From: Candidatus Latescibacterota bacterium
GTDB taxonomy: Bacteria; Latescibacterota; UBA2968; UBA8231
Assembly (NCBI GenBank): GCA_965217585.1
Contig: OZ244561.1
Coordinates: forward strand, 5,600,001 to 5,664,000
DNA: 64,000 nucleotides
Direction: 5' to 3'
Both the position numbers and the translations under genes were made by a program. The notes beneath the pieces are model-generated. The model had not been told where the DNA came from, made no database searches, and was given only the letters and a program-made list of their open reading frames with translations. Numbering within the stretch: position 1 is the stretch's first letter; every line of letters begins with the position of its first letter. This document shows positions 1 to 64,000 of this stretch, piece after piece.

Positions 1-289
1 GGCCGCCGAGGTACTCAGAAGCGCCCTCGAACTCGAACCGCGCAATACCCATGCGCTCTATCTGTTGAGCCAAGTGTATCTGCGTAGCGGCCAGCCGGAC
101 GAACGCGCGGAAATCCTGCGCACCTTCCAGCGCCTGAGCGCGGCCCAGCGGCATTTCAAGCAAGGCGCGTTATACGCCGAGCGCGGAGCCCTAGATGAGG
201 TGCGAAAGGCCCTGCAGGAAGCTCTGGTGCTCGATCCAGACCATTCCAAGGCTCGGGAAAAATTGGAACAGTTGGATAAAGAGCCATGA
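1..289 (+). CDS. Tetratricopeptide-repeat protein, 3' part (runs off window start)
   Basis: Open frame with TPR-like helices (ALELEPRNTHALYLLSQVY, ALVLDPDHSKAREKL); stop overlaps the next ATG at 286 (ATGA). Confidence 0.7.
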   Translation, partial: AAEVLRSALELEPRNTHALYLLSQVYLRSGQPDERAEILRTFQRLSAAQRHFKQGALYAERGALDEVRKALQEALVLDPDHSKAREKLEQLDKEP

Positions 290-1573
290 AGGGGCGCGTT
301 TTGTTTTTTTCTTTGTGGCTTGCTCGCCTCCAGAGGAGCAACCGTTCGATTTGGAGCCTACGGCACCCGGACCGTCCCACTTTGTCGATGTGGCCGCGGA
401 TGTCGGCCTGACGAAAGTCCACACAGGCGGCAGCGCGGAAAAGGGCTATATCGCCGAGGCCAAAGGAGGGGGTGCGGCTTGGTTGGACTTTGACGGCGAC
501 GGGGATTTAGATCTCTACTGGGTGAACGGAGCCGCGCTGGACGATGAGCAAGGAGGCGGCAATGCCCTTTACCGCAACGATGGGGCAAGCGGTTTTGTCG
601 ATGTGGCTAGCTCTTTGGGCGCAGCAGGCCGGGGCTGGGGCATGGTTTCGGGGTGCTCTTCGTCGATGTGGACGACGATGGAGACGTCGATCTGTACGTG
701 GCCAATGACTCCACCCCTAATTTCCTGTGGCGCAACGAGGGGGATGGCACCTTCACTGAAGTGGGGCTGCAAGCTCAGGTGGCGTATGGGGCGATGGGAC
801 ACTCACAGGCCGGCATGGGCGTGGCTTGGGGCGATTACGACGGGGACGCCCGCCCCGATATTTTCGCGACCCATTTTGAGGACGACTACAATACTCTCTA
901 CCGCAACGAGGGGGCGGGCCTATTCGCCGATGTGTCCGTCGCGGCTGGCTTGGGCAGGACCAGCTTTCACTTTGTGGGTTTTGGCACTGGATTTTTCGAC
1001 CGCGACAACGACGGCGACCTAGACCTGCTAGTGGCCAACGGCCACGTCTATCCGCAGATAGAGCGCGCAGGCAGCGGCACCACCTACGCCCAACCCAACC
1101 AGCTCCTCGACAATCGCGGCGGCCGCTTTGAGTTGCTCTTACCCAGCGACGGCGACAGCCTGGGTTCGGCCAAAGTGAGTCGGGGGAGTGCTATTGCCGA
1201 CTACGACAACGACGGCGATCTGGACATTCTCGTCACCAATCTCGACGACCGACCGACGCTTTTGCGCAACGATGTGGGAAATAGGCACAACTGGCTGGGG
1301 GTCGAGTTGGTCGGCAGGAAGAGCAATCGGAGTGGGATCGGTGCCCGCCTATACTTGGCGGCCGGTGGCGAAGTGCAAGTCCGCGATATTATCAGCGGCA
1401 GCAGCTTTCTCTCCAGCGAGGATCCGCGAGCCCACTTCGGTCTGGGCCGGATTGAGACGGTGGATTCGCTACAGGTGCGCTGGCCGAGCGGTGTCGTGCA
1501 GCTATTGAAGAACCTGCGGATCAACCAGTATTTAGTCGTGGAGGAGGACGGGACCGAATCGGGTAGGCGCTGA
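286..1573 (+). pseudogene. CRTAC1/ASPIC-UnbV family FG-GAP repeat protein, frameshifted with an apparent internal deletion
   Basis: DxDxDGDxDL repeats and a C-terminal ASPIC motif (HFGLG...VRWPSG). ATG286 is out of frame with FVACSPP at a T7 run (304-310). A second frame change at about 644 joins GWGM directly to GFGVLFVDVDDDG. Confidence 0.75.
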
Positions 1574-1657
1574 GAACGGCAGCAGTCTGTCGCGGTGAAA
1601 ATTCCGCTTTTAGCGCACTTGTCTGAGGCGTCAGAGGCGTCGAGAATGCGGCATCTC

Positions 1658-2815
1658 TCAGACCGCGACTCCTTCGAGCCACGGCAAATCCACCTCAATG
1701 CCAAAGCCGGGCGCGTCGCTGGGCACGAGGTAGCCGTCTTGGATGGCTGGCGTGCCGGGTAAAAGAGTCATTTCGTGGAGCGGCACCCCAGGCGGCGATA
1801 CGCTTTCCGAGCGCTCGCCCCAGACAATGGCGGGCATGGCAAAAGAAAGGTGCTGGCCGTAGGGGTAGTTCATGCCGGCGTGGGCAATGACCGAGACGCC
1901 CGCGGCCTCGGCGAGGTGACAGATTTTGACCCCGGCTGTTATGCCCCCGGCCCACAGCACGTCTGGTTGCAGGATATCGACGAAGCGACCGTCGAGCGCT
2001 TGGGCAAAGGTGCGCGGCAAGTACCAGTGCTCGCCCGAGGCGAGAGTCTGCCAAGGGAGCCGCTGGCGCACTTGGGCGTAGCCAGCCCAATCGTCGGCGG
2101 GCAGGTAGTCTTCAATCCACTTCAGGCGATAGGGACGGAGCATTTCGGCGAGGCGGACGAGGTGTTCCACGTCCTGCGACAGCCAACAGTCGAGGCACAG
2201 CTCAATGTCGTCGCCGATGAGCTGGCGTGTAGTGGCCACGATCTCTTCGATTTTCTTGAGGCCGTCGAGGCCGTCGGCCGCGCCCCACGGGGTGAAGAGC
2301 TTGGTCGCCTTAAAGCCTAGCTCCATGAACCACGCCTGCTCAAACCCGGAAGCATAGCAGAAGATTTTGTCCTTTTGCGGGCCGCCGAGCAGCTCGTACA
2401 CGGGTCTTTGCAGCAGCTTGCCCTTGAGGTCCCACAGCGCGGTATCCACGGCGCTGATGGCATAGCTGGCCAGCCCCTGGCCGCCGTAGGACGCGGTGGA
2501 GCGCACCATGATGTCCCACAACTTTTCTGTAGCCATGCAGTTTTCGCCGGCGAGCAGCGCGGCGAAGTGATCGTTGATGATGGGCAGCACGGGCGGCGAG
2601 TGGACGGTCAGCCCGAGGCCCCAAGTGCCGTCTTCGGCCGTGACCACGCAGGCGATGCGTTGCCACTCCGGGGAGCCGGTGCGGCCGGCGCGGAAGCGGT
2701 CGTAGTGGTCGAGCGGGCGGTGCAGGGAGTGGCCGGGCCGCTGGCTGGGGCACGGGGTTGTCGTCCGGGGAGGCTTGAGCGCGATTTGCGCGGCGCGGAT
2801 TTCCTTGATTTTCAC
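1658..2815 (-). CDS. Mandelate racemase/enolase superfamily acid-sugar dehydratase (L-rhamnonate dehydratase-like)
   Basis: AISAVDTALWDLKGK, LDCW, WIED, SGEH and DILQPD motifs. Confidence 0.85.
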   Translation of the reverse strand: MKIKEIRAAQIALKPPRTTTPCPSQRPGHSLHRPLDHYDRFRAGRTGSPEWQRIACVVTAEDGTWGLGLTVHSPPVLPIINDHFAALLAGENCMATEKLWDIMVRSTASYGGQGLASYAISAVDTALWDLKGKLLQRPVYELLGGPQKDKIFCYASGFEQAWFMELGFKATKLFTPWGAADGLDGLKKIEEIVATTRQLIGDDIELCLDCWLSQDVEHLVRLAEMLRPYRLKWIEDYLPADDWAGYAQVRQRLPWQTLASGEHWYLPRTFAQALDGRFVDILQPDVLWAGGITAGVKICHLAEAAGVSVIAHAGMNYPYGQHLSFAMPAIVWGERSESVSPPGVPLHEMTLLPGTPAIQDGYLVPSDAPGFGIEVDLPWLEGVAV

Positions 2816-2825
2816 AGGAGCCTGC

Positions 2826-4100
2826 CTAGGTGAGTTGGGAGAAGCGGTTGGGCGTGAAGAGGGTCTGGAGGGTTTGGGCGATGCCAGCGCGGGTTACTTG
2901 CCGTCCGGCGTCGTGCAGGTCTTGGTATTTTTCGCTTAGGACTTTGGCGAGGATTGCGCGGAAGCGCTGCCACTTGGGGATGAGGTTTTCCAGCACGCGG
3001 GCGTCCGAGTTGAAGGGGATGAAGCGGTCGCCGGTCATCTCCAAGCGCATCCGCAGATCCTGTTCGACCAAGCCCGGATGGTAATTGAACCACCAGTGGC
3101 CAATGACCATGATGTTGTCGTTGTGACAGGAGAGGACGCTGGCGTCGTACTGGTTGGCGTTGTGGAGCGGGGTGATGAAGAAGGCGTTGTCGGGATGGCG
3201 GCGCACTAGCTGCTGATAGGGATACATGTCGGCGAGGCCCACGCCGTCGCCGGCGTCGCGCCACTCGGGCTTGAGTTGGCGGATGGGGCCGGGCATCATA
3301 AAGAAGGGCAAGTTGAGTTCGCGCAGGGCCGGCAGCACGGCGTGGTGGAGGACGGCACCTTCCAGCCCGCTGAGGTCGTGGACTTGGCAGTGGGGCGGGA
3401 ACGAGCACGCGCCGTACGCGACGCCGTGCAGCTTGCCATACCAGTCGGCGAGGAAGCGGCGAATCGCCTGGGCGGTGGCTGGCTGGCTGGGGTCGTTGCC
3501 AACCTCGTAGCCCCAGGCGTTGAGCTTCACTGCTGCGCGCGGGTAGTGCAAGACGAGTTCGTCGAGGCGGTAGCCGGACAGATAGCACTGGTCCCACTCG
3601 CCGCTTTCGTAGTAAGCGCGCTCTTGGTCGTTGAACACGTCTTGGGTGCCGACGATGCGGCGGACGCCAGCCAGTTCCATGCAGCGGCGCTGTATTTCTG
3701 CTGGGGCAGTGTCTGCGTAGAACTGGCGCGCCTCGTCGAGAGTGGCGGCGTTGGGGTCGAGGCCGAGGGCTTCCAGCGCGACGACCACGCCGCGACAGCC
3801 TTCGTCGAATGGATCTGAAGCGGCGTCGGCAAAAAGCTTCTGCCAAGTAAAGTCGCCTTGTTGTTCTATGCTCCAGGAGTAGAAGGTGGCCGGGTCGATG
3901 TGGCCAGCGGCAAAGAGCTTGCGGCGCACGTAGTGATAAGAGAGCTGCTGGTCGATGCCGTACAGGCAGAGTTGGGGGCCGGCTTGGGGGCCGAGGAGAT
4001 GGGTGTGCCAGTCGTCGACGATCAGCTGTTGGGCCGAGGTTTCTTCGGTGACGACGGTGGGGATTTGGTCGCGGAATAGGGGTAGGGTAGAGGTGCTCAT
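2826..4100 (-). CDS. uxaC: Uronate (glucuronate) isomerase, divergent amidohydrolase type
   Basis: DWHTHL metal motif, GHWWF, SDARVLE. Confidence 0.8.
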   Translation of the reverse strand: MSTSTLPLFRDQIPTVVTEETSAQQLIVDDWHTHLLGPQAGPQLCLYGIDQQLSYHYVRRKLFAAGHIDPATFYSWSIEQQGDFTWQKLFADAASDPFDEGCRGVVVALEALGLDPNAATLDEARQFYADTAPAEIQRRCMELAGVRRIVGTQDVFNDQERAYYESGEWDQCYLSGYRLDELVLHYPRAAVKLNAWGYEVGNDPSQPATAQAIRRFLADWYGKLHGVAYGACSFPPHCQVHDLSGLEGAVLHHAVLPALRELNLPFFMMPGPIRQLKPEWRDAGDGVGLADMYPYQQLVRRHPDNAFFITPLHNANQYDASVLSCHNDNIMVIGHWWFNYHPGLVEQDLRMRLEMTGDRFIPFNSDARVLENLIPKWQRFRAILAKVLSEKYQDLHDAGRQVTRAGIAQTLQTLFTPNRFSQLT

Positions 4101-4250
4101 GGCGAAGGCTCCTAGTCGAGATAAGGGCCATAACAGTAGGCCAAGAGCAACGGGGCGTCAAAGTTTGCCCCTGTATGCCGACGGTCCAAGAGCTTTCGCC
4201 ATTGCCTCGTCGCTTGTTATTTTAAAAAGAAATAACAACGAGGTTTTATT

Positions 4251-4451
4251 ATGGATACAACAGTCACCTTAGACTCGGAAATTGTCCAAGCCATCCAGCA
4301 GGCGACAAAGCAAAAAGACAAAGCCTCCGCAGTGCATATGGCATTAAATGAATACCTACGTTTGCAAAAGCTCCGCCAACTAGCCGATCTAGCCGGTACT
4401 GTTGAGCTACGCTATTCCAACGACGAGTTGGAGGCGATGGAGGAGTGCTGA
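4251..4451 (+). CDS. vapB: VapB-type antitoxin
   Basis: 66 aa with an RHH-like N-terminus (TTVTLDSEIV...AVHMALNEYLR); upstream GAGG RBS; followed by a PIN stub. Confidence 0.7.
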   Translation: MDTTVTLDSEIVQAIQQATKQKDKASAVHMALNEYLRLQKLRQLADLAGTVELRYSNDELEAMEEC

Positions 4452-4480
4452 TTCTCGCAGACATGTCTTGCTGGATTTAG
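4445..4480 (+). pseudogene. VapC PIN toxin 5' stub
   Basis: (V)LILADMSCWI* resembles the PIN start MILvDTSvWI and overlaps the vapB stop. Confidence 0.55.
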
Positions 4481-4531
4481 AAAGCATTTTCTCTTTGCAA
4501 TTTCAGGGCAAAGATACAGGTTTAGGTCTTC

Positions 4532-4753
4532 TTACTTGAGCAAGTTAAGCACTTTTGCCTGTGCAGATTCCGCAATCGAATCCCGAATGAAGTCACTAGC
4601 TCTGAGAATTTCAATGCCAATGAGCTCTCCCTTATCATTGTATTCTGCTGTTATATTGGGACTAAGTTCAATACTGCCGTTTTCTGGATCGTCAGAGATC
4701 GACAAGTATAAGATGTCTTCTTGCTCAAAATATCTCATCTTCGCCTTATCCAT
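4532..4753 (-). CDS. DUF2283 family protein (putative antitoxin)
   Basis: YFEQEDILYL...GELIGIEIL pattern. Confidence 0.75.
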   Translation of the reverse strand: MDKAKMRYFEQEDILYLSISDDPENGSIELSPNITAEYNDKGELIGIEILRASDFIRDSIAESAQAKVLNLLK

Positions 4754-5015
4754 GGATGAATCTCCCCGTTTTAATCCGAACATTGATTTGCTGTCGTGTG
4801 GTGACATGGATAGTCACAGGTGTTATAACGTCCTCGTCCGATTCGTAGGGAATCAAGACCAACTTGCTTTCGTATTGTCCAACAGCAATATCTCGGCCAG
4901 TGACCACATCGTGATATCGCTCGGAAGTATGTCTTATTATGTTCTCAATTATGGACAGGTCAAATCCGCGTAAAGAGGCTTTGTATTGCAGGTAGTCTGT
5001 CCAAACGACTCTCAT
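4746..5015 (-). CDS. DUF4258/RelE-like putative toxin
   Basis: 89 aa (MRVVWTDYLQYKASLRG...ITPVTIH) overlapping the DUF2283 gene, a typical pairing. Confidence 0.55.
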   Translation of the reverse strand: MRVVWTDYLQYKASLRGFDLSIIENIIRHTSERYHDVVTGRDIAVGQYESKLVLIPYESDEDVITPVTIHVTTRQQINVRIKTGRFIHG

Positions 5016-5174
5016 AGAGACCTTTTGGGCATCATTTTCGAGCGTATGGAGAAGTGGGACTGATTTTACGCCCTCGACGTCGGTTCGGTGATAGTTCCCC
5101 ACTGCCATGCGTCATCCTCAGTCGAGCTAGTCAAGGTGATGTGCAGTGCATGAAGAGCCCGGTGATGATGGGTA

Positions 5175-6017
5175 TTATAATTCATCATCATATATCAGTG
5201 GTTCTTCGCAAAATAAAACAGTCAACGTTTTTCCATATTGACCTAGGCCGACTATATCTTCGCTTACTTTTTCTGACTGTGCTCCCGAAAACCAAGCATC
5301 CAAGTAGGAGACGCTTTCCACTTTTGTCCCTGATAGGATATTGTTTTGGTCTTCATTAAATGCTGCGGTTTGGCTTTGGGGGGGTATCCCTTCACCTTTT
5401 GTCAGCCACGATGCTCCTCGAATTTTCGTTTTCATTTCGTCAGACATAAATGAGTATTCGATTCTGTTATTGGAACTTACAATGAGAGCAACAGGATAAT
5501 CTGCAAAGGTCGCATATCGGATAGCAGTAGCAGTAATCGACGTTTTGCATTTTTCGGAAAGTGCTTCAATTGCGTGAAATCCGGGAATACTTTCTTTAAA
5601 TAAGGCTTTACTAAACAAATGTCGAGGCATGAGTAGCCCTGCGGCAAAGTGGTCAGCCTCAAGTTCGTGAATGTCAGAGGAGGTAAATCCGTTGTGAGAA
5701 TGATGAATACTATCGCCTTGTGGAAATAGAAGCTCTGGATGAAGCGGCAAGAAGTAGTGTCCTAGTTCGTGGGCCACAGTGAACCGAACAAAGCCTTCGT
5801 TGTTGAATCTCGATGAGTAAATAATACCGAAAGTATCTCCTTGTTTTACTAGGCAACCGAAAAATCCTTGTATCTCTTCAGATTTACACAAGATTTCATG
5901 TTGCTCGGCGATATCAATAGGATTGATGGGAAGAGATTCAATACAAAGCCGTTTTACTAGGTTCTCGGCTTGAGCTTCAGCTTGCAATAACTGCTGTCTT
6001 TTATTTGCAGGCATCAT
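5175..6017 (-). CDS. ImmA/IrrE family zinc metallopeptidase
   Basis: RFTVAHELGH (HExxH) and ELEADHFAAGLLMP. Confidence 0.9.
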   Translation of the reverse strand: MMPANKRQQLLQAEAQAENLVKRLCIESLPINPIDIAEQHEILCKSEEIQGFFGCLVKQGDTFGIIYSSRFNNEGFVRFTVAHELGHYFLPLHPELLFPQGDSIHHSHNGFTSSDIHELEADHFAAGLLMPRHLFSKALFKESIPGFHAIEALSEKCKTSITATAIRYATFADYPVALIVSSNNRIEYSFMSDEMKTKIRGASWLTKGEGIPPQSQTAAFNEDQNNILSGTKVESVSYLDAWFSGAQSEKVSEDIVGLGQYGKTLTVLFCEEPLIYDDEL

Positions 6018-6355
6018 TATGATTTCTTTTTGCTGGTAAGAAATTCTGCGAAATCAGCTAATTTCAGACGGTCATCATCCGACATCTCTTGGGCATTCCT
6101 GAAAATGCTTTGTAAGGTCGGCCCAGATGCAGTTGGATCAGTTTCGCGACCTATCAGGAAATCAGTTGTGACCTCAAGGGTGTCTGCTAGACGCTTTAAG
6201 TTATCAAAAGACGGTGCTCGCCTGCCCGTCTCAAAATGTGAGACGGCGGAAGGTTGAAGGCCAGATTTTTTCGCAAGCTCCGTTTGGCTTAACCTTTTGA
6301 TTTCTCTTGCCTTTTTGAGATTCTGGGAAAATATGCCGGGAGTCGGGGTTGACAT
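6017..6355 (-). CDS. XRE-family HTH repressor
   Basis: LSQTELA...VSHFETGRRAPS...LADTLEVTTDFL; stop overlaps the peptidase start. Confidence 0.9.
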   Translation of the reverse strand: MSTPTPGIFSQNLKKAREIKRLSQTELAKKSGLQPSAVSHFETGRRAPSFDNLKRLADTLEVTTDFLIGRETDPTASGPTLQSIFRNAQEMSDDDRLKLADFAEFLTSKKKS

Positions 6356-6393
6356 AGCGGTCAAGATCCTTGGATTTGGATATAGACGAAAAA

Positions 6394-6410
6394 GTCATAT
6401 AGTATATGAC
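6394..6410. promoter_or_regulatory. Palindromic operator GTCATATA-G-TATATGAC
   Basis: Perfect 8-1-8 inverted repeat just upstream of the XRE gene. Confidence 0.65.
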
Positions 6411-6452
6411 AAAAAATCAAAAAATCAAAAGGAAAAGAGGTGAGCTGAGCTG

Positions 6453-6545
6453 ATGAAAAGGCGACCTCGGCTGGTCAAAAGACCCTGCCTCTAGCCGGTA
6501 AGAGATCGTCGGTCTCCGCGACAGGCGAACCAAGGAAGACCGGAA
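6453..6545 (+). pseudogene. Degenerate duplicate of the yjzC-like gene 5' half
   Basis: ggtcaaaagaccctgcctctagccggtaagagatcgtcggt aligns with ggccaaaaggctcctgcctctggccagtacgagatcgttggt of the intact gene, with a 1-nt deletion and TAC>TAA; has its own GAGGTG RBS. Confidence 0.7.
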
Positions 6546-6564
6546 ACTCGGCGACCGGGGGAGG

Positions 6565-6622
6565 TTGACATGGCGAGCGGAGTCTCTATATATATAGACT
6601 ATATCGTCTATATATAAAAGAC
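6565..6622 (+). promoter_or_regulatory. Sigma70-type promoter overlapped by palindromic operators
   Basis: TTGACA at 6565 and a TATATA -10 region at about 6587-6594; inverted repeat TATATATAGAC-N6-GTCTATATATA; GTC-N11-GAC site. Confidence 0.65.
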
Positions 6623-6651
6623 GAAATCGCAAATAGAAAGGAGGTGATTTT

Positions 6652-6840
6652 ATGGGCAAGCAACACCGACCGGGCCAAAAGGCTCCTGCCTCTGGCCAGT
6701 ACGAGATCGTTGGTCGACGCGGCGGAAGAACCGGTGAGGAACGGACGGTGGTAAAGGGAGAACCTCTACCACCAACACCGGAAAAAGGCCAGGGTTACCG
6801 CATAGCTGACCGCACCAAAAACAAAAGTGGGCGCGGGTAG
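6652..6840 (+). CDS. YjzC family small protein
   Basis: RPGQKAPASGQY...GEPLPPTP pattern; strong AAGGAGGTG RBS. Confidence 0.8.
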   Translation: MGKQHRPGQKAPASGQYEIVGRRGGRTGEERTVVKGEPLPPTPEKGQGYRIADRTKNKSGRG

Positions 6841-6848
6841 TATGATGC

Positions 6849-6885
6849 TGGGCAAGGTAGGCTTTTGCCTTGCCCAACACCTTTT
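6849..6885 (+). terminator. Intrinsic terminator-like hairpin between yjzC and the 86-aa gene
   Basis: TGGGCAAGGTAG-GCTT-TTGCCTTGCCCA followed by ACACCTTTT. Confidence 0.6.
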
Positions 6886-6919
6886 ATAAAATTTTAAAAG
6901 ATGAGGAAAAGAGGAAAAA

Positions 6920-7180
6920 ATGAAATTTCAAGGTGCCGTAATTAGGGAGCAAGGTGTCACGTTTGCTGTTGTCATTGTTAAAAAGCACGTATTGGATAAT
7001 CCGAATGCTGCTCAAAAGGCGATTCAAACCTTTGGGTCTGTTTTTTCAGGTTTCCCAGTGACGCTTATGGCTCAAGACTATCAAGGTCATCCCTCTTATT
7101 ATGGTCGAAGAGATATTGCGAAATTTATGGCCAATGTCCCGCTATCGGCCATTCCATGGCGAGAATACACTTTGAATTGA
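6920..7180 (+). CDS. Conserved-looking hypothetical protein (86 aa)
   Basis: AGAGGA RBS; MKFQGAVIREQGVTFAVVIVK; AT-rich codon usage matching the cassette. Confidence 0.7.
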   Translation: MKFQGAVIREQGVTFAVVIVKKHVLDNPNAAQKAIQTFGSVFSGFPVTLMAQDYQGHPSYYGRRDIAKFMANVPLSAIPWREYTLN

Positions 7181-7207
7181 CGTAATTGATAGCCTCAAAA
7201 AGCTATA

Positions 7208-7396
7208 TTAGACAGTACTTCGCACGTCAATTCTACCCGTCACTGCGGCAGAGACGAGCGCGGTTCGGCGTTCTTTGAGGTGGTTAATTGCTACGTCAGT
7301 TTTTTCAAGTAGCTTATCAATAGTCATCAGAGTCTTTTGTGATTATTATGTCTCCTCTTCCGCTATCCATGTACTCCGCATCTTCCGAAAGCTCAT
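7208..7396 (-). pseudogene. hsdS: Type I R-M hsdS relic (only N- and C-terminal ends remain)
   Basis: C-terminus IDKLLEKTDVAINHLKERRTALVSAAVTGRIDVRSTV*; frameshifted start MSFRK/AEYMDSG resembles the HsdS YKDSG start; ATGA overlap with yhcG. Confidence 0.75.
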
Positions 7397-8406
7397 CTAT
7401 CGCCTGCTGCGGCGGACTCGCACTGCAAATAAAACTCTTGCAGTTTGGCTTCCAGCAGTTTCTTGTCGGGCAACTGCATCTGATACTCAGCAATTAAGGC
7501 GGGCGAGAGTGTCCGGTTGAGGGCGTACTCGACGACTTCTTCGTCTTTGCTCGCACACAGCAAGACACCGATGGATGGGTGTTCGTGCGGCTTCTTCACA
7601 TCGCGGTCCAAAGCCTCTAAATAAAAACTGAGCTTGCCCAAATACTCCGGCTCGAACCGTCCCACCTTCAGTTCAAACGCGACCAAACAGTTAAGCCCGC
7701 GATGAAAGAAGAGCAGGTCAAGCGCAAAATCGCGATCGCCAACTTGGAGGGGAAACTCGGCACCCACAAAACAAAAATCCCGCCCTAGTTCGACCAGAAA
7801 ATCCCGCAGCCTTGCGATCAGTGCCCGCTGTAAATCAGGTTCGGCGTGGTCGTCCGGCAAGTCGAGAAACTCTAGCAAATAGGTGTCTTTGAGCACTTTG
7901 TGGGCTCCCGGCTGCATTTGTCTCAGCACTGCTGAGACTTTTGGCGGATTGAGCACGGCTCGCTCAAATAAGGCCCCTCGGAACTGGCGTTCAAGTTCAC
8001 GGCTGGACCATTTTTCGCGGATCGCCGTTTTCAGATAAAACTCGCGTTCTTCCGGGGTTTTACTCTGCGACAGAATGATGAGGTTGTGCGTCCAAGGTAA
8101 TTGTCTCACCAGTGGTGCGACTTTTTCATCGTCCCGATAGGTCGCGTAAAATTGCCGCATCCGAAACAGATTCGCCCGCGTAAATCCACGCAGGCCGGGC
8201 TGCGTCGTTTTGAGGTACTTGGCCAGTTGATCGACGACACCCTCGCCCCAAGCGGCAGACTCTAATTTGTTGTGGATATATGCCCCGACCTGCCAGTACA
8301 GTTCAACTAGCATGGAGTTGACAGCCGAGTACGTGCGCTGTTTTGCCACGGCAATCATCTGAGCGACTTCATCGAAATCGCGGCTGGGGATCACCTCGTT
8401 ACTCAT
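7393..8406 (-). CDS. YhcG/DUF1016 PD-(D/E)XK nuclease-domain protein
   Basis: LYWQVG, NLFRMRQFY, LPWTH, DLLFFHRGLNCLVAFELK. Confidence 0.9.
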   Translation of the reverse strand: MSNEVIPSRDFDEVAQMIAVAKQRTYSAVNSMLVELYWQVGAYIHNKLESAAWGEGVVDQLAKYLKTTQPGLRGFTRANLFRMRQFYATYRDDEKVAPLVRQLPWTHNLIILSQSKTPEEREFYLKTAIREKWSSRELERQFRGALFERAVLNPPKVSAVLRQMQPGAHKVLKDTYLLEFLDLPDDHAEPDLQRALIARLRDFLVELGRDFCFVGAEFPLQVGDRDFALDLLFFHRGLNCLVAFELKVGRFEPEYLGKLSFYLEALDRDVKKPHEHPSIGVLLCASKDEEVVEYALNRTLSPALIAEYQMQLPDKKLLEAKLQEFYLQCESAAAGDR

Positions 8407-8460
8407 TGCGAAAATCCTTCGATCACTCCGACGATGCGATCCGGCACGCCTTTTAATCCT
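8403..8460 (-). pseudogene. Possible hsdM 3'-terminal relic
   Basis: LKGVPDRIVGVIEGFSQ* resembles HsdM C-termini; ATGA overlap with yhcG. Confidence 0.45.
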
Positions 8461-8528
8461 TGTGCTGTACGAAATCGATCCGACCGCCTCGATGCGCATC
8501 GGGCAGATGTGGCTGGCCGCAGGGGTTG

Positions 8529-11279
8529 CTAAGCAGTACCTAACCTAGCTTCGCTGAGAGCCTCGCTTTCAACCAACGCCTCGACGCGCACCGGACAGAC
8601 CTTTAGCTCGGCGGTGTCGGTGACGGGGTCGTACCCGGAGCCGGTGAGGATGTTGATCGGCACGTCGTTGAAGCTGAAGCTGGCAAAGACCGTGCCGCGC
8701 GGCGAGCGGGTGTTGGCCTCGGCGCGGATTTCGATGGCTCCGCGCGCGCTCGACAGGCGGCACAAGCCCCCGTCTTCAAGGCCCCAAGCGGTGATGTCTT
8801 CGGGGTGGACTTCGAGGCGCTCTTCCGCGAGCAGGTAGTCGATCCCTTGGGAGCGGCCCGTTTGGGTGCGAGTGTGGTAGGCTTGGAGCCGGCGGCCGGT
8901 CGTCAGCCAGACCGGGAATTGGGCCGAAAGAATCTCGGCCGGGTCGCGGTAGCGGATGATTTTGAAAAGGCCGCGACCGTTTCTGAAAACCCCTTCGTGC
9001 AAAATCGGCGTCCCCGGGTGGCCCTTTTCGGGTACGGGCCACTGGTACTCGCCCTTGTCGATCCGCTCCCAATCGAGGCCGGCGTAGATGGGCGAGAGGC
9101 CGCATAGTTCGTTGAACACGTCCTCAGCCGAATTGTAGTCGAAGCCGCTAAAGCCAAGCCGCTGGGCGAGTTGACTTATGATCCACCAGTCGGGTTTGGC
9201 CTCGCCGGGCGGAGGCACGGCTTGGCGCAGGCGCTGGACCCGGCGCTCGGTGTTGGAGCAGACCCCGTCGGTCTCGGCAAAGGCACTGGCGGGGAAGACC
9301 ACGTCGGCCATCGCGGCGGTCTCGGTGAGGAAGATGTCGATGACCACGAGGATGTCTAGGCTCTTGAGGGCGTGCTCGCAGTGATGGCGGTCCGGGTCGG
9401 AGACGACGGTGTTTTCGCCGTTGATGAGCATGGCAAAAATCTCGGTGCCGCAGCGGTTGAGCGCCTGGACCTTGGTGATGCCTTTGTCCTGGTCCATCTC
9501 CCGCCCGTAGAGCGCGGTGAATTTTTCCCTGTTTTCAGGCAGGTTAACCGGTTGGAAGCCGGGGTAATTGGATGGGATGGCCCCGGAGTCGCCGGCACCT
9601 TGGATGTTGTTCTGCCCGCGCATGGGGTTGATGCCGGTGCCTTCGCGGCCGATGTTGCCGGTCAGCAGGGCGAGATTGCACAGGCTCTGGACGTTGTCAA
9701 CACCGCAAATGTGCTCGGTGATGCCGAGGGTGTAGTAGATGGCCCCCTTGTCGGCCGCCCCGTACCAACGGGCGGCCTGTTCGATGTCCGCGGCGGGCAC
9801 CTCGGTAATGGTCGAAGCCCACTCGGGTGTGAACTCGACTACGTGCTCTAGGAATTGCTCAAAGTCGGCCGTGCGCGCTTCCATAAAGGCGCGATCTGTC
9901 AGGTCGTCGCGGACGATCACGTGCGCCATAGCCAACAGCAGGGCCACGTCCGAGCCGACGCGGATGGGCAGGTACAGGTCGGCCATGTGCGCGAGGTCGA
10001 TCTTGCGCGGGTCGGCGACGATCATCTTGGCCCCTCGCTTGAGGGCCTTTTTGATCCGCGTCGCCGCCACCGGGTGACACTCGGTCATGTTGGTCCCGAT
10101 GCAGAAGATCAGGTCGGGTTTGTCCATGTCGGCCAAGGGGTTCGACATGGCGCCGCGTCCGATGGAGGCTGCCAGACCGGCAACCGTGGGCGCGTGTCAG
10201 GCACGGCTACAGTTGTCTATGTAGTGAGTGCCGTAGCCTCGGCGGATGAACTTCTGCATGCAGTAGTTGGCCTCCGAAGGCGTGCGGCCGGAGGCGACGC
10301 CGTAGATGGCGTGGCGGCCGTGCTCGGCGAGCACCTTGGCAAAGCCTTGGGCGGCGCGGTCGAGCGCGGTGTCCCAGTCGGTGGGATGGAGCTGGCCGTC
10401 CTCGCCGCGGACTAGGGGATCTGTGAGCCGATCGCTGTGCTGGACGAAGTCAAAGGCGAATTGGCCCTTGACGCACAGCGCGCCCTCGTTGGCCGGGCCG
10501 TCCATCGCCGGTTGGATGCCGACGAGTTTATCCTCTTTGGACAGCAGATCCACCGAGCAGCCAACGCCGCAGTACGGGCAGACCGAGCGGGTCTTTTCGA
10601 TCTCGCCGGGCAGGTCGGCGGCGCGCAGGGCCTTTTTGTCGGCGAGGGCGCCGGTGGGGCAGGTCTGGACGCATTGGCCGCAGAAGGTGCAGGACGAATC
10701 CTTGAGCAGGCCATTGAACTCCGTGGTGATCTGCTTGTGGAAGCCGCGCCCCATGGCGGCAATGGCGTGGTCGCCTTCCTGCTCGGCGCAGACGCGGACG
10801 CAGCGGTTGCACGAGATGCACAAGTCGTAGTCGCGCAAGATGAAGGGGTTGTCGTCGGTAGGATGCACCTCGCCCGATTGCGCGCCGGCGAAGCGGCCGG
10901 AGTGGGCTTGGTAGCGATCGACGAGGTCTGTTAGCTCTTGGGAAGCGTACCCGCGCAGGGGATCCACCTCGACTTCGCGGTTTTCCGAGACGACCATTTC
11001 CAGCAGCGTCTTGCGGTGCTTCTCGATGGCCGCGGTCGCCGTTTTGACGACCATGTCGGGCGCGGCTTGGGCCGTGCAGGAGGCGACCGGATTGCGCGCT
11101 CCTTCGATTTCGACCACGCAGAGCCGGCAGGCCCCAAAAGGTTCTAGGCGCGGGTCGTAGCAGAGGGTGGGAATATCGCGGCGATGGCGTTGGGCGACCT
11201 CGTAGAGGGTCTCGCCGGGAGCAAAGGCGACTTCTTCGCCGTCTAAGGTCAGGGTGTGTTGTTGCCCATTGGTATTCAT
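8529..11279 (-). CDS. fdhF: Formate dehydrogenase alpha subunit, selenocysteine-containing (916 aa)
   Basis: Two ORFs in the same frame joined by TGA at 10197-10199 in IDNCSRA-U-HAPTVAGL; N-terminal 2Fe-2S and 4Fe-4S motifs; CPYCGVGC; PMRGQNN. Confidence 0.92.
10167..10185 (-). promoter_or_regulatory. Bacterial SECIS element
   Basis: GGTTGCC-GGTCT-GGCAGCC hairpin starting 11 nt 3' of the UGA, closely resembling the E. coli fdhF SECIS upper stem. Confidence 0.85.
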
Positions 11280-11293
11280 GGTAAGGCCCTCGT

Positions 11294-12952
11294 TCAGGCG
11301 CAGACGCGCTGTGCGACTTGGTCGGGAAAGTACTTGAGGAGGCTATCGGTGATAAAGGGGGCGGCCACGCCGAGGCCGCAGGCGCTGGTGGCCTTCATGA
11401 CGTCGCCGATGTCTTCTACTTCGGCGCGCCAAGCCGCTAGGTCCGCAGGCCCGCCGCCATCAAGCCGCTCGGTCAACCGTTGGGTGCCGATGCGACAGGG
11501 GAAGCACTTGCCGCAGGACTCCTCGGCAAAAAAGGCCATAGCTTGGCGGGCGATGTCCACCATGTCGCGGCGGTCGTCAAAGGCCATGATGCCGCCCGAG
11601 GCGAGGATCGAGCCGCGGGCGCGAATCGCCGGTTCGTCGAGGGTGGTATTAAGGTCGTCGCCGGCGAGAAAACCGCCCGAGAGGCCAGCCATAGTAACTG
11701 CTTGGATATGGCGGCCTAGCTCCGGCCCGCCGGCCCATTCGTGGAGCAAGGTGTCGAGGGGCAGGCCAAAGGGAATTTCGTAGTTGCCCGGCCGCTGCAC
11801 GTCGCCCGAGAGGCTGATGACCTTGGTGCCTGGGTGGCCGTCGAGGCCCAGCGAGCGATACCACGCGGCACCGCGTCGCACGATCGGAGGTGCCGAGGCC
11901 AAGGTTTCGACGTTGTTGACAGCCGTGGGCAAGTTTTCAAAACCGTGCGTCACCGGGTAGGGCGGGCGATTGCGCGGATAGGGATGTTTGCCTTCAAGGC
12001 TGTTGAGCAACGAGCCTTCCTCGCCGCAAATGTACGCGCCGGCACCGCGACGGATGTCGAGCGTACAGGAGAAGTCGCTGCCGAGGATGTGCGGGCCGAT
12101 TAGGTTGGCGGCGCGGGCCTCGGCTAGCGCGTTGGCGAGGATGGCGTTGATTTCCGGGTATTCGTAGCGCAGATAGATAAAGGCGCGAGTAGAGCCGGTG
12201 GCGTACGCGGCTAGGAGCATGCCTTCGATGACCGCGTGTGGATCCCATTCGAGTAGCGCGCGATCCTTAAAGCAACCCGGCTCGCCTTCGTCGGCATTGC
12301 AGACGACGGTTTTGGGCTCGCCCGGGGCCTCGGCGACGGCCTGCCACTTCTGGCCGGTGGGAAAGCCCGCGCCGCCCCGGCCGGCGAGCTGGCTGTCGAC
12401 AATGAAGGCGACCAGTTCGGCTGGCTTCCCGTCGAGGGCTTGTTGCAGTGCTTGGTACCCGCCGGTTTGGCGATAGCCGGACAGGGTGGCACGGCCCGGA
12501 GCGCGGATGTCGGCGAAGACGCATTCCTCGTAGCCGCCGGGATTGGGCACGGGCAGCGGCGAGGGGCTGGGCGCAAGGGCCTCCGCGTTGGTTCCGACCA
12601 GCACTTGATCGCCTTTGATGACCGGAATGGGATCGTCGCAGCGGCCGGCGCACGGCATGGGCGTGGCACCGGCGAGGCTGGCGCAGAGCGCGTCGGCTCC
12701 GCGCAGCGCGCATATCGGGCCGGTGCAGACGCGCGGGGCACTTTGGCCGGGAACTTGGCGGGCGAAGTGGTGGTAAAAGGTGACGGTGGCAAAAAGCTCG
12801 GCGAGGGGGATTTTCAGGCCCGTTGATACGGCCTTGAGAGCTTCTTCCGACAAATAGCCGTCGCGGTCGTGGAAGGCGTGCAGAAGCGGCAATAAGGGAG
12901 CGGTTTCGCGCTGCCAGTGTGCGACGAGTGCGTCGTCTGTAGGGGAGATCAA
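11294..12952 (-). CDS. NuoE-NuoF fusion (diaphorase subunit of NAD-dependent FDH)
   Basis: TFYHHF, CTGPIC...CAGRC, GRGGAGFPTG, NADEGEPG, GAGAYICGEE, ESCGKCFPCRIG. Confidence 0.9.
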   Translation of the reverse strand: MISPTDDALVAHWQRETAPLLPLLHAFHDRDGYLSEEALKAVSTGLKIPLAELFATVTFYHHFARQVPGQSAPRVCTGPICALRGADALCASLAGATPMPCAGRCDDPIPVIKGDQVLVGTNAEALAPSPSPLPVPNPGGYEECVFADIRAPGRATLSGYRQTGGYQALQQALDGKPAELVAFIVDSQLAGRGGAGFPTGQKWQAVAEAPGEPKTVVCNADEGEPGCFKDRALLEWDPHAVIEGMLLAAYATGSTRAFIYLRYEYPEINAILANALAEARAANLIGPHILGSDFSCTLDIRRGAGAYICGEEGSLLNSLEGKHPYPRNRPPYPVTHGFENLPTAVNNVETLASAPPIVRRGAAWYRSLGLDGHPGTKVISLSGDVQRPGNYEIPFGLPLDTLLHEWAGGPELGRHIQAVTMAGLSGGFLAGDDLNTTLDEPAIRARGSILASGGIMAFDDRRDMVDIARQAMAFFAEESCGKCFPCRIGTQRLTERLDGGGPADLAAWRAEVEDIGDVMKATSACGLGVAAPFITDSLLKYFPDQVAQRVCA

Positions 12953-13195
12953 GCTAGGTACCTTTTGTATTTAGGTGGCCGCCGGAAGGCAACCGGGTTG
13001 CTTGCGTATATAGATGAATAATTTAGTGGTTGCGCCAACTGAGGGCAACCGAGCACAGCGGCTATGGATCATTCAAAGATTTAGAGCAATTTATGCCGGT
13101 GGCATCTTGCGGCTGGAAACATTTAGCGACAGTGCTCTTTATCGTGGCGATACGAATCATGTTTTCCGCGGAATGGGTGGGGCCTTCGAAAACCT

Positions 13196-14044
13196 TTGCA
13201 CCGTCAGCTACTGGATGCCGTGAGGCAGTACTTGGTGGTGGGAGGGATGCCGGCCAGCGTGTTTGCCTACACCCGGTCCGCGTCGCCTGCCGATACCGAG
13301 GCTGAGAAACAATCGATTCTCGAGACCTTTGCTGAGGATTTTGGCAAATACGCGCGCAGAGCCGATCCCGACCGGCTGCGCAAGGTGTTCACCCGCCTCC
13401 CGCTGCTGATCGGTCAGCGGCTGAAATACGCCCATATTGACCGGGACGATCAAGCGAGAAATCTGGCCCATGCTTTGTCGTTGTTGTGCAAGGCCTTAGT
13501 CGCTTGGCGCGTCCATCACAGTGCCTGCAACGGCGTCCCGCTGCGGGCAGAAATGAAAGAGACCGTGTTCAAGCCGCTGTTCCTCGACGTCGGCTTGATG
13601 TCTAGTGCCTGTGGCCTCAACCTGCTGGACTTTACCAGCGCAACGGACGTGCTGCAAGTAAACCAAGGGAGTGTTTGCGAGCAGTTTGTCGGACAGCATC
13701 TGCTCTACGGGCAGCCTTCCTTCGTCCGGCCGGAGCTGTTCTTCTGGATGCGGGAGAAGTCCTCTTCCAATGCCGAAGTCGATTACGTGATCAGCGTGGG
13801 TACTAAAATCATCCCCGTCGAAGTCAAGGCGGGTAAGACCGGTACACTCAAGTCGTTGCAGGTCTTTCTCAAGACCAAGGCACAGAAAATAGGGGTGCGC
13901 GTAAACAGCGCTCCTCCCACTTGGCATACGGCCAGCTATGCCTTGCCTGAGATGGCGGACCAATCCTTTGAATTGGTCTCGATCCCTTTCTATCTAGTGG
14001 GGCAATTGCGTCGATTGCTCGGAGAGAAACAAGGCGGTGGCTAA
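13196..14044 (+). pseudogene. AAA+/DUF4143 ATPase, 5'-truncated
   Basis: YLVVGGMP, FLDVGL, AEVDYV, IPVEVKAG present; no Walker A/B region upstream in any frame. Confidence 0.7.
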
Positions 14045-14153
14045 TTCACTACCTGGGTGCATCGTGCGAATTCATTGGCTGACTCTTGAGAGTGCCCTTT
14101 ATTTGTCTTAATCCGCGAAGATAGGGAACATCCACCGCCTTCCACATATCGCT

Positions 14154-17100
14154 ATGGACCCAAGCCTTTCGTCTCGCTGCCTTTCGCTCGACCTTGAAGT
14201 CGGCAAGCAGGACCACCGCATTCATGCCTTCGCCGCGGTACGTCCGAATGTCGATCAACCGCTGGTATTCCAAGGCGATGACTTGGCGGCAGCATTGGCA
14301 GAACTCGACGATTTCGCTGATGGCGCGGACTTCCTGCTCGGGCACAACCTGATCAATTTCGATTTACACCATTTGAGAGCCGCAAAGCCCGATCTCCGAC
14401 TGTTGGGATTGCCGACGGTGGATACGCTGCGGCTCAACCCCCTCGCCTTTCCTCGCAATCCCTATCACCACCTCGTCAAGCACTATCAGGATGGGCAGCT
14501 CAAACGAGGGCGAATCAACGATCCGGCACAGGATGCCCAGCTCGCGCTAGATGTCTTCGATGATCAGCAAACCGCGTTACGCGATGCGCCGCTTGGCTTG
14601 CTCGCCGCATGGCATTGGCTGACCGGCACGGGACCCGACGGCGCGGGATTCGACGCCGTTTTCGACGCCATACGGTCCAAGCTCCGGCCCACCGACGCGG
14701 CAGCGAATGCAAGGATCCGCGAGCGGCTTGCGGGCATCGCCTGTCAGAATCGCGGTCGGGATGTTCTCGAGAATGCCGCCCAAAGCGGCTGGCCGCTAGC
14801 GTACGCGCTGGCCTGGCTGTCCGTTGCTGGCGGCAATTCCGTGATGCCACCGTGGGTTCGACATCAGTTCCCAGAAGCCGGTAAGCTGGTTCGCCGACTA
14901 CGGGATATGCCCTGCGGCGAGGCCGACTGCGATTGGTGCCGGGAAAGGCACGACCCGCACAAGGAGCTTAAGCGTTGGTTCGGCTTTGACGATTTTCGCC
15001 CGGAGCCGTTGAGTGCCGACGGACGCCCTATGCAGCAGTTGATCGTCGAGGCGGCAATGGCCGGAGAGCACGTTCTGGGGATTCTGCCCACCGGTACTGG
15101 CAAGTCGCTCTGCTATCAGATCCCGGCCCTGTCCCGCTACGACAAGACTGGCGCTCTCACGGTGGTGATTTCGCCCTTGGTCGCGCTCATGGCGGATCAG
15201 GTGGCGGGCCTTCGCAAGCAGGACATCGACTGCTGCGTGACTATCAATGGAATGCTGTCGATGCCGGAGCGGGCCGAGGCACTCGATCAGGTGCGTCTGG
15301 GGGACGCCGGTATTCTCATCATCTCGCCGGAGCAACTGCGTAGCACCGCCGTGCGCCGTGCGCTCGATCAACGAGAGATCGGGGCTTGGGTGCTGGACGA
15401 GGCTCATTGCCTCTCGAAGTGGGGGCACGACTTTCGGCCGGATTATCGCTACGTGGGACGCTTCATCCGCGAAAAGGCGGGACAGGCCCCGATTCCACCA
15501 GTGCTGTGCCTGACCGCGACCGCCAAGCCCGACGTGGTGGCGGACATTGGGCAGCATTTCGGGGACGAGCTTGGTATCGAATTAGAAGTTTTCGACGGCG
15601 GTGCCCATCGCACCAATCTGGAGTTCACAGTAGTGCCGACGACCGGGGGAGAGAAATTCGCGCATATCCATCAGATCCTAATGGACGACCTGCCGCCGGA
15701 TACGCCCGACGGTGCCATTGTCTATTGTGCGACGCAACGGCAGACTGAAGAGGTGGCGGAGTTCCTGCAGGACAAGGAGATCGCGGCTGACTACTTCCAC
15801 TCCAAGCTGCCACCGGAGACCAAGAAGAGCGTACAGCAGCGCTTTATCGGCGGTGAGTTGCGCGTGATCGCAGCCACCAATGCCTTCGGCATGGGTATCG
15901 ACAAGCCGGACGTGCGGCTGGTGATCCACGCCGACATCCCGGGATCTATAGAGAACTACATGCAGGAGGCAGGCCGCGCCGGACGCGACCGGCAGACGGC
16001 TCGCTGCGTACTGCTCTATGTAACAGACGACGTGGATAGACAGTTCTTCATGTCGGCGCGTTCGCGGCTCACTCGGCGAGAGATTCACGGCGTCCTAAGA
16101 GCGTTGCGCAACCTGGACCGTAAGAAGCGTCTGAGTGGCGAGGTCGTAGCCACTGCCGGCGAGATCCTCGGCGAGGACGAGGAAAAGGTCTTTGAGCGGG
16201 ACTCCGCCACCGACGATACCCGCGTGCGAACCGCCATCGCTTGGCTGGAGGAGGCGGTGCTGCTGACACGAGAGGAGAACCGAGTGCAGGTGTTTCCTTC
16301 GTCTCTCCGGGTGGATTCGGTGAAGGAAGCACGCGGTCGGTTGGCGAAGGCGGCTGTGACCGACGACTGCCGGCGACGGCTGCTTAGAATCGCCGAGACG
16401 CTGATCGATGCCGATCCCGACGAGGGCATCTCCACCGACGATCTGATGGGCGTATCCGGTCTGAGCGCCGAAGGCGTGCGTGGTGCCCTGTACGACTTGG
16501 AGCGGCTGGGCATCGCCAGCAACGATACGGCGCTGACTGCCTTTGTCCACGCGGGGGTGGAGCGCAACTCGCGGAAGCGCTTTGATGAGGCGGCGGAGTT
16601 GGAGACCGCTCTGATCGCGCAGATGCGCGAGGCGGCACCGGATATGGGCAAGGGAGATACGTCACCCCTGCATTTGCGCGTCGCCGCGCAAACCCTGCGA
16701 GATGCGGGGGTGGCCGATCCGCTGCCGGAACGACTACGGCGCATTCTCCGCAGCATCGCCCGCGACGGGCGCGGCGAAGAGGGCGGCACCGGCAGCATTG
16801 GGATGCAACAGCGGGATGTGGAGACGGTGCAGGTGACGTTGCGGCGCGAGTGGTCGGATTTGGAGGAGCTCGCCTCGCGCCGGCGCGAGGGGGCGAAGCG
16901 CCTGCTGGATCACTTGCTCACCTGCCTGCCGCCCGGGAGCCGGGGGACGGATCTACTGGCTGAGACTACCCTCGGCAAGCTGTTGGAAGCGATCACGTCC
17001 GACCTGTTTCTAAAGAGCAGGAACCCCGAGAGGTTGCTGGACCGCGCCCTCCTATGGCTGCACGAGCAGGAGGTCATTCGCCTCCACAAGGGCTTGGCGG

Positions 17101-19325
17101 TATTCCGTCCTGCCATGACCATCCGGCTGGCTGAGGAGAGGCGCGGCTTTGCCAACGCCGACTTTGCACCGCTCGATCTCCACTACAAGGGGCAGGTACT
17201 GCAGATCCACGTGATGGCGGAATTCGCGGAGCGGGGCCTCGACGACATGGCCGATGCTCTGCATCTGGCCATTGAGTACTTCAGCCTGAAGCAGGAGGAT
17301 TTCCTTCGCCGTTGGCTGCCAGATCGGGACAAGGAGACTGAGCGGCAGACTACGCCCGAATCGTGGCGAGCCATCGTCGAAAGCCTGAAGAATCCCATCC
17401 AGCAACGCATCGTCGCCGATGATCGGGAGCAGACAAACGTGTTGGTGCTCGCCGGTCCCGGCTCCGGCAAGACGCGAGTGCTAGTGCATCGTATCGCCTA
17501 CTTGGTACGCGCAAGGCGCGAGAATCCCCGAGGCATCTTGGCTTTGGCCTACAACCGGCACGCAGCGGTCGAAATCCGGCGACGCCTCATGGATTTGATC
17601 GGCAACGACGCTCGCGGAGTAACCGTGCTTACTTGCCACGCGCTGGCCATGCGGCTGGTCGGCGTCAGCTTCCAAGAACGAGAAAGGCGGCAGCTTGACG
17701 ACGCTACATTCCTGGAGGTGTTGCGCCAAGCAGTGGCGCTGTTGCGCGGCGAGGGGCTGGAGCCGGAGGAAGCGGACGATCAGCGGGAACGGCTCCTCGC
17801 GGGTTTCCGCTGGATACTCGTGGATGAATACCAAGACATCGGTGCGGATCAATACGAGTTGATATCGGCCTTGGCCGGCCGGACCCTAAATGATGAGGAT
17901 CGCAAGCTCACTCTCTTCGTAGTAGGCGACGACGACCAGAACATTTACGCCTTCAACGGTGCTTCGGTGGAGTTCATCCGTCGTTTCGAAGCGGATTACG
18001 GTCCAAAGCCCACCTACCTGATTGACAACTACCGGTCCACCGGCCACATCATCGCAGCGGCCAATGCGTTGATCGAGCCTGCTCGACAACGGATGAAGAC
18101 TGGACATCCCATTAGCATCGACCGGGCGCGTACGAAGAATCCGCCTGGCGGCGACTGGTGTGAGCTGGATTCGGTCGCTCAAGGTCGGGTGCAGACTCTG
18201 CCGGCGCGGCGCGATCCAATCTCGCAAGCGCGAGTTGCGATGACAGAGTTGCAGCGCCTCGCCACCCTCTCGCCGGACTGGGACTGGTCCACATGCGCGG
18301 TGATCGCACGCGAATGGAAGTATCTGGATCCGGTACGCGCATTCTGCGAACTTCATCGTATCCCGGTGCAGATGGGGAACGAAGAAATCCCGAGCTTCTG
18401 GCATCTGCGTGAGACCCGGACATTTGTTGAATGGCTGCGTGGACGAGATCCCCGCTTGGTGGACGGTGAGGATTTGAGCGAGTGGCTGGATGCATGTCCT
18501 CCAGGGCTTTGGATTGATCTGCTGCGGCAAGCCGTGGACGAGTACGCCTTGGAAACCGGCGGCGCGGAAGTGCCGGTGGACCACCTCATCGAGTGGCTGG
18601 CCGAGTGGGGGCGAGATGTACGCCGCCGCCAGCGCGGGCTCTTGCTGTTGACCGCGCACCGCGCCAAGGGATTGGAGTTCGACCACGTGGCCGTGCTCGA
18701 CGGAGGCTGGGACAAAGTCGACAAGGGCGAAGACCCGGACGCGCCGCGCAGGCTCTACTACGTGGCCATGACGCGCGCCCGGCAGACCCTTGCGCTCGTG
18801 CGTTTTCAGGGATCGCGCCGCGCAGGAGGTCCCGCGCGCCCGAATTTCGTAAGGGAGCCTGAACCCCCGGTGTACTCGGGGCGCTTGCACTCGCTACCGT
18901 ATGCCTTTCCGAACAACGGCTCGGTTCTGCACCGCACATCCGGTGGCTTGCAGCCGGAAACCCTAGAACTCGCACATCAATATCGGCGGCCCAGTCTGCG
19001 CGAGGTCAATCTGGGATTTGCAGGGCGTCGCCACGCCAACCATCCGGTGCATCGTGCGATTGCCGCTCTGTCGCCCGGCGATCAGCTAGAAACGCGGATT
19101 GCCAAAACTGGACCTTGGGAATTGCTGGACCGGTCGGGGATAGTGGTGGGGCGTCTTGCCCAAGCGTTTGAACCCCCACCGGGAACGCGGTGCAGGTCCG
19201 CCACGGTCTTCGCCGTCGTGGCTTGGAGCCGCGAAGCGTCGGAGTCTCAGTACCGGGACAGCATGAAATGCGATGATTGGGAGGTAGTGGTGCCGGAGCT
19301 AGTGTTTGAGCCGGAGGGCGAATAA
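14154..19325 (+). CDS. Exonuclease-like + RecQ + UvrD double-helicase fusion (1723 aa)
   Basis: DLE/GHN..FD nuclease-like N-terminus; RecQ motifs PTGTGKSLCYQ, DEAHC..WGHDFRP, QEAGRAGRD; UvrD motifs AGPGSGKT, DEYQD, VGDDDQNIY, NYRS, AKGLEF, YVAMTRAR. Confidence 0.9.
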   Translation: MDPSLSSRCLSLDLEVGKQDHRIHAFAAVRPNVDQPLVFQGDDLAAALAELDDFADGADFLLGHNLINFDLHHLRAAKPDLRLLGLPTVDTLRLNPLAFPRNPYHHLVKHYQDGQLKRGRINDPAQDAQLALDVFDDQQTALRDAPLGLLAAWHWLTGTGPDGAGFDAVFDAIRSKLRPTDAAANARIRERLAGIACQNRGRDVLENAAQSGWPLAYALAWLSVAGGNSVMPPWVRHQFPEAGKLVRRLRDMPCGEADCDWCRERHDPHKELKRWFGFDDFRPEPLSADGRPMQQLIVEAAMAGEHVLGILPTGTGKSLCYQIPALSRYDKTGALTVVISPLVALMADQVAGLRKQDIDCCVTINGMLSMPERAEALDQVRLGDAGILIISPEQLRSTAVRRALDQREIGAWVLDEAHCLSKWGHDFRPDYRYVGRFIREKAGQAPIPPVLCLTATAKPDVVADIGQHFGDELGIELEVFDGGAHRTNLEFTVVPTTGGEKFAHIHQILMDDLPPDTPDGAIVYCATQRQTEEVAEFLQDKEIAADYFHSKLPPETKKSVQQRFIGGELRVIAATNAFGMGIDKPDVRLVIHADIPGSIENYMQEAGRAGRDRQTARCVLLYVTDDVDRQFFMSARSRLTRREIHGVLRALRNLDRKKRLSGEVVATAGEILGEDEEKVFERDSATDDTRVRTAIAWLEEAVLLTREENRVQVFPSSLRVDSVKEARGRLAKAAVTDDCRRRLLRIAETLIDADPDEGISTDDLMGVSGLSAEGVRGALYDLERLGIASNDTALTAFVHAGVERNSRKRFDEAAELETALIAQMREAAPDMGKGDTSPLHLRVAAQTLRDAGVADPLPERLRRILRSIARDGRGEEGGTGSIGMQQRDVETVQVTLRREWSDLEELASRRREGAKRLLDHLLTCLPPGSRGTDLLAETTLGKLLEAITSDLFLKSRNPERLLDRALLWLHEQEVIRLHKGLAVFRPAMTIRLAEERRGFANADFAPLDLHYKGQVLQIHVMAEFAERGLDDMADALHLAIEYFSLKQEDFLRRWLPDRDKETERQTTPESWRAIVESLKNPIQQRIVADDREQTNVLVLAGPGSGKTRVLVHRIAYLVRARRENPRGILALAYNRHAAVEIRRRLMDLIGNDARGVTVLTCHALAMRLVGVSFQERERRQLDDATFLEVLRQAVALLRGEGLEPEEADDQRERLLAGFRWILVDEYQDIGADQYELISALAGRTLNDEDRKLTLFVVGDDDQNIYAFNGASVEFIRRFEADYGPKPTYLIDNYRSTGHIIAAANALIEPARQRMKTGHPISIDRARTKNPPGGDWCELDSVAQGRVQTLPARRDPISQARVAMTELQRLATLSPDWDWSTCAVIAREWKYLDPVRAFCELHRIPVQMGNEEIPSFWHLRETRTFVEWLRGRDPRLVDGEDLSEWLDACPPGLWIDLLRQAVDEYALETGGAEVPVDHLIEWLAEWGRDVRRRQRGLLLLTAHRAKGLEFDHVAVLDGGWDKVDKGEDPDAPRRLYYVAMTRARQTLALVRFQGSRRAGGPARPNFVREPEPPVYSGRLHSLPYAFPNNGSVLHRTSGGLQPETLELAHQYRRPSLREVNLGFAGRRHANHPVHRAIAALSPGDQLETRIAKTGPWELLDRSGIVVGRLAQAFEPPPGTRCRSATVFAVVAWSREASESQYRDSMKCDDWEVVVPELVFEPEGE

Positions 19326-19475
19326 TCCGCCGATGATACGACTCGTATTGCCCTCGCTGCGGAGGTTGTGTCCAATCGCATTCGCGCCGCGTGGTCCTCG
19401 TCGGTGCAAGTTGACAGCCTGCACGGGAACAGCCTTATTTGCGCGCGCTAACCAACAGCCAAAGGAGCCTGAAAA

Positions 19476-20027
19476 ATGCCGGATGTAATCGTCGTCGGAG
19501 ATGGGCCGGGCGGATTGAGCGCCGCGCTCTTCCTGGCCAAAAACGACATGAGCGTCACCGTCTTTGGCCAAGACAAGACCCTGATGCACAAGGCCATGCT
19601 GTACAATTATTTGGGCATTCCCAAGATCGCCGGACCCGAGTTCCAGCAGATCGGCCGCGGGCAGGTGCGCGGCTTTGGCGGGGAAGTTCAGGACGTCGAA
19701 GTCAGCCGCGTCGAAAAGGGCGAGGGGGGCTTTGTCGTTGAGACCGCCGATGGCCAAAGCCACCAAGCCCAATATCTGATCTTGGCTACCGGGCCGAGCA
19801 ATCCGCTGGCCGACGGCCTAGGCGTGGCCAAAGAAGCCGACGGGTTGGCGGCCGACCGCCATGGTCGCACCTCGGTCGAAGGGCTATACGTCATTGGCTG
19901 GAGCACCCGCCTGAAGAAGATCCAGGCCATTATCTCCGCCGGCGACGGGGCCTGCGCCGCGCTGGACATCCTCTCGGCCAAGGCCGGCGAGGACATCCAC
20001 GACTTCGACCTGATCGAAGACGAGTAG
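19476..20027 (+). CDS. Short thioredoxin-reductase-like FAD-dependent oxidoreductase
   Basis: VGDGPGGLSAA, ILATG, TSVEGLY, ISAGDG; AAGGAG RBS. Confidence 0.8.
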   Translation: MPDVIVVGDGPGGLSAALFLAKNDMSVTVFGQDKTLMHKAMLYNYLGIPKIAGPEFQQIGRGQVRGFGGEVQDVEVSRVEKGEGGFVVETADGQSHQAQYLILATGPSNPLADGLGVAKEADGLAADRHGRTSVEGLYVIGWSTRLKKIQAIISAGDGACAALDILSAKAGEDIHDFDLIEDE

Positions 20028-20028
20028 G

Positions 20029-20991
20029 CTACAGCGAGACGACGCGCCCTTCTATGGCGGATTGGGTCGCCGCGAGGGTCACGGCTAAGGTCTTGACCGC
20101 CTCTGAGTAGGGGCAGCGGATACCCGTGGCATCGCCGGTTTGCACGGCTTGGAGAAAGGCGCGATCCTCGGCTTGCGTTGGGTTGTTGCCCTGTTCGATG
20201 ACTTCCCGGCCGCTGGGCCGGTCGATGGTGAGCGCGCCGGATGTGATGCGCAGGACTTGGTTTTTTTGGTAGAGATCCAAGCCTACGTGCCCGCCTGTGG
20301 CGAGCATACAGGCCGAGGTGATGCTGGCCACCGCGCCGCTGTGGAAGCGGAGATTGGTGACAGAGGCGTCGTGGACATCGTAGTTTGGGACGTCTGCCAT
20401 CAGGCCGGTGCGCGCCATGGCGTGGACGCTCTCCACCTCTCCGAGCAGGTAGCGGGCCAAGTCGAAAATGTGCGTGGTTTGCTCGACGATCTGGCCGCCG
20501 CTCTCGGCCAACACCCGCCACCAAGACACCCCGGGCATGCCACCGGTCCAAGCACCGAGGGCAAAACCCACCGGCTCGTCGCCGATGCATTCGCTCGCTT
20601 TGGCGGTCGTATCCATATAGCGCCAGTGATAGCCCACAGCGCTGATCAGGTCTTGGCGGCGGATGGCCGCTTCAACGGTGTGGGCTTGTTGTAGGGAAGT
20701 CGCCACGGGTTTTTCCACGAAAATGGGCAAGCCGCGCTCAATGGCCGCCAGTTCGGGCTGCGCGTGGGCAAAAGGCGGCAGGCAGATATAAACCGCGTCC
20801 AGTGCCTCGCTGTCGTACAGAGTCTCATAGTGGCTGTAGGCTTTGCCGCCGTATTCGCTGGCTGCGGCTAGCGCCTTTTCCTCGACCACGTCGCAAAAGG
20901 CAACAAGCTTGGCCTCGTCGAGTTGGGCGAGGGTGCGTAGGTGGTGGTTGGCGATGCCGCCGGTGCCGACAAAGCCGATTCTGACCGTCAT
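20029..20991 (-). CDS. Gfo/Idh/MocA family oxidoreductase
   Basis: GTGGIA, FVEKP, GGQIVEQTTHIFD. Confidence 0.9.
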   Translation of the reverse strand: MTVRIGFVGTGGIANHHLRTLAQLDEAKLVAFCDVVEEKALAAASEYGGKAYSHYETLYDSEALDAVYICLPPFAHAQPELAAIERGLPIFVEKPVATSLQQAHTVEAAIRRQDLISAVGYHWRYMDTTAKASECIGDEPVGFALGAWTGGMPGVSWWRVLAESGGQIVEQTTHIFDLARYLLGEVESVHAMARTGLMADVPNYDVHDASVTNLRFHSGAVASITSACMLATGGHVGLDLYQKNQVLRITSGALTIDRPSGREVIEQGNNPTQAEDRAFLQAVQTGDATGIRCPYSEAVKTLAVTLAATQSAIEGRVVSL

Positions 20992-21071
20992 AGCGACCTC
21001 CTTTTAGCAGAAAATTCAATGATGGGCAAGGTGTTATACAGCGCGGCGCAGCCGCTGTCAAGCTGAGTACC

Positions 21072-22577
21072 ATGGCTGGACAGGATCGACAGGGTGGACG
21101 AGGTCGGCTGACCCGCAAGATCGGCGTCGTGGCCGCTGGGCGCGCGGTCGATACCCTCAGCATCATTGCGGTCAATGTGATGGCCGCCCACGCTTGGTCC
21201 CCAGAGGAATGCGGGCTGTTTGGGGCCGTCTGGGTGCTGGGCAGAGCGCTGATCCCGGTGTTTTTGTTCGGGCTGCCCCAAAGCCTGCTCTACTTTTTCC
21301 CCCGCCTAAAAGAACCCCGCCTACTCGCTGGTCAAGTGTTGGGCTGCCTGTCGCTGTCTGGCGTGGCGTTGACCGGGTGCCTGCTCTTGTGGGGGCCGCT
21401 CTTGGCCGGTGTGCTGGTGCAAGAGGCCGGCGATAGCGAGCAGGTCGCCGCGTACGTGCTGCCGTTTCTGCCCTATCTCTTTGCGATGATCGCCGCCGGT
21501 GGGGCCGAAGCCGCCTTAGTCGCAGCCGACCGCGAACACTACTTGGCGTGGCTGCAACTGGTGGCTAGCGGTGGCTTGCTCGCCGGAGCGTGGCTGGGCC
21601 TGAGTTGGGGCTGGATGCCCGCGCAGGTACTGCTGCTGTTTTCCGGGGTGGGTGTGGCGCGCTTGCTAGCCGCGTGTGGGTTGGTGCGGCAGGCACTAGG
21701 GGGCGGAAGCTGGTGGCGTTGGGCAGGGCTTGGCGAGTTGATACGCTATGCACGGCCCATTGGGCTGAACGACGCGATGGGGACGCTCTCGCGCAATGTG
21801 GATCGCTTTGTAGTCCTGTACTTCTTCGCGGCCGGCACCTTTGCCGAATACCATTTCGGGGCCATTGAGGTGCCGATCAGCCTGCTGCTGTCGTCGGTGA
21901 CAGCCGTGTTGATCCCGGAGGTCAGTCGGCTCTTTCAGGTGGGCCAGCTCCGCGAGATACTGGCGCTGTGGCAGCGCGCGGTCTCGCGCTTGGCCCTGTT
22001 GGTGTTGCCGCTGTCGGCCTTCCTGCTCGCTTTTGCCGGGCCGCTGATCGGCTGGCTCTTCCCGGAATACGACCGCTCGGCTTGGGTCTTCCGCATCTAT
22101 CTATTGGTGCTGCCACTGCGCTGCGCCGCGTACAATCCGCTGCTGGTGGGCATGGGCAAGGCCCGCTGGGTGCTGTGGGGTAGCGTGGGGGATCTGTGCT
22201 GCAATATCGGCTTGAGCTTGGCGTTGATTGGGTACTTACAGGCGGCGCACCCCGAGTGGGCCTTCCTCGGCCCGGCCGTAGCCACCACCCTGGTGACGTA
22301 CTTGCAGGTGGCCTTCTTGTTGGCGGCTATTGGTTGGCACTTGCGCTGTGGCTGGCACCGGCTTCTGCCTTGGGGCCGCCTGCTGAGGATCGGCGCGGGA
22401 GCCGGGGTGGCCGCCGTGGTTAGCCGCTGGGTTAGCGCGGGCTTAGGTGGCGACTTTTTGCAGGTAACTGTAGGGGGGATGTGCTTTGCGGTACTGGTAG
22501 CCGTTTTGGCTTGGGCCCATCCGCAGGACCGCGCGGAACTGACCCACACTTGGCGGGCGTTGACGCGGATGCGCTAG
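21072..22577 (+). CDS. Oligosaccharide flippase (Wzx/MOP family)
   Basis: About 12-14 hydrophobic segments; FGLPQSLLYF, NVDRFVV motifs. Confidence 0.8.
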   Translation: MAGQDRQGGRGRLTRKIGVVAAGRAVDTLSIIAVNVMAAHAWSPEECGLFGAVWVLGRALIPVFLFGLPQSLLYFFPRLKEPRLLAGQVLGCLSLSGVALTGCLLLWGPLLAGVLVQEAGDSEQVAAYVLPFLPYLFAMIAAGGAEAALVAADREHYLAWLQLVASGGLLAGAWLGLSWGWMPAQVLLLFSGVGVARLLAACGLVRQALGGGSWWRWAGLGELIRYARPIGLNDAMGTLSRNVDRFVVLYFFAAGTFAEYHFGAIEVPISLLLSSVTAVLIPEVSRLFQVGQLREILALWQRAVSRLALLVLPLSAFLLAFAGPLIGWLFPEYDRSAWVFRIYLLVLPLRCAAYNPLLVGMGKARWVLWGSVGDLCCNIGLSLALIGYLQAAHPEWAFLGPAVATTLVTYLQVAFLLAAIGWHLRCGWHRLLPWGRLLRIGAGAGVAAVVSRWVSAGLGGDFLQVTVGGMCFAVLVAVLAWAHPQDRAELTHTWRALTRMR

Positions 22578-22861
22578 GCACTGAGAAGGGCGCTGGCGAT
22601 TTCCTCCCATTCTTCGGGCAGCGACGCCTCGCTGTGCGGCTTGTGCGCCCGCCGGTACCAATAGCCGGCGTTGCTTTCGTCGCCCTCGACCCGGTGTAAA
22701 TAAGCGTGGACCCAAGCTCCGGTAGGGTCGGGTGCTTGTTGGGCTAGCTCGTGGGCTTTATCCCATTGGCCCTTGGCCTCGTACCAGAGTGCTTGCAGGG
22801 CGTGGGAGGTCGCCGGTGGGGTCTGTTCTTGCAGGCTCAGTTTGAAGGCTTTGAGGTCCAT
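22574..22861 (-). CDS. Conserved hypothetical protein
   Basis: WDKAHELAQ...WVHAYLHRVEGD..NAGYWY; GGAG RBS. Confidence 0.75.
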   Translation of the reverse strand: MDLKAFKLSLQEQTPPATSHALQALWYEAKGQWDKAHELAQQAPDPTGAWVHAYLHRVEGDESNAGYWYRRAHKPHSEASLPEEWEEIASALLSA

Positions 22862-23008
22862 AATGGTAGGCTCCAGTCGTCGTGTGTCCCTTAATATAGG
22901 CTATCTCGGCGCGGCTATCCACCGGCGCGCACGTCTTGCCAAAAAAGCGCGGCAATCTCTATATTTAGAGCCTTTAACTTGATACGAAACAAGGAATTGG
23001 GCAAAGAT

Positions 23009-24301
23009 ATGTCAGTAGGAGTGGGCTTGATCGGTTTGGGCACGGTCGGCAGCGGCGTGGTCGAGCTGTTGCAGGACGTGCCCGCGTCGCTGCGGCGGCG
23101 CAAGCAGGTGGATTTTGCATTGCAATGCGTGGCCGTGCGCGACTTGGCCAAGCCGCGCAGCCCCGCCTTGGCACCGGAGCTTTTGACCACGGACGCCAGC
23201 GCAGTCGTGGCCAACCCGGATGTGCAACTGGTGGTGGAATTGACAGGCGCTCCCCCGGCCTTTGAGTGGGTGAGCGAGGCCCTGCGGCAGGGCAAGGATG
23301 TGGTGACGGCCAACAAGGCCCTGCTCGCCGAGCGAGGTGAGGAGCTTTTTGCACTGGCGCTGGCCAATGGGGCAGATTTGATGTTTGAAGCCAGCGTCGC
23401 GGCCGGCATCCCCATCATCCGCTCGTTGCGCAACGGCTTGGTGGCCAATCGCGTCGAGTCCCTGTACGGCATTCTCAACGGCACCACCAACTACATGCTC
23501 ACGCGCATGAGTCGCGGCGCGGGCGACTACGCCGACGTTCTCAAAGAAGCTCAAGACCAAGGCTATGCCGAGCCGGACCCGACCATGGACGTGAGCGGTA
23601 TGGACGCCGCGCAGAAGTTGGCCATCCTCTGTCGTATTGCCTTTCACTGCACGGGCACGGGCCGCGACGTGTTTTGCGAGGGGATTGAGCAAATCGAGAG
23701 TCGGGACATTGAATACGCCCGCGAGTTGGGGTATGCGATCAAGCTGCTGGCCATTGCCAAGCAGCAGGACGGGCGCGTCGAGGCCCGGGTGCATCCGGCC
23801 ATGGTGCCGGAGGACGCGCTGTTGGCCAACATCCACGACGAATTCAACGCCATCCAGGTGCAGGGGTCTGCGGTGGGGCCGCAAGTATTTTCCGGTCGCG
23901 GCGCCGGGCGGCTACCCACGGCCAGCGCGGTGGTGGCGGATATGGTCGAACTAGTCGAGCGCAAGGCCGCCGGAGCCAGCACGTCCATCGGCGACATGAT
24001 CTTGGGCGAGGACGCCGCCGCGGTCGTGTCCATTGAGGACGTGCAGATGCGCTACTTCATGCGCGTCTTAGTCCGCGACCAGCCCGGGGTGCTCGCGGGT
24101 ATCGCACGCATCTTGGCCGAGGAGCGCATCAGCATTGCCTCGGTCATCCAAAAGGAGCGCGACTTCGAGGGCGGCTCGGTGCCGCTGGTCATCGTCACCC
24201 ACGAAGCGCGTGAAGCCGCGATGCAGCGGGCGCAGCAGGCCGTGGCCGCACTCGATGCGGTGCAGGGGTCGGTCAAACTCATCCGCATGGAGGATCTCTA
24301 G
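23009..24301 (+). CDS. hom: Homoserine dehydrogenase with ACT domain
   Basis: GLGTVGSG, VVTANKA, FEASVAAGIPII, GILNGTTNY, C-terminal ACT (DQPGVLA). Confidence 0.95.
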   Translation: MSVGVGLIGLGTVGSGVVELLQDVPASLRRRKQVDFALQCVAVRDLAKPRSPALAPELLTTDASAVVANPDVQLVVELTGAPPAFEWVSEALRQGKDVVTANKALLAERGEELFALALANGADLMFEASVAAGIPIIRSLRNGLVANRVESLYGILNGTTNYMLTRMSRGAGDYADVLKEAQDQGYAEPDPTMDVSGMDAAQKLAILCRIAFHCTGTGRDVFCEGIEQIESRDIEYARELGYAIKLLAIAKQQDGRVEARVHPAMVPEDALLANIHDEFNAIQVQGSAVGPQVFSGRGAGRLPTASAVVADMVELVERKAAGASTSIGDMILGEDAAAVVSIEDVQMRYFMRVLVRDQPGVLAGIARILAEERISIASVIQKERDFEGGSVPLVIVTHEAREAAMQRAQQAVAALDAVQGSVKLIRMEDL

Positions 24302-24302
24302 C

Positions 24303-25493
24303 GTGCGCTACATCGTATTGGTGCCCGATGGGGCGGCGGACTATCCGCTCGATGAACTGGGCGGGCAGACCCCGTTGGAGGCGGCCGCCACGCCCTGCAT
24401 GGATCGCTTGGCCCGCGAGGGGACTGGGGGGTTGGTGCAGATGATCCCGGCGCAGCGGCATCCAGGCAGCGATATCGGCAACCTCGAAATTTTCGGCTAC
24501 GACAGCCGGGTACACTACACGGGTCGCGCGCCGTTGGAAGCAGCGAGCATGGGCGTCGATCTGGGCGACGACGGGGTGGCCTTCCGCCTGAACCTGATCT
24601 ACGGAGAAGGCGACGTGCTGGTCGATTACAGCGCCGGCCACATCGCCAGCGAAGAAGCGGCCGAACTGGTAGATGCCTTGGCGGCCGAGTTGGGGGGACC
24701 GTCGTTGCGCTTCTATCCCGGGGTGGGCTATCGCCATTTGCTGGTGTGGGAGCGCGGTCCGGAAGAAGTGGAAACCTATCCGCCGCACGACATCATGGGC
24801 GAGTCCATGGCCGCGCATGAGCCTACGGGTGCCGGGGCCGAGAAAATCCGCGCGCTCATGGACGCGGCTGGCCCCATTCTCGCAGCCTCGCCGGTCAATG
24901 CAGCCCGCTCCGCTCGCGGGGAGCGGCCGGCCAACGCGATATGGCTCTGGGGATCCGGGCGCGCGCTGCGCTTGACACCCTTGTCGGCGCGCTATGGGTT
25001 GCAGGGTGGCGTTATCTCGGCCGTTGACTTGGTGCGCGGGATCGGCAAGAGCGCGGGCTTAGAGGTCATCGACGTGCCCGGTATCACCGGGTATCTCGAC
25101 ACCAACTACGAGGGCAAGGCCGAATACGCGCTGGCGACCTTGCAGCGCGCCGATTTTGTCTATGTCCACGTCGAGGCCCCGGACGAAGCCGGGCACAACG
25201 GCGATCCGCAGGCCAAGGTGCAGGCCATTGAGGATTTTGACGGCCGCGTCGTCGGCCCGATCTTGGCGGGGCTAGAATCGATGGGGCCGCATCGGGTGCT
25301 GCTTACCCCGGACCACCGCACGCCCATTGTGCGGCGCACCCACAGCCGCGAGCCAGTGCCCTTTGCGCTATGGGGAACGGGGATTGCAGCCGACTCGATG
25401 CAAGCCTATGGAGAGCGGGCGGCTGAGTGGGGTAGTATGCAGGTAGAACGCGGACATGTATTGATGGATTATCTCACGAGGGAATACAAGTGA
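24303..25493 (+). CDS. apgM: Cofactor-independent phosphoglycerate mutase family (ApgM; proposed homoserine-kinase-like subfamily)
   Basis: DGAAD, PGSD, GRAPLEA, HVEAPDEAGH, PDHRTP. Confidence 0.85.
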   Translation: MRYIVLVPDGAADYPLDELGGQTPLEAAATPCMDRLAREGTGGLVQMIPAQRHPGSDIGNLEIFGYDSRVHYTGRAPLEAASMGVDLGDDGVAFRLNLIYGEGDVLVDYSAGHIASEEAAELVDALAAELGGPSLRFYPGVGYRHLLVWERGPEEVETYPPHDIMGESMAAHEPTGAGAEKIRALMDAAGPILAASPVNAARSARGERPANAIWLWGSGRALRLTPLSARYGLQGGVISAVDLVRGIGKSAGLEVIDVPGITGYLDTNYEGKAEYALATLQRADFVYVHVEAPDEAGHNGDPQAKVQAIEDFDGRVVGPILAGLESMGPHRVLLTPDHRTPIVRRTHSREPVPFALWGTGIAADSMQAYGERAAEWGSMQVERGHVLMDYLTREYK

Positions 25494-26512
25494 CCGACAC
25501 GTACAACGTAGCTATTATGGGCGCGACTGGCGCCGTAGGGCAGGTGCTGTTAGAAATACTCGCCGAGCGCGACTTTCCCGTCGGCGAGCTGCGGCTGTTG
25601 GCCTCGGCCCGCTCGGCTGGGCGCGCCATTCCCTTTAACGGCGGCTCGATTCAGGTACAGGAGCTGGGGGCGGATTCTTTTGCCGGCGTGGATATCGTCT
25701 TGGCCTCGGCCGGGGGCAGCTTGAGCAAGCGGTTTAACCCGCACGCGGTGGCGGCGGGCGCGGTGGTCGTCGATAATACGTCGGCCTATCGCATGGACCC
25801 GGACGTGCCGCTGGTAGTGCCTGAGATCAACCCCGAGGACTTGGCGGCACACCGCGGCATCATCGCCAATCCGAATTGTTCGACGATCATCATGGACGTG
25901 GTGGTCTGGCCGCTCTATCAGCGGCGGCGGATCAAGCGCATCGTGGTCTCGACCTATCAGGCCGTCAGTGGCGCGGGGGCACGGGCCATGCGGGAGCTAG
26001 AGACGCAGACGCGGCAGGTGCTCGCCGGGCAGCCGGCCGAGCCGGCTGAATTTCTGCACCCGATCGCCTTTAATTTATTTTCGCACGATTCGGCTGTCGG
26101 GCCGGAGGGGTATTGCGAAGAAGAGCTGAAAATGGTGCGCGAGACCCGCAAGATGTTCCACGATGACGCGCTGCAGATCTCGGCCACGACCATTCGCGTG
26201 CCCGTACTGCGGGCGCATTCCGAGGCGATCAACGTGGAGTTTGCCTCGCCCTTTCCGGCTGCCGAGGCCGAAGCTATCTTGGCGCAGGCCGCAGGTGTGC
26301 GGATCGTGGATGATCCCGCGCAGAACCATTTCCCCATGCCGATTGAGGCCTCCGGCTGCGACGAGGTGCTGGTCGGGCGCATTCGCCAGGATATTTCGCG
26401 GCCCGAAGGGACCGGGCTGGACTTGTGGGTCAGCGGCGATCAGTTGCGCAAGGGAGCGGCCCTAAACGCCGTGCAAATCGCCGAGGAGCTCATCGCGCGA
26501 AAATTGTTATAA
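25490..26512 (+). CDS. asd: Aspartate-semialdehyde dehydrogenase
   Basis: GATGAVG, ANPNCST, STYQAVSGAG, LRKGAALNAVQIAE. Confidence 0.95.
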   Translation: MTDTYNVAIMGATGAVGQVLLEILAERDFPVGELRLLASARSAGRAIPFNGGSIQVQELGADSFAGVDIVLASAGGSLSKRFNPHAVAAGAVVVDNTSAYRMDPDVPLVVPEINPEDLAAHRGIIANPNCSTIIMDVVVWPLYQRRRIKRIVVSTYQAVSGAGARAMRELETQTRQVLAGQPAEPAEFLHPIAFNLFSHDSAVGPEGYCEEELKMVRETRKMFHDDALQISATTIRVPVLRAHSEAINVEFASPFPAAEAEAILAQAAGVRIVDDPAQNHFPMPIEASGCDEVLVGRIRQDISRPEGTGLDLWVSGDQLRKGAALNAVQIAEELIARKLL

Positions 26513-26528
26513 CGAGGGAGAAACCGCC

Positions 26529-27374
26529 ATGGATGTTTTGAGCCGGGAAGAACTTGATTTCTTTGCCGAACAAGGGTACGTCGTCGCTCGTCAGGTAATC
26601 GACCGCGACCAAGCCGAGCGCACCGGGCGGGCGGTGTGGGCGTTTACCGGCATGGACCCGGACGATCCCGGGACTTGGTATCCAGAGGATCGGCGCGGCA
26701 TCATGGTCGAGATTTACCACCACCAGGCCATGTGGGACAACCGCACAGCCCCCCGGGTCCACCGGGCCTTCAGCCAGATTTGGGGCACGGAAAAGCTGTG
26801 GGTCAGCCACGACCGAGCCAGCATCAGTCCGCCGGTCTTAGACCAAGATGCGCCCGAGCATAACCCGCATTGGGACGCGAAAGATGCGCCCGAGCACAAT
26901 TTGCACTGGGACGCGTCCTTGGATAAGCGTCCGTTGCCTTTTGGGGTACAGGGCGTGCTCTATCTGAACGACACGCCGGCTGAGCAGGGGGCCTTTATCT
27001 GCGTGCCGATGTTCCACCAGCGCCTAGAGGCGTGGCTCGACGAGCTGCCAGAAGGGGCCAACCCCCGCGAGCAAGACCTGCTGGCCTTGGGCTCGCGACG
27101 CATTGGTGCCGAAGCGGGCGACCTGGTTATCTGGCGCACGGCCCTGCCGCACACGGCGAGCGTCAATCGCGGCAGCACGCCTCGCGTGGCTCAGTACATC
27201 ACCATGAATCCAGCCGGCGAAGGCGAAGAGGCGCGGCGGTTGCGCACGGACTTTTGGCAGCGGCGACTGTCCGGGCTGGGGCGCTACGCCGAGGAACGCG
27301 AGCACCGCGAAGAGAAGACGGCTGAGTTGACGAGTGTGGGGCGGAAGCTGGCTGGGGTGGATCCTTGGGATTGA
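26529..27374 (+). CDS. Phytanoyl-CoA dioxygenase (PhyH) family protein
   Basis: FFAEQGYVV, HWD, QGVLYL, GDLVIW..ALPH. Confidence 0.85.
   Translation: MDVLSREELDFFAEQGYVVARQVIDRDQAERTGRAVWAFTGMDPDDPGTWYPEDRRGIMVEIYHHQAMWDNRTAPRVHRAFSQIWGTEKLWVSHDRASISPPVLDQDAPEHNPHWDAKDAPEHNLHWDASLDKRPLPFGVQGVLYLNDTPAEQGAFICVPMFHQRLEAWLDELPEGANPREQDLLALGSRRIGAEAGDLVIWRTALPHTASVNRGSTPRVAQYITMNPAGEGEEARRLRTDFWQRRLSGLGRYAEEREHREEKTAELTSVGRKLAGVDPWD
26845..26916 (+). repeat. In-frame 36-bp tandem duplication
   Basis: DAPEHNPHWDAK / DAPEHNLHWDAS. Confidence 0.9.
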
Positions 27375-27495
27375 GGGAGAAGCGAAAAAAGACTGAGAAT
27401 GTCTTGGGGCGTGCGGGCGTGGCGAATCCCGTTCCGGCAATGGGCAGATACCATTCCTACCTCTAAAATCGGATTTTAAGACGACGGCACAGCAG

Positions 27496-27657
27496 TCAAC
27501 TGTAGCACTGTACTTTGTGCCCAAGCTGTCGACACCAGACCGCTATCACTTGAGGCATGATACTCATGAACTGCTTTTGAAAAGAGAAGCGATAGAACCT
27601 AGATGTCCAATTGCTTGGAATCTCATCGGATAGAATATCAATAATGCCGATTCTCAT
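27496..27657 (-). pseudogene. 5' stub of a probable B12-binding radical SAM protein
   Basis: AAGGAG RBS; MRIGIIDIL...SIMPQVIAVWCRQLGHKV; stops after 53 aa. Confidence 0.55.
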
Positions 27658-27687
27658 AATATCTCCTTGTGGACGCCCTGTTGGCCC

Positions 27688-29640
27688 TCAGCGCACCAAC
27701 GTCATCTTCCCGGTCCGCACCCCGCCCGCAGCGGCCAAGCGATACAGGTACACGCCGCTGGCCACCGCCCGCCCCGCGTCGTCGCGCCCATCCCATCGCG
27801 CCAGATGCCACCCTGGAGCTGCCACACCCTGCACGAGGGTCCGCACCTGCTGGCCGTTCAACGCATAGATCGCTATGTGCACCGGCCCGGCGGCCGGCAA
27901 CGCGTAGCGGATCGCGGTCGTTGCGTTGAATGGGTTGGGATAATTCGCGGCCAACGCCAGTGCGGCAGGCTGCGACGCGGCCTCGTGGAGCACGGCCGTC
28001 AGCGCCGGTCCCACAATCCGCAGCTCGTCGAACCAGAACTGGATCCCGTCTAAGGGGTGGTGCTCGGCCACGATGTCGAAGCGATCAACCGCCTGCCAGT
28101 CGAACGCGCCGATCGGATTGAACCACTCATTCTCCCAAGCCCCGTGCTCGGCGAAGTCGCCAAGCGGCACCCGCACCTTATGCCACGCGCCGTCCCAAGC
28201 GGCCACCTGCTCATCTATCGTATAGCGCACGCGCCAAGGGTGATCGTCCGGATCTTCCGTATCCGTATCGACCAAGCGAATGTCAAACGACGACCCCGGG
28301 GTATCCCCCCGCACCCAGAGTTCGACCGCATAGCCAGTCGCGGCCAACGCGGACAGATCCTTAAAGGGCTTGAAGTCGAAGCCAATGAACCCGTAGAGCG
28401 GCACCCCAGTCCAGCGCATGCAGTAGCGGTCCACCGCTGGATCCGCTTCGTCATAGTAATCGACCACGCCTTCACTGAGGTGGTTGGACTCGACCATGTC
28501 CGGGCCGAGGAAGTCTTCGTAGAGCACAAAATCCTGCTGGTCTGGCTCGGCCACAAAATCCCGTTGCGGCGGCACGTTCAGCCCCAACGCCTCCAACAGC
28601 GGCACGTTCAGGTCAAACTCGAACAACTCGCTCGATCCGCGCTCAAACAGCCCAAAACCGCCTCGGTAGTCCCAAATCGTCCACGCAATACCCCGGTCTT
28701 CCAAGTGCTGCCGCACCACCTCGTACCACAAGACGCGGTCGCTGTTGTCGCTGTTGGGGCTGTACACCCCAAACTCCCCGCAAAACAGCGGCACCCCGCG
28801 GTCCTTCCGAAAGGCCGCGGCCTCGTCGATCAGTATGCGCACCTGCGCGATGGTGCCCTCTTGGCTGTAATTGCCCAGCGCAGTGCCGACCCACGTGCCC
28901 TGCAAGGACGAGGGCAACGCCGGCATGCGCGCCCGCTCGTAGGGAAAGGGCACGCCGCGCAGCGGCACCAGGGAGGGATTGGCCCAGCTAGCGCCTTGGT
29001 GGGTAAAGACGAAAGGCTCGTAGAAGTGAAACGTGTACACGAGGTTGTCATCGGCAAAGACCGGCATCCGCTGCAGGTTGCGGAAGCTGTTCCAGTTGGC
29101 CGGGCCAACCACGATTGCGTGCTGTTGATCGACCAGCCGAATCGCGTCGATCACCTGCTGCTGAATCGCGTTCCAAGCCGCGTCGCTAATGCCGTGCGGC
29201 TCGTTGAGGATCTCGTAGTAGAGCTGGGCCGGATGCGTGGCAAAGTGCGCGGCAAGCTGGGTCCACACCGGCACCAGCACGTCGCCGATATCCGGTGAGG
29301 TACTCACCGCCGGATCGAACGTGTGGTTGTCCAAAATCAGATGCAGCCCCAACTCGTCGGCCCAATCTGCGATTTGATCGAGAAAGGAGTAGAGCAAGGG
29401 ATCGATGCGATAGTCCGGCGGCCCGCTGGTCATGGCGTGCAGGTTAATCGGCAGGCGCACCACGTCGCAGCCGAGCTGCTGGATCTGCGCGAAGTCGGCC
29501 CGGCCAAATTTGGCAAAGTGCACGTTCTGCGCACTGGACGCTTGCAGCCAATTGGTCAGGTTGACGCCCCGTCGGAACGGGATTTCGGCGCTCCACGTAG
29601 CGGTGGTCCAACACAAAAGCATGAGACAAACTTTTCGCAC
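27688..29640 (-). CDS. Secreted GH5 glycoside hydrolase + CBM-like module + FlgD-Ig/sorting domain
   Basis: Signal peptide; RGVNL, EILNEP (acid/base), HFYEP, CGEFG (nucleophile); NYPNPFN...WDGRDDAG..VASGVY. Confidence 0.9.
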   Translation of the reverse strand: MRKVCLMLLCWTTATWSAEIPFRRGVNLTNWLQASSAQNVHFAKFGRADFAQIQQLGCDVVRLPINLHAMTSGPPDYRIDPLLYSFLDQIADWADELGLHLILDNHTFDPAVSTSPDIGDVLVPVWTQLAAHFATHPAQLYYEILNEPHGISDAAWNAIQQQVIDAIRLVDQQHAIVVGPANWNSFRNLQRMPVFADDNLVYTFHFYEPFVFTHQGASWANPSLVPLRGVPFPYERARMPALPSSLQGTWVGTALGNYSQEGTIAQVRILIDEAAAFRKDRGVPLFCGEFGVYSPNSDNSDRVLWYEVVRQHLEDRGIAWTIWDYRGGFGLFERGSSELFEFDLNVPLLEALGLNVPPQRDFVAEPDQQDFVLYEDFLGPDMVESNHLSEGVVDYYDEADPAVDRYCMRWTGVPLYGFIGFDFKPFKDLSALAATGYAVELWVRGDTPGSSFDIRLVDTDTEDPDDHPWRVRYTIDEQVAAWDGAWHKVRVPLGDFAEHGAWENEWFNPIGAFDWQAVDRFDIVAEHHPLDGIQFWFDELRIVGPALTAVLHEAASQPAALALAANYPNPFNATTAIRYALPAAGPVHIAIYALNGQQVRTLVQGVAAPGWHLARWDGRDDAGRAVASGVYLYRLAAAGGVRTGKMTLVR

Positions 29641-30014
29641 TACCTAATCCTCAGTCCCGCCAACAGCATCGGCAACGCTCGCAGTTCTCGTTTTAGGGGA
29701 TCCAGCACATACCCCAAGGCTTCGAGGGTGACTATACCGAGCAGATTGCTGTCGCCGGGTTCGCCAAAGATAACCGGCGCGGCTCCCCGGTGTTCCTTGT
29801 AGCGAAACAGCGCATCGCCCAAATGGCGTTCGATCTGGTCGCCATTGGCCAAGGTAAAGGTCCGACGAGAGTGCGGCCGAATGCCCAAAGCATCTAGGAC
29901 AGGACGTTGGACGACCGAATAGACGGCACCTGAGTCCACTAAAAAACGTTCGGTGTGAAACTCCTCAGAGCGAGCGGGGTTGGCGATGTCGATGGCGAGA
30001 AAGGTAAGTCCCAT
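29640..30014 (-). CDS. Retropepsin-like aspartyl protease (single domain)
   Basis: FLVDSGA and LLGIVTLEALG motifs. Confidence 0.8.
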   Translation of the reverse strand: MGLTFLAIDIANPARSEEFHTERFLVDSGAVYSVVQRPVLDALGIRPHSRRTFTLANGDQIERHLGDALFRYKEHRGAAPVIFGEPGDSNLLGIVTLEALGYVLDPLKRELRALPMLLAGLRIR

Positions 30015-30181
30015 AAAATTCTCCGTTCTTGCTATTGCGGCTAGGCCGCTTTCAATTCCTCCGCTCTATCATCGCTTTTTTGCCTGCGAAGTCAAGTAAC
30101 CGTACCTTCCCCCGAGTTTCCCACCTAGTTTGAGACCATTAGGACAAGACCTAGCCCATCCGGGCCTAAAGGAGCCACGCC

Positions 30182-31438
30182 ATGAAAATCACCGCCATCG
30201 AAGTCATTCCCCTGCGCCTTCCCTATGAAGATCGCATCCGCAAGGCGTTCTACCACTTCGGCATGAACGAAGAGGTGACCGTGTACAAGTTCCACACCGA
30301 TACCGGCTTGATAGGCTTGGGTGAAAACCCCGGCCCGCCCTTTGCGCAGAGCTTGCTCGACGCCTACCTCGGCACCAACCCTTTCGATCACGTCATGGGC
30401 ACCGGGAGCTTCAACCTCGACATGGCCTGTTACGATCTGATGGGCAAACACCTCGGGCTGCCGGCCTGGAAGCTGATGGGCCAACAGGTGCGGGAGTGGG
30501 TAAGCATGGGGTGGTGGATGCCCTGCATGTCGCCCGAGGACTCGGCCGCCGAGGTGCAAGAAGCCGCCGCCCGCGGCTATCGCGGGCTGAAATGCAAGGC
30601 CCGCGCCTTCTATGATATAGTCGAGCAAGCCCAAGCCATGCAGGACGCGGCCCCGCCCGACTTCCGCATTGAATTCGACTTCAACGGCGCGCTCGTCAAC
30701 GTCGAAAGAGCTTTGCCCATCCTGCGCCGGCTGGAGCAGATTCCGGTGGTCAAAGGGGTCGAGGAGCCGATCTTCGCCTATGACATCGAGGGCTGGCGAC
30801 GCCTGCACCAAGAAATCCGCATTCCCTTCTACCTCCACGGCGTCAGCACGATCTTCGACGGTCCCTCGCGCCAGCCTTCCGGCCCCTGGCTTGGGCTGCG
30901 CGCTGGCGATTTCGACGGCGCACTCTGTAGCCACGAGACCATCCGCAACGCGCTGGCCGCTTCTTGGGCCTTCGCCGCGGCCAATACCCCGATCCTCTTG
31001 CAGTACGTCGGCACGGGCATCACCGCGGCCTTCGCCTGCCACCTCGGCGCGGTCATGCACACGGCCACCCTACCGGGCGTAACCGCCCATCACATGTACG
31101 CAGACGACCTGATCGCCGAGCCGCACCTAGTCCAGCGCGGCTTTATGCAGGTGCCCACAGGCCCGGGCTTAGGTGTAGAGCTGGACGAGGACGCAATCGA
31201 GCGCTACCGCGACGTACCCGCGCCGCAATGGCCGCGCCACTTCTCAGTCGTAACCCTACCCGGCGGCCTCGAACACTACTACCGCGACTTGCGCCAGGCC
31301 GAACGCCTCATGAAACAAGGCGTTGATGAAGCCTTCGCCCCCGGCGTCCGCCTCACCGAGCGCGAAGACGACGGCAGCGCGGACTTCGATAGGCTCTGGC
31401 GCACACTCCAAGAACGTGACTGGCCCGTCTGGGTCTAG
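30182..31438 (+). CDS. Mandelate racemase/muconate lactonizing enzyme family
   Basis: DMACYDLMGK, LKCK, DFN, VEEP, PTGPGLGVELD. Confidence 0.85.
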   Translation: MKITAIEVIPLRLPYEDRIRKAFYHFGMNEEVTVYKFHTDTGLIGLGENPGPPFAQSLLDAYLGTNPFDHVMGTGSFNLDMACYDLMGKHLGLPAWKLMGQQVREWVSMGWWMPCMSPEDSAAEVQEAAARGYRGLKCKARAFYDIVEQAQAMQDAAPPDFRIEFDFNGALVNVERALPILRRLEQIPVVKGVEEPIFAYDIEGWRRLHQEIRIPFYLHGVSTIFDGPSRQPSGPWLGLRAGDFDGALCSHETIRNALAASWAFAAANTPILLQYVGTGITAAFACHLGAVMHTATLPGVTAHHMYADDLIAEPHLVQRGFMQVPTGPGLGVELDEDAIERYRDVPAPQWPRHFSVVTLPGGLEHYYRDLRQAERLMKQGVDEAFAPGVRLTEREDDGSADFDRLWRTLQERDWPVWV

Positions 31439-31449
31439 AGGAGGCTCCC

Positions 31450-32541
31450 GTGAAAATCACCCGCATCACCCTCCACATCGTCAACGTGCCCGAGCACCGC
31501 TGGTGGTGGTCGGACGACGTGTACGGCCAGCCCCTGCACCAGCGGACCGAGCACGGCGTCGCCGAAGTCGAGACCGATCAGGGCTTGACCGGCCTGACGC
31601 TGATCGGGCGTTTTACCGCCTTGGACACCATGCGCCAGCAGTTTGCGACTTGGCTGGGGCAGGACGTCCTCCAGGTCAACTTGGCCCAAGGCAATGACCC
31701 CTTGCAGGGCGCTTTTGAACAGGCCGTGCTCGACTTGCGCGGCCAAGCACTGGGCGTGCCTATCTGGCAATTACTGGGTGGGCGGTTGCGCGACCGCGTT
31801 CCGGTCACCCAATGCACGGGGTACAAAACGCCCGCACACACCGCGGAGGACGCCCAATGGGGATGGGAGCAGGGCTTCCGCGCTTATAAGATGAAGTGCA
31901 TAACCAGCAGAGAGAAAACCCCCGAGGAGCGCATCCGCTACATCACCGACCGGATAGAAGCCATTCACCGCGTGGTCCCCGACATGGTGGTGCGCCCGGA
32001 TATCCGCTGGCGTCTAGAGGAAGTCTGGGTGGCCCAAGACCTGGCCCGCCGCCTACAGGGCCATCGCCTAGACTCGCTCGAAAGCCCCATTGCCAAAGGC
32101 GCTCGCGGCGGCACATTCTCCGAATGGCGTCGCCTGCGCCACACCATCGAATTACCCATTGGCGACCACGTCGGCGACGCAGCCGATCTGTTGCACCGCT
32201 TTCAGGCCGAGGCCCTCGACTACGTCATCGTCGGCGGAGCCAGCCACTTTGAAACTTTGCACCGCTCGCATCTGGCCCACGCGCTGGGGCTAGGCGGCTG
32301 GTCGCAAACCGTGGCCTATGGGCCGGGTGCCGCTATGGGCCTGCACGTGGCCGCTTGTATGCCCCATTTAACTCAACCCTACGACATGGTCGGCCCCATC
32401 GCCTGGCAGCACTCCTTGGTCAACGAGGAATTCGTCCTCGAAGAGGGCAGCTTCCTAGTCTCCGACCGACCGGGTTTGGGCTACACCCTCGACCGCGACG
32501 GCGTCGAGCGCTACTTAGTGGAACGCCACATTTTCCCTTAG
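31450..32541 (+). CDS. Mandelate racemase/muconate lactonizing enzyme family
   Basis: EQAVLDLRGQALG, YKMK, LESP, DRPGLG. Confidence 0.85.
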   Translation: MKITRITLHIVNVPEHRWWWSDDVYGQPLHQRTEHGVAEVETDQGLTGLTLIGRFTALDTMRQQFATWLGQDVLQVNLAQGNDPLQGAFEQAVLDLRGQALGVPIWQLLGGRLRDRVPVTQCTGYKTPAHTAEDAQWGWEQGFRAYKMKCITSREKTPEERIRYITDRIEAIHRVVPDMVVRPDIRWRLEEVWVAQDLARRLQGHRLDSLESPIAKGARGGTFSEWRRLRHTIELPIGDHVGDAADLLHRFQAEALDYVIVGGASHFETLHRSHLAHALGLGGWSQTVAYGPGAAMGLHVAACMPHLTQPYDMVGPIAWQHSLVNEEFVLEEGSFLVSDRPGLGYTLDRDGVERYLVERHIFP

Positions 32542-32558
32542 GACTGTTAACCAACGCT

Positions 32559-34241
32559 ATGTCCGAAACTCCCGAATACCGCAGCCACTCCAATACCCCC
32601 TTCGCGCTCGACCGTCCCCTCGACAAGACGCTGACGGTCGCCGCTTGGGTCGAAAGCCCCACCGCCCGCGCCGAAGCTATGCAGCCGCTCGTCTCGCAGT
32701 GGCAACCCCGCGCCGCATTCGACGCCTTCTCCGCCTATGACGCCGGCCACACCGACGGCTTGGTGACCCAAGGCTACTTCGGCGCAGTATTCGACGGCCG
32801 CTACGCGTACTTCTGCCCCATCCGCGACCGGAATGAGCGCACTTCCGTCCACGGCCGCGTCCTCCGCCTCGACACCCAAGCCGATTTCAAAGACCCAGAC
32901 GCTTGGGCCGCCTACGACGCCAGCCACACCGACGGCCTGCACACCGCGGGCTTCTACGGCGGGGCCTTTGACGGACGCTACGTGTACTTCAATCCCCGCG
33001 ATGACGGCACTGTCCACCACTCGCGGCTCTTGCGCTACGACACCCAAGCCGACTTCAAAGACCCAGACGCTTGGGCCGCCTACGACGCCCAGTTACCCCA
33101 CTCGGGACAGGGCCTCGCTTTTGACGGCCACTACCTCTATTTCTGCCCGGGTTACACCCGGTCGTCAATCGGCGGTTTGGACGATGAGAACAGCGGCTAC
33201 ATCCTCCGCTACGACACGCGCGCGCCCCTGAAGGATCCCGCGAGCTATGCTGTCTTCAACGCCCAACAACTCCACCCGGAGGCAGCCTGTTTCGACGGGG
33301 CCGTGTTCGACGGACGCCATATCTACTTCGCGCCGCTCACCAGCAGCCACGTCCTCCGCTACGAGGTCGCCGGAGATTTCGCCGACCCGCAAAGCTGGGA
33401 CGCGTACGACGCCCGCCCCTTGGGGATGCAAATGAACGTCGGGGCCGTGTTCGACGGGCGGCATATCTACTTTTGCGCCTATGGCAACAGCCAGATGTTG
33501 CGCTACGACACGGCTGCGCCGTTTGACGACCCGCAAAGCTGGGACATCCACGTTCCTGTGGACAACAGCGGCTTTGACGGCGGCTTCTTCGACGGACGCT
33601 ACGTGTATTACGTGCCCTTCACCCGCGCCGCCGCTCCCGGAGAGAGTGTCTTCCACGGCTCTTGGCTGCGCTACGACACGGCCGCACCGTTTGACGACCC
33701 AACCGCTTGGGACACCCACGACGCCAGCTATACCGACGGCCTGCATACGACCGCGTATAACGCTGGCGCATTCGATGGCCGCTATTTCTACACCGCTCCT
33801 TGGCGCGGCGACCGCGACGGCGGCCACGCCCACGGCCGCGTACAACGCTACGACACTCTCGGTGCAGACGGCGCGTTTTCCCTGCGCTACGGCGATGTGG
33901 GCCACAACGGTGGACTCTGCGCAGCCGTGCCCGGCCCCAGCTTCATCGTCAATACCACCGGCGGCGCGGTCAGCATTGCCACTCACCAAACCCTCGCGCC
34001 CGGCGTCCATCACCTCGCCGGGGTGTACGACGGCGCGTGCATCCAGCTCTACATCGACGGCGCGCTCGCGGCCTCGCGTTCAGCTTGTGGCCGTCCGTTG
34101 CAACAGACGGACATCCCCGTGACCATCGGCCATATCGCCGGCGGCAGCGCCCGCTTCCAAGGCACCATCGCCGAGGTGTATCTAGCGCCTGTCGCCCACA
34201 GCGCCGCTTGGGTCGCAGCAACCTATAGCAAGCCAGAATGA
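32559..34241 (+). CDS. FDGRY-repeat (beta-propeller-like) protein with LamG-like domain
   Basis: Seven GxxFDG[RH][YH]xY...RYDT repeats; LTVAAWV and HLAGVYDG...LYIDG...FQGTIAEV LamG motifs. Confidence 0.75.
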   Translation: MSETPEYRSHSNTPFALDRPLDKTLTVAAWVESPTARAEAMQPLVSQWQPRAAFDAFSAYDAGHTDGLVTQGYFGAVFDGRYAYFCPIRDRNERTSVHGRVLRLDTQADFKDPDAWAAYDASHTDGLHTAGFYGGAFDGRYVYFNPRDDGTVHHSRLLRYDTQADFKDPDAWAAYDAQLPHSGQGLAFDGHYLYFCPGYTRSSIGGLDDENSGYILRYDTRAPLKDPASYAVFNAQQLHPEAACFDGAVFDGRHIYFAPLTSSHVLRYEVAGDFADPQSWDAYDARPLGMQMNVGAVFDGRHIYFCAYGNSQMLRYDTAAPFDDPQSWDIHVPVDNSGFDGGFFDGRYVYYVPFTRAAAPGESVFHGSWLRYDTAAPFDDPTAWDTHDASYTDGLHTTAYNAGAFDGRYFYTAPWRGDRDGGHAHGRVQRYDTLGADGAFSLRYGDVGHNGGLCAAVPGPSFIVNTTGGAVSIATHQTLAPGVHHLAGVYDGACIQLYIDGALAASRSACGRPLQQTDIPVTIGHIAGGSARFQGTIAEVYLAPVAHSAAWVAATYSKPE

Positions 34242-34280
34242 TTTGAACGCTTCTAAATGTGGATCGTCTTGTGAATCCTA

Positions 34281-34310
34281 TTCTGCGTCTATCTGCGTCC
34301 ATCTGCGGAT
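34281..34310. repeat. 10-bp tandem repeat (TCTGCGTCyA-like) x3
   Basis: ttctgcgtct atctgcgtcc atctgcggat. Confidence 0.6.
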
Positions 34311-34373
34311 CACCTTGTACATGATGTAGGATTGCTACATCACGCGGATGCACCAACCTAAAGGAGCTTCTCC

Positions 34374-35447
34374 ATGAACGAAAAATACACGGTCGCCATC
34401 ATCGGCTGCGGCCGCCTCGGCCAGCACTACGCCGAAGTCTATCAAACCCTACCCAACACCGAGCTAGTCGCCATCGCCGAATACAACCCCGAGCGCCGCC
34501 AAGCCGTCGGCGAGCGCTTTGGCATCCGCGCCCTCTATCAGGACGCGCAAGACCTCTTCCGGCACATAGTCCCCGACATCGCGGTCGTCGTGCTGCCCGG
34601 CAAGTACATCAAGGAGGCCGTCATCGCCGCCGCCCAAGCTGGCGTCAAGGGCGTCTCCACCGACAAGCCCATTGAGGCTCGTCTGTCGGATGTAGATGAA
34701 ATGATCGAGGAGTGCGAAGCGCGCGGCGTGGTCTTTGCCGGCGGCAACCTGCAACGGGCCATCGGCGAGGTGCAAGAAGCGGCCGGCTGGCTACACGCCG
34801 GCGAGTACGGCCCATTGCGCGGGGCCAGCGTCCACGGCTGGGGCGGCGAAATTTCCGGCGGAGGCTGCCAGCACATCGCCGTTCTGCGACTCCTCACCCA
34901 AGCCGAGGTGACTCAAGTCATCGCCTGGGGCACGCCGCCCGAGGCCCTCGCGCGCGACGACGACGAGGGGTTGATCATCAACGGACAATTTTTGCTCAGC
35001 AACGGCCTCGTCTGCCCGGTTTTTGGCCAACCGACGCCTAGTCGTGGTGTGGACGTGTGGACCGACGACGCGCTCGTGCGCTGGGACTGGGGACCGCCCA
35101 AAATTTTCCAAGGCCGCGACGCGCAGGGTGCCCGCATAAAGACCGCCCGCCCTTATACCCCACTCGAATACCCCCGCTTTACCTACATGGGCACTTCGGT
35201 GATGTCGTTTTTGGATGTCGTAGAAAACGGCGGAGAGCTGTACATCTCCGGCCACGACCTGCGCCAATCGCTCGAAGTAGCCATCGCCGCCAAGTACTCG
35301 GCGCTGTGGGGCAATGTGCCGCTCGACCTACCGCTCGCCGACCGCTCACTCGCGCTCTACCCTAGGACCTATCGCTGGCTCGGCGGCGACCATTCCGGGC
35401 GATCGCAGACCTACGCAGAGGCGCTAGAAGGGACGCTTTTTCGTTAG
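34374..35447 (+). CDS. Gfo/Idh/MocA family oxidoreductase
   Basis: IIGCGRLG, TDKP; AAGGAG RBS. Confidence 0.8.
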   Translation: MNEKYTVAIIGCGRLGQHYAEVYQTLPNTELVAIAEYNPERRQAVGERFGIRALYQDAQDLFRHIVPDIAVVVLPGKYIKEAVIAAAQAGVKGVSTDKPIEARLSDVDEMIEECEARGVVFAGGNLQRAIGEVQEAAGWLHAGEYGPLRGASVHGWGGEISGGGCQHIAVLRLLTQAEVTQVIAWGTPPEALARDDDEGLIINGQFLLSNGLVCPVFGQPTPSRGVDVWTDDALVRWDWGPPKIFQGRDAQGARIKTARPYTPLEYPRFTYMGTSVMSFLDVVENGGELYISGHDLRQSLEVAIAAKYSALWGNVPLDLPLADRSLALYPRTYRWLGGDHSGRSQTYAEALEGTLFR

Positions 35448-35493
35448 CAGCACCCCCGTGCGTGCAGTGCCCTCTTCCGTTATACTTCCATTT

Positions 35494-35886
35494 ATGGACG
35501 CCTACAGTTCGTACATTGAGGGTTGGCAAAAGCGTCTGCGCCAAGAGCGAGAAGCGCTCGACCAAGCCGCACAACAGGCGCGGGAGCAGGCGCAGGTCTG
35601 CGCCAAAGCCCTAGTCGAGGAATACGGGGTTGAACGCGTGTACCTGATCGGCTCGCTGGCCAGAGGTAGCGGCTTCCACCCGCGTTCCGATATCGATTTG
35701 GTCGTCGCAGGTATAGCACCAGAACGCTACTTTGCGGTGCTAGCAGACGTCGCCGAGCGGGCGAGCCGCGAGATCAATTTGATTCTACTCGAGTCGGCGA
35801 CGCCGGCTCTGCTCGAATGCGTGGAAAACGAGGGAGTGCTGCTGCATGAGCGCACAGAAATTCCTGCTGCTGCGGGCCGACATTGA
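35494..35886 (+). CDS. Minimal nucleotidyltransferase (MNT antitoxin)
   Basis: GSLARG...SDIDL motif. Confidence 0.85.
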   Translation: MDAYSSYIEGWQKRLRQEREALDQAAQQAREQAQVCAKALVEEYGVERVYLIGSLARGSGFHPRSDIDLVVAGIAPERYFAVLADVAERASREINLILLESATPALLECVENEGVLLHERTEIPAAAGRH

Positions 35887-35929
35887 CCGTGTGCTAGCGC
35901 AGGCTTCCAATAGCGGAGGAATCCAATGA
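35846..35929 (+). pseudogene. Probable HEPN toxin 5' stub
   Basis: MSAQKFLLLRADIDRVLAQ overlaps the MNT 3' end as HEPN partners do; ends at the ATGA of the ATPase gene. Confidence 0.45.
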
Positions 35930-36972
35930 TTCATCTCAGCAGTTTCGAGGCAATTCACTACCGTGGCATCGACGGCTTGTCTCTGCCAAAATTGAGCCAC
36001 GCGAACCTGATCACGGGTGCAAACGGTGTTGGGAAAACAGCACTTATCGAAGCAATCTGGCTCTTCATGGGAAGACACAATACTCAATTGCTGTGGAACG
36101 CAAATGTACAACGATCCAGTCATACAGCGATGAATCCCGTTTCAGAATTGTCGGGCGATTACGTAGAACTTCGGGGAACAGAGGACGGAACGAAACACCT
36201 GAAAGTTGCCTTTGACCCCGAGCCCGTCGAACAATTCGTGCCAGAGTTTTACGGCCTAGATGCCATTGAAGCATCCTTGCAGCTTCCATTCGCTGGTCGT
36301 TTACAAACATGGATTGATGATAAGAATATTGACGCCAAATTCGATTCAATGTATCGCACACCGACATATACGGTACTGTACAAAAGGCCCACACCACAGG
36401 AGAGCAAACGAAATTGCGTCATCGAAGGCACAAGATGGCAACTTGAAGTATCGGAAGATTACCTGAAAAATTATTCCGATATGGTTAGGGAAGGTCGAAG
36501 AGAGGACTTAACGAATGCCGTAAATTTGATTCTGCCAAACGTTAAGGATGTACAGATACTTACGGACGAAAATGGGGAATCGTACCTTTCGGCAATCACA
36601 GATAACGGTGCTCAACGTCGCCTAGAAAATCTAGGGGGTGGTATAGTGCGGCTTCTCAAATTATATCTAAATTTCTTCGCCGCCCGTAATGGCCTAGTGC
36701 TTATCGACGAGGTAGAAAATGGCCTTCACTATTCGGTGCTACGGAATCTCTGGGATCGCATACGCATCTGGACGTGCGAATGGAATGTGCAGTTCATCGC
36801 GACGACGCACAGCGCTGAGTGCATTGATGCCGCAATGGAGGCTTTTGCCGACGAACCCAACGACTTGTCCATACATAATCTCTTTGCGAACGAGTCGGGA
36901 AACATCAAAGCGGCAACGTTTACCGGCGAGGCCCTCGAAGGTGCTCGGAACCTTAATCTGGAGGTCCGATGA
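35926..36972 (+). CDS. ABC-type (AAA_15/AAA_21) ATPase
   Basis: GANGVGKT, LGGG, LIDEVENGLH, TTHS. Confidence 0.88.
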   Translation: MIHLSSFEAIHYRGIDGLSLPKLSHANLITGANGVGKTALIEAIWLFMGRHNTQLLWNANVQRSSHTAMNPVSELSGDYVELRGTEDGTKHLKVAFDPEPVEQFVPEFYGLDAIEASLQLPFAGRLQTWIDDKNIDAKFDSMYRTPTYTVLYKRPTPQESKRNCVIEGTRWQLEVSEDYLKNYSDMVREGRREDLTNAVNLILPNVKDVQILTDENGESYLSAITDNGAQRRLENLGGGIVRLLKLYLNFFAARNGLVLIDEVENGLHYSVLRNLWDRIRIWTCEWNVQFIATTHSAECIDAAMEAFADEPNDLSIHNLFANESGNIKAATFTGEALEGARNLNLEVR

Positions 36973-37460
36973 TGATCGCAACGGGTCAAGCCGGTCTTCC
37001 GAAGGTCGAGCTAACGGCAGACCGACTTTTGCTTGTCGAAGGCAAAGACGAGGTGAACTTATTAGGGAGGCTCATCAAGGATTGTCTCAAGGACGATGAG
37101 CAGGGAATACAGATATTGGATGTTGGCAGCAAGGATAACTTCAGATCGAACCTGAAGGCGATAAAGACGGCTGCCCAATCTGGACCGACTCTCAGTTCAA
37201 TTGGTATCGTCCGAGACGCAGATAAATGTGCAAAAGGAAGTTTTCAAAGCGTCTACGACAGTGTGCGCGCTGTCGGTTACAAACCACCTGATGCTCATGC
37301 AGAATTCTCAAACGACACTCCGTCGATTGGCGTGTTCATCGTGCCCGACGGCTCCCAATCCGGTGCCATTGAGACCCTCTGTCGGCGTTCCGTAGAAGGC
37401 GAAGACGCGGCCAAATGCGCCGACGAGTACATGGAGTGCCTGAATATTACCTTTAAGTAG
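36969..37460 (+). CDS. DUF3226/TOPRIM-like protein, probably 3'-truncated
   Basis: LLVEGKDE, GIVRDAD, PDGSQSGAIETL; abrupt end. Confidence 0.7.
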   Translation: MMIATGQAGLPKVELTADRLLLVEGKDEVNLLGRLIKDCLKDDEQGIQILDVGSKDNFRSNLKAIKTAAQSGPTLSSIGIVRDADKCAKGSFQSVYDSVRAVGYKPPDAHAEFSNDTPSIGVFIVPDGSQSGAIETLCRRSVEGEDAAKCADEYMECLNITFK

Positions 37461-37474
37461 GAGTAGAATCATTA

Positions 37475-38650
37475 GTGAATGATCATGTCGATTTCAGCCC
37501 CAAAGAATACCAACAGCGGCTGAGCAAGCTCAGGGTGTTAATGGCGGAGCGCGGTATCGACGCTGTGCTGGTCACCACCGAGGCCAATCACCGCTACTTT
37601 ACGGGCCATGTGACCCACCGCTGGATGCACCAGTACACGGCCATGTTCGCCCTGCTGCCGCTGGAGGGCGAGCCGCTGCTTATTGTGCCCCCGCAAGAAG
37701 CCTGTATGTGCGAGGAAGATTCCTGGATGAAAAGCATCCGAACCTTCCCATTCGAACATATTCTCCAAGGTGTCGATGCCATTACCGACGCCGTGCACGA
37801 ACTCGGGCTGGAAGAAGGCCGCATTGGCACCGAACTCGGCGGGATGGTCTCGCTCAGGATGCCTTGCGAAGATTTCGGCCAGTTGCGGCAAAACCTGCCC
37901 AATGTTGATTTTGTCGATGCGTCCGCCCTATGTTGGAAGTTGCGCGCCCGGAAATCGAGCGCCGAAGTGGAGCGCATCCGCGAGGCAGTGGCCATCACTG
38001 ATGCAGCGTATCAGGTCCTCTTCGAGGAGGTCAAACCGGGGATGAGCGAGCGGGAGCTCTGTCGCCTGCTCGCGGTCGAACACCTCAGGCGTGGTGCCGA
38101 AATGCCGGGCTCGATCACCCTCGCTCCATATATACCCGACGACATCCGGGTCGCCAATAGCACCCTGCGGCGACCTATTGATCGCGTGCTGACCGCGGGC
38201 GAAATGATCACCCAAGACGCCGGCGGCGTCTATCGGGGCTACTGGTCAGACTATACGCGGATGTTTGCGCTGGGGCGGGCTAGTGCTGCACACCAAGACG
38301 CCTATCGCGTCGTCTACGATTGTTTGCAGGCGGCGATAGAGGCCACCCGGCCCGGTGTCCCCATCGCCGATCTGGTCCACGCCGCGAAGGCGACGATGAG
38401 CGTCTCGGGCCATGCCGACTATGCCGCAAAGGTCAAGGGTATCGGCCATGCGATGGGGCTGGAGATTATCGAACCGCCCTTTATCGCCTTTGAAAACGAG
38501 GTGATTTTAGCAGAGGGGATGGTCTTCACCATCGAACCCGGACTCTTCACCGCTGACGCTTTCTGTATGCTCGAAGAAGACGTGCTCGTCACCGATCGCG
38601 GCTACGAGGTGCTATCCAAGCCCGCAAGCGCTGAGTTGCCGGTCCTTTGA
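37475..38650 (+). CDS. M24 Xaa-Pro peptidase family
   Basis: DAG..YRGYWSDYTR, GHAMGL, TIEPG, EEDVLVT. Confidence 0.88.
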   Translation: MNDHVDFSPKEYQQRLSKLRVLMAERGIDAVLVTTEANHRYFTGHVTHRWMHQYTAMFALLPLEGEPLLIVPPQEACMCEEDSWMKSIRTFPFEHILQGVDAITDAVHELGLEEGRIGTELGGMVSLRMPCEDFGQLRQNLPNVDFVDASALCWKLRARKSSAEVERIREAVAITDAAYQVLFEEVKPGMSERELCRLLAVEHLRRGAEMPGSITLAPYIPDDIRVANSTLRRPIDRVLTAGEMITQDAGGVYRGYWSDYTRMFALGRASAAHQDAYRVVYDCLQAAIEATRPGVPIADLVHAAKATMSVSGHADYAAKVKGIGHAMGLEIIEPPFIAFENEVILAEGMVFTIEPGLFTADAFCMLEEDVLVTDRGYEVLSKPASAELPVL

Positions 38651-38712
38651 GGCCATCTGCCTCGTTAGGTATGGTCTCATGCTCGGCGTTTTGCTGCGCG
38701 GCGAGTCGCTAG

Positions 38713-38734
38713 AGCCCGTTTGGCCAAGCGGGCT
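38713..38734. terminator. Hairpin between convergent genes
   Basis: AGCCCGTTTGGCCAAGCGGGCT; no clear U-tract. Confidence 0.4.
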
Positions 38735-38753
38735 TGCAGCCAGAGTTGGATAA

Positions 38754-40190
38754 TTAGGGCAGCGCCACCTCGTCGCCGGTCTGCTCCTGCCAAGCGCGAA
38801 TCCGCTCGCTCAGTTCGCCGATTCGCGCTCGCTGCTCGGGCCGGTGGTATAAATTATCCAACTCGTGGGGGTCCACGTTCAGGTCGTATAGCTCGCCTTG
38901 GCCCTGGCCATACAGGTTGAGCTTCCAGCCATCGGCCGCGACAATGGTGCGGAGGGGATGCACCAAGCTGCGGTTCGGCTCGGCTTCGCCGATCGAGGCC
39001 GGCGGATGCCCGTCGGCGCCGCTCCACTCGACAAACACGTCGTTGGCCGCCAAGTCGTCGCGGCCGCACAGCACCGGCACCCGGCTCTGCCCCTGCAAAT
39101 GGTCCGGCGCATCCAGCCCGAGCAAGTCGAGCAACGTGGGTACCAAGTCGATGTGGCTAAACTGGCCGCCGATCCGCCGTGGCTCCGCATCCAACATGGG
39201 AGCGCGCAGTAGCAACGGCACCTTGATCGACTCCTCGTACATCAGGGTCTTGCCCAAAATCCCGTGATCGCCCATAAGCTCGCCGTGATCCGACGTGAAA
39301 ATCACAATGGTGTCGTCGGCCTTGCCACTCTCTTCCAGGGCCTGCAAGATGTTGGCCACCGAGCGATCCACCAGCGTCACATTGCCCCAATAGCGGGCCA
39401 GCAGCCCGCGCCAGCCAGCCTCGGTCTGCAAGTCCAACCCGTAGTTTTCCGAGGCCGAGTAAAAGGCCGCCATCAGCCGCACGATCAAGGGTGCGTCGTC
39501 CGGCGGGGGCTGCCTAAAGCTCGGCCCAGTCGGCAGGGTCGCCGGGTCGTAATACTCGTTGAGCGGCCCGGTGTGCGGCGGATGCGGCTCCAGATAGCTG
39601 ACGCACAGCGCAAAGGGCGCGTCGCCGCTCTGGCGGATGTATTCCGCGGCCTGCTCGCCCAAAAACGCCGCCTTGGTGTATTCCTCCGGCATGGAGGCCT
39701 CGGCGTGGCGCGAGAATACGCGCTGCCCGAGGTTCTCCGCATCGGGCGCGAACCCCTGCTCGACCAAGAAGTGGTGATACGGGCTGAGCACATCCAGCCG
39801 CTCCGGCGCGGAATAGCCACGCCGGTACGAGTCTTCGCTGCCGACCCACGTTGCAAATCCGTGCTGGGGAAAAATCTCATCCCCCAAGTGCCATTTGCCC
39901 ATAAAGGCCGTCTGGTATTCCGCCGGCAGCATCTCGGCAAAGGTCGGCACCTCGGCGCGCAGCGGCACATTGCACGCGGGCACGCCAGCGGTGTGCGGCC
40001 ACAGACCGGTCAACATGGTGGCCCGCGCCGGGCTGCACACCGGCTGGCTCACATAGGCATTTTCAAAGACAAAGCCGGCGGAGGCCAGCGCGTCGAGGGC
40101 CGGGGTCTCGATCTGCTCGTTGCCGTAGCAGCGCAGCGTATCTACGCGCTGCTGATCGGTGAAAATGTAGAGTATGTTGGGCTGTCCCAT
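38754..40190 (-). CDS. Sulfatase (Cys-type formylglycine)
   Basis: PNILYIFTDQ, CSPAR..MLTG, GKWHLG, FTSDHG. Confidence 0.92.
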   Translation of the reverse strand: MGQPNILYIFTDQQRVDTLRCYGNEQIETPALDALASAGFVFENAYVSQPVCSPARATMLTGLWPHTAGVPACNVPLRAEVPTFAEMLPAEYQTAFMGKWHLGDEIFPQHGFATWVGSEDSYRRGYSAPERLDVLSPYHHFLVEQGFAPDAENLGQRVFSRHAEASMPEEYTKAAFLGEQAAEYIRQSGDAPFALCVSYLEPHPPHTGPLNEYYDPATLPTGPSFRQPPPDDAPLIVRLMAAFYSASENYGLDLQTEAGWRGLLARYWGNVTLVDRSVANILQALEESGKADDTIVIFTSDHGELMGDHGILGKTLMYEESIKVPLLLRAPMLDAEPRRIGGQFSHIDLVPTLLDLLGLDAPDHLQGQSRVPVLCGRDDLAANDVFVEWSGADGHPPASIGEAEPNRSLVHPLRTIVAADGWKLNLYGQGQGELYDLNVDPHELDNLYHRPEQRARIGELSERIRAWQEQTGDEVALP

Positions 40191-40207
40191 AGAAATTCTC
40201 CATTCTC

Positions 40208-41266
40208 CTAGCCAGACTGATCCCCCTGCCGATTCGCCTGCGAGCGCGGCGTCAGGTCAAAATAGGTCTCGTGGCTAGAGAAAAAGCGCTCTAATTCATC
40301 GACCATGAGGCTGAAAAAGCTCGGGTATTCGTCGCGCGCCGTGCGTCCGGAAAAGTGCGGGGTCAAAAACACGTTAGGCAGATCGATAATTTCGCTGTCG
40401 GCCGGGATCGGCTCCGGGTCGAAGACATCCAAGGCCGCGACAATGTCGCCGCGCTTGAGGCGCTCGATCAGGGCCGCAGAATCGAAAATGGGCCCGCGCG
40501 ACACGTTCACCAAAGCCGCGCCCGACGGAATGAGATCCAACTCGCGCCGGCCAATCATGCCCTTGGTCTGTGGAGTCAGCGGCGCAACGCAGACAATCGC
40601 ATCGCATTGCGACAGCACGTTGTCCAGCGACGTTTGCAAAAAGCCCAATGCCTCGGCCAGTTCTTGCGGCAAGTACGGATCGTGTACCCATAGCTCGACC
40701 TCAAAGGGCCGCAACAGCTTCATCAGCCGCCGCCCCATGTGGCCGCCGCCGATCAACCCCACCCGCTTGCCGGTTAGCATCCCAGCCATCGGCTCAATAG
40801 TGGAGCGGTCGGTACTCCTAGCGAGGATGCGGCGGAAGAGCGCGCCAGCATTGCGCATGGCAATCAGCGTCAGCGCCAAGGCCCACTCGGCCACCGGATA
40901 GGACGAGCCATTGGTCGTATCCACCGTGCGGATGCCCCGTGCCCAAGCCGCATCCAAGTCGATGCGCGTGGCAAAGCGGTCGCCTTCCAATTCGCCGATG
41001 AGGCGCAGCCGGGGGGCGGCTGCCAAAATGGATTCCCCAATCCTCGGCGCGCCGTGGCAGATGACGAGCGCATCCACCGCGCCCATTTCCTTTGCCAACT
41101 GCGCGGTGGCCTCGGCGTCTTCGCTGGCGTGGTAAATATTGCCGCCCTCACAGGCAAACCACGCCCAGTCGGCAACCTGCTCTAGGCGCGTCAATTCCTC
41201 TGGCGGCAGGTAGCCATGGCGCACCCGCTCGCTACAGGCGATGAGTACTTGCGGACGATTTTCCAT
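40208..41266 (-). CDS. D-2-hydroxyacid dehydrogenase family
   Basis: GGGHMG, VNVSRG, ALDVFDPEP, LTPH. Confidence 0.88.
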   Translation of the reverse strand: MENRPQVLIACSERVRHGYLPPEELTRLEQVADWAWFACEGGNIYHASEDAEATAQLAKEMGAVDALVICHGAPRIGESILAAAPRLRLIGELEGDRFATRIDLDAAWARGIRTVDTTNGSSYPVAEWALALTLIAMRNAGALFRRILARSTDRSTIEPMAGMLTGKRVGLIGGGHMGRRLMKLLRPFEVELWVHDPYLPQELAEALGFLQTSLDNVLSQCDAIVCVAPLTPQTKGMIGRRELDLIPSGAALVNVSRGPIFDSAALIERLKRGDIVAALDVFDPEPIPADSEIIDLPNVFLTPHFSGRTARDEYPSFFSLMVDELERFFSSHETYFDLTPRSQANRQGDQSG

Positions 41267-41353
41267 TCATTCCTCCCTTGGTGGATGATGGCGGTTCGCA
41301 ACACATAGAGCTAAATAGCATATTTACACCCGCCCCACAACACTGGAGATACC

Positions 41354-42130
41354 ATGCTCGCCCTCGAACCTGTTGCACCGGCGGCCATTGACCGCGCCGC
41401 CGCCCTCTTTCACCGCGATGGTTTTGCCGTTGTCACCGACGCGCTGACTGACGAACAATTTGCCTATCTCACGGAAGGTGCACACCGCGTCGTTGCCGAG
41501 CAGACCGCCGCCATCCCGCTGGAGCAAGCCAACCGGGGCTTTGCGCGCTATTCCTTTGGCTCGCAGATCCACCATCCCGAATGGGCCATGCTCGCGGACT
41601 TGCCGACCATTTTGCCCATCGTCGAAGCCATTTTTGCCAGCGATCAGTTTATGTGCAGCGGTGCCGGCGGCGATTATTCTCTGCCCGGCGCAAAAATCCA
41701 GCACCTGCACCGCGACATGTCCGACGTGATTGGCGACCCCGAGCAGCGCGTCACCATCCTGGACCTGCCCACACCCTTTGTCGTCGTCAACTTTCCCATG
41801 ATTGATTTTAGCGCGGAAAATGGGGCCACGCGCTTCATCCGTGGCACCCACCGCTCGCGTCAGCCCATCCCCAGCCTCGAAGACGAACCCGCCTCGATGC
41901 AGCACTCTATCGCCTGTGCGCCGGCCCGCTCGGCCCTCATCCGGGACGTGCGCTGCTGGCACGGCGGCACGGCCAATACCTCTGAGGACGTGCGCATTAT
42001 GACGAGTGTCGGCTATTACGCGCCCTGGTTTCGCCGTCCCCAGCGAGATGGGGAAATGCCCCGTGCTCTGTACGACGCCCTTTCCGAACGTGGTAAGACG
42101 CTGTGCCGTTATATTGTCGCGTTGGACTGA
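41354..42130 (+). CDS. Phytanoyl-CoA dioxygenase (PhyH) family protein
   Basis: QHLHRD, ENGATRFIRGTH, WHGGTAN. Confidence 0.88.
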   Translation: MLALEPVAPAAIDRAAALFHRDGFAVVTDALTDEQFAYLTEGAHRVVAEQTAAIPLEQANRGFARYSFGSQIHHPEWAMLADLPTILPIVEAIFASDQFMCSGAGGDYSLPGAKIQHLHRDMSDVIGDPEQRVTILDLPTPFVVVNFPMIDFSAENGATRFIRGTHRSRQPIPSLEDEPASMQHSIACAPARSALIRDVRCWHGGTANTSEDVRIMTSVGYYAPWFRRPQRDGEMPRALYDALSERGKTLCRYIVALD

Positions 42131-42206
42131 GTTCTATAGAAGCACTTTTACGTCTAGCCGGCGAATGACGCAGTGCTGCTGGAAATAAGTCAGAGAGAGG
42201 GCTACT

Positions 42207-45200
42207 TCACGCCGCGTTTTCGTAATACGGCGACGGCACTGTTGGATAGGTGCGGAACACGTGCCGAAATACGTCGTCCGTCTTGGTTCCAACTTCGGCT
42301 TCCGAGTAATCGTCTGAAGGTAAGCCGGTGTTATCTCTCCAGAGGAAATCGTAGATCGCAACACGGACGGCATCCCGAGTCGCTTGCTTGTCGCGCCACT
42401 GACTTACGCGCAGCTTCTCGGCCTTCAGCGTTTTTAGCAGTTCGACAGCCACTTGCTTGATCCGCTCGCGCTCCGGTGCGCTCCGGTTCGGTTTCTGCAA
42501 CAGATCGAAGATCGCCAGCGATTCTTCGTCCAAGCCCTCGCGGGCCGCCCGACTTTCCTCCTGATCCAGATCCTGAACCAAGTCGAGCAACTCCTCAAAG
42601 GTCTGTTCAATGGTCGGCCGATCCTTCTCGCGGTTGTAGGCCGCGACGATTTCTTCGTAGCGCTGCTGAAAATCCGTGCGCAGCGGGTTCCGCTCCAGCA
42701 TGCGCTGGAGTTTCTTTTCTACCGTATCCTTGAGCCCCTGCACGCCGGTGCGCCGACGGTCACTCCGCCTGAACTCCTGCTTGAGCCGCTCGAAGTCAAT
42801 GCGGCTGATGTCGTAGAGAGGTCGATCAACCGCCGTGTCCGACTGCACCGCGACCGCTTCACTCGCCACCTCGCTTAACGTGCGAAGGATGTCGCTGATG
42901 TCGGCCTGTTCCCGATCCCGCTGCAGGCTCTTATAAATGATGTCAATGGCGTCTCGGTCCGTGCGGTGGTCGTTGACGCCGGGGGCATTGATGCACGCCT
43001 TGAACTTCCTGAACACCTCGCGGCACATCACCTCAAAGCGCTGGCGGGTCTCGTCGTTCTCGTTGGCGACCTCCTTGCAGGAGACAATGGCGGCGTTGCG
43101 CTCAAAGCCGATTTTGCCGATGACATCGTCGAGCGGCGCACCGCCCTTAACGAGAAAATCGCGCACCAGCGCAATCGCCTCGGCCAAGTCGGCAAGTAGG
43201 TCCTCTTCTGGCTTAGCGGGGTCGATTGCGGGGCCTTCACCGCCCGGTTCCGCGCCAGCAAATGTCGCCAGTGCTTGGCGCAGATGCTTGAGGATGCCGC
43301 AGTAATCCACGATTAGCCCGTTGTTTTTGCCCTCGTTCACTCGGTTGGCGCGGGCAATGGCCTGCATCAACGTGTGTGCCTTGAGCGGCTTGTCGAGGTA
43401 GAGCGTGGATAGGCAGGGCACGTCAAAGCCGGTCAGCCACATGGCGCAGACAATGGCAATGCGGAACGGGTGCTCTGGCTCCTTGAAGGCATCGTCCAAG
43501 TCCATCCGCTGCTTGTTGCGGAACGAGGGCTTGTCGCGCATGGACGCGGGCAGTTCCATGCCTTCCTTGATGAGCCGGCGGTGCGGTATAATGTCCAAGT
43601 CCCACTTGCCAAACTTCTCCACCTCGCCCTGTTCCTCGCTCACCACAACGGCCATGCGCGTCTCGCGCATCCACGCGATCTGCTTTTCGGTCTGTTCGTC
43701 CTTCGTCTGCGCAAGCCCTGCTTCTAGCTCATTGGCGTGCTCGTTCCAATAGAACTCAATCAGCCGATGCATCCGCACGCAGGTGATCTTGTCGATGCAG
43801 ACCAGCATGGCTTTGCCGGTCTCCCAAGCAGTCGAATAATGCCGCACGAAGTCCCGCGCGATCTGATCGAGCCGCTTGTCAGCGATGATGACGTGGTAGT
43901 CGCGAGCCAGTGCCCGCTCCAAACGCTGCTGCACGTCGATATCGTCGATTTCAAATTCCTCCAACTTCGCGGCGATGCGCTCGTTCAGGTCGCCGACGGC
44001 CACGTTCAGTTTGTCGCCGCGGGCGTCGTAGTAGAGCGGCACAGTGGCCTCGTCTTCTACGGCGCGCTGGAAGTCGTAGGTGGAGACGTACTCGCCAAAG
44101 ACCCGCCGCGTGAGTTCGTCGTCCTTGAACAGCGGCGTGCCGGTGAAGCCGATATAGCTGGCGTTGGGCAGAGCGTTGCGCATGTTGATCGCTAGCGTGC
44201 CGTACTGCGTGCGATGCGCTTCGTCGGTGATGACGATGACGTCGTCGCGCTGGGTGTACGCTGTGCTGGGGTTCGCGTTGAACTTCTGGATCAGCGAAAA
44301 GACGTATGCCTTGTGCTCGGCCAAGAGCCGACTCAGGTGTCGTCCATCGGACGCCCGGCAGGGGTCGCGGTCGTGGTTCACTACGTCGCAGCCGGCGAAG
44401 GTCTTGTAGATTTGGCTGTCGAGGTCGTCGCGGTCGGTCAGCACCAGAAAAGTAAAATTGCCGCCTAGCTTGCGGTGCACCTTGCGGGTGAACATCACCA
44501 TGGAGTAGCTCTTGCCCGCGCCCTGCGTGTGCCAGAAGACGCCGAGTTTGCCATCCCGCGTTTTGCGCTCGCGCACGGCCTCGACGGCGCGGTTCACGCC
44601 CAAAAATTGATGGTTGCGGGCGAGGATTTTCCTCGTCGCGCCGGACGACTCATCGAAGAGGATGAAGTTCTCCACGAGATCCAGAAAGTTGCGCTTGTCG
44701 CAGACGCCCTTGAGTAGCGTCTCCATATCCACGACGCCCGGTTCCTCTTCCGCTAGCCGCTTCCACTCGTGGAAATGCTCCCATTGGCTGGTGATGGAGC
44801 CGATCTTCGCCTGCTCGCCGTTGCCGAACATCACTATTGCGTTGTGGTGGAAGAGATGGGGGATGGTGGTCTTGTAATCCGAGAAGTTTTGCTCGAAAGC
44901 GGCCTTGAGATTGCGGTGGATGTTCTTGCACTCGATGAACAGCAAGGGCAGGCCGTTGACAAAGCCCACGATGTCGGCTCGCCGGCGGTAGAGGTCGCCG
45001 CGCACCCACAGCTCACGCACGCAGAGGAAATGGTTGTTCTCTGGCGTCTCGAAGTCAAAGACCTTCAGCCGCTGCCGCTGCCGCTCCCGCTCGCCTTTGT
45101 CGTTGCGGAAGGCAACCGTGACACCGTCGCGCAGCAGGTCGTACTGTTCGCGGTTGGCGGCGACGAGGGTCTGCGAAGCGGCGGTGGCGGTAATCTGCTG

Positions 45201-45431
45201 CACGGCGTCGTCATAAGCGGCGTCCGGCAGGCTCGGATTTAACGAGCGCAGCGCGGCGTACAGATAGCGCGTCAGCACTACCTCGCGGTCGGAGGCGCGG
45301 CCCAGCAGGCTGTTCGGGCCGAAGTCCTCGGCGTTATGGGCGTAGATGGATTCCCAGCCGAGTTGGTGCTCTAAGTAATCGGCAGTGGTCTGCTGGACGA
45401 GGGTGTCTTCGGTGTAGGGCGCGGGGTTCAT
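42207..45431 (-). CDS. hsdR: Type I restriction endonuclease subunit R
   Basis: ADIVGFVNGLPL..IECK, WHTQGAGKS, DEAHR, FTGTP, MWLTGFD, QAIARANR. Confidence 0.95.
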   Translation of the reverse strand: MNPAPYTEDTLVQQTTADYLEHQLGWESIYAHNAEDFGPNSLLGRASDREVVLTRYLYAALRSLNPSLPDAAYDDAVQQITATAASQTLVAANREQYDLLRDGVTVAFRNDKGERERQRQRLKVFDFETPENNHFLCVRELWVRGDLYRRRADIVGFVNGLPLLFIECKNIHRNLKAAFEQNFSDYKTTIPHLFHHNAIVMFGNGEQAKIGSITSQWEHFHEWKRLAEEEPGVVDMETLLKGVCDKRNFLDLVENFILFDESSGATRKILARNHQFLGVNRAVEAVRERKTRDGKLGVFWHTQGAGKSYSMVMFTRKVHRKLGGNFTFLVLTDRDDLDSQIYKTFAGCDVVNHDRDPCRASDGRHLSRLLAEHKAYVFSLIQKFNANPSTAYTQRDDVIVITDEAHRTQYGTLAINMRNALPNASYIGFTGTPLFKDDELTRRVFGEYVSTYDFQRAVEDEATVPLYYDARGDKLNVAVGDLNERIAAKLEEFEIDDIDVQQRLERALARDYHVIIADKRLDQIARDFVRHYSTAWETGKAMLVCIDKITCVRMHRLIEFYWNEHANELEAGLAQTKDEQTEKQIAWMRETRMAVVVSEEQGEVEKFGKWDLDIIPHRRLIKEGMELPASMRDKPSFRNKQRMDLDDAFKEPEHPFRIAIVCAMWLTGFDVPCLSTLYLDKPLKAHTLMQAIARANRVNEGKNNGLIVDYCGILKHLRQALATFAGAEPGGEGPAIDPAKPEEDLLADLAEAIALVRDFLVKGGAPLDDVIGKIGFERNAAIVSCKEVANENDETRQRFEVMCREVFRKFKACINAPGVNDHRTDRDAIDIIYKSLQRDREQADISDILRTLSEVASEAVAVQSDTAVDRPLYDISRIDFERLKQEFRRSDRRRTGVQGLKDTVEKKLQRMLERNPLRTDFQQRYEEIVAAYNREKDRPTIEQTFEELLDLVQDLDQEESRAAREGLDEESLAIFDLLQKPNRSAPERERIKQVAVELLKTLKAEKLRVSQWRDKQATRDAVRVAIYDFLWRDNTGLPSDDYSEAEVGTKTDDVFRHVFRTYPTVPSPYYENAA

Positions 45432-46852
45432 TCGGTCTTCGTCAAGTGCTCTCGCAACGCTTGGCCCTTGTCTGTCAGCCGATACTGCTGCTTGCTGCTT
45501 CTGGGTTTGTCGGGGATGGTCATTTCTACCAACTCTGCTTCAATGGCCGGACGCAGATAAAGAAGACGGAAGTTCTTTTCTGCTTTGAGTCCAAGAGCCT
45601 TCTGCAAGGAATTGCGGTCCATTGCTCCGCTCATAACCTGAAGAAGTCCCATAACTTCGGGTGTGACTTCGGGTGTGACTTCGGGTGTGACTTCGGGTGT
45701 GCCTTGGTGCCGACTTGGTCTCAACTTGGTCTCAACTTCTGCGGTCGGCCTGAAAAAAGTCGTCGTCACCCAGTGCTCGGACACGTCAATCACTGGCTCC
45801 GCCACCTCGTGCTCTCGGCAAAGCTGGCGAATGCGCCGGATGCCGGAACCGATTTGCTCCACCACGTCCATGCGGTACAACATGCCGAACAGCAGCGGAT
45901 TGCGCGGGATGCTCTTAGTGCCCAGATCCGCTTCCTCCATCCCTGCGGGCAACCCGCCCGGACTGACGATTTCGATTCGGTCCTTAAAGATGTAAATCTG
46001 GACGTTCGCGGTCGAGCGGTAATCGCGGTGGGCAACGGCATTCGCCACCGCTTCCCGCAGGGCCTCTTCGGGCAACTCCGGCCGTTCCTGCCGCCTCACG
46101 TGCTTGATGATGTACTCGACATTGATTTTGGTGAGAATCCAAGCGACTACTTCGTCTATCATCGTCGGAATGTCGCTGTGGAAGTCCCGCCGATCGAGAA
46201 TCCTCACCTTCTCGATTCCCATGAACAGGGCACAAGACACGTGGGCACTGGTTGTGAACCTCCGAATGTCTCGTGCCAGAAGCCATGCTCCGGCATGGGT
46301 CATACGATCTTGTACATCGACTAGGCCGAGGTTTCGGAGGGCCACGAGCCGATCCATCGCCTCTGGGATTTTGGCGCGTTCACTAAACCGCGCCCAAGTC
46401 TCGTCATCAAGATCATTTTCCATGGCGAAAACCTCACAGGGCTTCTTGTCGAAATGAAGGCGTCCAACCGCGTAGAACAGGTTTTCCACTTCTGCATTCG
46501 ACATTTGCTGACTGCTCGCCCCGTCGCGTATGAAGAATCGTCCGCCGAATGAGTAGGGCTTGCGTTCCTGCGGCGGCACGACCACGGACAAGACCTCACC
46601 GACGCTCTCGACTTCCACCGAGATCGGCGGGTCTGCCGACCGTGCGGTGCTTTGCACCCTCGACTTCAGCCGATTGTGGTCGTCCACACCGACGATCTCT
46701 CCGGCATCTGAGACGCCGAGCAGGATTACTCCGCCGGTGGCGTTGGCGAAAGCGCATATCTCCCGCCCGAGGGCGGAGGGCATGGCCCGCTTGAACTCGG
46801 TGGTGAAGCCTTCGCCGAGGGCGATGAGGTCGGTGAGGGATTGGGGGTTCAT
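45428..46852 (-). CDS. AlbA_2 (Schlafen-like) + HATPase_c_4 + HTH protein
   Basis: EGFTTEFK..AFANATGG..LGVSD; REAVANAVAHRDY; RNPLL; GSGI; TIPDKPRSSKQQY. Confidence 0.85.
   Translation of the reverse strand: MNPQSLTDLIALGEGFTTEFKRAMPSALGREICAFANATGGVILLGVSDAGEIVGVDDHNRLKSRVQSTARSADPPISVEVESVGEVLSVVVPPQERKPYSFGGRFFIRDGASSQQMSNAEVENLFYAVGRLHFDKKPCEVFAMENDLDDETWARFSERAKIPEAMDRLVALRNLGLVDVQDRMTHAGAWLLARDIRRFTTSAHVSCALFMGIEKVRILDRRDFHSDIPTMIDEVVAWILTKINVEYIIKHVRRQERPELPEEALREAVANAVAHRDYRSTANVQIYIFKDRIEIVSPGGLPAGMEEADLGTKSIPRNPLLFGMLYRMDVVEQIGSGIRRIRQLCREHEVAEPVIDVSEHWVTTTFFRPTAEVETKLRPSRHQGTPEVTPEVTPEVTPEVMGLLQVMSGAMDRNSLQKALGLKAEKNFRLLYLRPAIEAELVEMTIPDKPRSSKQQYRLTDKGQALREHLTKTE
45654..45701 (-). 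repeat. Perfect 12-bp tandem repeat x4 encoding TPEV
   Basis: (acttcgggtgtg)4 on the + strand. Confidence 0.95.
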
Positions 46853-46853
46853 A

Positions 46854-47255
46854 TCAGCGGACCCAGTTTTCCAGCATGAGCCCCGGAACTTTTTCAAACT
46901 CTTTTACATTATTGCTCACCAAAACCAGCCCGTACGCACGCGCCTGACCCGCGATCATCATATCGTAGGAGCCTATCGGAGCACCAACGCGATACAGTTC
47001 TGCACGGATTCGACCAAAATGGCTGGCTGCAACTTGGTCAAACGGCATGATCTCAAGCCTGGTGCCCAGCGATTCAATATCCGCCAGATTGCGCTCGGGC
47101 TGGGCGGAGCGTTCAACGCCATAGACAAGTTCGCCCCAAGTTACGGAAGAAATCGCCATCTGACCTTGCGACCGATTGAATTTTTGCCGCAGCGATTGGG
47201 GGCGGGTCTTGATGGCATAAATCACCACATTGGTATCTAGCAGATACCTGAGCAT
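46854..47255 (-). CDS. vapC: VapC PIN-domain toxin
   Basis: YLLDTN, EL.YG, IGSYDMMIAG, NNVKEF. Confidence 0.92.
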   Translation of the reverse strand: MLRYLLDTNVVIYAIKTRPQSLRQKFNRSQGQMAISSVTWGELVYGVERSAQPERNLADIESLGTRLEIMPFDQVAASHFGRIRAELYRVGAPIGSYDMMIAGQARAYGLVLVSNNVKEFEKVPGLMLENWVR

Positions 47256-47491
47256 CACAGTTTTTCTCGCCGTGCATCGGCCGGCTGTTCCCGTACCGAC
47301 ATAAAATCATCCGAAACACCGGGTCCGTTGAACCACTCATCCCAACTCTCGCCAGCAGGTGTGATAACGCGCTTTGACCCTATCGCGACGATATCGACCT
47401 CGCGCACTGATTCCGGCAGTTCAACGGCCTTGGGCAGCCGCACCGCTTGGCTCTTGTTGCTCATAAAAACTTTCGTGTGTGCCGTTGCCAT
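47255..47491 (-). CDS. vapB: VapB (AbrB-type) antitoxin
   Basis: VFMSNKSQAVRLPK...SWDEWF. Confidence 0.92.
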   Translation of the reverse strand: MATAHTKVFMSNKSQAVRLPKAVELPESVREVDIVAIGSKRVITPAGESWDEWFNGPGVSDDFMSVREQPADARREKL

Positions 47492-47543
47492 GCTATGACC
47501 TCACTTCAATTTAATTTGGATATACAATAAGCATATACAAAAG

Positions 47544-47652
47544 TGGCGAAGGCGCAAATCTCCCACCCGAGGTCGGAGCGCATGGCCTGTTTGAACTCGG
47601 TGGTGAAGCCTTAGCTGAGGGCGAGGAGGGCGGAGAGGGCTTGGGGATTCAT
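47544..47652 (-). pseudogene. Degenerate duplicate of the AlbA_2 gene 5' end
   Basis: 110-bp direct repeat of 46744-46853 with 14 mismatches counted by eye; contains an in-frame TAA. Confidence 0.85.
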
Positions 47653-48776
47653 ATTGTTATTTCGCCGTTCATCAGGCGCGGGAGAAGTAGGTCGCGGGCT
47701 CTTTCGAGCTTGGCATTTTGCCGGCGCAAGGTATCGATTTGCTGGTGGAAAGGGCCGACCGTGTTCTCGAAAAGGCAATGATACGACGATGATGGCGTCA
47801 AAATCAGACGGCTGTGAGCAAAATCACGGTTCAATCCGGGGACTGCAACGTCTGTGCTAATGAATGGTACAGTCCGCAGTGCATAGTACAGACGCAAAGA
47901 ACAGTTCTCGCTCTGAACGTAATACACTGTATCTATCGGAAAGCAGTCTTTCGACGACCAGTAAATGCTGCCAACGTTACCTTTGCGCCCAACGATGATC
48001 GTTGGGCCGTTGACCATAGCCCTATTGTGAGTTCCTACAATGCCGCTTGATCCATAGACAGGAACACTACCGGGAAGTCTATCATCTTTCTTGAGAGATC
48101 TCCCGTAATTCAGCGGCGCAACCTCACCCAGCGGCTTCCTCTCCCATCCCTCCGGCACGCCGTCCTTGATCTTGACGTGCTCATGGCCAGGGAAACGGAG
48201 GTGAACAAACCACTCCTTGTAGAGCAGCCGCGCCGCCTGCTCCAGCAAGCGAATTCGCCGCCGATTATTCTCGATCAGGTCGTCGTAGGCGGAGAGTACG
48301 GAGGCGATGCGGATCTGTACAGATTTTTTGGGAATCGGTAGCGTAAAGGACGAAAGCACTCTTGCGTTCGCGTTTGGTTGGGCCGCACCTCCTACACGAG
48401 AAAGAACAAATTTTTTGTATGTATCTGATTCGACAATCCGGCCAACATAGCCAGGGTCTGCTTTATCACGGTCAACGCGAATTCTTACAAGATATGACGC
48501 AAACACAGATGTCTCATTGCTCCGAATCAGCTTGGCATATCCTACTGTTGCTCCAGTGCGAGCTATAACAATGTCACCAGGTACAAGAGAAAATTTGTTG
48601 AGATTTACTTCATTGATCTCACAATAAGGGACTTTATCCCAGTCGATCTGAGGAGGCACTATGTCGGTGATACGCAGAAATTTTGGTCCGACTTCTGTGT
48701 CGGATGCCGAGGCTGTGTATCCGTATTGGACTGACTCAGAAATTTCTGCAAGGGACATCAGGGGCGCGTTTTTCAT
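47649..48776 (-). CDS. hsdS: Type I R-M specificity subunit
   Basis: Two AT-richer TRDs; YDDLIENNRRRI...LYKEWFV, PEGWE, RDLLLPRLMNGEI. Confidence 0.93.
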   Translation of the reverse strand: MKNAPLMSLAEISESVQYGYTASASDTEVGPKFLRITDIVPPQIDWDKVPYCEINEVNLNKFSLVPGDIVIARTGATVGYAKLIRSNETSVFASYLVRIRVDRDKADPGYVGRIVESDTYKKFVLSRVGGAAQPNANARVLSSFTLPIPKKSVQIRIASVLSAYDDLIENNRRRIRLLEQAARLLYKEWFVHLRFPGHEHVKIKDGVPEGWERKPLGEVAPLNYGRSLKKDDRLPGSVPVYGSSGIVGTHNRAMVNGPTIIVGRKGNVGSIYWSSKDCFPIDTVYYVQSENCSLRLYYALRTVPFISTDVAVPGLNRDFAHSRLILTPSSSYHCLFENTVGPFHQQIDTLRRQNAKLERARDLLLPRLMNGEITI

Positions 48777-48820
48777 AGCATCAACCCCTATAATTCAAAA
48801 ACAACACGAGCATATCCATT

Positions 48821-49015
48821 TCACAATCCCTCGTACATCGTCGGATCCGGCTCGATCTCCACCACTTCACCATCGAGCATCACGATAACGCCAGTCCCGG
48901 TCTGATGCGCGATCAGATGAGCACGTCTAGCAGCCCGGTATAACGCACTGGCGACAGCCTGCATATCTGGATCGTCAAGTTTAGAGACGGGAATTGGTTG
49001 CTTTGGCTCTTTCAT
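48821..49015 (-). CDS. Small hypothetical protein (putative antitoxin partner of zeta-like ATPase)
   Basis: ALYRAARRA..IA..TGT.VIV..DGEVV pattern; ATGA overlap with the upstream stub. Confidence 0.6.
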   Translation of the reverse strand: MKEPKQPIPVSKLDDPDMQAVASALYRAARRAHLIAHQTGTGVIVMLDGEVVEIEPDPTMYEGL

Positions 49016-49111
49016 GGAATGACCTCCGGTGGAACATGGTGGCCGCCTTGCCTTACGCGCAATTCAACCCGCTTGATCGCTTCTTCCGGCGTTGCCAGCG
49101 ACAAAAATCGT
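49012..49111 (-). pseudogene. Internal stub of zeta-toxin-like P-loop ATPase
   Basis: FLSLATPEEAIKRVELRVRQGGHHVPPEVI matches the RVxxRVxxGGH motif of that family. Confidence 0.65.
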
Positions 49112-50233
49112 TCATTCCCCTTTCTCCCACCCCGACAACTCAGCCTCAATCTCTTCAACAGTAGGCAAACTACCTTTGAGGTCATCCGGCAACGAATCAA
49201 CCAGCGTGGTCTCCCACTCCGCGACGCCCATCGGTTTCTCAAAACCGCGCAGGGCATATTCGACCACCGTCCGATCCTTGCCCTTGCACAGCAGCAGCCC
49301 AATGGTCGGCGCGTCGTCCGGGTGGCGCATGAGATCATCCACGGCAGACAAATACAGGTTCATCTGGCCGACAAAGGCGGGATCGAACGGCACGGCCTTG
49401 AGTTCCACGACGACAAAGCGACGAAGTTTGAGGTGGTAAAATAGCAAATCCGCGTAGAAATCCCGGTCGCCGACTTCCAAGAGCACCTGCCGACCAACGA
49501 AGGCGAACCCCGACCCCATTTCCAGCAAGAAACGCTGTATATGATCCACGAGAGCCCGTTCCAACTCCCGTTCCGCCCTCGGTGCCGCCGTACCGAGAAA
49601 ATCGAACAGATACGGGTCCTTGAACACTTGGGTCGCCATGTCGGAATCGGCCGGTGGCAGCGTCCGAGGGAAGTTGGTGACGGCCCTGCCCTCGCGCTCG
49701 TGTAGCTTGGTCTCGATTTGTGTCATTAGAACGCTTCGGCTCCAGCCCTCTTCGCGGGCCTTTTTGGCGTACCATAGGCGGGTCCGATGATCGGACACCT
49801 TGTCGAGAAGGACGCAATTGTGGAACCACGGAATTTGGGCAGCAACCTGCTGCACAATTTCGCGGTCTGGCCAAACGGAGGCGAAAGTACGCATGTACCT
49901 GAGGTTGCGCGGAGAGAAACCCCGCAGGTCCGGGAACGCCTCCCGCAGGTCGTGCGAAAGCCGGTCGATAGTTTTGGCCCCCCAGCCTTCCTGCTCTTGG
50001 CGACCGAGGATCGCTTTGCCGATATCCCAGTACAGCAACACCATCGCCTCGTTAGCAGCCGATACCACGCGCAACCGCTCCGAGCAGATGCGTTCCTTGA
50101 TCTGCCCGAGCAGGACAGTATAGTCGGCGGGCAACTCGCCCTTTCCCGCGGGCGCGGGAAACGACGCACCCTTTCGCTGTCGGCCAATGGACTTCCGGCC
50201 AGAATTCTCGGCACCAGATCGGTTCTTCGTCAT
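49112..50233 (-). CDS. YhcG/DUF1016 PD-(D/E)XK nuclease-domain protein
   Basis: LYWDIG, FSPRNLRYMR, KDPYLFDFL, DLLFYHLKLRRFVVVELK. Confidence 0.92.
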   Translation of the reverse strand: MTKNRSGAENSGRKSIGRQRKGASFPAPAGKGELPADYTVLLGQIKERICSERLRVVSAANEAMVLLYWDIGKAILGRQEQEGWGAKTIDRLSHDLREAFPDLRGFSPRNLRYMRTFASVWPDREIVQQVAAQIPWFHNCVLLDKVSDHRTRLWYAKKAREEGWSRSVLMTQIETKLHEREGRAVTNFPRTLPPADSDMATQVFKDPYLFDFLGTAAPRAERELERALVDHIQRFLLEMGSGFAFVGRQVLLEVGDRDFYADLLFYHLKLRRFVVVELKAVPFDPAFVGQMNLYLSAVDDLMRHPDDAPTIGLLLCKGKDRTVVEYALRGFEKPMGVAEWETTLVDSLPDDLKGSLPTVEEIEAELSGWEKGE

Positions 50234-52329
50234 ATCCCCAACTCCTCAAAGTTCTCCTTGATCGTCGCCGCCAACGTCGCCGCCTCTGCATTAAGCTCGT
50301 CTAGTTCCTCGTGAATCTCGCGCAGGGCCTCTCTGAAGTCGAAATCCTCGTCCTCCTCCTCGGGCGCGACGCCCACATAGCGGCCCGGAGTCAGGCTCCA
50401 GTCATTGGCCTCAATCTCGGCGCGATCCACCAGCTTAACCAGCCCCTCCACATCGCGCAGCTCAGCGTCCGGGAAGCGCTCAGTAAGCCAGTGAGCCTGC
50501 TGATAGAAGTAGCTCACCTGCTTGAGTTGCTCAACGGCTCGCTGACGGGCCTCGTCGGCGGGCCTGCGAGCGCGGGTGACGCCACGGGCGTCATAGAAGA
50601 CGCTGGACTTGGCATCGCACTCCTCCTCGCAAATCTCAATGAGGCGAGCAGCCAGCTTGTACAGGTGTTCGGCCTGTCCGGCAAGGTCGCGGCTGCTCTC
50701 AGCCAGCGAGGCGAGGTCGTCAACCCTTGTTTTCATCGTGCCGCTGTCAATTTCCGGGCCGGCCCAAGCCTCCCTTTGCGCGGCGACTGCCTTTTGGAAA
50801 GCGTCCCCGTCAGCCTCAAAGTCGCGCAGGGCTTTAGTCAAATTTTCGGACGCCTCGGCATGGACATCTTCTGCACCCAGCGTATTGAGAAAAGGAACCA
50901 GCGTATCCCGCAAGCTGTTGAGCGAGGCTAGAAAATTCGGCAGACCCCGTTCATCCTCGGTGCTGAAACACGCCTTGCCTTCGTCGAGGGCGCGGGTGCA
51001 GTAGCGCGACACCAGCTCGACAAAACGCTCGCTCTCGCCCCGATAAAGCCAGACGATAGCCAGCAAGTTCTGCTGCTGTTCGGGGCTGAAGTCGCAGATC
51101 TTGCGCGTCACTTGGCGGTACACGTTGCGCGCGTCGATCATCAGCACCTTATCGCGGTGCGCCTCGGGCTTGGCGCGGTTAAAAAACCACAGCTCGCACG
51201 GCACGGTGCGGGTATAGAAGAAGTTGCTGCGAATGGCGATCATCGCGTCCACATCGCCGCTCTCCACCAGCTTCCGCCGCACCTGCGCCTCACCGCCACC
51301 AGCACTAGACGCCTGCGACGACATCACAAAGCCAGCCAGCCCCCGCTCGTTCAGATAGCTATAGAAGTAGCTAATCCAGACATAGTTGCCGTTGCTGACT
51401 TTGCCCTGCTTGTTGACACCAGGTAAGCCAAACGGCAAGCGCGGATCAACCTTCACCTTGTCGGCGTCGATTTCGTCCACATTAAAGGGAGGATTGGCCA
51501 TGACGTAGTCGGCCTGTCCCACCAGTTCGTGCGGATCCTCGTAGTACGTGATGGCTTGCCGGATGTTTCCTTCGAGGCCGTGGACGGCGAGGTTCATCTT
51601 GGCGAGATGGATGGTGGTGGCGTTTTTCTCCAAGCCGCGGAAAGTGAGTCGCTCGGTGGGGCTCTGGCCGTGCTCCTCCACGGTGCGGGCGCTCTGCACG
51701 AACATGCCACCGGAGCCGCACGCCGGGTCCAGCACAGTGCCGCGCTGCGGATCGAGCACATGAGCAATCAGCGACACCAGCGACACGGGCGTGAAGAACT
51801 CCCCGCCGTCGTGGGCCTTCTGGTCGGCGAACTGCGTCAGGAAGTACTCGTAGATGCGGCCGAAGACATCGCCGGAAACCTGCTTCAACTCGTCCGGATT
51901 GAGCGTGCGCAGGAGCTGGCCGAGGACGGCACTGTCCAATTCCCGGTATTCGCTCTTGGGCAGGACGCCGCGCAGGCTGTCGTAGTCGTTCTCAATGGAC
52001 TCCATGGCCGCGATGATCGCTCCGGCCCGGTCTGCGCCATCGGGCAAGGCGACGAGATGATCGAACTGCGCCTCGGGCCGGAGGAAAATCGCGCTCTTTT
52101 GCGAGAAATCCTCCTTGGTCAGCGCCCGTTTCTTGCCGCCACGGGTGGGCAAGCTGGCCTCGATGCCCGGCTTGACGGCCAGATAGCGGCTGTAGGCGTG
52201 ACGCAGGAAAACCAGTCCCATTACCGGCAGGAAGTATTCGTTGCTGGCATGGCTGGAGTTGGCACGGAGCATATCTGCCGCGCTCCAGAGGCGTCTTTCA
52301 ATGGCTTCAATGTGTTCGAGTTGCGACAT
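50230..52329 (-). CDS. hsdM: Type I R-M methyltransferase subunit
   Basis: LWSAAD.LR, GEFFTP, DPACGSGGM, ANPPFN, LTPGRYVG. Confidence 0.95.
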   Translation of the reverse strand: MSQLEHIEAIERRLWSAADMLRANSSHASNEYFLPVMGLVFLRHAYSRYLAVKPGIEASLPTRGGKKRALTKEDFSQKSAIFLRPEAQFDHLVALPDGADRAGAIIAAMESIENDYDSLRGVLPKSEYRELDSAVLGQLLRTLNPDELKQVSGDVFGRIYEYFLTQFADQKAHDGGEFFTPVSLVSLIAHVLDPQRGTVLDPACGSGGMFVQSARTVEEHGQSPTERLTFRGLEKNATTIHLAKMNLAVHGLEGNIRQAITYYEDPHELVGQADYVMANPPFNVDEIDADKVKVDPRLPFGLPGVNKQGKVSNGNYVWISYFYSYLNERGLAGFVMSSQASSAGGGEAQVRRKLVESGDVDAMIAIRSNFFYTRTVPCELWFFNRAKPEAHRDKVLMIDARNVYRQVTRKICDFSPEQQQNLLAIVWLYRGESERFVELVSRYCTRALDEGKACFSTEDERGLPNFLASLNSLRDTLVPFLNTLGAEDVHAEASENLTKALRDFEADGDAFQKAVAAQREAWAGPEIDSGTMKTRVDDLASLAESSRDLAGQAEHLYKLAARLIEICEEECDAKSSVFYDARGVTRARRPADEARQRAVEQLKQVSYFYQQAHWLTERFPDAELRDVEGLVKLVDRAEIEANDWSLTPGRYVGVAPEEEDEDFDFREALREIHEELDELNAEAATLAATIKENFEELGI

Positions 52330-52430
52330 ACCTATCCCGCAGCAAAGGGGGCTTACATACCCCACGCAATGATGATTCCATATATATTTAGAAAAAACGC
52401 CGTTGACGACCGTACTTCAAACGAATAACC

Positions 52431-53903
52431 CTACATCCCCACCGCAAACACCTTCGCTCGGCCCATGTGCAGGCGAATCGCCACCTGTCTGCCGCGCAAG
52501 GCCGACAGGTCGCTGCTGCCCCGCCACGTCGCCACCCCAGCCAACTCGTCGCCGGCCAGCACGTCCGCTTCCTCTAACCCAAAGCCCTCTATGGCCCGCA
52601 CCGGCGCAGCCGGAGAAGAGGGCGGCTCGACCAGCTCGGCCTTGATCCAACCGCCTTCCTTTTGCGTCTGGAAATTGAGCGTCAACTCGCGGCCCTCACA
52701 CTCGCGTTCAACCAGCGTTACGCGCCCCTCCACCGGCGCTTCAAGAGCTACCAGCCGATCCCGCTTCCAAGTGGCCCACCGCCATTCCGCAGGGCGGCCC
52801 GGTTCGTACCGCTCTCCCCAATCGTGCAAGTCGTACTGCCCAATGAACATCACGCCCCACGTCTCCGGGTCGAGCGAGACCAATTCCGGGAAGGCAAACA
52901 GCATGCCGTACCCTTCAGGCTCAGGGGAGATGATGGGCTTGCGCTCGGGCCGGCTCCACAGCAAGCCGTCGCGGCTAGTCGCCAATTGTACATCCACAGT
53001 GGCCGTCCAGCGGTGGTACATGGCTGGGAACATCAGGTGGAAGCCGCCGTGGGGATAGCGGCAATAGCCCGCCGCGTACACGTCGTCGTCGATGGGATCT
53101 TGCGGATCTGCGCCGAATACCGGGCGCGGCGGCGACCATTTCCCGAACTCTGCGCCCTCGGTGCGGCGCACGATGCGGCGGCGATTTTGATGGCCGCGCA
53201 AATAGGCCACGTATTGACCGGCTTCCGCGTCGTACGCAGCGATGTTGTGGCTGTCGAGCCCGGTGCGGCCCACGTTCAAAAGCGGCTCCTCCAAGAAGGT
53301 CCACTGCTTGCCGTCGGGCGACACCGCACCTTTGAGCAAGCCGATGAAATATAGGGCGGCGGCCCGCTGCTCTGGCGTGTAGCCGGCCTCTGTCATGGCA
53401 CGGCGAATAGCCCACTTGCGATCCCGAGTCATCGCGGGCACCGGCACGCCCTCGTGATAGGTAATAGAATCGCGCGCCATGGCCTTGTAACGAGCCTCCG
53501 GCGGGGCCTCGGGATCCACAAACACGGATTGCAGCCCAAAATCGCCGAAGCGGAAGAGCAGGTTGTTGGCCGTGCTGCCGTCGTATTCTTGCAAATGCAG
53601 GGCCGGTCGCTCCCAACAAAAGCCGTCCGCGCTCTCGGCGTACGCAATGAAGGGAGGTTGGTCCTCACCAGCGCCGCGGGCGATGTACCACATCTTTAGC
53701 ACGCCGTCATCGCAGAGTACAACCTGCGGCGTCAGGCCGCCCGCTTCCCAAGGATGCTCCGGCGCGATGAAGACCGGGGACTTGCTCGCCTCCTGCACGG
53801 CCAAGCGCACGCCGACCGGCGGGTCTTGCACCCAGGCTTGGCCGCCTTCAATGCCGGCTTGGCCGGCCCATACGCCATACCAATCGAGAAAGGGCTGTGG
53901 CAT
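52431..53903 (-). CDS. Hypothetical protein, glycoside-hydrolase-like beta-propeller
   Basis: Asp-box-like repeats YAESADG..W, SPDGKQW, TSRDGLLW. Confidence 0.6.
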   Translation of the reverse strand: MPQPFLDWYGVWAGQAGIEGGQAWVQDPPVGVRLAVQEASKSPVFIAPEHPWEAGGLTPQVVLCDDGVLKMWYIARGAGEDQPPFIAYAESADGFCWERPALHLQEYDGSTANNLLFRFGDFGLQSVFVDPEAPPEARYKAMARDSITYHEGVPVPAMTRDRKWAIRRAMTEAGYTPEQRAAALYFIGLLKGAVSPDGKQWTFLEEPLLNVGRTGLDSHNIAAYDAEAGQYVAYLRGHQNRRRIVRRTEGAEFGKWSPPRPVFGADPQDPIDDDVYAAGYCRYPHGGFHLMFPAMYHRWTATVDVQLATSRDGLLWSRPERKPIISPEPEGYGMLFAFPELVSLDPETWGVMFIGQYDLHDWGERYEPGRPAEWRWATWKRDRLVALEAPVEGRVTLVERECEGRELTLNFQTQKEGGWIKAELVEPPSSPAAPVRAIEGFGLEEADVLAGDELAGVATWRGSSDLSALRGRQVAIRLHMGRAKVFAVGM

Positions 53904-53906
53904 GGC

Positions 53907-54569
53907 TTAGGTCGGCCAGTTCTGGTGGACCAAAAGGCGCAAGCGGTCGGTTTCGCTTAGGTGCTCTTTGATTTCTCCCGTAAACTCCGCCAAGGTCTGC
54001 TCCACCGTGGCGTCGGACGTGTCGAGGGCAAATTTCTTGCGGATGAGCGAATCGCGGAATTCCTCCTCAAAACGCTGCAACACGTACTCGATATCCTTTT
54101 CCTGCACCACCGGCCGCTCGTGCGGCTGCTCGCGCATGCGCTGAGCAATGACTTCGGACCGAGCCCGCAGCAGCACGAGTACCGTATCGGGTGCGTGCTG
54201 CATGATCTCCTCGTCGAAGGCACGAGCCAGCGCGGCGCGGTCGCCGTACTCGCCTCGGCCCCCGTAGCCGTAGTACAGGGGCGCGTACACGGCCTCTTCA
54301 ATGTGGAAACCCACCAAGTTGTGGTCCGGGTCGCTGTAGAAAGCGGGGTGGAAGTGGTAGTTCATCATGTAGCGCTGGAACATCTCCTTCAGCCGTGGGC
54401 TGAGCGCCAGCAGTTGCTCCTGCTCCTCTACGGGGAACTCGTTGCACGGCAGGCTGAAGTGGTCGTGAAAGGTGCGCGACGAGCCAAAGGTGCGCTCGGT
54501 CCAACCGACAATTTCGCTGGCCAAGGTCGTCTTGCCAGCGTATTCGCAACCTACGAGAATCAGTTTCAT
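53907..54569 (-). CDS. P-loop nucleotide-kinase-like protein
   Basis: ILVGCEYAGKTT Walker A; NMP-kinase-like lid segment. Confidence 0.65.
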   Translation of the reverse strand: MKLILVGCEYAGKTTLASEIVGWTERTFGSSRTFHDHFSLPCNEFPVEEQEQLLALSPRLKEMFQRYMMNYHFHPAFYSDPDHNLVGFHIEEAVYAPLYYGYGGRGEYGDRAALARAFDEEIMQHAPDTVLVLLRARSEVIAQRMREQPHERPVVQEKDIEYVLQRFEEEFRDSLIRKKFALDTSDATVEQTLAEFTGEIKEHLSETDRLRLLVHQNWPT

Positions 54570-54685
54570 ATTCCATTCTCCCGCGCCTGAACGGCGCTAA
54601 TCGAGGTCGTGGTTTCGCGTAATAATTCCATAATATAGCGCCAAGAGCGGGTCGGTCCTAAGCGGTATCTGAACGGTGGCTGGCG

Positions 54686-56023
54686 TTAGCCCTCAGCGCG
54701 CGGAAGATCGAGCACTAATTCTTTGCCCGCTTTGAACAAATCGTGCAGATGCACATAGCGGAACAGCGAGCTTCTGCCCGTCAGGTAGAGATTCTCAAAG
54801 GTCTGGAAGTAGGCAACGAGGCGTTCTACATGCTCGGCCAATCCCACTTCGAGCACGGGATAGGCAAAGGGCAATTTGTAGGTAGCAAAGCATACGACTT
54901 CGCCTTCCGCAATCGGCTTCACGCGCTGCAACGCTTCCCATACGGAGCGGCGCAACGCCTCTGCCGACATATTCCACACGGCATCTTCGCGAAAACAGGG
55001 CAGTTCGAGCACAATGGCTGTTTGCCCCTCGGGTGCCATGTGGCGACTGCGATTTTTGGGTTCGTACAGGCGAGTAAATGGGAACTCTGCGCCGGGAAAA
55101 TAGAGCGAGGCGTTGGGCGAAAAAGAGGGCCGAGCCAAACCGAACACGCAAAGAATCAGATTGCGGTACTTAACCGCATTGGCCGCGGCCAGCAACTCCG
55201 GGGGCGGCGGGGGATCCAGCATCTTCGCCGAAAGGGTCAGCGGCAGCGTATTGACGACAGTGGACACCTCCACTTCCGCGTCGTCGTTGAGAACGACGCG
55301 GTCCAATCGCCCGCGCGAATGCACCAGCCGACTCACCCGACTGTTGCTTCGAATCCGCTTGCTGCCGATGCATTCGCTCATCTTATCGACGATCATGCCA
55401 AACCCGTACTTGGGGTACAAGAAAGAACCGTCCAAATGGCCCGGACGGCTGGCCTTGCCTAATAGAACCTCCCGCACAAAACTGGCCAGATTCAGACCTT
55501 TCATCCGCCCCCCTGATACATCCGTAGAAAGTTGGTGTGGATCGGCTCCCCACAACTTTTTCGAATAGTTGAGCAAAAAGAGGTTGGCCAGCGTCTGGCC
55601 GTACTGATTCAGGGCGAATTCCCCAAAACTTGCCGCTGTCTGGCGACGTTTTAAGCGCAGGTTCTCGGCGGCGATTTTCAACAGAGTTTTGCGGTCGAGT
55701 CGCTTGACTATATTGCCCATTTGCAGGGGAAAGCTAAAAAACTCTCCTTGAAAAAAAATCTCGCTCGGTGCTGCGACGTCAGAAAGCTCGTCGCCCAAAA
55801 GCCCTTTGATCTCGCAAGTGACCTCCGGGTCTTTGTCGTGCAGGCGGTGGGCACCGGTATCAAACAGAAACTCACCTAAGCGCAGGGTGCGGCAATTGCC
55901 CCCTGGCTGGTCACCGGCTTCAAAAAGCAAAAAGTCCAAGCCGCGCTTTTTGGCGTAATAGCCGGCAGCTAGGCCAGCCGGGCCGCCTCCCAAGATGTGT
56001 ATGTCGGCGTCGAGTGTTTTCAA
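54686..56023 (-). CDS. FAD-dependent oxidoreductase (HemY/UDP-galactopyranose mutase-like)
   Basis: GGGPAGLAA, PGGNCRT, FDTGAH, YPKYGFG, AYPV, GR..F.Y. Confidence 0.8.
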   Translation of the reverse strand: MKTLDADIHILGGGPAGLAAGYYAKKRGLDFLLFEAGDQPGGNCRTLRLGEFLFDTGAHRLHDKDPEVTCEIKGLLGDELSDVAAPSEIFFQGEFFSFPLQMGNIVKRLDRKTLLKIAAENLRLKRRQTAASFGEFALNQYGQTLANLFLLNYSKKLWGADPHQLSTDVSGGRMKGLNLASFVREVLLGKASRPGHLDGSFLYPKYGFGMIVDKMSECIGSKRIRSNSRVSRLVHSRGRLDRVVLNDDAEVEVSTVVNTLPLTLSAKMLDPPPPPELLAAANAVKYRNLILCVFGLARPSFSPNASLYFPGAEFPFTRLYEPKNRSRHMAPEGQTAIVLELPCFREDAVWNMSAEALRRSVWEALQRVKPIAEGEVVCFATYKLPFAYPVLEVGLAEHVERLVAYFQTFENLYLTGRSSLFRYVHLHDLFKAGKELVLDLPRAEG

Positions 56024-56041
56024 TCAAAATACGCAGGTGAA

Positions 56042-57433
56042 TTAATACTCGTACAATGTGAGTTCCGACCACATGCGATTGACATACGGGTTGTGGTAAA
56101 ACGTCTTGGTCGCTTTCGGCACTCGATCTTGCAATGGGCTGCCGATGACCACTAACTCGGCTGTGTCGTCGAGCGCATTGAGCGCGTGCAAATCGCCCTG
56201 GTCTCTAACGGGTATATAGACGGCCCGCAGCGCCTGGGAGGCCAGATAGTATTTGATCAGAGGCACTGATGCAACGTGCAGGGCATCGCTTTTTTTCGCC
56301 GCGAGGTATTGGTGTACCTGAGCGATGGCCGTGGGCTTTTTGTGCTGGACGACTAAATGCAAGGTCACATAGCCATAGCATAGAAAAAAGGCGACTACAA
56401 CCAAGCGAAAAAACCGATGGCTGTGGGTGGCGATCTGAGCACAGGCAAAAGCTGGGATGAGCGCCAAAAAGGGCACTAGCGGCAAGACGTGCCGGCTTTT
56501 GTGCACCACATTTTGAAAGAGGAAAATCCAGCCCAGATAGAGGACGCAACCTATAAACGGCGCACTCAGCAACACCGAGCGGTTCGCCCGCTGCACCACG
56601 GCGCGCCAATTGGCCGCCAAGATACCGAGCAGTGCGACGGTAGTGCAGACTGTCACTACATGACGCCCCCCCCAATAGAGACCAAAACCATCGGCCCATA
56701 TGCTCTCGAACAGTCCCAGCGAGCGCAAAGCGAAATCGGGCTCAGTGGCAACCGTGCCGCCAAAGTCGGCGAAGTGGCCCTGAGTCTGCCTCTGCGCCGC
56801 CTTTGTCAACTCGGTCCAGCCGGTGATCGCGATTAAGGGAATCAGCCAGATGCCTACGCCGGCCGCACCAGCAGCGACGAATTGCAATCGCGGGCCTCGT
56901 TCCTTTAACCTCAGCAACAGAGGCACTAACAACATGGGCGCATAAGAAAGGCGCACCCCGAGCGAGATCCCCGCGATAAAAAATCCCAACCCTGCTTTGC
57001 CCGACTCTTGTTTGGCGGCAAAATAGCAACAAGCCAAAACACAGGCGACGCCCATGGCATCGGGCATATAGCGATTGCTCATCAGCCACAGCAGCGGATT
57101 GAAGAATATCAAAAAGGCGGCGATCAGGCCCAAGGGCGTGGTGATTTTAATCTGGGCGATGCCGAGCGCGAAATAGATTATGCCGAAGGTTGCTACGCCG
57201 CCCAGCACTGCAAACGCCACGGCATAGCGGTCGGTGAGTGCGTAGATCGCCTTGGCGAAAAAGCAAAAGACCGGATAGGCTGGGAAGTGAGGTTGTAATT
57301 TGGTTACGTCGTAATCGACCACCCCTAAGGCGAAACGCAAGCTATCCAAGTCTTCTATATAGTACACGGCGCTCATAAGCCGCGATCCCAGACAAAGGAT
57401 CAGCACCGCACCCCATACCTTGCGCTCGGTCAC
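56042..57433 (-). CDS. Polytopic membrane protein, GT-C-fold glycosyltransferase-like
   Basis: Many TM helices; acidic first loop EDLDSLRFAL..YD..QPHFPAYP; YMPD; RHVLP. Confidence 0.65.
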   Translation of the reverse strand: MTERKVWGAVLILCLGSRLMSAVYYIEDLDSLRFALGVVDYDVTKLQPHFPAYPVFCFFAKAIYALTDRYAVAFAVLGGVATFGIIYFALGIAQIKITTPLGLIAAFLIFFNPLLWLMSNRYMPDAMGVACVLACCYFAAKQESGKAGLGFFIAGISLGVRLSYAPMLLVPLLLRLKERGPRLQFVAAGAAGVGIWLIPLIAITGWTELTKAAQRQTQGHFADFGGTVATEPDFALRSLGLFESIWADGFGLYWGGRHVVTVCTTVALLGILAANWRAVVQRANRSVLLSAPFIGCVLYLGWIFLFQNVVHKSRHVLPLVPFLALIPAFACAQIATHSHRFFRLVVVAFFLCYGYVTLHLVVQHKKPTAIAQVHQYLAAKKSDALHVASVPLIKYYLASQALRAVYIPVRDQGDLHALNALDDTAELVVIGSPLQDRVPKATKTFYHNPYVNRMWSELTLYEY

Positions 57434-57508
57434 GCCTCGCTTGCTCCTAGAAAGAGAATTCTGCCATGACGAAATCTAATAAGCTATCTGGAAATTCTAG
57501 GTGACAAA

Positions 57509-57551
57509 TGCAAACGCGGCGGTTGGCCCAACGCCGACCGCCGCGTTTGCA
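57509..57551 (-). terminator. Strong 19-bp stem-loop after the DUF4856 gene
   Basis: TGCAAACGCGGCGGTTGGC-CCAAC-GCCGACCGCCGCGTTTGCA (one mismatch). Confidence 0.75.
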
Positions 57552-57586
57552 GCTACACAGCCCCAAAGGACTTTAGAAACAATCGC

Positions 57587-58882
57587 CTACCAGTTGGCCA
57601 TATTGTCGGCGGAAAAGCCGTAAGCTTCTTGCAGCACGTCCTTGGCGCGCATGTAACTGCTCACAATCCCATCGTACGCGTCACTGCCCGGCGCTTCATA
57701 GGAGGGCGCTGGTCCCATAATGCCGTGTAATTCCTCAAGTTGGCCTTGGCTGATCAGGCGGAAGGGACTGTACTGCAACGCAACCGTAAATCCCTTCATT
57801 TCCGCCCAGTGCTTGTTCAAGTTGACCCGATTTTCATCGTCCGTGCCTAGGGCGGCCATATCGCTCAAGGTATCGTTGATATAGTGTACCACCGTTGCAG
57901 CGATGACCTTCTCCATGCCGTTGGCTGCTGCTTCGCGCTGGGCGGCAATATCGCTGGCCGAGCCTTGGTTGACGATCAAGGTGCGCCCGGCGAGGAACGC
58001 CGCAAAGATGTCTCTGGTAAAATCGACTCCACTGCCGCCCTTGTCGCGCTTACCTGCATTCCGCGACAGACCAAAGTTGTACTCCGATTTGAAATCGATC
58101 TGGCCGTCCCCGTTGGAGTCGAAGATGTAGTCGTCAACCGAGCCGGCTAGTTGCTCGTCGGAGTAGCGGCCGTAGTCGCGGGCAGCGCCAAAATAGCCGA
58201 AGGCCTCGTCCCAATGATGCTCCATCTCCGTGTACGATTTGCCCTCTGCGGGACTGCCGTTTTCGTCCTCCAAAAGGCCACCTAAATAGACTCCGGTGGC
58301 TTGGTAATAGGGCACGGCACCGATGAGCACTTTGTTGATCATCTGGGTCAGATCGACCCCGTTGTCGTCGGTATAAACCGCCGGGGTACCCAGCTTGTCG
58401 GCATCCTGCGAATTGGCGGCGATGATCTCAAACCACTCGCGCACCAGTTCGTCGGCCGTCTTGCCATAGCCGATGACGACATCACTCGAGATTTTGCTGA
58501 CTAGGTTTTTGCCCGTTGAAATGGAGGAATAGCGATTTTCGACCACCGGCATGTCCCCGGCCGTGCTCAGCGATTCCAAGTCGAGGCCATCGTCGTAGGC
58601 GTAGAGCTTGAGCAAATCATCCACTGAAATAGGCTCAGCTCCCTCTTTGCCCAGATTGTCGATAGCGATCTTCAGGTCTTGCAGCAGCAAATTGCGCACC
58701 GTCTGACCGGAATAGGAGACGCTGCTTTCGCCCTCGTTGAAGCGGCTGTCGAAGACATAGGCAGTGGGAATATCAATGGTAGTGTTCCCACTGCCACTAT
58801 CGACGGGATTGTCGTCGTCGCCACCGCCGCAGGCGATGAGCAGGGCACTGGCGAGCAAAATACTGCATTTGAGGCTCCTCAT
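57587..58882 (-). CDS. DUF4856 family lipoprotein
   Basis: Lipobox LIAC; SVSYSGQTVR; MEHHWDEAFGYFG; HWAEMKGF. Confidence 0.8.
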   Translation of the reverse strand: MRSLKCSILLASALLIACGGGDDDNPVDSGSGNTTIDIPTAYVFDSRFNEGESSVSYSGQTVRNLLLQDLKIAIDNLGKEGAEPISVDDLLKLYAYDDGLDLESLSTAGDMPVVENRYSSISTGKNLVSKISSDVVIGYGKTADELVREWFEIIAANSQDADKLGTPAVYTDDNGVDLTQMINKVLIGAVPYYQATGVYLGGLLEDENGSPAEGKSYTEMEHHWDEAFGYFGAARDYGRYSDEQLAGSVDDYIFDSNGDGQIDFKSEYNFGLSRNAGKRDKGGSGVDFTRDIFAAFLAGRTLIVNQGSASDIAAQREAAANGMEKVIAATVVHYINDTLSDMAALGTDDENRVNLNKHWAEMKGFTVALQYSPFRLISQGQLEELHGIMGPAPSYEAPGSDAYDGIVSSYMRAKDVLQEAYGFSADNMANW

Positions 58883-58940
58883 GGATGCTCTCCTTTCTTA
58901 CAAGGTTGATGGAGGGATCGTTGTCGTCGTGTGAGAGGTT

Positions 58941-61418
58941 TTACAAGCCGCGCTTGATGCCGACGTTTATCTGTCGCCGAGGACCGACGAGGATGCCCGA
59001 ACTCAAGTGGGCTTCGGGCTGGCCGGCATTGGAGTGTAGCCTAGACCCGATGTAGATCTCGTCGAGTATATTCTTGGCCGCCACAAAAGCGCTCCAGCGC
59101 GCGGACAATTTGTAGTCGGCGCTGGCGTTGACGATGGAGTAGCTGGGGATCGGGCCGGTATCGCCGCGATTGAAGGTGCGCTCGATATTCTCGAAGTCGG
59201 TGAAGACCTCATCCACGAAACGCACATCGGCGCGCAGGCGCAGCCCCTGCTTGGTCTGCTTGACCAAGCCCACCGTCAAGGTGTGCGGCGGCGCGTAGGG
59301 CAATTCGTTGCCGGTCAGATCCACTTCGACGTTGCCGGCCATGGTGGCCGAGGTGACGATGCCGCTCTTGATCTCGGTCTGCAAATAGGTATAAGAGAGG
59401 TTGACGTCGGGTAGGATCAAAGCAAAGCGCGAGGTCGCCAAGCCCAGGGCCAATTCGAGGCCGTAGGTATCTACTTTGCCCAAATTTTTAAACGCGGTCC
59501 CGCGCCCGGCAGCGACGAGATCCTCGATCTTGAGCAGAAAAGCAGACGCTTCTAAGGTCAGCCCCGTCCCCCAGGAGCGCACGCCAGCTTCCATATTCCA
59601 GCTTTTCTCTGCCTTGAGATCCAGCCCACCGGCACCGGCGTCCTGTCCGAAGTTGGTTACTTTCAGCGTGCCGCTCGAAGGCGGCGTATAGCCCCGGTGG
59701 ACTCCGGCGAACGCGTTGAAACGTCCGAATTGATAGTTGACGCCCATACCGGGCAGTAGCACCGCAGAGACTTTGTCGGCCAAGATGGCACCGCGCAGGC
59801 GATCCACCCGATCCTGCTTGAACACCTCAAAGCGCAGACCTGGATCGAGAGTCAGCCGACCCCATTCGATCTGCTCCTTGGCGTAGAGGGCCAAAGCGGC
59901 GGTTTCGTAGTGGTGGCTCTGCCCCACGATTTGCACCGGATCGTCCGGGTCGCCTGGGGTGCCGGTATAGTACACGCCGTCGCGCGCGTCCGGAGCGTCG
60001 CCGATTTTCTTGTCGTCGATAAAGCGTTCCCAATGGGCGCGGACTCCAGCCTTGGCCTTTGCCAAATGACCGCCGAGGCTGTGTTTGAGCGCGTAGTCCT
60101 GGGCGATGCCCCCCACGTAAAAGGTCCGCAGAATGCCGAAATTGCCAGCACTGCCCCCTACCCGCACCAAGTCTCCGCTCTGGAAGTAGGGTACCGGTGT
60201 GAAAGCGCCTGTCCCCAAAGCCGAAGCGCGCACGAAAATGTCGTTTTCCCGCCACCAGCGGCGATCAAAGGCATTCAAGTAAACCGTAGTATTGCCCACT
60301 AAATTCGCCGTGATCTTGCTGGTGTACATCAGGTCGAGGGAGGTCCGCAAAACCTTGAAATTGTCGTCTTCTTTGGGATTGAATTTGGGATTGGCGTAAA
60401 AGGAGTACTCCGTCAGACCGGTGTAGGTCGCGTTGGAGTTTTCAAAATTGGCGTTGGCCTTCAGGTAGAGCACCTTTTTGCTGCTTAGGCGCCACTGTGT
60501 CTTTATGGTTCCGTTGGTTTGGTCGAAGGTGTTGTTGTCCCTGAAGCCGTCTCCGCGCTTGTAAAGCACCTGCAGATCGGAATTGATCCGCCTGTTACCC
60601 AATCCCCTCCACTCTGCAAACGCGCTGTAGTAATTGTTGCTACCCACGGTGAGCTGATTGACCAGCCCCTTGGTACCGTCGGGTCTCCGCGTCGTGTAAT
60701 TGATGACGCCCCCCATGGTCTGGGGGCCGAAGCGGATAGCCGAACTCCCCTTGATTACCTCCATCGCATCAATGCGCTCTGATGGCGGGTTGTAATAGGC
60801 GTTGGGATAGATATAGACCGCCGGCTGGATCGGCACCCCGTCTTCCATAATCAGCACCCGCGAGCTGCGGCGGGGGTTTAAGCCCCGGATGCCGATGCTC
60901 AACCGCGAATTGCCGAACCCATCGTCGGCGTAGCCGTTGATGCCGGGCACCAATTCGAGCAGTTCCTGGGTGCCAACCGGCTGGATCAGTTCCACCGTCT
61001 GTGGTCTCAGCTTGGACGCGGTCCCGGTGCGCTTTTGGTTTATCAGCGGCGATTCGCCGATAATTTCGACTGGGGACAATTGGATGGGATCGCTCAGCAG
61101 GGCGATATCCAAAACGAGCGTGGACCCAGGCGCTAGGGAAATTTCCTCGTCATGCGATTCGTAGCCGATCAAACTCACGGCAATGCGCTTTTGTCCAGGG
61201 GGCACTTGAGTGAGGAAAAAGGTCCCATCCTGCCCGGTCGTCGCCCCTTTTAGGCTTTCCCCTTCCAGTCCAATCTTGACGACAGCCCCCAAAATCGGCT
61301 GTCCCGTTTCCTGGTCGATCACTTTGCCGCTGATGTCTGCCGGAGCCAGTTCCAAGCTCAGAACAGGGCTGCTCATCGACATGCTCAACATCGTGGCCAG
61401 CCCCAAAAGCCTACGCAT
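58941..61418 (-). CDS. TonB-dependent receptor, FecA-like
   Basis: Signal peptide; N-terminal carboxypeptidase-regulatory-like domain; plug IGIRGLNPRRSSRVLIMEDGVP, EVIKG. Confidence 0.92.
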   Translation of the reverse strand: MRRLLGLATMLSMSMSSPVLSLELAPADISGKVIDQETGQPILGAVVKIGLEGESLKGATTGQDGTFFLTQVPPGQKRIAVSLIGYESHDEEISLAPGSTLVLDIALLSDPIQLSPVEIIGESPLINQKRTGTASKLRPQTVELIQPVGTQELLELVPGINGYADDGFGNSRLSIGIRGLNPRRSSRVLIMEDGVPIQPAVYIYPNAYYNPPSERIDAMEVIKGSSAIRFGPQTMGGVINYTTRRPDGTKGLVNQLTVGSNNYYSAFAEWRGLGNRRINSDLQVLYKRGDGFRDNNTFDQTNGTIKTQWRLSSKKVLYLKANANFENSNATYTGLTEYSFYANPKFNPKEDDNFKVLRTSLDLMYTSKITANLVGNTTVYLNAFDRRWWRENDIFVRASALGTGAFTPVPYFQSGDLVRVGGSAGNFGILRTFYVGGIAQDYALKHSLGGHLAKAKAGVRAHWERFIDDKKIGDAPDARDGVYYTGTPGDPDDPVQIVGQSHHYETAALALYAKEQIEWGRLTLDPGLRFEVFKQDRVDRLRGAILADKVSAVLLPGMGVNYQFGRFNAFAGVHRGYTPPSSGTLKVTNFGQDAGAGGLDLKAEKSWNMEAGVRSWGTGLTLEASAFLLKIEDLVAAGRGTAFKNLGKVDTYGLELALGLATSRFALILPDVNLSYTYLQTEIKSGIVTSATMAGNVEVDLTGNELPYAPPHTLTVGLVKQTKQGLRLRADVRFVDEVFTDFENIERTFNRGDTGPIPSYSIVNASADYKLSARWSAFVAAKNILDEIYIGSRLHSNAGQPEAHLSSGILVGPRRQINVGIKRGL

Positions 61419-61438
61419 AATCTCGATTCCCCTGCTTA

Positions 61439-61660
61439 TCAGAACAGTTCCGGATTGGATTGGCGATCTTTGACGGCCGTTTCACTGCCGGGGAAGGTGC
61501 TCAAGCCGTAACTTCCCTCTTCTTCTTCCTCGGACTGCGGCGCTAGCAAAGGGTCGCTTTCACAGCCAGCAAGCAGGCTCCAGCACAAGGCGCACAGTAA
61601 AAATGCTAGCCCGCCAGAGGCGGCTAGCGTCTTCAGTTCGAAACGCTTCTTTTTTGCCAA
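61439..61660 (-). CDS. Small putative lipoprotein
   Basis: GGAG RBS with TTG start; basic N-terminus, hydrophobic stretch, LAGC lipobox, acidic tail. Confidence 0.6.
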   Translation of the reverse strand: MAKKKRFELKTLAASGGLAFLLCALCWSLLAGCESDPLLAPQSEEEEEGSYGLSTFPGSETAVKDRQSNPELF

Positions 61661-61698
61661 AATAGACTCCGCAATGGGTATATACTGCCAACCTATTG

Positions 61699-61752
61699 TT
61701 TGATTAATAAAACTATTGGTTATCAAAATAAACTTATTTTTACTATCGTCAA
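61699..61752 (-). promoter_or_regulatory. Putative promoter and AT-rich operator of the TonB receptor operon
   Basis: TTGACG-N16-TATTTT on the minus strand; inverted repeats AAAATAA-N2-TTATTTT and TTGAT..ATCAA; only 11/19 match to the Fur consensus. Confidence 0.35.
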
Positions 61753-61978
61753 CACTTTTCTTTCGCGTACGTACTTTTCTTTTTAGCGACTAATCTTAAA
61801 AAATACATTGACTTACATCATTGATTGACCATATTCACAGATGTTTCTTATACTAAACAGTTCATTGCTTAACTAAACTTTTGTTCTTTCTCCAACCCGA
61901 TTTCGGCCGTTGGAAGCCCGTGCGCTCTCGTCAGACGCGAGCAGCCTAGCATCTTCTTGTACAGGGAAGTGAGATCGA

Positions 61979-62935
61979 GTGCAGATTGTCGTAACAGGTG
62001 CCGCAGGTTTTGTGGGATCGCATCTTTGTGAACGGCTAGCGTCCCTCAAGTACAACGTAGTTGGCGTCGATTCCTTCAGCGATCACTATCCGGTCTGGAT
62101 GAAGGAGCGCAACGCGTGCGAGCTGGCAGATGTGGGAGTACGAATCGAGCGGCTGGACTTAGCCTGCGACCGGTTGGAGGGAGTGATTGCCGATGCCGAG
62201 CTGGTATTCCACCTTGCGGCGCAACCCGGCATTGCCGCTCGCGTTCCCCCGGACGCGTACGTTCGCAACAATCTAGTCGCCACTCACGCATTACTCAAAG
62301 CGTGCGCTAGCTACAAGCGACGACCTTTCCTAGTCAACATCTCTACTTCGTCGGTATATGGACGGCGTGCCACCGCAGCGGAGACGGCCGCGCCCGCGCC
62401 CATTTCCTACTACGGCGTGACAAAGCTCGCCGCAGAGCAATTGGCCTTGGCGTACTGGCGCGAGCGCAGGTTGCCCGTGTGTTCCATGCGTCTGTTCTCT
62501 GTTTACGGCCCGCGCGAGCGCCCAGAAAAACTCTACATGAAACTGATAACCAGCATCTTGCAGGGCGAGGAATTTCCTCTATACGACGGCAGTCAACATC
62601 ACAAGCGCGCCTACACATTTGTGGACGACGCCGTAGCCGGGCTCATCGCGGTGCTCGATCATCGAGACTGTTGTGCAGGTGAAATTTTCAACATTGGATC
62701 GGATATCGAGACGACGACAAGTCGCGGGATTGAGATCGTAGAAGAGATTTTAGGCAAGAAGGCTCGCCTGAGAGTTCTTCCTCCGCGCCCCGGTGATCAG
62801 GCCCATACGCGGGCCAACATAGACAAGGCGCGAGCTATGCTCGGCTTCGCCCCCAACACCGAACTAGAGGACGGCCTCAACACCCAAATCGCATGGTGTA
62901 AGAAACTGTTGGCGGACAGGCGCAACTACGTATAG
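61979..62935 (+). CDS. NAD-dependent nucleotide-sugar epimerase/dehydratase
   Basis: TGAAGFVG, HLAAQPG, STSSVYG, YGVTK, VYGPRERP. Confidence 0.9.
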   Translation: MQIVVTGAAGFVGSHLCERLASLKYNVVGVDSFSDHYPVWMKERNACELADVGVRIERLDLACDRLEGVIADAELVFHLAAQPGIAARVPPDAYVRNNLVATHALLKACASYKRRPFLVNISTSSVYGRRATAAETAAPAPISYYGVTKLAAEQLALAYWRERRLPVCSMRLFSVYGPRERPEKLYMKLITSILQGEEFPLYDGSQHHKRAYTFVDDAVAGLIAVLDHRDCCAGEIFNIGSDIETTTSRGIEIVEEILGKKARLRVLPPRPGDQAHTRANIDKARAMLGFAPNTELEDGLNTQIAWCKKLLADRRNYV

Positions 62936-62991
62936 CCCTATCGCTATCCGCATCCCCCAGCTTCCCCAGGCATTCACCATGTGAATAGAAC

Positions 62992-63041
62992 TTGCACTTC
63001 CCGTGATAGACTGGTATGATTTTATGAATCTGAAATTCATA
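62992..63041 (+). promoter_or_regulatory. TA promoter with autoregulatory palindrome
   Basis: TTGCAC-N17-TATGAT, then TATGAAT-N5-ATTCATA. Confidence 0.65.
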
Positions 63042-63051
63042 TTGAGGTCAC

Positions 63052-63267
63052 ATGCGAATATCTGAACGAGGACAAATCACCATCCCCAAGCAACTGAGAG
63101 ACCGCTTCGGAATGAATCCCGACGTCGAGGTTGAGATCACGCCAACAGAGCACGGCCTGCTCATTCAGAAACGAACCGCGTCGAGGCATCCGGTGGAGCG
63201 CGTGTACGCCATCCTGGGCAGGAGCGGAAGCACCGACGACTACATCGAAGAGATCCGTGGGAGATGA
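63052..63267 (+). CDS. AbrB/MazE family antitoxin
   Basis: MRISERGQITIPKQLR. Confidence 0.9.
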   Translation: MRISERGQITIPKQLRDRFGMNPDVEVEITPTEHGLLIQKRTASRHPVERVYAILGRSGSTDDYIEEIRGR

Positions 63268-63659
63268 TCACCGCCGTCGACACGAGCGTCCTATTGGACG
63301 TGTTTCTCCCCGACGAGCGGCACGGCCCTCGGTCGAAGGAGTTACTGCGCAACGCCTACGACAGAGGGGCCATTCTCATCTGCGACGTGGTCTACGCGGA
63401 ACTCGTTCCGGCGTTTGATGAACGGGCCACGCTCGACGGAGCGCTGCGGGAGATCAGCGCGACGATCTCACCCATCGATACCGATATTGCTTACGAAGCC
63501 GGGCAACGCTGGTCGCGCTACCGGCAGGCCGGCGGGCCCAGAGATCGGATTATTACCGACTTTCTGATCGGAGCCCACGCGGTTGTTAAAGCCGAAACTT
63601 TTCTCACCCGGGACCGCGGCTTCTACGCGACTTACTTCCCGGAATTGCATAGAGGGTGA
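63264..63659 (+). CDS. vapC: VapC PIN-domain toxin
   Basis: ITAVDTSVLLD, YAEL, DFLIGAHA, LTRD. Confidence 0.9.
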   Translation: MITAVDTSVLLDVFLPDERHGPRSKELLRNAYDRGAILICDVVYAELVPAFDERATLDGALREISATISPIDTDIAYEAGQRWSRYRQAGGPRDRIITDFLIGAHAVVKAETFLTRDRGFYATYFPELHRG

Positions 63660-63811
63660 GGTGCTACCCACACCCACTAGTCGTTGAGCCGCACCGTAGC
63701 GCCCTGCACCTGTTCGTCCAATACCGGCCCTCCTGCCATCCGCGTTTGGATAAATAGAGCATATTATTACCTTACTGATTGTCAGTCCCCTCCACATCAA
63801 GGAGGTCCACC

Positions 63812-64000
63812 GTGAAGCCGCTCCTCACTCTCCTCACAGTGGCACTCTTCTTCCGCGCTGCACATTCGCAAGAATCCCCCCCCATGGTGGTGCACGAATG
63901 GGGCACCTTTACATCCCTGCAGGACGAGTCCGGCCAGGCCATCAGCGGCCTAAATACCGACGACGAGCCCGTGCCGGATTTCGTGCATACCACCCTGGAT
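63812..64000 (+). CDS. Secreted hypothetical protein with HEWGTFTS motif (partial, runs off window)
   Basis: AAGGAGG RBS, GTG start, signal peptide MKPLLTLLTVALFFRAAHS, then VVHEWGTFTSLQDESG; absent from the ORF track. Confidence 0.7.
   Translation, partial: MKPLLTLLTVALFFRAAHSQESPPMVVHEWGTFTSLQDESGQAISGLNTDDEPVPDFVHTTLD

Follow-up and report, generated by a model that had tools for sequence, protein, structure and literature searches.

A CapH/CapP-type regulator pair with two small proteins as its probable cargo in a Candidatus Latescibacterota genome

What does a repressor/peptidase switch control when only two very small genes lie opposite to it? The question is raised by four genes at 5175-7180 of the stretch of 64,000 nucleotides analysed here (the window), which an initial annotation had described as a repressor coupled to a proteolytic partner, set against a yjzC-like gene and a gene for an 86-aa protein, labelled P86 in this report. 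Our preferred reading, to which we give a probability of about 75%, is that the cassette is a CapH/CapP-type switch for DNA damage and phage infection with small proteins as its only cargo. Loci from other genomes that were gathered with P86 carry L-numbers. One of these, L009, has a matching architecture with four intact ORFs at 81-87% amino-acid identity, and convergent genes directly follow P86 both here and there.

The ORF listing of the window returned the four ORFs at exactly the coordinates first annotated. They lie in a region that had been called AT-rich, correctly so, with a GC fraction of 0.43-0.50 between 4001 and 7500 compared with 0.60-0.66 in the flanking sequence. Both flanks of the cassette are 88-95% conserved within the genus, and the cassette itself was not found in any of the 30 related genomes searched. 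It may be noted that the gene listing and the tRNA scan gave no integrase, tRNA or CBASS gene in the island (tRNAs and integrases were searched in 1-20000), that phage structural and replication genes were likewise not found, and that the island as bounded by the conserved flanks holds no CD-NTase/effector operon. The initial annotation had stated that integrase, phage and CBASS genes are missing nearby; this holds for the island, to which should be added that its neighbours are of the toxin-antitoxin or defence type, namely a VapB-like gene, a DUF2283 gene and a YhcG/PDC-S02 nuclease. In its make-up the island is a patchwork, with the VapB-like gene as an orphan, and no Rfam family was found in 4000-8700.

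The peptidase gene (5175-6017, minus strand, 280 aa) codes for an M78 zinc metallopeptidase that covers positions 4-241 of the 242 of the PADLOC capP model (2.5e-62) and also matches Pfam Peptidase_M78 (2.3e-8). Among PDB sequences its sole match at E<=1e-3 was the CapP structure 7T5T (2.7e-14, residues 47-269 of 280), while IrrE structures were unmatched at the same threshold. The HExxH motif noted earlier is present as HELGH at residues 83-87, with ELEADHF from residue 118, and on alignment HELGH and ELEAD (the downstream Glu ligand) fall on AHELGHY...E.QAD.FA..LLMP of Thauera CapP 7T5T. By sequence, the predicted architecture is that of a full-length CapP, including the central HTH-like and the C-terminal GAF-like regions. 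The switch loop is of similar length to the cysteine-switch loop and has no cysteine, none being present between residues 56 and 156, and a Gln aligns with the switch Cys. In the parts of Lau et al. 2022 (10.1101/2022.04.27.489752) cited here, the cysteine-switch loop is given for 134 of 408 CBASS-linked CapPs and is not treated as a defining feature of CapP.

The peptidase gene overlaps by 1 nt with that of the repressor (6017-6364, minus strand), a capH-like XRE protein of 115 aa if read from the TTG at 6364, although, like its counterpart in L009, it probably starts at the ATG (6355). The repressor covers positions 6-102 of the 103 of the PADLOC capH model (3.8e-25), and Pfam HTH_3 is matched at 2.3e-16. 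An N-terminal XRE HTH and a C-terminal, predicted helical domain with an F|R site are both present, as in CapH. The F-R dipeptide is F88-R89, at the position that corresponds to the E. coli cut, and 19 of 26 CapH-like relatives or neighbours have Arg in the aligned column; the cleavage site of E. coli CapH is F82|R83 in the part of Lau et al. 2022 (10.1101/2022.04.27.489752) that deals with it. CapH of the published system has a conserved Trp in the HTH, in whose place the present repressor has Phe. These sequence comparisons place the pair in the CapH/CapP family as published, and the repressor/peptidase switch first proposed can be assigned specifically to that family.

The region between the divergent gene pairs is 287 nt long. 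As the initial annotation had it, the regulators are divergent from the cargo and three GTC-N11/12-GAC palindromes surround a TTGACA box. Matches to the loose pattern GTC-N11/12-GAC number 44 in the whole 64 kb, so that about 0.2 occurrences would be expected in this spacer, where 3 were observed, and the spacers of the three palindromes consist exclusively or almost exclusively of A and T. One of them, the operator-like perfect palindrome GTCATATAGTATATGAC at 6394-6410, overlaps the -10 of a promoter-like site for capH on the minus strand (TTGATT-16-TATACT at 6428-6401, from the promoter scan), and L009 holds the homologous palindrome GTCATAGAATATATGGC. The other two (GTC-N12-GAC at 6582-6599 and GTC-N11-GAC at 6606-6622) lie together at 6582-6622 over the -10 and +1 of the putative yjzC promoter on the plus strand (6565-6594), in which TTGACA at 6565-6570 is followed by a TA-repeat -10. 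The claim of a TTGACA promoter stands as regards the box, but the consensus scan did not call a promoter there, and the -10 matches at 4 of 6 positions. The promoter is inferred partly because the homologous spacer of L009 has TTGACA-17-TATATT, and operator and promoter are both conserved between the window and L009. Also, a decayed duplicate of the yjzC 5′ part, a pseudogene fragment with stop codons by direct repeat and frame reading, is present at 6454-6545 on the plus strand. The direct repeat (6477-6544 against 6678-6745) has 74% identity, and the three-way alignment with L009 shows that the promoter and the yjzC 5′ part were duplicated.

The yjzC-like gene (6652-6840, plus strand, 62 aa) matches Pfam YjzC PF14168 at 28.3 bits, above the cut-off of 25, over profile positions 1-50 of 55, and phrog_3202 at 1.2e-10. 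The YjzC model (pLDDT 83, three strands) gave no Foldseek match below E 0.89, and a search of the YjzC literature returned nothing relevant as judged by title and abstract. Between yjzC and the P86 gene there is a strong hairpin with a T-rich stretch after it (6849-6876, plus strand, -22.6 kcal/mol, z -3.1), which the terminator scan did not list and which may be a partial terminator. The earlier description as a two-gene mini-operon is right in that there are only two tiny cargo genes, but a single transcript of both is not assured because this hairpin separates them. One RNA-library contig of 188 nt matches 6665-6852 at 100% identity and so covers yjzC, while P86 had no match; the contig may be DNA carry-over and proves neither transcription nor silence.

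The P86 gene (6920-7180, plus strand) codes for a member of a family that has no name, is widespread and is highly conserved. The protein has no match in Pfam, NCBIfam or PADLOC, and its sole family match is phrog_23950 (1.8e-32), a PHROG of unknown function. We found 619 relatives, and the family comprises 753 clusters at 50% identity. Identity is 55-87% across bacterial phyla and methanogens, and 62-67% between bacteria and methanogens. The structure prediction suggested earlier for this protein gave a confident AF2 model (pLDDT 95.1, mixed alpha/beta, order b-b-a-b-b-a-b), but no confident fold match: the best values were E 0.86 in the PDB profile search, E 5.3e-3 with Foldseek against each of PDB and BFVD, and Z 5.3 in the VIA wide search, and no named cluster of the Atlas was matched. 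The weak rows for splicing endonuclease, PhzF/DapF-like and PD-(D/E)XK-like proteins (E>=5e-3 or Z<=5.3) do not rise above noise, and we do not claim a nuclease fold. P86 was not found in print in the literature searched for its partners YjzC, DUF2188 and DUF3892, the family itself being nameless.

The context of P86 was counted over 80 loci that come from other genomes. Of these, 46 have an M78 peptidase near P86 (39 divergent, 5 on the same strand and 2 further away), a WYL regulator is divergent from its operon in 8 (7 by profile and L058 by PADLOC), and XRE alone is found in 3. In 24 loci the profiles gave no regulator, of which 6 have short flanks and 1 is the locus with the WYL gene by PADLOC. 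A tiny partner gene adjoins P86 in 43 of the 80 loci, this being DUF2188 in 23, whereas in the remaining 37 none of the eight partner families is beside it; the partner may lie upstream or downstream. In some of the loci P86 and other tiny genes (DUF2188, DUF3892, PDC-S38 and others) make up the whole cargo, and in others P86 opens a large defence operon. The systems that it immediately precedes are CBASS types I, II and III, ThsB/TIR genes, type I RM, PDC-M14A and NsnA, and it comes just after short pAgo, TIR and LmuB-like genes. In other genomes, then, P86 is a portable gene behind CapH/CapP-like or WYL (CapW/BrxR-like) regulators. YjzC is an interchangeable partner: it is adjacent to the P86 gene in 1 of the 80 loci found with P86, and the P86 gene is adjacent to it in 1 of the 80 loci found with YjzC. 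The expectation that all four genes co-occur elsewhere fails for the YjzC-P86 pairing, but P86 does accompany XRE/M78 or WYL genes in most loci. YjzC has 626 relatives, of which the best 120 listed are at 72-95% identity, and an M78 gene adjoins YjzC relatives in 25 of the 42 loci with enough flank.

On comparison with known systems, the cassette resembles CapH/CapP (Lau et al. 2022; Calloji et al. 2026, 10.64898/2026.05.16.725639) in the XRE repressor and M78 peptidase with an extended C-terminal region, in the overlapping gene pair divergent from the controlled operon, and in the F-R site of the predicted C-terminal helix of the repressor. It differs in that there is no CBASS or other large effector and no switch-loop cysteine, and in that the operator-like sites are AT-rich GTC...GAC palindromes over -10/+1, whereas in CapH/CapP a 22-bp site lies upstream of the -35. 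The nearest likeness is with Figure 6F of Lau et al. 2022 (10.1101/2022.04.27.489752), where CapH/CapP are drawn upstream of operons of DUF2188, DUF3892 and hypothetical small proteins, again with only tiny uncharacterised proteins as cargo. The Extensimonas operon of that figure has two 'hypothetical proteins', and in all such operons, as described there, capH and capP are upstream of, and on the strand opposite to, the controlled operon. As a result the word "undescribed" in the initial annotation is only partly right: such operons of small proteins had been drawn, but the families YjzC and P86 are not named for them in the cited parts of that paper. For DUF2188 and DUF3892 the same parts cite Burroughs & Aravind 2020, and our literature search found no functional study of either. 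The DUF2188 / PADLOC PDC-S16 leader gene is like P86 in being small, very conserved and mobile, and in being placed behind CapH/CapP or WYL regulators, whether by itself or leading unrelated defence systems. The two are nevertheless separate sequence families with no detectable relation, P86 having no Pfam or PADLOC model and a mixed alpha/beta predicted fold. The CapW/BrxR WYL regulators, a second ssDNA-sensing type in the part of Blankenchip & Corbett 2024 (PMC11662680) used here, are divergent from P86 operons in the 8 loci above but are not in this window. DdrO/IrrE of Deinococcus and ImmR/ImmA of ICEBs1 and phages share the logic of a protease that cleaves a repressor and the same peptidase superfamily, but the present locus has no global regulon and no mobile-element backbone.

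By analogy with the CapH/CapP systems of E. coli and Thauera, the cassette may be pictured as follows. At rest the CapH-like repressor, presumably a dimer or tetramer, would sit on the AT-rich GTC...GAC palindromes, which overlap its own promoter-like site (6394-6410) and the -10/+1 region of the putative yjzC promoter (6582-6622). Single-stranded DNA from DNA damage or phage replication would activate the CapP-like peptidase, which would then cut CapH at the F-R dipeptide in the C-terminal helix, and repression would be lost. YjzC would then be produced, and P86 could follow if transcription reads through the hairpin, or if its gene has a separate, weak promoter. Both proteins would act alone, as small damage-induced stress or anti-phage factors. 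Weighing against this picture are the weak -10, the hairpin, the missing switch-loop cysteine, the Phe that replaces Trp in the HTH, and the 24 P86 loci in which the profiles gave no regulator.

Other explanations of the same locus have to be weighed against this. It is unlikely, in our estimate, that the cassette is the functionless remnant of a lost, larger defence operon (CBASS, TIR, RM or similar) that CapH/CapP and the small leader genes used to head. At least 10 regulator-linked loci do have large defence genes on the same strand after P86 and its tiny partners (L012, L022, L030, L038, L050, L053, L055, L072, L073 and L081), and the decayed duplication in the spacer and the patchwork nature of the island with its orphan VapB-like gene would agree with such a loss. 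Yet both here and in L009 no ORF of the four is broken and the convergent genes come right after P86, and the contigs with the closest YjzC relatives have the same lengths as those with the closest P86 relatives (5848, 13881, 21314, 97217 and 5689703 nt). Many other M78-linked loci have no same-strand PADLOC gene within 2.6 kb downstream either, and operons of small proteins only are among those drawn in the cited part of Lau et al. 2022.

A toxin-antitoxin-like arrangement, in which P86 is a toxin neutralised by a variable upstream small protein (YjzC, DUF2188 or others), or in which the Xre-COG2856 pair is itself the module, could account for a variable small gene being usually directly upstream of P86, and other genes of this kind are found in the island. 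It would also suit the rare fusions of P86 with DUF2188 and DUF3892, which occur among 23 longer proteins, mostly single records, and are too weak to build on. We hold it to be highly unlikely, as P86 and YjzC are independent of each other, 37 of the 80 loci lack an adjacent partner of the eight families, and the position of the partner is not fixed. Least probable of the alternatives is that a prophage or integrative element has decayed here and left its ImmR/ImmA-type immunity module, with the small genes as early genes of the element. The M78/XRE pair does belong to the ImmA/ImmR superfamily, and P86, YjzC and the F6 family each have a match among PHROGs without assigned function. That homologues are parts of prophages or ICEs, which had been raised at the outset against a distinct system, is partly borne out by the PHROG match and by 21 plasmid records with P86, of which 14 are conjugative, pRi1724 and pRL8 having an integrase 2-3 kb from it. 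But no match to P86 came up by tblastn in 50,697 phage records, the island has no element or phage gene of the kinds searched, the peptidase spans the full capP model with the C-terminal region that aligns to CapP 7T5T, and in other genomes P86 has defence systems as its neighbours.

Returning to the CapH/CapP-type switch, the role of P86 in it is conjecture because the protein has no recognisable fold or motif. An autonomous small effector or stress factor has about even odds in our judgement, and an accessory factor tied to ssDNA-sensing regulators is possible but doubtful. As the family is so similar in bacteria and methanogens, the target of P86 or YjzC may be a universal one, for example nucleic acid or nucleotides. 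A wider and rather speculative proposal gives P86 a place in ssDNA-gated immunity throughout the prokaryotes, as a component so far unnamed that is produced each time CapH/CapP or WYL sensors fire. It would then be a minimal effector, sufficient by itself and acting on a universal target, or it would amplify or reset the ssDNA signal for the downstream system, and the stand-alone cassettes would show such a system in its smallest functional form. CapH/CapP, CapW and CapK/CapS are now read as general "controllers of adjacent pathways", and the authors themselves allow that some of the controlled genes may belong to the stress response and not to immunity. The question of what the switch serves is posed most simply by cassettes with one or two tiny proteins as their whole cargo. 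P86 is a candidate for such work as it is unannotated, very widespread, conserved across bacteria and methanogens, and found beside at least 10 kinds of defence system. A phenotype, if found, would explain a recurrent unknown gene of many defence islands, and without one the locus is one more case of CapH/CapP. The range of its neighbours extends to Rhizobium plasmids, where P86 lies beside IetA/IetS.

The four ORFs of the cassette were found exactly at the coordinates proposed in the initial annotation. The CapP-like peptidase lies on the minus strand (5175-6017, 280 aa, HELGH at residues 83-87, Pfam Peptidase_M78 at 2.3e-8), and its gene overlaps by 1 base (6017) that of the CapH-like XRE HTH protein (6017-6364, minus strand, 115 aa, HTH_3 at 2.3e-16). 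Divergent from these on the plus strand are the yjzC-like gene (6652-6840, 62 aa, 28.3 bits against a Pfam cut-off of 25) and the gene for an 86-aa protein, here called P86 (6920-7180), unmatched in Pfam, NCBIfam and PADLOC and single-copy in its own genome. Seven more M78-like genes are present elsewhere in this genome, all far weaker matches to capP. The AT-rich island is also borne out, GC being 0.43-0.50 over 4001-7500 against 0.60-0.66 outside.

Judged by its sequence matches, the regulator pair is CapH/CapP, that is, a switch from a known family. The peptidase matched PADLOC capP at 2.5e-62 (model positions 4-241 of 242) and the XRE protein matched capH at 3.8e-25 (positions 6-102 of 103). 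Against all PDB sequences, the peptidase gave one distinct match at E<=1e-3, Thauera CapP 7T5T (2.7e-14 over peptidase residues 47-269), with the AHELGHY and E..AD.FA..LLMP motifs inside the alignment. The reported cleavage site of E. coli CapH is F82|R83, located on the first C-terminal-domain helix (Lau et al. 2022, bioRxiv 10.1101/2022.04.27.489752), a site restated by Calloji et al. 2026 (bioRxiv 10.64898/2026.05.16.725639). At the matching site the CapH of the window has F88-R89, or F85-R86 if numbered from an ATG start at 6355; the capH of L009, the nearest relative (a Latescibacterota MAG), starts at the equivalent ATG. Arg occupies the cleavage-site column in 19 of the 26 CapH-like neighbours of P86. 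It may be noted that the pair differs from the studied proteins in two places. The switch loop of CapP is without cysteine, a Gln being aligned to the switch Cys; among CBASS-linked CapPs the cysteine-switch loop is present in just 134 of 408 (Lau et al. 2022). The HTH of CapH has Phe at the position of the conserved Trp (Calloji et al. 2026). The mechanism of the switch in the window we infer from the well-studied CapH/CapP homologues, on whose pattern it would operate.

While the initial observation as a whole was confirmed, the system is undescribed only in part. The regulator family is known, and a switch that carries small-protein cargo appears in print, as a cartoon without study, in Lau et al. 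2022, where a FlaGs search placed CapH/CapP ahead of a "DUF2188 + hypothetical protein" operon and further CapH/CapP operons carry "DUF3892" or "DUF2188 + nucleotide cyclase". The link to defence is credited there to Burroughs & Aravind 2020. The 2026 CapK/CapS paper redefines "Cap" as "controller of associated/adjacent pathways" and takes small genes like yegP behind such regulators to be maybe immune, maybe general stress genes. In the literature searched we found no text that names P86 or ties YjzC to these switches. What is new lies in the cargo, which pairs a YjzC-like protein with P86; for the P86 family, as yet unnamed, we document breadth, conservation and a promiscuous association with defence systems.

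The spacer contains, as had been proposed, a TTGACA box (6565-6570) and operator-like palindromes, namely the perfect GTCATATAGTATATGAC (6394-6410), GTC-N12-GAC (6582-6599) and GTC-N11-GAC (6606-6622). With 44 instances of the loose pattern in the whole window, the expectation for the spacer is about 0.2, against 3 observed, and all three have AT-rich cores. L009 has the same order of the four genes (identities of 83% for CapP, 87% for CapH, 85% for YjzC and 81% for P86) with a spacer of only 102 nt, in which the capH start codon shares bases with a TTGACA box spaced 17 nt from a downstream TATATT; its site GTCATAGAATATATGGC aligns to the perfect palindrome of the window. In the window, a unit of about 200 nt comprising the capH start, operator, promoter and 5′ part of yjzC stands twice in tandem (6347-6746). 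Copy 1 (~6347-6545) has kept the perfect palindrome, and what it has of yjzC is a decayed pseudogene fragment that contains stop codons and is 74% identical to the live copy. Copy 2 (~6563-6746) has the TTGACA, a TA-repeat -10, the other two palindromes and the intact yjzC. For the -35 TTGACA of the live promoter, the source is sequence that overlaps the capH start codon. A consensus promoter scan made no call for the putative promoter of copy 2; on the minus strand it returned a capH promoter-like site, TTGATT-16-TATACT at 6428-6401, whose overlap with the perfect palindrome is compatible with autoregulation of capH. Separating yjzC from P86 is a hairpin of 12 bp followed by T-rich sequence (-22.6 kcal/mol, z -3.1), which L009 lacks. 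The TA repeat (6587-6592), which serves both as the -10 box and as the centre of an operator palindrome, varies in length by 1-2 nt among metagenome contigs of related strains in two DNA runs, and such changes could alter promoter spacing.

A word-indexed search gave 619 relatives of P86. Identity is 62-99% for the best 120, nearly all of which measure 85-86 aa; their sources are Gemmatimonadota, cyanobacteria, Acidobacteria, Proteobacteria and Methanoregula/Methanoculleus. A profile search over every representative gave 753 clusters (50% identity) at E<=1e-3 and 397 at E<=1e-10. Longer forms are rare (23, including single fusions to DUF2188, DUF3892 and an ABC ATPase). The AF2 model, a confident one, is a small alpha/beta protein with element order b-b-a-b-b-a-b (pLDDT 95.1, pTM 0.85). 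The structure and sequence libraries searched gave no significant match to it, the only named family that matches being phrog_23950 (1.8e-32, function not assigned); its role is a matter of conjecture. P86 was absent from the 50,697 phage records searched and present on 21 plasmid records, 14 of them conjugative.

Scanning of genome contigs confirmed 156 P86 relatives, and the 80 loci retained were classified with profiles built from the P86 neighbours themselves. An M78 peptidase is divergent in 39 loci, on the same strand in 5 and more than 3 kb off in 2; a WYL gene is divergent in 7, XRE alone is present in 3, and no regulator was found in 24 (6 of these are short-flanked, and PADLOC finds a WYL gene in L058), these counts being non-independent because of near-duplicates (L065/66/68, L039/41/56, L020/27, L064/69). 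A tiny partner gene adjoins P86 in 43 of the 80 loci. DUF2188 (PADLOC PDC-S16) is a frequent neighbour (23/80), followed by DUF3892 (10) and the small families F6 (phrog_1090; 9), F8 (7), F11 (6), F27 (4) and PDC-S38 (4), with YjzC in one locus (L009). In these loci DUF2188 itself behaves as a portable small gene heading operons under damage-switch control. F6 may be of the Cas2/GhoS-like kind; a small gene after P86 in L084 (6275-6574) matches GhoS at borderline level (3.7e-4; 20.9 bits, the cut-off being 21).

Large defence genes adjoin P86 in many loci. On the same strand after P86 we found CBASS of type III behind a WYL gene (L058), type II (L055) and type I (L073, L081), ThsB/TIR genes (L012, L016, L022), type I RM (L038), PDC-M14A (L023, L031, L050, L053), NsnA (L072), PDC-S65/S60 (L030) and an OLD/AriA-like ATPase (L032), and before it a short pAgo (L034), PDC-S66 TIR (L061, L062), PDC-M19 (L047) and an LmuB-like gene (L052). 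On the conjugative Rhizobium plasmids pRi1724 and pRL8 (L089/L090, 224-4261), IetA/IetS are divergent from a DUF2188-P86 pair with no CapH/CapP or WYL gene in between. The remaining regulator-linked loci have no same-strand PADLOC gene within 2.6 kb, which makes the stand-alone form of the window a common one. A three-gene regulator variant is present upstream of P86 in L039, L041, L050, L055, L056, L072, L076 and L080, and also in L091 (1753-3556). It comprises a capP-like peptidase (2.6e-61 in L091), the 140-aa family F7 without an HTH match, and a protein of ~190 aa that matches Sigma70_r2 weakly (2.8e-4, under Pfam's cut-off); the switch may here take a protease/anti-sigma/sigma form.

The YjzC family is large and highly conserved (626 relatives, the best 120 among the matches listed being 72-95% identical). 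Among 80 metagenome loci of YjzC, 42 had at least 1.5 kb of upstream flank; 25 of these 42 have an M78 gene within 2.6 kb and 3 more an XRE gene only, and P86 was found in 1 of the 80, so that YjzC and P86 are distinct cargoes carried by one kind of switch. Co-occurrence of the four genes holds intact in L009 but not generally, YjzC standing beside P86 in just one of the 80 P86 loci, and the pairing is limited to a close clade, since the contigs that hold the top YjzC matches have the same lengths as those that hold the top P86 matches. One Nostocaceae contig (L020 and L027) has two P86 copies 33 kb apart, each 2.2 kb downstream of a YjzC gene that adjoins an RmrA-type HTH-M78-UPF0175 fusion protein.

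The site of the cassette is a variable hotspot in the genus. In 18 same-genus genomes the two flanks (window 2800-4480 and 8561-10200) are conserved at 76-95% identity, usually with 0.6-1 kb between them, where some of the genomes have a YhcG gene, and 5175-7180 was unmatched in 30 related genomes save for one 94-nt match at 68% identity. Contigs of two DNA runs link 4446 to 7900 across 32 unrelated letters; as they were matched to the window at 85% likeness and may stem from related strains, they reveal that a cassette-less form exists in this or a related strain. Near the cassette lie an orphan VapB-like antitoxin gene without an intact VapC adjoining (4251-4451) and a DUF2283 gene (4532-4807) overlapping an unassigned 120-aa ORF (4746-5108), the latter two looking like a toxin-antitoxin pair. 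A stretch of ~60 nt just downstream of P86 (7221-7280), a candidate small repeat element or shared terminator, is found again at 79-89% identity both in its own genome (C1:4999947-5000010) and in related genomes, in the latter as more than one copy. Convergent with P86 is a YhcG/DUF1016 PD-(D/E)XK nuclease gene (7393-8499, PADLOC candidate PDC-S02, 5e-133), relatives of which are again near P86 in L017, L021, L031 and L080. Beyond it, a formate-dehydrogenase-like gene appears as a pair of minus-strand ORFs (8529-10148 and 10197-11279), and the 48 nt between them could hold an in-frame TGA for selenocysteine.
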